In this document: piece after piece, positions 1 through 14,793 of the stretch | How positions within the stretch are numbered: position 1 is the first letter of the stretch | Layout: each line of letters starts with the position of its first letter | Virus genome (UHGV): UHGV-0120184 | DNA from: a virus | Strand: one strand, 5' to 3' | DNA length: 14,793 nucleotides | Notes under the pieces: model-generated | Told to the model about the DNA's origin: nothing | The model's database searches: none | The model's input: the letters and a program-made list of their open reading frames with translations, nothing else | Translations under genes and position numbers: made by a program

Positions 1-404
1 CCATCAGCCCGGAAAAAGCCAGAGAACTCAAAACCGCCGGGATCAACGCCTGGCGGAACAGAATGGAATCAGCCAGTTATATTTTCAGCTTTAATGGCCG
101 TAACTGGGATTATGGAAAGGAAACACAGGATCGCCTTGGCCCATCAGTTATCGCAGCAAAAGAAGGCAATCTCCCGGAGAAGTTTTTCTGGACAGACGCA
201 GACAACAACGACGTCCCCATGACTGCGGAAGAACTGATTGCGCTGAGTGAAGCCGCGCAACAGGCAATGTTCGCGAAGGGAATGGAAATTCATGTGCGCC
301 AGCGCAACATGAAAAAAGAGATTGCAGAACTTCAGGATGCGGAGGCCATTCAGCGTTACGTTGTGGGCTGGCCCACAACGGAAGAACCCGCCACCGAAAG
401 ATGA
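1..404 (+). CDS. Putative tail-fibre assembly/chaperone-like protein, C-terminal part (5' end lies outside the window)
   Basis: Frame 3 is open from position 3 through the stop at 402-404, so the 113-aa ORF in the track is the tail of a longer protein. It sits where the tail-fibre assembly gene lies in P2-like phages, adjacent to the tail genes. An 'NLPEKFFW' segment resembles Tfa-like proteins. The canonical lambda/P2 Tfa C-terminal motif (ATDEE..L..W..YRV.L.RVD) is NOT present, so the assignment is tentative. Confidence 0.35.
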   Translation, partial: ISPEKARELKTAGINAWRNRMESASYIFSFNGRNWDYGKETQDRLGPSVIAAKEGNLPEKFFWTDADNNDVPMTAEELIALSEAAQQAMFAKGMEIHVRQRNMKKEIAELQDAEAIQRYVVGWPTTEEPATER

Positions 405-412
405 ACAGCAAA

Positions 413-441
413 AACGCCCTGACACCAGGGCGTTATTATTT
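413..441. terminator. Bidirectional rho-independent terminator between the converging Tfa-like and gpU genes
   Basis: The stem aacgccctg (413-421) pairs with cagggcgtt (426-434) around a 4-nt loop. It is followed by ATTATTT on the plus strand and TTTTTGCTGTT on the minus strand. Confidence 0.55.
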
Positions 442-913
442 AAACCGGAATGGACAGATTATTCAGGGCACCTTTGACGTTATTCGCAAGATCACCAAGC
501 GACGAGGACTGAAGACGTTCACGCAGATCTTCATCCACACGCTCAAAAGTGACAGTAAACTCAATCTTTCTTGCCCGACCATAGCGATCAAGTTCAGAGC
601 GGGTGGTGTTAAGCCCGGTAATGACATACATCCCGTAAATCTGCCCTACCCCATCAATCAGCGGCCATGGTCGCCCGACGTAAGCCTGGCTGGTCAGTGC
701 GGTCAGGGAGACTTCACCGCCCGTAATTTCCGGGTAGAGCAAACCCGAAAGCGTGATGGTATCGTCACCCGCGCCGATATACTGCCAGCTGGCTGAGCGG
801 TTGATTCGCTCGTTCTTTACATGCCTCCAGTTACGGGACTGTTGTATTTGTTGGTATGGCAGTGTGCTTAACTGAAAAACAAACATGCCGTAAATCATCA
901 TCATAACCATCAC
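440..913 (-). CDS. U: P2 gpU-like tail protein
   Basis: The translation (MMVMMMIYGMFVFQ...GGEVSLT...WPLIDG.G.IYGMYVI...RVDE...) matches my recollection of P2 gpU. The start is GTG at 913 or ATG at 910, lying 2 nt after the TAG stop of the T gene (916-918), which implies translational coupling. Confidence 0.8.
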   Translation of the reverse strand: MMVMMMIYGMFVFQLSTLPYQQIQQSRNWRHVKNERINRSASWQYIGAGDDTITLSGLLYPEITGGEVSLTALTSQAYVGRPWPLIDGVGQIYGMYVITGLNTTRSELDRYGRARKIEFTVTFERVDEDLRERLQSSSLGDLANNVKGALNNLSIPV

Positions 914-915
914 TC

Positions 916-3747
916 CTAATCACGATCGCGGAAACTGTTCATACCGCCGGATTGTCTGCGAATTTCTTCCCGTACCGCCTCCCCCACCATTCTGGCAAGG
1001 TCGCGAGGGTTCTGCGTAACCACGTTGTGAAGGTGAACATGAATATCACCACCGTACACAGGCGGCGGTTCAGGAGAGCGCGAAGGCCCCCGGGGTGTCG
1101 GGGACACCGGATCCCACCGCTTAACCTCCACAGGACGGGAAGAATCCGGGGAAACCGCCGGAGACACAGGCGAAAACGCTGGCATAAGCGGAAGCCCGGG
1201 TGCAACAGTCGGTTCATTCCACTGCCCGCGAACAGCCAGCGCACGGGGGAGATTTTTAAACACGATATCGCCAGGACCGATACGCTTGCGGGCTTCCTGA
1301 AGCATACCCGACGTATTACCCTCGATACCTTTGAGCCTGCGAAGAACGCCACTGGTGCCGTCGTTTATGACAGAAGGCTTGCCACCATTATTACCTTTAT
1401 CATTGCCATCAACTGGCTTAGCGGGCGAGATAATGGCATTAACATCCCCCTGAAGCAGGGAGAGCTTGCCCTGAAGAAGCGAAGCCCGCTGTGCATCCTC
1501 CAGTTTCCGGCGCGCCCTTTCAGCTTCATCAGGCAGCACGCCAAGCTTTTCCAGTACCCAGGCAAGTCCATCCATCAGCGCCTTCAGCGGCGTAAGCGCA
1601 AGCGATATCGCCCCACTAAGTACACGACCGAAGCTTTCTCCCGCAGACGTACACCGTTCAAGAGATTCGTTGCTGGCCTGAACAGGCGTGAGTAACCGGG
1701 TAAACCAGTCAAACACCGTGGACACCGCACCCGACACCAGATCAAACAACGGCGCAAACTGAGCAATACTTTCACGAACAGGCGCAAGGCCAGCCCACAG
1801 CGACCGGAATGTGCCGAGCATGAACGCCTTAACCTGTTCCCAGTGACGCCATATGAGCAGCGCCCCACCGGCAAGAGCAGCAATCACGAGACCAACAGGA
1901 CTGAGAAGACCGGAAAGCACCCCGCCCAGCACAGAAACCGCACCGGAGACCATCCCCCACAGTGCCGGAAGGCCGGACAGGCGAAGAGCAAGACCACCAA
2001 CACCGTTTGTAAGCGAGGATAGCCCGCCACCAAGAAGCGCAGAGCCAAGCTGAAGTTTTGCAAAAATCCCCGTCAGTAACCCACCTCCGACAGACAACGC
2101 ACCAATGGCCGTTGTGGCCGCAAGCACGCCACCCACGGTAAGGGTCAGCGTGCGTACAAGCTGCGGGTTTTCCTGAACCCACGACCTGAAGCGTTCACCC
2201 ACAGAAGCAACAGCCTGTACAAGCTCGCGGATATCATCAGTAACCAGCGACACAACATCACTGCGAATACCGGAGAAAATGCCGGACAGACGATCGGTGT
2301 CGCCGCCGAGGTTGTCACGCAGAACATCCCCCATTCGCCGGGCGGTTCCCTGAACCAGCCCCATACGGTCAGATACCGTTGCAAGCGACCGGAGAAAATC
2401 CGGGATCTGGTCAACAGCCAGATCTTCAATGGGTGTGCCGAACAGCGCTATCGCCGCATTGGCCCGTTCTGCAGGATCCTGAATCTGTAACAGACCTGAC
2501 GCGGTGCGACGCATCGCTTCACGCGCGGCCGCGCCGCCACTGGCGATCGCTGACGACATTCTTTCAGCGTTAAGGCCAATCAGCTCATAGGCTTCAACGC
2601 TGGATTTGGACATATCCGAGCCGCGAATACTGAATTCTTTGACAGCATCGCCGGTTTTATCCAGGGCGAATTTCCCCTGCTGCGCCATGCTGACAAGCAG
2701 CGTCATGGTTTCAGAGCCGGATAGCCCCATATTGCGGAAATGCGTGGAATACTCATGCAGAATTTCAGGAAGTTCGCCGCGCATTTCGGCAGACATTTTC
2801 TGCATCCCTGCCGCCATCAGGTCGACGGCCTCACCTGCATTTGCGGCAAGCCCGTTTTTCAGCATAATGCCAGCAGCCTGAACCTGTTCAGCCACATTAC
2901 CGCCGGTGACCTGAGCAAGATCGATTGCCTGCCGTGTCACCCTTTCCAGTTCTTCAGTCCCTACGGTACCCAGTGCGCCAAGCGTGCTTTGCGCCGCAGC
3001 TGCTGCTTCCGAAATCATCGCGATATCCGTGGCCGCACCTGACGCACGGATGCTCTGAATCATACGGCTGTAGCGCTGGCCGTCTTCTGCGCTGCCGCCA
3101 CTCTGTGCCGCAATGAGCGCACCCTGCCGTTGCTCTTCAACAACAGGTGCAACCGCGCGACCGGCAGCATACAGACCGGCACTGCCAGCCGCCATGGCAA
3201 CAGCACCGCGCTGACTGAGCTTACCGGCAATATCCTGAACACGGTCATAGCGTTGCTGCGCCTGCGTGACGCGTGCAAGCTGGCCCCGCTGGCGTTCGAG
3301 CTGATCGTTGTATTCCTGCGTCCGCCTGATTGCCCTCTCGACCGCACGGTTACTTCCGTCCGCCCGTATACCGTGAGATTCCAGTTCGCGACTGGCTTCG
3401 CTAAGTCGGGATTTGTGGAGGGAATAAACCGTATTAAGGCGATCAATCTTCACAGTCAGCGAGCGTATAGCTTCCTGCTGTTTTTCCGTTAGTGTTGTGC
3501 CTGTACGCTGGGCCTCCTGGAGGCGCTGAAGTCGCGCACGCGCCTCGTTCAGACTGTTTTCAGTCGAGGTCACCTGCTGGCGGGCACGGGAAAACGCATC
3601 ACTGCTTCGCTGGAGTGACTTAAGAGCGTTCTGCGTGGAGGAAAGAGATTCGGAAAGCGCGCCGGTCATTTCCCGGGCGCGCCTGACGGGTTGAGTGAGA
3701 CGGTCGACCGCAGTAAGGGCTACACGTATCTGGAGATTATTACTCAT
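916..3747 (-). CDS. T: Phage tail tape measure protein (P2 gpT-like), ~943 aa
   Basis: A 2.8-kb ORF with Ala/Gly/Leu-rich coiled-coil and hydrophobic segments typical of tape measure proteins. It sits between E/E' and U as in P2. The likely start is ATG at 3745-3747 (MSNNLQIRV...), overlapping the E' stop; the track ORF extends to 3801 but the upstream Met lacks this coupling. Confidence 0.9.
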   Translation of the reverse strand: MSNNLQIRVALTAVDRLTQPVRRAREMTGALSESLSSTQNALKSLQRSSDAFSRARQQVTSTENSLNEARARLQRLQEAQRTGTTLTEKQQEAIRSLTVKIDRLNTVYSLHKSRLSEASRELESHGIRADGSNRAVERAIRRTQEYNDQLERQRGQLARVTQAQQRYDRVQDIAGKLSQRGAVAMAAGSAGLYAAGRAVAPVVEEQRQGALIAAQSGGSAEDGQRYSRMIQSIRASGAATDIAMISEAAAAAQSTLGALGTVGTEELERVTRQAIDLAQVTGGNVAEQVQAAGIMLKNGLAANAGEAVDLMAAGMQKMSAEMRGELPEILHEYSTHFRNMGLSGSETMTLLVSMAQQGKFALDKTGDAVKEFSIRGSDMSKSSVEAYELIGLNAERMSSAIASGGAAAREAMRRTASGLLQIQDPAERANAAIALFGTPIEDLAVDQIPDFLRSLATVSDRMGLVQGTARRMGDVLRDNLGGDTDRLSGIFSGIRSDVVSLVTDDIRELVQAVASVGERFRSWVQENPQLVRTLTLTVGGVLAATTAIGALSVGGGLLTGIFAKLQLGSALLGGGLSSLTNGVGGLALRLSGLPALWGMVSGAVSVLGGVLSGLLSPVGLVIAALAGGALLIWRHWEQVKAFMLGTFRSLWAGLAPVRESIAQFAPLFDLVSGAVSTVFDWFTRLLTPVQASNESLERCTSAGESFGRVLSGAISLALTPLKALMDGLAWVLEKLGVLPDEAERARRKLEDAQRASLLQGKLSLLQGDVNAIISPAKPVDGNDKGNNGGKPSVINDGTSGVLRRLKGIEGNTSGMLQEARKRIGPGDIVFKNLPRALAVRGQWNEPTVAPGLPLMPAFSPVSPAVSPDSSRPVEVKRWDPVSPTPRGPSRSPEPPPVYGGDIHVHLHNVVTQNPRDLARMVGEAVREEIRRQSGGMNSFRDRD

Positions 3748-4275
3748 CGTTATGATTCCCGGTTCTGACGGCCGCCCGTTCTCGCCAGGCAACCAGTTCA
3801 CCGGGAGTCATCACAAAGATTTCAGAGGGCGACCAGTGAAATACAACGGCTATATCAGCGACAATATCTTCAACGTAATCAAAAGCAAGAAGCGTTACGC
3901 GCCGCCCGCCTCCTGCGCCTTCTTCGCTGACGAGGGAAGCAAAAAACCGACTGCCACCTCGTACAGTTTAAAGAAGTCTTCCGGGCACATTGACATAAGT
4001 GCCGCGCGGCTGAGGTGAGGTTCAGTTACGCGTTCCAGAAAAATGGCGGCAGCATCAACATCGGTGTTGAACAGGTCCGTCATGCGGATCCCTCGAAGCG
4101 AGCCCACCTGACGCGCAAGCGCCCCAATCTTCACGCTGGAAACCGTCTTATTACCGCAGACAACAGGAACCCTGAGATTAACCGTGTCATTTGCGATCGC
4201 CTCTGCGTTTTCCGTGTCGCCATTCGTCACAGCATCTGTGTCATTCGTCACGATATTTTCTTCAGTCTGATCCAT
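3740..4275 (-). CDS. E': gpE+E' product of a programmed -1 ribosomal frameshift
   Basis: The slippery heptamer TTTTTTG (minus strand, plus coordinates 3946-3940) matches the conserved P2 E/E' and lambda G/GT signal. The -1 frame downstream is open for ~66 codons (ASLVSEEGAGGGRRVTLLAFDYVEDIVADIAVVFHWSPSEIFVMTPGELVAWRERAAVRTGNHNDE). It ends at TAA 3742-3740, overlapping the T start codon. Confidence 0.7.
3895..4275 (-). CDS. E: Tail assembly chaperone gpE-like
   Basis: It lies immediately upstream of the tape measure gene. An SD GGGAGA sits 6 nt before the ATG at 4275. A T-TTT-TTG slippery heptamer lies near its 3' end (see E+E'). Confidence 0.8.
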   Translation of the reverse strand: MDQTEENIVTNDTDAVTNGDTENAEAIANDTVNLRVPVVCGNKTVSSVKIGALARQVGSLRGIRMTDLFNTDVDAAAIFLERVTEPHLSRAALMSMCPEDFFKLYEVAVGFLLPSSAKKAQEAGGA

Positions 4276-4326
4276 TATTTTTCTCCCGGGGCAACAGGAC
4301 GCCGCCCCTGTTATCAGATTTAACTA

Positions 4327-4839
4327 TCAGCCAAGCCCCAGCATGGAGCGGGTGCGGTCAGGAAGAACATCCTTACCATCAATGCGCCAGATGAAGTTCA
4401 GCACGTCGATTTCAATAACATCGCTGTTATCAACGCTGAGCTTGTACCAGGTGCATTTCATCGCATAGGTATGTTCGGTATCTTCACCCTGTTTGGCCTC
4501 GCCCTTGTCGATTTCGACAATGCGACCACGGGCTTCAATATCGACGTACTCAATCCCTTCTTCGGAATAGTATTCACCCGAGAAGCGAACACGCACGGCA
4601 TCAATACCGGCGGCGTATTTGGCAAAGATGTGACGATCGACGCCACCAACCGCAAAGGAGAGATCCAGTGCACCATCATCAAGACCGAGATCCACCGACG
4701 CAGAGCCTGGCATCCCCGCCCCGCGATACGACTCTGTTTTACGGGTCAGTTTTGGCGGGGTAAAAGACGCCACCTTGCCCAGCTTGTTGTCACCGTCCAC
4801 AAAGACGGTAAACACACGAAGTTTTTTTGGTACGGCCAT
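4327..4839 (-). CDS. FII: Tail tube protein (P2 gpFII-like)
   Basis: The translation (MAVPKKLRVF...LTRK.E.YRGAGM.GSA..DLGLDD.A...GEGKQGEDTE...) matches P2 FII as I recall it. Its ATG overlaps the FI stop in a TAATG junction at 4839-4841. Confidence 0.9.
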   Translation of the reverse strand: MAVPKKLRVFTVFVDGDNKLGKVASFTPPKLTRKTESYRGAGMPGSASVDLGLDDGALDLSFAVGGVDRHIFAKYAAGIDAVRVRFSGEYYSEEGIEYVDIEARGRIVEIDKGEAKQGEDTEHTYAMKCTWYKLSVDNSDVIEIDVLNFIWRIDGKDVLPDRTRSMLGLG

Positions 4840-6032
4840 TAGCTACCTCCAAGAGATGCAAAAGCAGAGCCAAAGAACTCGTCGGTAAACGTCTGATAGA
4901 GTTCCATACACTCCATCGGCGGAACAGGCGTGTATTTGTAGCGAATACGCACAATGCCCTGACGAAGACTGGTTGTGCCGTTGTCGATGATATCGAACCA
5001 GCACTCAGCCCCGATGAGTTTTCCGGCTGTCACCAGTGCATCCAGCTTTGCCTTGATAGCGCTCACGGCATCCTTAGCATTGGCAGGCGTAAGCGGTGAA
5101 TCCACTATCTGAAGTTGCGCCTCCGCAATGGTGTCAGCCAGTTGCTGCGCCGTACGTGTGTACACCTCAAAGATGTACTCCGCAGTTTCCGGCGTACGGT
5201 TACCCCAGAAACGGAAGGAGCCGTCGCCCTGGTGAATAAGAGTGGTCACCTCGCTATTGTTCAGCGTGTTGGCATCGCTGTTTTCATCCTGAAGTGACCA
5301 GGAAACAGACGCTGACACCCCAAGAACATTTTTCACAGGCATGTTAGAAAGGGAGCGATGCCAGCCCTGTTCATGGTCGAGTCGGGCACGAAGACCGCAC
5401 GCATACGCCGCAGCCGGGAAGGTTTCGTTTTTACCGGACACCGGGTTGAACGCAATGAAATCAGGCCACAGAAGCATGATTTCGCGACCGGAAATCTTTT
5501 TACGGAACGCAATAGCATCGGACGGTTTTGTGCAGCCAGGGCAGCCGGAATACGCAAATGCGCGCATTTTTCCGGCAACAGTCACCAGTGCAGCCGTGAC
5601 AGCATCCGATTCAAGGCCCGGAGCGGCAAGAATGCGGGGTCGGTAACCAATACCTTCCATCTGTTCGGCAACCAGAAGCGCCTGCATACCGCTGTAGCTT
5701 CCGTCTTCTTCCGTGGTACCAATGACCAGTTGATCCTGTGTTTTATTCTCAGCCCCCTCTTTTGCCGCCTCCACGCGAACGACAATCACCCGTGTACTGA
5801 CCTGGTCAGATATCGCTTTAAGGGCCTTATAAAGCGTGCCCGCTTTCCCGGCCTTCCCCAGAACAGAAGATACACGGGTAATCAGCACAGGCTTGTTAAG
5901 GGGGAACTGCCCGGTATCCGCATCATCTGCAACGGCAACAATACCAATGACGCTGGAATCAACGTCATTAATGGCCGTCACAAGGTCGGTATTCTCCGTG
6001 ACGCGCACACCGTGAAATCGTTTTTCAGCCAT
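4839..6032 (-). CDS. FI: Contractile tail sheath protein (P2 gpFI-like), ~397 aa
   Basis: The translation (...HGVRVTE...FPLNKPVLIT...KAGKAGTL...) matches P2 FI. The preferred start is ATG at 6030-6032 (MAEKRFHGV), preceded by GGTGA 5 nt upstream. The track ORF starts 4 codons earlier at 6044 but has no SD. Confidence 0.9.
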   Translation of the reverse strand: MAEKRFHGVRVTENTDLVTAINDVDSSVIGIVAVADDADTGQFPLNKPVLITRVSSVLGKAGKAGTLYKALKAISDQVSTRVIVVRVEAAKEGAENKTQDQLVIGTTEEDGSYSGMQALLVAEQMEGIGYRPRILAAPGLESDAVTAALVTVAGKMRAFAYSGCPGCTKPSDAIAFRKKISGREIMLLWPDFIAFNPVSGKNETFPAAAYACGLRARLDHEQGWHRSLSNMPVKNVLGVSASVSWSLQDENSDANTLNNSEVTTLIHQGDGSFRFWGNRTPETAEYIFEVYTRTAQQLADTIAEAQLQIVDSPLTPANAKDAVSAIKAKLDALVTAGKLIGAECWFDIIDNGTTSLRQGIVRIRYKYTPVPPMECMELYQTFTDEFFGSAFASLGGS

Positions 6033-6107
6033 ACGATTCACCATCAGTTGTGTTTATGCTCGCCTGAATAATCCACCATTGGCGCACAGCCCTCACCTGA
6101 TGCGGGC

Positions 6108-6125
6108 TGTGGGGATTTTTTTACA
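6108..6125. promoter_or_regulatory. Ogr/Delta-type activator box (TGT-N12-ACA) in the FI/D divergent intergenic region
   Basis: TGT (6108-6110), then the 12-nt spacer ggggattttttt, then ACA (6123-6125). On the minus strand a -10-like GATTAT (plus 6074-6069) lies ~45 bp from the dyad centre. This places the dyad at about -55 of an FI promoter, as in P2 late promoters. No convincing -10 is seen for a plus-strand (D) promoter. Confidence 0.5.
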
Positions 6126-6185
6126 ACAGAGCCGGACAGAAACGACAAGGTACGCGTGGGATGATACGCACACGGGAGGGATATC

Positions 6186-7331
6186 ATGAGCATCACTGAA
6201 TCAGTAACACATCACATCAACAGCGCACTGGATGCAGCGGAAGATACCGTTAGGGTGCCAGACTTCACTATCACACTGGAAGGGAAAGATGCCAGCCTGA
6301 AGAACATCACGCAGCGCATCATGAGCCTGACCATGACAGACAACAGGGGTTTTGAGGCTGACAGGGTGACACTGGAAATCGACGACGCCGACGGCGGGGT
6401 GGTACTTCCGGAGCGCGGAACACGATTATCGCTGGCGATGGGATGGAAAGGTGAAAGCCTCACTCGCAAGGGGGCGTTTGTGGTGGACGAAGTGAGCCAC
6501 GAAGGTCCGCCGGATAAGCTGACCATATCCGCGAACAGTGCGGATTTTCGCGAAGAGTTTAACGTGAAACGCGAAGTCTCCTGGCATGACGTGACCGTTG
6601 AGCGTGTGGTATCTGCCATCGCGCACCGTTACGGACTGAAAGCACAAATCAGCGAAATGCTGATGAATATCGAAATCGACCATGCAGACCAGACAGAGGA
6701 AAGCGACATCTCGTTCCTCACGCGTATGGCTGACATGCTGGGTGCAATAACCACCGTAAAAAACGGGTGCCTGCTGTTCATTCTGCCGGGTGGCGGTGTG
6801 ACAGCCAGCGGGCGCGCCCTCCCCTCATTCGCCCTGACCCGCTCGGATGGCGACAGTCATCGCTTTCGCATTGCTGACAGAAAAGCCTATACCGGAGTGA
6901 AAGCTTACTGGCTGGATTTAAAGTTCGGCCAGAAGAAGGCCGTGAACGTGAAAAAGCGAAACGCGAAAACCACACAGAAGCCGGAGAAAAGCAGTTCACG
7001 GGAGGGTGGATACATGGAAGGCGCAGAAGGCAATGTGTATGTGCTGAGAAAAACCTACCCGAACGAAGAAGCCGCGCGTCGCGCAGCTGCCGCACGCTGG
7101 CAGCAACTTCAGCGGGGTGCAGCAGAATTCAGCATCACGCTGGCGCGCGGACGCGCCGACCTGTATCCGGAGATGCACGGCACGGTATCCGGGTTCAAGA
7201 GCGACATTGACAATCAGGACTGGATTATTTCGCGCATTGAGCACGTCATCGACGACAGCGGCTTCACCACCAGACTGGAGCTGGAAGCAAAAATCGCAGA
7301 CTGGATAGCAGAGCGCGCCACGACTGGCTAG
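6186..7331 (+). CDS. D: P2 gpD-like tail protein (late control D family)
   Basis: The N-terminal and central regions (MS.T.S......L.....MSLT.TDNRGFEAD...I..DD.DG.V.LP.RG......GW.G.....KG.F.VDE..H.G.PD.L...A.SADFR......R.ESWHD.T...V..IA.R) match P2 gpD closely. An SD GGGAGGG sits 5 nt before the ATG. Confidence 0.9.
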   Translation: MSITESVTHHINSALDAAEDTVRVPDFTITLEGKDASLKNITQRIMSLTMTDNRGFEADRVTLEIDDADGGVVLPERGTRLSLAMGWKGESLTRKGAFVVDEVSHEGPPDKLTISANSADFREEFNVKREVSWHDVTVERVVSAIAHRYGLKAQISEMLMNIEIDHADQTEESDISFLTRMADMLGAITTVKNGCLLFILPGGGVTASGRALPSFALTRSDGDSHRFRIADRKAYTGVKAYWLDLKFGQKKAVNVKKRNAKTTQKPEKSSSREGGYMEGAEGNVYVLRKTYPNEEAARRAAAARWQQLQRGAAEFSITLARGRADLYPEMHGTVSGFKSDIDNQDWIISRIEHVIDDSGFTTRLELEAKIADWIAERATTG

Positions 7332-7372
7332 AATGAGCGCGAGCCCACCCCGTTTCAGCCAGGGGGACCATC

Positions 7373-7675
7373 ATGCATCCTTGCCCATACTGCGGAGCAA
7401 GTACCCGCACCAGAACAAGCCGCGACGCCAACGATACAGGAACAATCAGGGAGAAATATTACCAGTGCAACAACATTGAATGCAGCGCCACCTTTGTGAC
7501 GCACGAGTTTGTCGTGAGAACCGTATGCCGTCCGCAACCCACCGAAGAACGGGGAGTCGTCCCCGCAGACGCTTTCAAATCATGCCACCGGGGAAGGGAT
7601 CAACTCAGCCTCCCCCTGGGCGATTGCGCCTCCCAGTCAAAAACTGTACATTACGCGCGGGTGCCTTTCGGCTGA
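7373..7675 (+). CDS. ogr: Ogr/Delta-family zinc-finger late-gene transcriptional activator (100 aa, longer than the 72-aa P2 Ogr)
   Basis: The N-terminus MHPCPYCGASTRTRTSRD....REKYYQCNNIECSATF matches the Ogr C4 zinc finger (CPxC ... KYYQC..x..C.ATF). It follows D as in P2. Confidence 0.85.
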   Translation: MHPCPYCGASTRTRTSRDANDTGTIREKYYQCNNIECSATFVTHEFVVRTVCRPQPTEERGVVPADAFKSCHRGRDQLSLPLGDCASQSKTVHYARVPFG

Positions 7676-7805
7676 CGGCTGGAAGGATTACCTGAAGGCC
7701 GGATGTGGAAAGGCCCCGGAAAACATCTCTGTTTAGCCGAGGCCCTAATCTACATATCTTTAGCAAGTAGAAGGTTAGCGCCTCTTTGAAAAAGGAGCAA
7801 GCGCT

Positions 7806-7946
7806 ATGCCGCAAAAAACGATCATCGTGAGCATTTTATGCTTAACCATGTTGTTGACCGTCTGGATGATACATCGTTCACCATGTGAATTCAGACTTAA
7901 CATCATGTGGTCAGAATTTGCGGCGTTCTTGCAGTGTAAACCGTAA
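7806..7946 (+). CDS. hok: Hok/Gef-family type I toxin (46 aa; closest to HokA by recall)
   Basis: Translation: MPQKTIIVSILCLTMLLTVWMIHRSPCEFRLNIMWSEFAAFLQCKP. It has the MPQK start, a single transmembrane segment, the conserved C-E-x-R and E(V/F)AAF(L/M) motifs and an AAGGAG RBS 8 nt upstream. It is followed by structured hairpins and a strong terminator, as expected for the stable hok mRNA 3' end. Confidence 0.75.
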   Translation: MPQKTIIVSILCLTMLLTVWMIHRSPCEFRLNIMWSEFAAFLQCKP

Positions 7947-7954
7947 GAAACCGC

Positions 7955-7976
7955 AGCGGGGGTGAAAGCCCCCGCT
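7955..7976 (+). other. GC-rich stem-loop just after the hok stop (candidate fold-back/3' structural element of hok mRNA)
   Basis: agcggggg (7955-7962), loop tgaaa, then gcccccgct (7968-7976). No T-run follows, so this is probably structural rather than a terminator. Confidence 0.4.
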
Positions 7977-8040
7977 ATCCGGTTGCCGAAGGTTCGGTCG
8001 AAAGCCGCACCCGTGCATGCAAGTGACAAAGAAAAAACAA

Positions 8041-8073
8041 AGCCCGCAGCGTAAAAACTGCGGGCTTTTTTAT
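8041..8073 (+). terminator. Rho-independent terminator (likely hok transcript end; A-rich upstream so possibly bidirectional)
   Basis: agcccgcag (8041-8049), loop cgtaaaaa, ctgcgggct (8058-8066), then TTTTTTA. Confidence 0.7.
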
Positions 8074-8110
8074 TCACATACCGAAGGTGTGGTAACTGCC
8101 TGGGTTCAGA

Positions 8111-8137
8111 CCAAAAAAAGCCCCATAAAATGGGGCT
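8111..8137 (-). terminator. Rho-independent terminator for minus-strand transcripts (end of the AT-rich membrane-protein operon)
   Basis: The minus strand reads AGCCCCA-TTTTA-TGGGGCT followed by TTTTTTTGG (plus-strand stem 8119-8125 and 8131-8137, A-run 8113-8119). Confidence 0.6.
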
Positions 8138-8284
8138 GAAGATTCTGTAAGGAATTTCACAGCAATGAGATTCTAGTCTCTTCCAATGATATATGAGTCT
8201 TCAGCCTGAATCAATGGGGCATGACTGTGAATCCACCGACGATCAAAACTTGCACAATGCCTGAAGTTGAGTTAGAAAAGTACC

Positions 8285-8345
8285 GGGCGCGATATCCGGT
8301 TTATTTTTTGTTGCTGTGTTTTGCCTCGTGCCGGATATCGCGTCC
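8285..8345. repeat. Long inverted repeat: 12-15 bp arms, each containing an EcoRV-like GATATC palindrome, around a T-rich 31-nt loop
   Basis: cgcgatatccgg (8288-8299) and ccggatatcgcg (8331-8342), extendable by three flanking pairs (two G-C and one G-U wobble). A T5 run follows on the plus strand. It lies between the minus-strand operon and its terminator. Confidence 0.4.
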
Positions 8346-8432
8346 ACCGTTTTTCTGATGATTCTTATGAAATCGTACTTTATTGATTTACTGCCATCCT
8401 GGTTTGTCTTTTTATGTTCATTATTGCGACAG

Positions 8433-8828
8433 TCATTTCCTGTTTCTGGTGATGTTTTGATAAAAGTGAAAGAATAAAACGATCATTGCAGAAGGTATTG
8501 CTAAAACCATACATATCATTATATAAACAAGATGAAAATGATATATACCATAAGACCAGAAAAAAGGTTTTTTCCAGAATGATATGGATGTGTATTTTAG
8601 TGTAATTGTTTTTGTCAGGTATATTGAACAAGGAAGAGCCAGGCCACTGAGTATCAGAAATAAGTCAACTTTTATCGATGCTTCTGTTGGTGTGTCATAT
8701 ATAAGATGCAATATGGATATTATAATGGGGCACATTCCCCACAGGATATTTTTGAAATAGAATTTCCGGTTCATATGTTTATGCTCTTTGGTTTTATCCC
8801 GGGAATTGGCGCTTTGTTTTTTATTCAT
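8433..8828 (-). CDS. Small predicted multi-pass membrane protein (131 aa in the track; the start may be the internal Met 19), AT-rich
   Basis: Open frame in a ~1.3 kb strongly AT-rich segment. It has 3-4 hydrophobic helices and starts at/overlaps the stop of the upstream 223-aa ORF (ATGA-type coupling). No recognisable family. Confidence 0.5.
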   Translation of the reverse strand: MNKKQSANSRDKTKEHKHMNRKFYFKNILWGMCPIIISILHLIYDTPTEASIKVDLFLILSGLALPCSIYLTKTITLKYTSISFWKKPFFWSYGIYHFHLVYIMICMVLAIPSAMIVLFFHFYQNITRNRK

Positions 8829-9492
8829 GAACGTTTTCGTTGTTTAATAACCATGGGGTATTATGATTATCCTTTATTTTTGATATGTAATTGTCAATAG
8901 TGGATTTCGTTTCATTATTGTGGTTATAGTAATCATGAAGAGTGCAAAACACATCATCTTTTATTGTGGCGATTAATGGGGCTTGTGTGAGGGTAAAATA
9001 TAAAGAACGATTACTTAGTGTCCTGAAATAAATTTTTTCGCCAATGACCAGATCGGTGTTCATTATATTGTAGCCTATTTCAAATATATTGTTTGATGGC
9101 ATGTGTAATACATATGTGGGGTATTTGTTGTGTTTTTTCATTAAATAATAAATAAAATCAGATACAGGCATCTGTTTTAGTTTTTTTTGCATCTTCCTTA
9201 TGTGTTGTGACATTAATATCATTTTCGAGAGAATGCATAAGAGACTAAACAAGAGATTAAATACTATGTTCAGTACTATCAGAGTAACAAACAGGCCAAT
9301 GCTCCTTAGCGCTGAAAATATATTGTCATTGTAAATATACTGGAATGTATATCCGGCTGATAAAAATGCCAATATATATAACACTATGTCTGTTTTATTT
9401 CGCTTTTTTATTTTGTAGGTTATTGCTGATTTTAAGAATAAGATGGCAATAAGAGCAGTGATAACCCAGAAAAATATAACGGAAACTTCCAT
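8821..9492 (-). CDS. Predicted membrane protein (223 aa): N-terminal ~3 transmembrane helices plus a ~130-aa Asn/Lys/Tyr-rich soluble C-terminal domain
   Basis: Long ORF in the AT-rich island. An AAAGG RBS sits 7 nt before the ATG at 9492. A promoter-like TTTACA-N17-ATAAAT and a palindrome lie upstream. No family recognised. Confidence 0.6.
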   Translation of the reverse strand: MEVSVIFFWVITALIAILFLKSAITYKIKKRNKTDIVLYILAFLSAGYTFQYIYNDNIFSALRSIGLFVTLIVLNIVFNLLFSLLCILSKMILMSQHIRKMQKKLKQMPVSDFIYYLMKKHNKYPTYVLHMPSNNIFEIGYNIMNTDLVIGEKIYFRTLSNRSLYFTLTQAPLIATIKDDVFCTLHDYYNHNNETKSTIDNYISKIKDNHNTPWLLNNENVHE

Positions 9493-9542
9493 AATTATAC
9501 CTTTATCGTGTTTTCAGGGAGGTAATTTATCATTGTGCTGAT

Positions 9543-9562
9543 ATGCATGTAAATACATGCAT
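9543..9562. promoter_or_regulatory. Perfect 9-bp inverted repeat (ATGCATGTA-aa-TACATGCAT), a candidate operator overlapping the putative promoter of the 223-aa gene
   Basis: Palindrome seen directly in sequence. It lies 50-70 bp upstream of the ATG at 9492, on the transcribed side. Confidence 0.35.
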
Positions 9563-9690
9563 TATCTGTTTCTTATATTCTTTTTATGAAGTTACTGATT
9601 AATTTATATTAAAACAACACATTCATAATGAAATCAACATGTTCATATGGTTGACGGCAGATTTCTCTTTTTGTTAACCTGCATCTGCAT

Positions 9691-9939
9691 TAACTGTCGC
9701 TTCGGCGACCACCAATGTTCCATAGTGGCCTGTGAGGAACGCCTTCGGGTGGCCCATGTCGCTCCGGCGACCACCAATGCTCCATATGACCTGTGAGGAG
9801 CGCCTTCGGGTGGTCAGTTTTACACCTCCGTAGCCTGAAAGGAGCTGTGAGTACTGAAGGGAAACATCCCTGATGTATGGGCAAATCTGCACACCTTTGA
9901 GAGCAGATGTCACTACGGTTTTACGTGATGATGAAGGCA
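9691..9939. repeat. Direct repeat copy 1 (~249 bp), containing two tandem ~62-bp sub-repeats (9696-9757 and 9758-9817) and a hairpin-rich 3' half
   Basis: It is ~98% identical to 12484-12733 (constant offset 2794; the central ~170 bp are identical). Sub-repeat unit: gtcgctYcggcgaccaccaatgYtccataKRRcctgtgaggaRcgccttcgggtggYcMR. It has a cgcc-UUCG-ggug tetraloop-type hairpin and a gaccacc/ggtggtc stem. ORFs 9674..9940 and 9690..9884 (-) overlap it in two frames and look like repeat artefacts. Confidence 0.9.
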
Positions 9940-10117
9940 TTCCGGATTCCGTTCCGGTACTTTTATTTTTTCTCAGCAGACAGGCATAAAAACGCCTTTA
10001 AAATCTGCGTCTTAAGATATTTTCTGACTTTCCGCATGAGCTTCTTATGACTGTGCGCACGGCATAAGACCATTTGAAATTTGGTCGCTTGCGTGTGCAT
10101 GTGGAGTTTGAAGCTGT

Positions 10118-10163
10118 GCGGCGTCACTTGCGTGCGACCGAAGGGAACACCAAGTGACGCCGC
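10118..10163. repeat. 13-bp perfect inverted repeat (gcggcgtcacttg ... caagtgacgccgc) with a 20-nt loop, in the GC-rich leader region upstream of the recombinase gene
   Basis: Arms at 10118-10130 and 10151-10163. Further hairpins lie nearby (tgcc-ctgaa-ggca at ~10171-10183; cgtccgt-tttcaca-cggacg at ~10291-10309). Confidence 0.6.
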
Positions 10164-10210
10164 GGCCATCTGCCCTGAAGGCAGCATCACGTAAGGTCTG
10201 GCAGAAAATC

Positions 10211-10260
10211 GTCGCTCGTGACAAGCGTCCTGATGCTCGTTTTGTCGCTCTGACAACGTC
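10211..10260. promoter_or_regulatory. Two direct repeats of a TGACAA-containing motif (gTCGCTCgTGACAAgCGTC / gTCGCTC-TGACAA-CGTC), iteron-like candidate protein-binding sites
   Basis: Units at 10211-10229 and 10244-10260. TGAC/GTCA cores recur across 10120-10275. Confidence 0.35.
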
Positions 10261-10605
10261 TTTCGGTGACGTATCCACGCCTTTCCGGCGCGTCCGTTTT
10301 CACACGGACGGCCACGCCGGAATGTCTTCTTAAACTTCGTAATACATGAGAGGTAAGTGTATTAACTGACTGAAATAAAGGAATAAAAATGAAAAATCGT
10401 TCTGATGTCGGGAGGCGTCATCGTAAGGTGACGGGGAGTATTCCTCAACAATCGCCCTGGTGCACAGGTAGCGAACTCCTGTAAGAACTCAACATGTGCA
10501 AGCTCTGCTACATCGACATCAAACGAGCCAGGAAGGCGAACAACCGCGTTACAGAGCCGTCCGTGATGACGAAAAACTAACAATATCAACGAACTTTTCT
10601 GTTTA

Positions 10606-10660
10606 CCGGAAGGGCTGCGTATGCAGTTTTACTTTGTGAACGGAAGGGGGCTGCATCTGA
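10606..10660 (+). promoter_or_regulatory. Pair of ~20-bp direct repeats (cGGAAGGGcTGCgTaTGcA / cGGAAGGGggCTGCaTcTGA) immediately upstream of the recombinase gene
   Basis: Repeats at 10606-10626 and 10640-10660. An SD GGGAGA and the ATG at 10683 follow. Confidence 0.35.
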
Positions 10661-10682
10661 TTTTTACAGGGAGAATGACTTT

Positions 10683-11600
10683 ATGGCCCGGAAATCGTCA
10701 CGTTCTAAAGTTGAACTGTTTCGCAAGTCTTTCATCTCACTTGCCCGTGAGTGTGGTGGCAGTTACGCAACAACAGCTGACAGAATGAGAATTGCAAAGT
10801 ACTTCCTGAATTATTTACGTGAAAATGGAATTAAACTTCGCCAGACGAGCAGTATTAAAACCAGACATATTTCTGGTTACCTTCTCAGCAGGAAAGCAGC
10901 GGGTATTTCTCACCGGACTATTCAGAATGAACGGGCGGTTATGCGTGCCATTTTAGAAAAAGATGGACGACTTAAAATCGCAGATCCTTCTAACCCATTA
11001 TTGAGTAATGAAGCGCTCGGCCTAAAGGATACATGCCGTGATGGAAAGAAAATAGCATTGTCACCGGATGAATTCTGGAAAGCATTTGCTAAAGTGGAAA
11101 AAAAGAATCCTGGTGTGGCAGCTGCAATGCAGCTTTCTTATGTTCTGGGTTTAAGAACAAAAGAAGCCGTTCAGTCATGTAAGTCTGTTCAGTCATGGCT
11201 ACGGGAACTGAATTCAGGGTGCGATTCTCTTTCGGTCGTTTTTGGTACGAAAGGTGGAAGACCAAGAAATACCACAATTATTGACAGAGATGCGGTAAGA
11301 CATGCTTTGCTTTATGCTCAAAAAATAATGGATGAACACGACGGAAAACTTATTGACCGTCCAAATATAAAACAGGCTATCAATGTTTTTCGTTATCATG
11401 CCCGTAAAGCGGGATTGTCAGGAGTGAAATCTCCGCACAGTATGCGTTATCATTTTTCTCAGGAAGCCAGAAAATTTTATCGAAAAAATGGATATGGAGA
11501 GTCGGAAATCTACGCTCGTGTTTCTATGGATCTTGGCCATGGTGACGGAAGAGGTCGTTATGTAAAACAGGTTTATTTTAACGGTTCTGATGAAAGTTGA
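10683..11600 (+). CDS. Tyrosine site-specific recombinase (phage-integrase family), 305 aa
   Basis: The catalytic-domain signature is visible: box I LGLRTKEA (Arg), a GTKGG lysine hairpin, box II HSMRYHF (His-x-x-Arg), and LGHGDGRGRYVKQVY (His ... Tyr nucleophile). The N-terminus has a core-binding (SAM-like) domain pattern (IKLRQ.SSIKTRHI..Y......G.S.RTI.NE....R). Confidence 0.8.
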   Translation: MARKSSRSKVELFRKSFISLARECGGSYATTADRMRIAKYFLNYLRENGIKLRQTSSIKTRHISGYLLSRKAAGISHRTIQNERAVMRAILEKDGRLKIADPSNPLLSNEALGLKDTCRDGKKIALSPDEFWKAFAKVEKKNPGVAAAMQLSYVLGLRTKEAVQSCKSVQSWLRELNSGCDSLSVVFGTKGGRPRNTTIIDRDAVRHALLYAQKIMDEHDGKLIDRPNIKQAINVFRYHARKAGLSGVKSPHSMRYHFSQEARKFYRKNGYGESEIYARVSMDLGHGDGRGRYVKQVYFNGSDES

Positions 11601-11603
11601 TAT

Positions 11604-12341
11604 TTAAAATGAATCTGGAGGATATGTGTTTTTGTTAATTTCGGTTATGATGATTTCTGATGCGCGATTACACATATCTTCATCAAAATACCCAATATGA
11701 CATTCATGAATGTGACAATTCAGTTTTCTGGATAGCCATATATTTGCCTCGTTACGGGATATGTTGGCTCTTTGCTGATAATTGTCAAAAAGTTTACGTA
11801 CTTTTGTTCTGAGTATTCTCAGGTTTTCTTTAGCCGGAGTACCTAATGGTCTTCCTGAGTTTTTATGGCATCCAACCCATGCATTGCATGGGGGACAAAT
11901 CCAGTAATATTTGTTTTCTGTCGCGGCTGAAATGGAAAATGGCATGAGAGCCCCTTTTATAAGATTCGTCTTATTTCCACAGTATGGGCAGATAACAATT
12001 GGTCGGACATCTGCAATATTCAGTGATGTATAAGTCAGTCGTTCATTTTTAACGATGTTTCTCTTTCCGCAATGGGTGAGAACATGCTTTATTGTATCTA
12101 ATTCTTCTCGTAGTATTTTGGAACTGACGCCAGTGCGATAACGTTGTTGAAAATAGCATTCAATATGACGTAGTTTTATGCTATTTGCTGAGCTTATCTG
12201 TATATTGGCATCTTTAAGAAATGAAGCAAGTCTTCTGGCTCTTCCCGTATATACCAACATATCTTCTGGCGTCGGGGCGCATGCTTTGGCTATTCTGAGT
12301 AGTTCATCTTTTAATTTTTTGTATTTCGATTTCATTTTCAC
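11604..12341 (-). CDS. Recombinase-N-domain paralog lacking a catalytic domain, fused to an Ogr/Delta-like C4 zinc ribbon (245 aa)
   Basis: Its N-terminal ~90 aa aligns with the N-domain of the adjacent recombinase (SFLKDANIQISSANSIKLRHIECYF..RYRTGVSSKILREELDTIKHVL versus YFLNYLRENGIKLRQTSSIKTRHISGYL..RKAAGISHRTIQNERAVMRAIL). The C-terminus has CPYCG-x26-CPPC with ENKYYWIC, paralleling the Ogr finger in this same window (CPYCG...REKYYQC..C), plus an extra CHIHECH cluster. No R/HxxR/Y catalytic motifs. A promoter-like CTGACA-N17-TATTTT lies upstream. Confidence 0.65.
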   Translation of the reverse strand: MKMKSKYKKLKDELLRIAKACAPTPEDMLVYTGRARRLASFLKDANIQISSANSIKLRHIECYFQQRYRTGVSSKILREELDTIKHVLTHCGKRNIVKNERLTYTSLNIADVRPIVICPYCGNKTNLIKGALMPFSISAATENKYYWICPPCNAWVGCHKNSGRPLGTPAKENLRILRTKVRKLFDNYQQRANISRNEANIWLSRKLNCHIHECHIGYFDEDMCNRASEIIITEINKNTYPPDSF

Positions 12342-12483
12342 ATCTCTCTTACAGGTTCATAAAGAGTGTTACTGAATTAAAAAATATCAAATTGAGCTGG
12401 CCTTGTCAGTCAGCTGTAGGTTATTACCATAGCCACGACAACAACTTGAAGTTTTATGTTGTTTATGATTATATTTTAGACGC

Positions 12484-12733
12484 TAACTTGTCGCTCCGGC
12501 GACCACCAATGTTCCATAGTGGCCTGTGAGGAACGCCTTCGGGTGGCCCATGTCGCTCCGGCGACCACCAATGCTCCATATGACCTGTGAGGAGCGCCTT
12601 CGGGTGGTCAGTTTTACACCTCCGTAGCCTGAAAGGAGCTGTGAGTACTGAAGGGAAACATCCCTGATGTACGGGCAAATCTGCACACCTTTGAGAGCAG
12701 ATGTCACCACGGTTTTACGTGATGATGAAGGCA
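12484..12733. repeat. Direct repeat copy 2 (~250 bp), same internal tandem sub-repeat structure as copy 1
   Basis: See copy 1. ORFs 12469..12678 and 12483..12782 (-) are repeat artefacts mirroring those across copy 1. Confidence 0.9.
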
Positions 12734-12735
12734 CT

Positions 12736-12745
12736 TTGTATACAA
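12736..12745. promoter_or_regulatory. Perfect 10-bp palindrome TTGTATACAA immediately flanking repeat copy 2
   Basis: Seen directly in sequence. Possible operator or recombination-site element. Confidence 0.25.
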
Positions 12746-12807
12746 TGTGACTATGAGTTGTCTCTGGTCTTCTTAAGCGCATCGTGCTGACGCATTGATG
12801 TGTTCAC

Positions 12808-12851
12808 CTGACGGATTTTCCAGTCCGTCAGGGCGGAACGTCCGTCTTTTT
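12808..12851 (+). terminator. Tandem stem-loops followed by T5 (terminator or attenuator) just upstream of the 12867 gene
   Basis: ctgacgg (12808-12814) pairs with ccgtcag (12825-12831). Then cgga-acg-tccg (12834-12844) is followed by tcttttt. Confidence 0.45.
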
Positions 12852-12866
12852 CATTCGGAGGTTCCG

Positions 12867-13268
12867 ATGTTTATACCACTTTTGTTACGTGCAGATATGC
12901 GCATAACGCCTTTCTTTCATCTTCTCAGACAATGTCTGTTTAATCAGAAGCGTTGTGTTCACCCACAACAGCCCTGGTCCGCTCCACAACTGAGGCATCT
13001 GTACTGCACTCCGTGGTTTATTAACGCCACCGGCAATCTGTCAGTCAGAGCCTGCATTGTTTCCACCAACGGTGCATTGCGACACTGCTTTGAGTTCCGT
13101 GAAGGCTCTCACAGCCGTGAATATCGTTACTGGTTTGAGGCACTTCCGCTGTCTGTCGTGCGGTTTAATGTCTTTACCGGTCGAATATCTGCTCGCCGCA
13201 CGCTTTCTGCTGCCTCCCGTATGGCCGTGCAGCTTACTTCTTTTCGCTATCGCTTCGGTCTTCGCTGA
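12867..13268 (+). CDS. Hypothetical protein (133 aa, Arg/Cys/Trp-rich); coding status uncertain
   Basis: The ATG at 12867 is preceded by GGAGG at a good distance. The composition is unusual and no family was recognised. The track ORF begins earlier at 12795. Confidence 0.35.
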   Translation: MFIPLLLRADMRITPFFHLLRQCLFNQKRCVHPQQPWSAPQLRHLYCTPWFINATGNLSVRACIVSTNGALRHCFEFREGSHSREYRYWFEALPLSVVRFNVFTGRISARRTLSAASRMAVQLTSFRYRFGLR

Positions 13269-13380
13269 AGCCTGTTGAACGGTCGTCATGACCGTTGAAA
13301 GGTTTATCACACAACGCCCGGATCTGTCTGACCGTACCACGCGTGCGCGATGACAAATCTGAGTTTTCCTTAACCCGTCC

Positions 13381-13418
13381 GGGACCGCTCCCGTTCGGGG
13401 ACGGTCCCGCTGTTTTTA
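13381..13418 (+). terminator. Rho-independent terminator
   Basis: gggaccg (13381-13387), inner mini-hairpin cccg-ttcg-ggg, cggtccc (13402-13408), then GCTGTTTTTA. Confidence 0.55.
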
Positions 13419-13432
13419 TCAGGAGATTGTTT

Positions 13433-13813
13433 ATGGGACTCGATATTTTTTTCCTTGGGCGTGATCGTGTTACCGACGCGGTAGTATCGGTACCGGAAAC
13501 GCGGGAAGTGGGTTACTTTCGCAAGGTTAACCCACTGATTGCCTGGTTTGAGACGCATTGTGGACCGGTTGAAAATGCCGTGGAGCGTCCGGTTTCCAGA
13601 ACGGAACTGGAGGCACTACTGAGCGATCTTGAATGCCTTACGCCGGAGAACTGCCGGGAATTCTTCCCCACAACAGAAGGATTCTTTTTTGGTTCTCAGG
13701 AGTATGACCAGTATTACTGGAAGGATGTTGAGATCGTGAAATCGTGGGTCAGAAGCACGCTTGATTCGTTTGATTTTGAACGAAAAATACTGTTGCTCTG
13801 GGCATGGTGGTAA
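13433..13813 (+). CDS. Hypothetical protein (~126 aa) ending ...SWVRSTLDSFDFERKILLLWAWW
   Basis: The ATG at 13433 has AGGAG 7 nt upstream and follows a terminator. The ORF is open to 13813. A paralogous C-terminal fragment lies at 14359-14508. Confidence 0.5.
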   Translation: MGLDIFFLGRDRVTDAVVSVPETREVGYFRKVNPLIAWFETHCGPVENAVERPVSRTELEALLSDLECLTPENCREFFPTTEGFFFGSQEYDQYYWKDVEIVKSWVRSTLDSFDFERKILLLWAWW

Positions 13814-13913
13814 TTATTTTTCTGTCCTTGTTTTTAACCTTATTACCCTGTCGGGAACATGTGTCCCGTAGGGCAGGTGTGTTCCCGTAATTTTTTGTAT
13901 CTGAGGTGAACAC

Positions 13914-14393
13914 ATGAATAGTCTGTTAATACTCCTTTACGTTGTTGTATGCCGTGCCTGCACCATTCTTCGGGTAATCGCACCAGTGTCGTCTGTCCGT
14001 GCGTGGTGTGAGTATCAACTGGAAGGTATGACGATACTTCGTGATGCGTACAGCTCGCTGGCTAAGGCGGCTGGAATGCAGAATGATGCATTTGAATATC
14101 TTGAAAGTATTGCTCGTCATCTGGGCTACGAAAGCGGTGGTGACCAACTGAAATCAGGACTTTTCCGGCCGTTTCTGTGGCATATACGTGCGAAAGGCCA
14201 CAGGCTGGGAGCTGTCATGGAAATGGCGGTATGGCAGGCATGGAAGAATGGCTGTAACGATGTCTGCAATCCATGGGAGGATGTCTACAATCCATGGGAC
14301 CGTGGATGGAACGATGGCTGGACTGAATGTCTGGATCAACGTATAGCCGGTCTCCTGAAGGCGGTCTGTATTGACTTTTCCGACGCCGACTGA
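13914..14393 (+). CDS. Hypothetical protein (159 aa) with a Trp/Asn-rich C-terminal repeat (NPWEDVYNPWDRGWNDGW)
   Basis: The ATG at 13914 has GAGGTG 5 nt upstream and a hairpin plus T-run in the preceding intergenic. No family recognised. Confidence 0.5.
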   Translation: MNSLLILLYVVVCRACTILRVIAPVSSVRAWCEYQLEGMTILRDAYSSLAKAAGMQNDAFEYLESIARHLGYESGGDQLKSGLFRPFLWHIRAKGHRLGAVMEMAVWQAWKNGCNDVCNPWEDVYNPWDRGWNDGWTECLDQRIAGLLKAVCIDFSDAD

Positions 14394-14508
14394 ACGGTTT
14401 TTCTTTTACTTACTGTACCGTGTACCTGCGTCGGTGGCGTGGGTCAGCGATACGCTGAAGACGTTTGATTTTGAGCGTCATTCACTGGTGATGCTGGCGT
14501 TGTGGTAA
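14359..14508 (+). pseudogene. Start-less C-terminal gene remnant paralogous to the 3' end of the 13433-13813 gene
   Basis: The frame from 14359 reads ...VPASVAWVSDTLKTFDFERHSLVMLALW*. This parallels ...VKSWVRSTLDSFDFERKILLLWAWW* of the upstream gene. It has no plausible start codon and is out of frame with the preceding ORF. Confidence 0.4.
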
Positions 14509-14600
14509 GTCCGGCCAGTCTGATTTTCGTTATTAATTTAACCGTATGGTGCATGTTCACCGTACGGGGAGCATGCATCTTTTTTATGGAGCGTGCTCTT

Positions 14601-14753
14601 ATGAAAACGAAAAAACATACTTCATGTCCCGTGAACAAAACCCCGGAGCGTGACCTGTATCAGCTGGTGACGGACAGGGTGATTGAGGCCATCGAAAAGG
14701 GCGTAGCCCCCTGGCAACGTCCATGGCGCTCAGTACGGTGTCAGCGCCAGTGA
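14601..14753 (+). CDS. Truncated ORF whose N-terminus resembles the ArdC-N (DUF1738-type) ssDNA-binding/antirestriction family; likely pseudogene or disrupted
   Basis: The ATG at 14601 has GGAGCG upstream. MKTKKH...DLYQLVTDRVIEAIEKGVAPWQRPW matches the ArdC-N hallmark (.LYQ.VTD.II.A.E.G..PW..PW). It stops after 50 codons, with stops in all frames before the window end, whereas family members are much longer. Confidence 0.4.
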   Translation: MKTKKHTSCPVNKTPERDLYQLVTDRVIEAIEKGVAPWQRPWRSVRCQRQ

Positions 14754-14793
14754 TATAAGACGGTAATTCACCATTTGGATTGTCCGCTCCACC

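Follow-up and report, generated by a model that had tools for sequence, protein, structure and literature searches.

Bacteriophage P2 carries the tail genes FI, FII, E, E+E', T and U, together with D and the late activator gene ogr, on one strand. D is the last gene of its F operon and overlaps U. The activator-dependent late promoters of P2 are expected to function without a -35 element. In the RefSeq annotation of P2, from which the sharing of one site by pP and pO is taken here, a single feature (activator binding site; pO, pP promoters) is placed at 3057-3087. The two annotated starts, 3016 and 3127, are 111 bp apart and symmetric about 3071.5. For phage Smp131, identical box coordinates are given for PP' and PO', which lie on opposite strands (PMC3931495). 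Among the phages with a different arrangement of the tail genes, P88 was induced as a phage from its host strain and PhiSM makes plaques (PMC5285337, PMC6456863).

The sequence analysed here (the window; 14,793 nucleotides, virus genome UHGV-0120184) has U, T, E/E', FII and FI on the minus strand between a fibre-module gene and D/ogr, which are on the plus strand (Table 1). The block is inverted relative to P2, as the initial annotation stated. It was read there as the arrangement expected from a flip in place; it is instead the normal order of a large, already described group of enterobacterial P2-like phages, and the finding is an ordinary one. In the P88-type clade the block and its predicted Ogr-dependent promoter pF are fixed in the orientation opposite to that of P2. 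In this prophage, which belongs to that clade and has the fixed inverted block, it is quite probable from the sequence that the dyad-symmetric Ogr site between FI and D works both ways, serving D as well as the sheath operon.

The prophage and its inverted tail block

The tail genes of the window lie in the right arm of a prophage of E. coli that belongs to the P88-type clade of Peduoviridae. Sixteen complete E. coli genomes match the window over at least 80% of positions 1-8100, and 15 of the 16 do so at 98.7-99.6% identity. The E. coli prophage L001 (99.6% identical) is complete from int to ogr and is located between dmsA and serS, and the matching part of the window corresponds to its right end. 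Farther right, within 7500-8700, the window passes from ogr through hok into an ICE, a junction that may have arisen by recombination or in the assembly, by joining through the 436-bp hok repeat.

Table 1. Genes and predicted control elements in the window
Feature	Position	Strand	Basis
DUF4376 tail-fibre-module gene, C-terminal part	1-404	+	Pfam DUF4376 E 3.5e-16; PHROG tail-fibre families E 1e-49
Bidirectional intrinsic terminator hairpin	413-434	.	9-pair GC-rich stem, T runs on both strands; -16.1 kcal/mol, z -4.4 to -5.0
Tail gene U	440-913	-	Pfam Phage_P2_GpU E 7e-41; 48% identity to P2 U
Tape measure T	916-3801, likely start ATG 3747	-	Pfam PhageMin_Tail; PHROG 28 E 3e-120; PGAP start in L001
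E+E'	3740-4275	-	-1 frameshift at TTTTTTG (3946-3940)
Tail chaperone E	3895-4275	-	Pfam Phage_TAC_7; PHROG 103
Tail tube FII	4327-4839	-	Pfam Phage_tube E 6e-49
Tail sheath FI	4839-6032 (ORF open to 6044)	-	Pfam sheath domains
Predicted -10 of FI late promoter, GATTAT	6068-6073	-	Downstream end 48.5 nt from box centre; predicted start ~6061
Predicted Ogr-type activator site, GCTGT-N12-ACAAC	6106-6127	.	Core TGT-N12-ACA 6108-6125, centre 6116.5
Predicted extended -10 of D late promoter, TGgGATGAT	6157-6165	+	Downstream end 48.5 nt from box centre; predicted start ~6172
Baseplate hub / late control gene D	6186-7331	+	Pfam Phage_GPD; PHROG 52 E 2e-153
Predicted -10 of ogr promoter, TAGAAT	7329-7334	+	Overlaps D stop codon
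Ogr/Delta-family zinc-finger late activator, 100 aa	7373-7675	+	Pfam Ogr_Delta (PF04606) E 1e-15

The gene identities and strands first assigned were borne out by Pfam for every gene, with PHROGs in agreement. E' is real as well: a -1 shift at the slippery TTTTTTG gives a 178-aa E+E' product, the end of which (3740) overlaps the start of T (3747) by 8 nt, as it does in P2. FI starts at ATG 6032, as PGAP has it in L001, and the alignments with homologues begin at residue 5. Given this start, the FI/D spacer is 153 bp long and not 140 bp as first reported. D has its own Shine-Dalgarno sequence, GGGAGGG, at 6175-6181. The Ogr homologue has four cysteines (C-X2-C-X24-C-X4-C) and is 46% identical to P2 Ogr over residues 1-54.

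The first ORF had been described as G-like. It does belong to the tail-fibre module, according to PHROG and to its context in L001, where the gene comes after a tail-fibre gene; the full protein has 201 aa. The gene closes the rightward baseplate/fibre operon, at the position of P2 gene G, and its likeness to G is one of position alone; Pfam gives DUF4376 only. The ORF also matches genes annotated as tail fibre assembly. The terminator at 413-434 sits between the converging fibre operon and F operon.

At least five ICTV genera of Peduoviridae have this order: Xuanwuvirus (P88 and PhiSM), Gemsvirus (500465-2), Reginaelenavirus (3LV2017), Novemvirus (phiT5282H) and Reipivirus (ST16-OXA48phi5.4 and Kp4845-1). 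It is also shared by 520873, Chuche and Serratia phage KSP20. Among the matches listed, the inverted order is present in all 44 phage records that match to the left and to the right of the FI/D junction, and the sheath is at least 60% identical in the same number of records. The junction is spanned in about 23 of 30 rows sampled evenly from the 1,525 matching E. coli records, and roughly a fifth of complete E. coli genomes carry the inverted order. An IMG/VR scan gave ten loci, seven of them inverted (L004-L010), two canonical (L011 and L013) and one (L012) without a D match. Canonical colinear order occurs in phages with more distant proteins, namely P2, Dagavirus, Graikaemvirus, L003, L011 and L013. 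A sheath scan of species-representative genomes found one distant locus, in Chitiniphilus (47% identity), and its order is canonical. P2-like phages of Burkholderia (PMC3091744) were considered as a further instance and rejected: D, U and, by consecutive gene numbering, T to FI are all on the minus strand, which is the canonical order drawn reversed. The literature search found no paper on this gene order or on an FI/D promoter.

The inverted repeats that the initial annotation proposed to look for at the block borders did not appear; none pairs ~405-440 with ~6045-6185, and the best pairs, with 72-84% complementarity, are within coding sequence. Since the order spans genera and no inverted repeats flank the block, the arrangement is a long-standing feature of the lineage and did not arise by a flip in place. 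With the block reversed, D and ogr form a separate rightward unit.

The FI/D spacer

The predicted Ogr-type site had been described as a single box. Its core is indeed the only exact TGT-N12-ACA in positions 440-7675, but the whole window has three matches. This is no enrichment over the 4.06 expected by chance, and the motif is at chance level in L001 too. The weight of the box therefore comes from its position and its conservation. In eight diverged relatives it is conserved as GTT(G/C)T-N12-ACAAC, with ACAAC invariant; the left half-site is TCT, in contrast to TGT in the window, in P88, Novemvirus and Reipivirus sequences. A sibling box is found in the P/O region of the same prophage, as also in those of P88 and phiT5282H. 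The latter two phages have only two (G/T)TCT-N12-ACAACAAAA sites per genome, located in the P/O and FI/D spacers. Note that the P/O spacer of L001 looks rearranged, which makes it an imperfect comparison promoter within L001.

The box had been placed near -55 of an FI promoter, which agrees with predicted starts at 55-56 nt from its centre. The FI ATG lies 84.5 nt from the centre of the box in the window, compared with 83 nt in P2, 78.5 nt in Dagavirus and 81.5 nt in Graikaemvirus, implying that pF moved along with the block. At the position of the FI-side -10, relatives have GATTAT, GATGAT or GAATAT when the spacers are stacked on the box, with no variation at positions 2, 5 and 6 of the hexamer (A47, T48, T51). 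On the D side, where no clear -10 had been seen, a conserved extended -10 is present in the window and in the eight diverged relatives. It is invariant as TG-n-nAnnnT (T136, G137, A140, T144 in alignment A1) and lies at the mirror distance from the box. The non-coding columns that never vary in alignment A1, made of 8 diverged spacers, are both halves of the box, FI-side hexamer positions 2, 5 and 6, and the D-side TG with hexamer positions 2 and 6. The same extended -10 design (TGCCATCAT) is found on the pO side of P88 and phiT5282H.

The predicted FI and D start sites are ~111 bp apart, and the predicted -10 hexamers match 3-4 of the six consensus positions. Neither promoter has a -35 match, and a sigma-70 scan of 6033-6185 finds no full promoter. 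The spacer has the features of a P2-type late promoter region, that is, a partial dyad near -55 of the predicted starts, -10-like hexamers without a -35, and a cognate Ogr/Delta activator encoded alongside. The predicted -10 of ogr is kept in relatives as TAGAAT, TAAAAT or CATAAT and lines up with the one annotated for Pogr in P2. Taken together, these predicted elements suggest that a single Ogr box most likely serves D as well as the sheath operon, in the manner of the P2 P/O pair. The initial annotation had concluded that D and ogr need another source of transcription. This is not borne out: the D-side extended -10 is conserved, P2 itself runs two divergent late promoters from one activator site, and ogr has a conserved -10 of its own.

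Models of late control

In the proposed mechanism, Ogr bound at 6108-6125 would switch on two promoters, a leftward one in front of FI-FII-E/E'-T-U (-10 GATTAT, start ~6061) and a rightward one in front of D (extended -10 TGnGATGAT, start ~6172). Such bidirectional use would copy the single activator site of P2 for divergent pP and pO. The promoter of ogr itself, with its predicted -10 TAGAAT at the stop codon of D, would supply the first Ogr, and late in infection ogr could also receive read-through from the D promoter. One breakpoint of the ancestral inversion probably fell somewhere from the fibre-operon terminator to the pF box, and the other at the junction of U and D. Such breakpoints would put the symmetric box right in front of D.

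On balance, the analysis also leans towards a wider reading, in which the FI/D spacer would be a second bidirectional Ogr-dependent region, made by an ancestral inversion that moved pF and its dyad box in front of D. The symmetry of the site would have let the operon be split and flipped with late control kept, and the late genes of P88-type phages would run largely from two shared sites, P/O and FI/D. No paper stating that FI/D is a second bidirectional Ogr-dependent control region was found in the literature search.

Extended -10 promoters can work without a -35 or an activator, and the D-side element is a TGn extended -10, so that D transcription might not need Ogr. D also has a short leader and a Shine-Dalgarno sequence of its own. 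The Ogr box would then serve the FI promoter only, and D, with ogr by read-through, would be transcribed independently of the activator and uncoupled from Ogr. This is unlikely, however, given that the D-side hexamer is at the exact mirror distance (48.5 nt) and is kept in relatives despite the diverged spacer. The same extended -10 occurs on the pO side in P88 and phiT5282H, and pO of P2 is annotated as activator-dependent. Unregulated D in a lysogen would also have no obvious use. The box itself could in principle be a chance by-product of a terminator-like hairpin (6088-6112) and a seven-T run and no activator site, as the motif count is at chance level, its TGT lies in the 3' arm of the hairpin (-18.6 kcal/mol, z -2.35) and its N12 holds the T run. 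This is barely credible: the hairpin and T run are confined to the window's own sublineage, whereas every relative keeps the box, at constant distances from FI and D, and the terminator reading was rejected on this lack of hairpin conservation. In addition, the hairpin lies between the predicted divergent starts and would stay untranscribed, the stem and the T run are four bases apart, and there is no upstream rightward transcription needing termination.

The inverted order relative to P2 and the detachment of D from the F operon are also what would be seen if the block had been flipped in place in this prophage, with late control rewired and D/ogr reliant on some other source of transcription. 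That is very improbable. The order is fixed across the genera and the E. coli genomes counted above, the borders have no inverted repeats, D and ogr have conserved promoter elements, and phages with this order are viable (PMC5285337, PMC6456863).

Comparison with P88-type phages and P2

Escherichia phage P88 and Citrobacter phage PhiSM of Xuanwuvirus, and the allied genera, have the same gene order and strands as the window, and in P88 hok comes after the ogr homologue. In P88-type relatives the FI/D spacer is of equal size, the box is at equal distances and the -10 elements are the same. Protein identity between the window and clade members is 63-76% for FI, 59-76% for D, 31-50% for T and 31-48% for E. 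FI and D are nearer to the clade than to P2, Dagavirus and Graikaemvirus (at most about 47-53%). The window thus has the characters of the clade: P2-type FI, FII, E/E', T, U and D with an Ogr-family activator, the gene order, and protein closeness. Unlike the window, P88 carries a DNA invertase and an invertible segment of the fibre module between its fibre genes and U.

The ICTV draws genus boundaries at about 70% nucleotide identity across the genome. When positions 1-8100 were compared by megablast with 50,697 phage records, only the hok segment and the fibre-module ORF matched and the tail block had no match. The prophage is therefore outside Xuanwuvirus and allied genera at the nucleotide level, and the tail block comparisons rest on protein and 'distant' DNA searches. 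The similarity to Xuanwuvirus falls short of a genome-wide one, the junction region being ~74% identical over only 53% of its length with the right arm alone compared. For annotation, U-T-E-FII-FI on the minus strand followed by D-ogr on the plus strand is a common clade marker in enterobacterial P2-like prophages and no flag of a rearrangement.

P2 shares with the window FI, FII, E, E+E' (with the TTTTTTG frameshift), T, U, D and ogr, at 25-48% protein identity. In both, the Ogr box is ~83-85 nt upstream of the FI ATG, and ogr has its own -10 at or just after the end of D. In the window, unlike P2, FI to U are reversed and D starts its own unit. Ogr has 100 aa and a 24-residue inter-cysteine spacer here, as against 72 aa and 22 residues in P2.

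If the proposed mechanism is confirmed, the FI/D spacer would be a natural case of a symmetric activator site (at ~-55) reused both ways after an operon inversion, and the P2 pP/pO design would extend to tail genes. In both the P2 pP/pO region and the window, one partial-dyad site lies midway between divergent late promoters, annotated in P2 and predicted in the window, the starts of which are annotated or predicted 111 bp apart, and the promoters of both have weak -10 elements and no -35. The site of P2 reads TGT-N12-CCA, while that of the window is a perfect TGT-N12-ACA. The P2 site serves the terminase/portal and capsid operons; that of the window would probably serve the sheath operon and D.

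Gene order in the tail block and its distribution

The gene content and strands of the window (see table) are as the initial annotation described them, with ORF, Pfam and PHROG results in agreement, E' included. Its statement that the FI-to-U block is inverted relative to P2 is also correct as a description. Since FI begins at ATG 6032 rather than 6044, however, the FI/D spacer is 153 bp and not 140 bp. E' is genuine: a -1 shift at the slippery site TTTTTTG (3946-3940, minus strand) gives an E+E' product of 178 aa ending at 3740. In P2 the end of E' has an identical 8-nt overlap with the start of T (3740 versus 3747 in the window). A strong bidirectional terminator hairpin (413-434) divides the convergent fibre gene and U.

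Genes of the tail block in the window, named from six-frame ORFs and from Pfam and PHROG searches
Gene	Position	Strand	Remark
DUF4376 tail-fibre-module gene	1-404	+	C-terminal part
U	440-913	-	
Tape measure T	916-3801	-	likely start at 3747
E	3895-4275	-	
Tube protein FII	4327-4839	-	
Sheath protein FI	4839-6044	-	true start ATG 6032
D	6186-7331	+	
Ogr/Delta zinc-finger protein	7373-7675	+	100 aa

The same order is found in P88, 520873 and PhiSM (Xuanwuvirus), Klebsiella phage 3LV2017 (Reginaelenavirus), Enterobacter phage phiT5282H (Novemvirus), phage 500465-2 (Gemsvirus), and Kp4845-1 and ST16-OXA48phi5.4 (Reipivirus). It is also found in Serratia phage KSP20, phage Chuche, Klebsiella CP052639.1 (recorded as a plasmid) and IMG/VR contigs L004-L010. 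P88 was obtained as phage by induction of its host strain, and PhiSM is plaque-forming (PMC5285337, PMC6456863). Note that in the PhiSM record (Shae_phiSM) the labels are off by one gene, with 'late control gene D protein' given to the sheath and 'ogr' to D. The colinear P2 order is kept where the sheath or D is more distant (identity up to ~53%), as in P2, Dagavirus, Graikaemvirus and the loci L003, L011 and L013.

A 1-kb junction probe running from the FI start across the spacer to the D start found both sides of the junction in 44 phage records. Phage records with a sheath at least 60% identical to that of the window number 44 as well. Among complete E. coli genomes, 1,525 records matched the probe. 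In an evenly spaced sample of 30 of these, rows 1-23 span the junction, which extrapolates to ~1,100-1,200 records, or about one fifth of the 5,426 E. coli genomes, ST131 among them. Inverted repeats were sought at the cassette borders, and no pair joins the two borders of the block. Because the order is common to many described phages and E. coli genomes and no inverted repeats pair the borders, the comparison indicates that the inversion is of long standing and fixed in a described clade, the P88-type Peduoviridae (Xuanwuvirus and allied genera). The initial annotation had itself named such a result, the order being the norm in a described peduovirus subgroup, as grounds for refuting its reading.

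The most economical history would be a single inversion, with one breakpoint between the fibre-operon terminator and the box of the FI promoter (pF) and the other at the U/D junction. Such an inversion would bring the symmetric box directly ahead of D. In P88, 24860-27564 directly separates the fibre operon from the U end of the block; it contains a DNA invertase gene and, on the opposite strand, an alternative tail-fibre/fibre-assembly pair that is presumably an invertible segment. The window lineage has the terminator alone at this border. Any role for the invertase when the block first inverted is purely speculative.

Origin of the window and the hok junction

Window 1-8074 is 99.6% identical to E. 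coli S1-CAM-02-A, in which a complete P2-like prophage lies between dmsA and serS and has this stretch as its right end. This prophage has int, a repressor, a Cox-like regulator, replication endonuclease, portal, terminase, capsid, lysis and baseplate genes, and its right side runs from the fibre genes through the FI-to-U/D block and ogr to hok. No deposited phage has a nucleotide-level match to the tail block, so the prophage counts as a clade member that is still unclassified.

The hok-type toxin module (7639-8074; hok CDS 7806-7946) is found at 99.6% identity in two differing contexts, the prophage right end adjoining serS and the inside of an integrating conjugative element (ICE) with TraG, TIGR03756/7 proteins, an rpmE paralogue, an integrase-domain protein, a zinc-finger protein and ArdC. 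Beyond 7639 the window runs on into the ICE (8075-14793). Both hok copies are present, in inverted orientation, in strains such as G1/2. The ogr-hok-ICE junction occurs in none of the 5,426 E. coli genomes, all of them complete, and the module is shared by two contexts. Two explanations of the window follow: recombination through the 436-bp repeat, perhaps as a large inversion, or a join made in assembly. The low-GC ICE part has two STAXI RNA motifs (9695-9868 and 12489-12662, plus strand; 78 and 76 bits) and one EFASI motif (10397-10525, plus strand; 72 bits) in Rfam. Of the two further TGT-N12-ACA matches in the window, one (10495-10512) falls within the latter.

Predicted promoter elements of the FI/D spacer and of ogr

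The Ogr-type box TGT-N12-ACA in the FI/D spacer (6108-6125) is one of three in the window, against ~4 expected by chance, so the bare motif carries little meaning and context decides. When the FI/D spacers of all relatives were extracted and anchored on the box, GTT(G/C)T-N12-ACAAC was present in every one, and its distance from each of the FI and D start codons is constant among them. When eight diverged spacers were aligned, the invariant non-coding columns were the ACAAC half-site with G, T and T of the opposite half-site; hexamer positions 2, 5 and 6 on the FI side (GATTAT in the window, 6073-6068, minus strand); and TG, one base, and hexamer positions 2 and 6 on the D side (TGgGATGAT, 6157-6165). 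In the sigma-70 -10 hexamer, positions 2 and 6 are the two best conserved, and the extended -10 is marked by 'TGn'. The initial annotation had seen no clear -10 on the D side; this conserved element lies there at the mirror distance from the box. Neither side has a -35 match, as would be expected of activator-dependent late promoters like those of P2. In the window the box centre (6116.5) is 48.5 nt from the end of either hexamer, so start sites are predicted near 6061 and 6172, 111 bp apart.

An 8-bp GC-rich hairpin, CACAGCCC...GGGCTGTG (-18.6 kcal/mol), is followed by GGGA and seven T's and overlaps the left half of the box (6088-6122, plus strand). The T run occupies the N12 of the box. A reading of the box as a by-product of the hairpin (6088-6112) and T run is rejected, as the hairpin is confined to the window's own sublineage while the box is conserved; the hairpin also sits between the two predicted start sites.

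The ogr-like gene has a -10-like TAGAAT (7329-7334) overlapping the D stop codon. Across all relatives this element is TAGAAT, TAAAAT or CATAAT, aligned with the annotated -10 of the P2 ogr promoter. Because this conserved -10 matches the P2 position, the start of ogr expression is predicted to be independent of D-side transcription. The Ogr homologue itself is longer than that of P2 (100 versus 72 aa), with a cysteine-pair spacer of 24 residues versus 22 and a C-terminal extension of ~45 residues that does not align to P2 Ogr (residues 1-54 are those matched in tblastn). Its N-terminal 82 residues are common to the P88 and 3LV2017 homologues; the former has no CDS in RefSeq (tblastn 45% identity, 34476-34724).

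A bidirectional FI/D promoter is a reasonable reading of the spacer. The first Ogr would come from ogr's own promoter and would then bind the single dyad site, activating FI-to-U leftward and D rightward; read-through from D to ogr may also occur. Its chief competitor has the D-side extended -10 functioning without Ogr; the exact mirror spacing and the pO-like design of the D side speak against it. The earlier view that the inversion rewired late control and left D and ogr in need of another source is not supported: a D-side extended -10 sharing the box is predicted, and ogr has its own conserved -10.

Comparison with the late promoters of P2 and its relatives

The box-to-FI ATG distance is 84.5 nt in the window, 83 in P2, 78.5 in Dagavirus and 81.5 in Graikaemvirus. 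This likeness shows that pF travelled with the block.

In L001, the S1-CAM-02-A prophage locus (48 kb), GTTGT-N12-ACAAC has just two matches at no more than one mismatch, at the P/O and FI/D junctions. Its P/O control region (7146-7300, outside the window) looks truncated: the box ATTGT-N12-ACAAC (7212-7233) coincides with the opening codons of gpO, the scaffold gene (TTG 7213), the P-to-O spacer is only 66 bp, and ~85 bp present in P88 are missing (pO core promoter, leader and first ~6 codons). The prophage may be defective.

P88 and phiT5282H have just two (G/T)TCT-N12-ACAACAAAA sites per genome, in the P/O and FI/D spacers. On their pO side the extended -10 is built alike (TGCCATCAT), and its offset is almost that of the D side in the window. 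In both whole genomes S and V overlap and only these two boxes were found. They appear to have no separate pV-type box, and their late genes may be served by two bidirectional control regions versus three in P2.

For P2, RefSeq gives a single 'activator binding site; pO, pP promoters' (3057-3087), with mapped starts at 3016 and 3127 that are 111 bp apart and symmetric about 3071.5. In Smp131, PP' and PO' are assigned to identical box coordinates, one on each strand, so the two share a single box (PMC3931495). While no description of a bidirectional FI/D promoter was found in the literature searched, such a promoter is a direct extension of the pP/pO design of P2.

What the first reader, a model, noticed from the sequence alone, without database searches (positions are those of the whole stretch)
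8380..9660. Strongly AT-rich two-gene operon of novel membrane proteins inserted next to the prophage end, with a palindromic operator
Composition drops sharply relative to both flanks, which is typical of horizontally acquired cargo. The operon encodes a 223-aa protein (3 TM plus soluble domain) coupled to a 131-aa polytopic membrane protein, with a 9-bp perfect inverted repeat over its putative promoter and a dedicated terminator. Small membrane-protein pairs at prophage borders are often superinfection-exclusion, abortive-infection or toxin/immunity modules. Neither protein matches a family I recognise.
Basis: partly seen in the sequence, partly recalled or inferred. Interest (0 to 1): 0.55.

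Follow-up and report, generated by a model that had tools for sequence, protein, structure and literature searches.

The report
Orphan colicin immunity gene on ICE
The AT-rich pair is cargo of an E. coli integrating conjugative element, not of the prophage: the small gene is a diverged, mostly unannotated, toxin-less ('orphan') relative of colicin E1/Ia immunity proteins, and the larger gene belongs to a rare membrane-protein family of unknown function.

Summary
The raw observation holds. Window 8380-9660 has 31% GC, against 55% and 46% in the flanks, and carries two co-oriented minus-strand ORFs longer than chance allows.

The interpretation needs correcting in three ways.
1. The small ORF is not novel. 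It is a diverged member of the colicin E1/Ia pore-forming-colicin immunity family: hhalign probability 98.2%, E 4e-14, with a clean shuffle control, matching hydrophobic segments and a shared N-terminal motif. No colicin gene or remnant is detectable nearby or annotated anywhere on the ~81-kb element, so it is an orphan.
2. The locus is not prophage cargo. The P2-like prophage ends at about 8074. The locus belongs to an SPI-7-type ICE and to the urease/tellurite island of O157/O111 strains, and occurs in 589 of 5426 complete E. coli genomes.
3. The 223-aa protein belongs to a real but rare family with no curated family or structural match. Its relatives elsewhere are stand-alone AT-rich genes, so the pair is not a conserved module.

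The palindrome is perfect here but degenerate in the majority allele. No terminator lies inside the stated range.

Verdict: a new member of a known kind, of moderate interest.

The parts
8433..8774 (-). Orphan colicin E1/Ia-family immunity gene in its conserved 113-aa form.
   Evidence: hhalign against ColE1/ColIa/Klebsiella/Serratia immunity proteins gives probability 98.2%, E 3.8e-14, over 102 columns. The shuffle control scores 11.5 +/- 2.1 against a real score of 80.3. About 1298 weak tblastn hits on plasmids land almost all on genes annotated as colicin Ia/E1 immunity. NCBI names two close relatives 'colicin immunity protein, partial'. Three hydrophobic segments sit at the same positions as in ImmE1. 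dN/dS is 0.26-0.36. The start at Met19 is conserved in 3 alleles.
8775..8820 (-). 46-nt spacer between the two genes, with an SD-like AAAGAG 9 nt upstream of the ATG at 8774.
   Evidence: Read from the sequence. The same 46-nt spacing is found in allele L022. Co-transcription is inferred, not shown.
8821..9492 (-). 223-aa inner-membrane protein of a rare uncharacterised family. It has three N-terminal TM helices and a C-terminal alpha/beta domain of about 125 aa that is predicted to be cytoplasmic.
   Evidence: Only 27 representatives were found among 1.84 billion proteins. Alignment A4 shows conserved motifs. The AF2 model has mean pLDDT 81.9. There is no Pfam, NCBIfam, PADLOC or family-wide PHROG match. 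There is no structural neighbour. dN/dS is 0.21-0.42 for the C-terminal domain and 0.55-1.0 for the TM part. Loop charges of +5 and +6 flanking TM1/TM3 indicate an N-out, C-in topology.
9493..9694 (-). Upstream non-coding region with consensus-level sigma-70 matches (-35 TTTACA 9553-9548 / -10 TAAATT 9529-9524; -35 TTCATA 9590-9585 / -10 GATAAT 9566-9561). The stretch from about 9560 to 9650 is nearly invariant between alleles.
   Evidence: Promoter scan: 13 sites found against 8.7 +/- 2.6 expected, which is not significant. Allele alignment.
9543..9562 (.).
   Evidence: Verified. It arises by chance in 2% of simulated upstream regions and 11% of simulated loci. The left arm is ATGTGTGTA (two substitutions) in the O111/O157 allele.
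8274..8356 (.). Stable long hairpin 76 nt downstream of the immunity gene's stop codon. Its first part forms a canonical plus-strand terminator (8282-8300).
   Evidence: the repeat finder I1. The minus-strand fold is -31 kcal/mol with z = -4.08. The terminator scan finds the plus-strand site. The two allele substitutions are wobble-compatible only on the plus strand (my reading).
8119..8137 (-). Canonical intrinsic terminator on the coding strand (8-bp stem, 3-nt loop, U7), about 296 nt after the immunity stop codon. It is the likely end of the transcription unit.
   Evidence: Terminator scan; sequence.
7622..8074 (+). End of the P2-like prophage (3' end of ogr, sok-like RNA, hok/gef at 7806-7946). 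It is also present as a remnant beside the locus in the ICE and the O-islands.

Best explanation
The locus is accessory cargo of an SPI-7/PFGI-1-type integrating conjugative element. The same block also occurs in the urease/tellurite island of O157:H7 and O111.

Its downstream gene encodes a 113-aa, three-helix inner-membrane protein homologous to the immunity proteins of E1-type pore-forming colicins (E1, Ia, Ib). By analogy with those proteins, it would sit in the cytoplasmic membrane and bind the hydrophobic or voltage-responsive helices of an incoming colicin channel domain, blocking the pore. The element's host would thus be protected from a competitor's toxin without making one, which is the definition of an orphan immunity gene. 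At 25-31% identity to known immunity proteins, the cognate toxin is unknown.

The upstream 223-aa gene is an independent, horizontally mobile gene for a membrane-anchored protein with a cytoplasmic domain and no known function. The two are probably co-transcribed here from an AT-rich promoter region, ending at the terminator at 8137-8119.

Shown: homology, topology pattern, purifying selection, ICE/island location, and absence of a toxin gene. Inferred: protective function, target colicin, co-transcription, and any role for the 223-aa protein.
For: - Homology of the small ORF to the ColE1/Ia immunity family.
- Real coding genes under purifying selection, with ORFs longer than chance.
- Conserved 113-aa start.
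- ICE/island context in 589 of 5426 genomes.
- Prophage end at about 8074.
- No colicin remnant by tblastn in the window and two 25-kb loci.
- No bacteriocin annotated on the ~81-kb ICE.
- Orphan pore-former immunity genes are a documented, selected phenomenon in E. coli plasmids: PMC12546727.
- The 223-aa gene is separable. Its homologues stand alone, or have a different partner in the same ICE slot, and its synonymous divergence differs from the immunity gene's (0.30 against 0.09).
Against: - The Pfam PF03526 score is below gathering (14.7 against 25 bits).
- Identity to characterised immunity proteins is only 25-31%.
- No cognate colicin is known, and no closer relative was found next to a toxin.
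- PGAP does not call the ORF in several complete genomes.
- Expression was not tested.
- The orientation differs from classical operons, where the immunity gene is convergent with the colicin gene.
- AT-rich DNA is likely to be H-NS-silenced (general knowledge), so the gene may be poorly expressed.
Confidence: 0.68

Rival explanations
1. One reading: a phage-related two-gene module at a prophage border, acting in superinfection exclusion, abortive infection or as a toxin/antitoxin.
For: The locus lies about 350 bp from the end of a P2-like prophage in this window. Both products are small membrane proteins. There are weak single-member PHROG hits: phrog_12739 at E 7e-4 and phrog_22982 at E 2e-4.
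Against: - The locus is outside the prophage. The same prophage elsewhere runs ogr-hok-serS without the locus.
- In 589 genomes the locus is in an ICE or O-island, beside only a prophage-end remnant.
- There is no match among 50,697 phage records.
- There are no PADLOC hits.
- The PHROG hit is not shared by the family.
- The small protein has a specific, different family assignment.
Confidence: 0.08
2. The 223-aa protein and the immunity homologue work together as one protective unit. The 223-aa protein could be a second, new kind of immunity protein against another membrane-acting toxin (an 'immunity islet'), or an accessory factor for the small protein.
For: - The genes have the same orientation and a fixed 46-nt spacer in three alleles.
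- Both are AT-rich.
- The TM part of the 223-aa protein evolves fast (dN/dS 0.55-1.0) while its soluble domain is conserved. That is the pattern expected if the helices track a variable toxin.
- Orphan immunity genes commonly cluster (general knowledge).
Against: - Homologues of the 223-aa gene occur alone in ordinary chromosomal sites, or with an unrelated soluble 105-aa neighbour in the same ICE slot.
- No family member was seen next to a toxin gene.
- The two genes have different synonymous divergence.
- There is no match to A-type colicin immunity or any other immunity family in Pfam or NCBIfam.
Confidence: 0.12
3. The 223-aa protein is the ICE's entry-exclusion factor: an inner-membrane protein in recipients that blocks redundant transfer, like ExcA, TraS or Eex.
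For: - It occupies the same slot between the integrase/ArdC block and TraG_N in two ICE relatives that share only 42% identity.
- Its architecture resembles IncI1 ExcA (216 aa, N-terminal TM helices, basic juxtamembrane helix, soluble C-terminal domain).
- One family member gave a marginal NCBIfam ExcA hit at E 0.004.
- Alleles are polymorphic.
Against: The profile comparison with ExcA gives probability 0.2%. Other family members lie in non-conjugative chromosomal contexts: efeUOB-phoH, LacI-family sugar loci, and DUF1440. The family is far rarer than this ICE type.
Confidence: 0.07
4. The small ORF is a decaying relic with no current function, left over from an ancient colicin operon.
For: It is not annotated by PGAP in several genomes. 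There is no cognate toxin. The N-terminal extension region is unstable. Truncated and frameshifted versions exist in the databases (P0009-P0013).
Against: - The 113-codon frame is intact in three alleles at 31% GC.
- dN/dS is 0.26-0.36.
- It is the most conserved stretch of the locus, with 2-3 differences per 100 nt against 8-14 in the flanks.
- An SD-like element is retained.
Confidence: 0.12

Closest known systems
Colicin E1 immunity protein (ImmE1; Pfam PF03526 'Colicin E1 (microcin) immunity protein')
   Same: Same length (113 aa). Three hydrophobic segments at matching positions (9-27, 31-55, 75-106 against 7-26, 33-50, 80-112). Shared motifs: N-terminal [KR][FY]Y[FI]KNIL.G, a central P.S.Y...[IL]...F, and C-terminal LAIP.
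   Different: About 26% identity. The Pfam score is below gathering. There is no adjacent convergent cea gene and no lysis gene. It lies on a chromosomal ICE or island rather than a small Col plasmid, and downstream of and co-oriented with an unrelated membrane-protein gene.
Colicin Ia/Ib immunity proteins (Iia/Iib) of IncI1/IncF plasmids
   Same: Best pairwise similarity, about 30% over 87% of the length. The first four residues MNRK are identical, and the MNRK[FY]YF.N..WG motif is shared.
   Different: No neighbouring cia or cib gene. The specificity-determining regions have diverged, so cross-protection cannot be assumed.
Orphan bacteriocin immunity genes of E. coli plasmids (PMC12546727)
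   Same: An immunity gene kept without its toxin on a mobile element. Pore-former immunities were the commonest orphan class in that survey (146 of the orphans listed).
   Different: That survey required >99% identity to immunity genes lying next to a toxin, and covered plasmids only. This gene is a diverged lineage on an ICE or genomic island and would be invisible to that screen.
IncI1 surface/entry-exclusion protein ExcA
   Same: The 223-aa protein has a similar size and overall layout (N-terminal TM helices, basic helix, soluble C-terminal domain) and sits on a conjugative element.
   Different: No detectable homology: hhalign probability 0.2%. Family members also occur outside conjugative elements.

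Membership tests
E1-type pore-forming colicin immunity proteins (ColE1/Ia/Ib; Pfam PF03526) | Sequence or profile homology to family members over most of the length | tested here: met
   hhalign probability 98.2%, E 3.8e-14, 102 of 113 columns. Re-run score 80.3, against 11.5 +/- 2.1 for column-shuffled templates and 12.3 for the reversed template. tblastn hits fall almost exclusively on annotated immunity genes.
E1-type pore-forming colicin immunity proteins (ColE1/Ia/Ib; Pfam PF03526) | Score at or above Pfam's curated gathering threshold | tested here: not met
   PF03526 gave E 0.027 and 14.7 bits, against a cut-off of 25. The model covers only 55 positions.
E1-type pore-forming colicin immunity proteins (ColE1/Ia/Ib; Pfam PF03526) | About 110-115 aa with three transmembrane helices | tested here: met
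   113 aa. Kyte-Doolittle segments at 9-27, 31-55 and 75-106 parallel those of ImmE1.
E1-type pore-forming colicin immunity proteins (ColE1/Ia/Ib; Pfam PF03526) | Located next to, and convergent with, a cognate pore-forming colicin gene | tested here: not met
   No colicin-like sequence by tblastn in the window, L001 or L002. None is annotated across the ~81-kb ICE or in the O111 island segment. Reference loci show the canonical arrangement.
E1-type pore-forming colicin immunity proteins (ColE1/Ia/Ib; Pfam PF03526) | Confers specific protection against a pore-forming colicin | not testable with these tools
   This needs colicin spot or killing assays with the cloned ORF.
Known anti-phage defence / superinfection-exclusion proteins | Match to a defence-system or phage protein family, or presence in phage genomes | tested here: not met
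   PADLOC gave 0 hits for both proteins, and only marginal single-member hits across the family. There is no DNA match in 50,697 phage records. The PHROG hits are weak and not family-wide.
IncI1 ExcA entry-exclusion family (NCBIfam NF033891) | Homology of the 223-aa family to ExcA | tested here: not met
   hhalign of A4 against ExcA of pMHMC-003 gives probability 0.2%. Only one of 22 members hit NF033891, at E 0.004.
A-type colicin immunity proteins or other curated immunity families (for the 223-aa protein) | Pfam or NCBIfam match | tested here: not met
   No family is shared by more than one of 22 members.
Conserved two-gene operon | The gene pair is kept together across divergent relatives | tested here: not met
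   The pair is kept in three E. coli alleles. The 42%-identical homologue has an unrelated 105-aa neighbour. Other homologues have no partner.

The most novel reading that the evidence does not exclude
The 223-aa family (three fast-evolving TM helices plus a conserved cytoplasmic small beta-barrel/helical domain, scattered as AT-rich single-gene islets) could be a new class of membrane-embedded protective protein. It might give immunity against a membrane-acting toxin, or act as an exclusion factor of SPI-7-type ICEs. In that case it would form, with the diverged colicin-immunity homologue, a dedicated 'immunity islet' carried into new hosts by the ICE and by the O157/O111 island.
Probability: 0.15. 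Interest if true: 0.6.

Novelty: new member of a known kind. Interest (0 to 1): 0.38.

Why it matters
A diverged colicin-immunity homologue goes unannotated in several complete genomes. These include the urease/tellurite island (OI-43/48) of O111 strain 11128 and a record labelled O157:H7 EDL933, as well as an SPI-7-type ICE. The locus occurs in about 11% of complete E. coli genomes. If the gene is functional, these lineages carry resistance to an as-yet unidentified pore-forming bacteriocin.

This bears on gut competition and on proposals to use colicins against STEC. It also extends the 'orphan immunity' phenomenon from plasmids to ICEs and genomic islands, and to sequences too diverged for identity-based screens.

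Separately, the 223-aa family is a clean, small, uncharacterised membrane-protein family with a confident predicted fold and no known relatives.

Tried and rejected
- Curated family scans of both proteins (Pfam, NCBIfam, PADLOC, PHROGs) gave no hits above threshold. Family-wide scans of 22 homologues of the 223-aa protein found no shared family.
- A profile search of PDB sequences gave only a ubiquitin beta1-beta2 hairpin motif resemblance (FYxKTLTGR), inflated by polyubiquitin repeats. I judged it to be motif-level only.
- The ExcA entry-exclusion lead was rejected by hhalign.
- No colicin remnant was found.
- The search for related loci with family alignments failed because no stretch was conserved enough. 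The genome-contig scan with the immunity protein found no credible relative among 185,579 species representatives.
- A literature search by accession returned no papers. A keyword search combining OI-43/OI-48 and colicin listed papers, but I opened none of them, so I have no evidence either way that this gene has been described. The CDI ionophore paper offered no link.
- R64 (AP005147) is not in the plasmid collection.

Full report
**1. Observation.**
Window 8380-9660 has 31.1% GC, against 55.2% on the left (1-7600) and 46.4% on the right (9700-end). On the minus strand lie ORFs 8821-9492 (223 aa) and 8433-8828 (131 aa). The open frames of 230 and 136 codons exceed the maxima of 165 and 126 seen in 2000 composition-matched simulations, so both are more than chance.

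The palindrome ATGCATGTA-AA-TACATGCAT lies at 9543-9562 and overlaps two consensus-level promoter matches. Promoter-like sites are not enriched, though: 13 found against 8.7 +/- 2.6 expected. A palindrome of this quality arises in 2% of simulated upstream regions and 11% of simulated loci. In the majority allele its left arm carries two substitutions.

No terminator lies inside the stated coordinates. Downstream on the coding strand are an atypical but stable hairpin (8274-8356, z = -4.1) and a canonical terminator at 8137-8119.

**2. Where the locus lives.**
The window is E. coli DNA.
- Bases 1-8074 match a P2-like prophage at 99.5%. In strain S1-CAM-02-A this prophage runs tail genes - D - ogr - hok/gef - serS, so hok/gef (7806-7946) is its last gene and the prophage ends at about 8074.
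- Bases 7622-14738 match, at 99.65%, a segment of an ICE in strain S19-651 and about a dozen other strains.
- That ICE is SPI-7/PFGI-1-type and about 81 kb long. It runs from ParA to a tyrosine recombinase next to tRNA-Phe, and carries TIGR037xx transfer genes, a type IVb pilus, ArdC and sigA.
- In the ICE, only a remnant of the prophage end (the 3' end of ogr plus hok) lies beside the AT-rich locus.
- The same block, at 88-94% identity, sits in the urease/tellurite island of O111 strain 11128 (locus L002). Many O157:H7 strains show the same about-94% DNA match.
- In all, 589 of 5426 complete E. coli genomes carry the locus: 13 at 99% identity or more and 572 at 90-95%.
- There is no match among 50,697 phage records.
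- No complete genome contains the window's prophage/ICE junction. The join may therefore be an intact prophage at the ICE-borne site, a recombinant across the 450-bp shared segment, or an assembly chimera.

Either way the locus is ICE/island cargo, not prophage cargo.

**3. The small gene.**
In the O111/O157 allele the ATG at 8828 is AGG and there is a 1-bp indel at 8816. The ORF there, and in a third allele (L022), begins at the window's Met19 (MNRKFYF...), giving 113 aa with a constant 46-nt spacer and an SD-like AAAGAG. This stretch is the most conserved part of the locus, with dN/dS of 0.26-0.36.

Evidence for the family assignment:
- NCBI names two truncated near-identical proteins 'colicin immunity protein'.
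- Pfam gives a sub-threshold colicin E1 immunity hit of 14.7 bits against a cut-off of 25.
- tblastn against 72,556 plasmids gives about 1300 weak hits (25-31% identity, 87-95% coverage). Nearly all lie on genes annotated as colicin Ia or colicin E1-family immunity proteins.
- I took four reference genes. Three sit convergent to a colicin E1, colicin Ia or colicin-like pore-former gene. The fourth, from Klebsiella, has no adjacent colicin gene.
- A profile-profile comparison with these references gives probability 98.2% and E 3.8e-14 over 102 columns.
- The control rules out a composition artefact: real score 80.3, against 11.5 +/- 2.1 (maximum 17.1) for 40 column-shuffled templates and 12.3 for the reversed template.
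- The length (113 aa, identical to ImmE1), the positions of the three hydrophobic segments and the N-terminal motif (MNRKFYFKNILWGM, against ColIa MNRKYYFNNMWWGW and ColE1 MSLRYYIKNILFGLY) all agree.

No colicin-like coding remnant is detectable in the window or in 25 kb of either island. None is annotated on the whole ICE. A scan of 185,579 species-representative genomes finds no credible relative.

The gene is therefore a diverged, narrowly distributed orphan member of the E1-type immunity family. It is not called by PGAP in the complete genomes I inspected.

**4. The large gene.**
The word-indexed search found only E. coli proteins of at least 78% identity. An exhaustive HMMER profile search of 1.84 billion representatives found 27 proteins, with full-length members of 208-228 aa.

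Conserved motifs in the family are MD.SL.FFY at the N-terminus, then WYVLY.PS.N..EIG.N, KFY.KTL.GR, F.C.L..FY and PW.I. No curated family is shared by the members.

Between alleles, the C-terminal domain is under purifying selection (dN/dS 0.21-0.42). The TM part is relaxed or diversifying (0.55-1.0).

Divergent members are AT-rich single genes (29-41% GC against 42-58% in the flanks). They sit in ordinary chromosomal neighbourhoods: efeUOB-phoH, DUF1440, and LacI-type sugar loci. A 42%-identical member occupies the same ICE slot but is followed by an unrelated soluble 105-aa gene.

Synonymous divergence between the window and the third allele is 0.30 for this gene but 0.087 for the immunity gene. 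The two genes therefore have separate histories, and the pair is not a conserved module.

A marginal ExcA hit prompted an entry-exclusion hypothesis, but profile comparison rejects homology (probability 0.2%).

**5. Mechanism.**
Best supported: the 113-aa protein acts as E1-type immunity proteins do. From established colicin biology, these are inner-membrane proteins that intercept the inserted channel domain by helix-helix contact. Here that would protect ICE or island carriers from an unidentified pore-forming colicin without the cost of producing a toxin. Orphan pore-former immunities are documented and argued to be selected in E. coli plasmids (PMC12546727).

The 223-aa protein's role is unknown. 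Ranked guesses:
1. An independent protective or immunity-like membrane protein, based on association with the immunity gene and on its fast-evolving helices.
2. A membrane-anchored defence factor.
3. An ICE exclusion factor.

Co-transcription from the 9493-9660 region through to the 8137-8119 terminator is inferred from geometry only.

**6. Novelty and verdict.**
The small gene is a new, diverged and largely unannotated member of a known family in a less usual vehicle (an ICE or genomic island). The large gene belongs to an uncharacterised family. The phage-border module reading and the conserved-operator reading are not supported. Interest is moderate.

Noticed in passing
window 9695-9868 and 12489-12662 (+): There are two STAXI RNA motifs (78 and 75 bits, above gathering). 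They are the cores of the 245-bp direct repeat (9695-9939 and 12489-12733) and bracket the integrase-domain gene (10683-11600) and the zinc-finger gene (11604-12341). In ICE allele L022 the bracketed block is absent and one STAXI copy remains, which suggests deletion or insertion by recombination between the motifs.
   Followed up: partly
window 10397-10525 (+): An EFASI RNA motif (72 bits, above gathering) lies just upstream of the integrase-domain gene.
   Followed up: no
window 7622-8074: A hok/gef toxin gene (7806-7946) with a sok-like RNA (7659-7816; 45.9 bits, below gathering) is the last gene of the P2-like prophage before attR. The ICE and the O157/O111 islands retain just this prophage end (ogr' plus hok) next to the AT-rich locus, apparently as a relic of an old P2-type integration.
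   Followed up: partly
window 1-14793 (junction 7622-8074): None of 5426 complete E. coli genomes covers 80% or more of the window in one place. The left 8074 bases and the right 7117 bases match different genomes or sites and overlap by about 450 bp. The window may therefore be a recombinant or an assembly chimera.
   Followed up: partly
window 8274-8356: In this long hairpin, the two substitutions seen in the O111 allele keep pairing as G-U on the plus-strand RNA but create mismatches on the minus strand. This hints that the structure serves the plus-strand (hok-side) transcript rather than the immunity operon.
   Followed up: no
window 8433-8774; L001, L002, H49: The 113-aa immunity-like ORF is not annotated by PGAP in the complete genomes inspected. 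These include O111 strain 11128 and a record labelled O157:H7 EDL933.
   Followed up: partly
223-aa protein residues ~153-167 (window ~8990-9036): The family motif F-Y-x-K-T-L-T/S-G-R resembles the ubiquitin beta1-beta2 hairpin (IFVKTLTGK). It produced inflated polyubiquitin hits in the PDB sequence search. This is probably motif-level convergence.
   Followed up: partly
L016 4562-5497: About 3 kb downstream of one divergent 223-aa family member lies a 199-aa gene with a weak Pyocin_S hit, followed by a 112-aa gene. This may be a coincidental bacteriocin/immunity pair.
   Followed up: no
L005 2998-3357 (Klebsiella plasmid NZ_CP072464.1): This is another colicin E1-family immunity gene without an adjacent colicin. 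It sits beside an integrase and a YafO toxin on an IncFIB plasmid that also carries the phage-like genes phoH and gp49.
   Followed up: no

Follow-up and report, generated by a model that had tools for sequence, protein, structure and literature searches.

The window analysed here is a stretch of 14,793 nucleotides from the virus genome UHGV-0120184. Five E. coli strains, S19-651 among them, match a 351-nt query at 100% identity in their chromosomes, and the gene order there agrees with the open reading frames (ORFs) of the window. The region is a SPI-7-type integrative conjugative element (ICE) at tRNA-Phe. Its genes include those for ParA, an SPI-7-type DnaB, ParB, topoisomerase III, ssb, TraD, the TIGR037xx transfer genes and TraG, together with a type IVB pilus operon plus shufflon, a nickase/helicase and an integrase.

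Within the whole window, a 245-nt direct repeat with 99% identity occupies positions 9695–9939 and 12489–12733. The two copies differ at three positions and have one uninterrupted identical stretch of ~175 nt; the preliminary description had given a central 170 bp. Both open with two head-to-tail units of ~62 nt, in copy 1 at 9696–9757 (62 nt) and 9758–9817 (60 nt). When the two units of copy 1 were aligned directly, 54 of 62 aligned positions were common to both, compared with a mean of 33.5 and a maximum of 39 in shuffled controls. Tandem Repeats Finder did not list the 62-nt array, which was confirmed by this direct alignment instead. The tandem-repeat observation is therefore real, and the units had been described correctly both in their coordinates (9696–9817) and in their dyad-rich character.

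An Rfam scan at curated thresholds identifies both 245-nt repeats as members of a family that is already in the catalogue, the STAXI RNA motif (RF01728). Copy 1 is matched at 9695–9868 with 78.2 bits and copy 2 at 12489–12662 with 75.5 bits, against a gathering score of 40.5; both matches lie on the + strand only and cover the full model (1–153). Rfam classes STAXI as sRNA. Membership in a known sRNA family had been named beforehand as an outcome that would refute the preliminary description, and this is what the scan returned, the family having been described by Weinberg et al. in 2010 (PMC2864571). There, STAXI is located near genes for Ssb, topoisomerase, anti-restriction proteins and XerDC-type integrases in Enterobacteriales (PMC2864571), and action as either RNA or single-stranded DNA is left possible (PMC2864571). 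The copies in the window agree with the family in all its defining traits, with a score far above threshold, tandem pseudoknot units, UUCG loops and an Enterobacterales host. Where the family has two to three tandem pseudoknot units, each repeat carries two canonical units and one variant unit; UUCG tetraloops are present at 9744–9747, at 9805–9808 and in the first 5' hairpin (9701–9704). The neighbours are likewise those expected in Enterobacterales (ssb, topoisomerase III, the anti-restriction gene ArdC and an integrase), with all copies in E. coli. The lineage of the window departs from the STAXI model by an additional 5' hairpin that precedes unit 2 and by the larger loop of its unit 3, and the conserved structure of the repeat extends ~70 nt beyond the 153-position model. 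The features of the repeat on the + strand are as follows.

9695–9868, + strand: STAXI copy 1, extent of the Rfam model (RF01728, 78.2 bits)
9696–9757, + strand: unit 1 (Rfam alignment, homologues, covariation)
9696–9709, + strand: unit 1, 5' hairpin GUCGC-UUCG-GCGAC
after the 5' hairpin, + strand: unit 1, conserved linker CACCAAU (CACCAAT in DNA)
9717–9721 with 9736–9740, + strand: unit 1, pseudoknot helix GUUCC/GGAAC
9727–9730 with 9751–9754, + strand: unit 1, outer stem GGCC/GGCC
9741–9750, + strand: unit 1, inner hairpin GCC-UUCG-GGU
9758–9817, + strand: unit 2 (Rfam alignment, homologues, unit alignment)
9758–9771, + strand: unit 2, 5' hairpin
9779–9783 with 9797–9801, + strand: unit 2, pseudoknot helix GCUCC/GGAGC
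9788–9791 with 9812–9815, + strand: unit 2, outer stem GACC/GGUC
9802–9811, + strand: unit 2, UUCG hairpin
9818–9884, + strand: unit 3, variant pseudoknot unit, CUCC 9826–9829 with GGAG 9841–9844 (Rfam alignment, homologues)
9859–9870, + strand: GGGA-AACA-UCCC hairpin in the enlarged unit 3 loop of the window lineage
9885–9939, + strand: conserved tail beyond the Rfam model (RNAalifold, pair counts)
9885–9908, + strand: tail hairpin AUCUGC/GCAGAU with ACCUUUGA loop
9910–9929, + strand: tail hairpin UCAC/GUGA
12489–12733, + strand: STAXI copy 2, whole 245-nt domain, 99% identical to copy 1

As predicted from these alignments, the STAXI domain is composed of a 5' hairpin, three pseudoknot units, of which two are canonical and one is a variant, and two further hairpins. 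On the 5' side of the hairpin, the GGAAC segment separates the outer stem from the inner hairpin, which makes the arrangement a pseudoknot. Unit 2 has the same pairings as unit 1, with compensatory changes in the pseudoknot helix (GCUCC/GGAGC) and in the outer stem (GACC/GGUC). Each pseudoknot unit is capped by a hairpin, mostly of the cUUCGg type, and with the tail hairpins the structure spans all 245 nt. The stems proposed in the preliminary description were partly right. The UUCG hairpins, the GGGA-AACA-TCCC hairpin and the ATCTGC...GCAGAT hairpin (9885–9908) are present, the last being kept with covariation among homologues; the gaccacc...ggtggtc and ccac...gtgg stems are not retained in homologues, in which other pairings are conserved.

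Homologues were collected by a pattern scan of species-representative genomes, which yielded 120 loci, nearly all of them in Enterobacterales (Pectobacterium, Erwinia, Pantoea, Serratia, Yersinia, Photorhabdus, Xenorhabdus, Edwardsiella, Morganella, and other genera). Units were extracted by position alone relative to the anchor CTGNGA, and pairing was not required. Among 134 units, the pseudoknot helix was paired in 89% (72% with shuffled partners) and the outer stem in 97% (77% with shuffled partners). When 77 distinct units from many genera were aligned without gaps, 99.2% of the cells were paired against 84.9% after shuffling, none of 500 shuffles reaching the observed figure, and sliding the partners by 1–3 columns left just 37–51% paired. 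Two-sided, compensatory changes affected all five pseudoknot pairs and three of the four outer-stem pairs in these 77 units, and eight of 12 pairs overall. For the tail, RNAalifold applied to 30 diverse sequences predicted the two further hairpins, with compensatory changes in 10 of 11 pairs. Since the structure continues beyond the 153-position model and through the tail, the 245-nt repeat represents one complete conserved domain. The AAGG of the tail (9934–9937) can additionally pair with the CCUU in the loop of the first tail hairpin (9894–9897). In homologues a CCUC loop co-occurs with a GAGG tail, in sequences that were selected for that very pairing, and we propose this loop–tail contact tentatively. 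The covariation analysis suggested by the preliminary description thus gave a strong signal for the pseudoknot, outer-stem and tail-hairpin pairs.

The wobble pairs indicate which strand folds. Read on the + strand, the non-Watson–Crick pairs comprise 184 G.U against 16 A.C combinations, or 70 against 16 if the pair partly fixed by the search pattern is left out, and this excess points to the + strand sequence as the folded one. The loops are UUCG closed by C-G in 127 of the 134 homologous units; that such loops speak for RNA in particular was argued by Weinberg et al. (PMC2864571). Minimum-free-energy folding did not discriminate the strands (−101.4 kcal/mol, z −2.7, for the + strand; −95 kcal/mol, z −2.1, for the − strand). 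Nested-only folding is blind to pseudoknots, and covariation was therefore relied on instead. The Rfam match, the strong covariation, the one-strand wobble bias and a conserved promoter (see below) together uphold the earlier reading of the repeat as a structured RNA. Two further ideas about the units were discarded. A sponge for CsrA-type proteins via GGA motifs does not fit, because the GGA lies inside the pseudoknot helix and turns into GAAAC, GAAGC, GUGGC and others when its partner changes; tRNA-like 'CCA' ends 3' of each hairpin were likewise dismissed, as only CCAAU is conserved.

Both copies are preceded by predicted promoters, and further candidate elements lie between the domain and the coding regions.

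9651–9679, + strand: sigma-70-type promoter of copy 1, TTGACG, 17 nt, TTAACC (read from the sequence and from the boxes of homologues)
9942–9973, + strand: terminator-like hairpin CCGGA...UCCGG (9942–9957) and U-rich run, directly 3' of copy 1
12446–12475, + strand: sigma-70-type promoter of copy 2, TTGAAG, 17–18 nt, TTATAT/TATATT (read from the sequence)
12855–12867, + strand: small hairpin UCGGAGGUUCCGA over the ribosome-binding site, with the AUG starting at its last base
12867–13268, + strand: 133-aa gene, preceded by the UCGGAGGUUCCGA hairpin

Transcription of copy 1 is predicted to start at ~9683–9689. The promoter is also found ahead of a third copy in the island and of homologues with otherwise unrelated flanks (e.g., TTGACC-18-TAGTAT and TTGACG-17-TACTAT). 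TTGACA-like −35 boxes occur at a fixed distance upstream of the homologues, with the exact TTGACA in 33 of 104 elements, and the −10 box ends 46–49 nt before the CTG of the first unit, or one unit length further upstream if it is the second unit that was detected. As the first hairpin begins ~10–15 nt downstream of the sigma-70-type promoter, STAXI would form the 5' end of the primary transcript. Taken with the same-strand genes that follow, the fixed upstream promoter suggests that + strand transcripts have STAXI as their 5' domain. A shared leader, as put forward in the preliminary description, thus holds in spirit and fails on the strand: the motif is sense on the + strand and precedes + strand genes. 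The minus-strand genes of 223 and 245 aa, for which it had been proposed as a leader, are divergent neighbours and do not lie downstream of it.

Rfam identifies three STAXI copies in the island, which are at least 97% identical over ~245 nt and have unrelated flanks. Copy 1 of the window stands ahead of a second RNA motif, EFASI, and a gene for a 305-aa tyrosine-recombinase-like protein with the domains PF12834 and PF12835; copy 2 stands ahead of the 133-aa gene and an operon running to ArdC; the third copy (78.7 bits) follows topB and precedes STY4534/DUF3577 and ssb. This three-copy neighbourhood reproduces the STAXI acronym exactly. The same two-copy layout is found in other genera, with the copies 2.4–2.8 kb apart and differing from each other, so the near identity of the copies here looks like the result of recent gene conversion. 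Recurrent same-strand downstream genes encode DUF3577 proteins, PF12835 recombinases and a family of 116–133 aa, which includes the window gene at 12867 and follows STAXI in other genera too. Among 5426 complete E. coli genomes, 34 contain close copies (median, three per genome). Looser matches were present in 675 genomes; most of these consist of a single-unit remnant, cut by IS66, that adjoins the same L31-hok-223-aa genes within the urease island of O157-type strains. No match to the repeat was obtained by blastn against phages or by megablast against plasmids.

The promoter position and the same-strand genes would suit a cis-regulatory leader. Candidate expression platforms, which may be coupled to STAXI, are the hairpins at 9942–9957 and 12855–12867 and, at the third copy, a 9-bp helix that joins UUCUCC to GGAGAA, the ribosome-binding site of STY4534. 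In ~30% of the homologues the tail is followed by a terminator-like site, as it is in copy 1.

Downstream of copy 1, the + strand carries three further elements.

10120–10161, + strand: long hairpin GGCGUCACUUG...CAAGUGACGCC, conserved, at the core of a middle domain (37 distinct modules aligned)
10397–10525, + strand: EFASI RNA motif (RF02957), 72.3 bits (gathering score 51.2)
10683–11600, + strand: 305-aa tyrosine-recombinase-like gene (PF12834 + PF12835), the usual gene after EFASI

EFASI owes its name to its position downstream of STAXI and upstream of integrases (as quoted in PMC12370729). The EFASI of the window conforms to this description, being located on the same strand, a few hundred nt after STAXI copy 1 and upstream of the integrase gene. 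Its fold is different from that of STAXI, and neither copy 2 nor the third copy is followed by it. The middle domain between the two motifs had no Rfam match at E ≤ 1, and the 305-aa recombinase had no match in a PDB sequence search or in NCBIfam. Across genera, EFASI, where present, keeps a nearly constant distance from the last STAXI unit (424–607 nt, mostly 505–550), the closing stem of EFASI co-varies, and in ~26 loci the recombinase gene starts ~130–160 nt after EFASI. The module of promoter, STAXI, middle domain and EFASI also occurs on small plasmids that lack a recombinase gene, for example a 3.1-kb E. coli plasmid and a 4–8-kb ColE1-like family of Pantoea, Cronobacter and relatives, where no gene in the same orientation lies downstream. 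RNA of both STAXI and EFASI was detected by RT-qPCR in vesicle preparations of E. coli, with an assay that is not strand-specific (PMC12370729); beyond this detection, the later work found on the two motifs consists of incidental mentions.

In type III toxin–antitoxin systems such as ToxIN, a promoter is followed by an array of direct repeats, each folded into a pseudoknot, and then by a terminator. The tandem pseudoknots of STAXI led us to consider a type III antitoxin, since the promoter and the repeats are alike and copy 1 has a terminator-like hairpin. The STAXI units differ from ToxI-type arrays in being imperfect, 46–62 nt long and only one to three in number. Searches with Pfam, NCBIfam, PHROGs and PADLOC revealed no ToxN/AbiQ-like endoribonuclease downstream of STAXI (recombinase, 133-aa protein, DUF3577), and without a toxin gene this candidate was rejected.

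The put RNAs of phage HK022 and the EAR element of Bacillus are promoter-proximal, cis-acting RNAs that modify transcription. By analogy, STAXI may be likened to them in its place after a strong promoter, in being a structured RNA with a pseudoknot and downstream terminator-like hairpins, and in its occurrence in several copies per mobile element, each apparently heading a different operon. The resemblance is positional; there is no similarity in sequence or fold, and no Rfam match to the put or EAR families. Frpo and ssi are single-strand DNA promoters and priming signals in the leading regions of plasmids. Like STAXI, they are non-coding, repeated and highly structured, and in conjugative elements they precede ssb and anti-restriction genes. 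Frpo, however, has its −35 and −10 boxes within a long, imperfect hairpin of the strand that is transferred, whereas STAXI has an ordinary duplex promoter that lies outside the fold, and the pairing bias and UUCG loops of STAXI point to RNA. With the boxes outside the fold, the G.U bias and these loops, a single-stranded DNA signal of the Frpo or ssi type is unlikely.

We consider it probable that STAXI is a cis-acting leader RNA serving as a shared regulatory tag. It would work in cis, as RNA, in the role of a common leader domain or 'regulon tag', whose repeated pseudoknots might be bound by one factor or might protect or modify the transcript, and the expression of the island's DNA-processing and establishment genes could thereby be coupled. 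The action might proceed through the terminator-like and Shine–Dalgarno-sequestering hairpins that separate STAXI from the coding regions. That the unit occurs one to three times suggests protein binding with avidity, or a physical block. Two observations stand against a cis leader, namely the small-plasmid modules without a gene in the same orientation, where a purely cis role cannot be the whole story, and the terminator-like hairpin directly after copy 1, with which this copy could be a free sRNA of ~285 nt.

The latter observation leads to the alternative that STAXI is a free, trans-acting sRNA, perhaps a sponge or decoy that sequesters a host or ICE protein via its two to three pseudoknots, while the downstream genes are expressed independently. 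Its Rfam class as sRNA, the promoter and terminator-like hairpin that would give the ~285-nt RNA, the terminator-like sites after the tail in ~30% of the homologues, the STAXI-EFASI module that stands alone on small plasmids and a unit number (1–3) that fits avidity-type binding are all consistent with such a role. Yet in ~70% of the homologues the tail is not followed by a terminator-like site, the same-strand genes downstream belong to a few recurrent families and lie at short, similar distances, and between the tail of the third copy and the start of STY4534 no strong independent promoter is visible by inspection; we regard a free sRNA as unlikely. The nearly constant spacing of STAXI and EFASI across genera, the conserved domain within the interval, the co-varying closing stem of EFASI and the recombinase family that follows it would agree with STAXI, the middle hairpin domain and EFASI being a single structured RNA of ~0.85–1 kb that works with the PF12835 recombinase, as cofactor, guide or autoregulatory leader. 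However, STAXI stands without EFASI or recombinase ahead of other genes (copy 2, third copy), the small plasmids carry the module without a recombinase, and in copy 1 the terminator-like site intervenes between STAXI and the middle domain. To our knowledge, there is also no biochemical precedent for RNA-dependent tyrosine recombinases, and the chances of this composite RNA seem slim. Hardly better are those of a broader scheme, in which STAXI, rather than being an sRNA by itself, would serve SPI-7-type conjugative elements and some small plasmids as the 5' domain of a much larger, modular RNA system. In one context a ~0.9-kb STAXI–middle–EFASI RNA would function with the divergent tyrosine recombinase, and in the others the 245-nt domain would mark the replication/ssb and anti-restriction operons for control by a single factor. 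If this scheme were true, STAXI would be an RNA-level master switch for ICE establishment.

Readings at the DNA level fare worse. STAXI as folded single-stranded DNA in conjugative transfer or replication, be it a priming site, a Frpo-type single-strand promoter or a folded recombination substrate, would suit the DNA-handling genes of the conjugative element around it, was raised by Weinberg et al. (PMC2864571), and is compatible with G.T wobble pairs, which are tolerated in DNA. We nevertheless judge it very improbable: an ordinary duplex sigma-70 promoter is conserved just upstream and outside any hairpin, the pairing is kept by one strand only, the same module resides on non-mobilizable small plasmids, cUUCGg loops stabilise RNA specifically (PMC2864571), and RNA has been detected, although by RT-qPCR that was not strand-specific (PMC12370729). 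Scarcely tenable, finally, is the view that the repeats are duplex DNA bound by a protein, as an operator or as recombinase arm sites, or else part of a minus-strand gene. The tandem, dyad-rich units fit the former, and the preliminary description had considered recombination or binding sites; however, the compensatory changes preserve pairing rather than sequence, a pseudoknot pairing makes no sense for duplex DNA, and co-varying helices are unlike a protein-binding DNA repeat. Nor do the copies always flank recombinase genes, a point suggested earlier for checking, as one of the three copies in the island is associated with such a gene. For a coding function it can be said that minus-strand ORFs across the repeat exist, that the antisense strand is unusually free of stop codons, and that RefSeq calls one ORF (88 aa, 9674–9940, WP_016237203.1) a hypothetical protein in some genomes. 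Relative to the conserved core, though, the longest antisense open frame is scattered over all three frames (35/34/26) in the homologues, and none of the unit periods (46, 47 and 61 nt) is divisible by three. No NCBIfam match was obtained for the 88-aa ORF, and some genomes with identical DNA leave it unannotated. Minus-strand coding was rejected on these grounds, in agreement with the initial impression that the ORFs crossing the repeats are non-coding; judged from its frame and periods, the RefSeq protein is probably spurious.

STAXI has been in Rfam since 2010, and the family, its neighbours and its partner EFASI were previously described. The present additions, which are incremental, concern the strand, the promoter, the extended domain, the three-copy layout, the middle domain and the occurrence on small plasmids; among them, the fixed upstream promoter and the three concerted copies per island are documented here and receive no mention in the available part of Weinberg et al. 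(PMC2864571). For annotation, the sense strand of STAXI is the + strand and the conserved domain measures ~245 nt instead of 153. If STAXI does coordinate the ssb/replication, recombinase and anti-restriction operons as their shared leader, it would offer a handle on how SPI-7-type islands, which are widespread and carry virulence and resistance genes, become established after transfer. The npcRNA StyR-137 of S. Typhi, with two copies in SPI-7, may also be STAXI.

The interval between the first copy of the RNA motif STAXI (Rfam RF01728; 9695-9939, +) and the EFASI motif (RF02957; 10397-10525, +) holds a conserved structured domain, which corresponds to no Rfam family. This and the other features considered here are as follows:

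9674-9940 (-): 88-aa ORF antisense to STAXI (RefSeq hypothetical protein WP_016237203.1)
10040-10330: conserved structured domain, with its core hairpin at 10120-10161
10510-10565: strongly conserved stretch covering the 3' end of EFASI and the sequence past it
11604-12341 (-): gene of a 245-aa protein, convergent with and adjoining the recombinase gene
12855-12867: hairpin UCGGAGGUUCCGA over the ribosome-binding site of the first gene after STAXI copy 2
13743-13813 and 14438-14508: 71-nt repeat (70% identity)
14259-14299: 21-bp tandem duplication (95% identity)
L129:25732-25905: third STAXI copy, beyond the window in the same ICE of E. coli S19-651
L129 ~26050-26098: hairpin GUGUUCUCC...GGAGAACAC ahead of the STY4534 start

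The middle domain is made up of a long hairpin (GGCGUCACUUG...CAAGUGACGCC) and conserved blocks on its flanks, and recurs at near-constant spacing in roughly 40 loci, which span many genera. Small plasmids of ColE1-like or Rep type (L002, that is NZ_CP059920 of 3.1 kb, L003, L004, and relatives) bear a module of promoter, STAXI, middle domain and EFASI; there the recombinase gene is missing, and the module is followed by no gene on the same strand. The stretch at the EFASI 3' end and past it reads AUGCACAGAUACCAGUCGAGACGCAGGAAGCGCAAAAG...CGUCGGGG in most homologues. Its translation would be an Arg/Lys-rich peptide (MHRYQSRRRKRKSNRVVG), whose frame is continuous with the recombinase in some genomes; however, the covariation in its first part is that of an RNA stem, so the stretch is probably non-coding.

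The third STAXI copy has topB on one side and the STY4534/DUF3577-ssb genes on the other. It shares at least 97% identity with the other two over ~245 nt, whereas the flanks are unrelated, which indicates that the three STAXI copies in the ICE evolve in concert. Ahead of STY4534, as after copy 2, where the AUG starts at the last base of the hairpin, the ribosome-binding site is predicted to be sequestered, and these hairpins suggest translational control of the first genes after STAXI. O157-type strains (L126, E. coli O157:H7, urease/tellurite island) retain just the first STAXI unit, which adjoins the same L31-hok-223-aa genes, the remainder having been cut away by an IS66-family insertion. 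Among the 675 E. coli genomes that match STAXI loosely, most carry such a single-unit remnant.

The strands antisense to STAXI contain unusually few stop codons, yet the open frame is not conserved, and the annotation of the 88-aa ORF is probably spurious. In S. Typhi, the npcRNA StyR-137, represented by a 46-nt cDNA and present twice in SPI-7, was described as "antisense to t4317" and was positive by Northern blot (PMC2943607). StyR-137 may be STAXI; if so, it would provide independent evidence of STAXI transcription.

In the 245-aa protein, a DUF3268 zinc-finger domain accompanies the N-terminal SAM-like domain (PF12834) of the adjacent recombinase family, but the catalytic domain is absent. 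Two ORFs have their C-termini encoded by the 71-nt repeat (FDFERKILLLWAWW and FDFERHSLVMLALW, each up to the stop codon), and the 126-aa gene (phrog_7971) appears to have a truncated paralogue in the 45-aa ORF at 14371-14508. Lastly, the tandem duplication is in perfect frame inside the 159-aa gene and yields a repeated CNPWED/YNPWD peptide.
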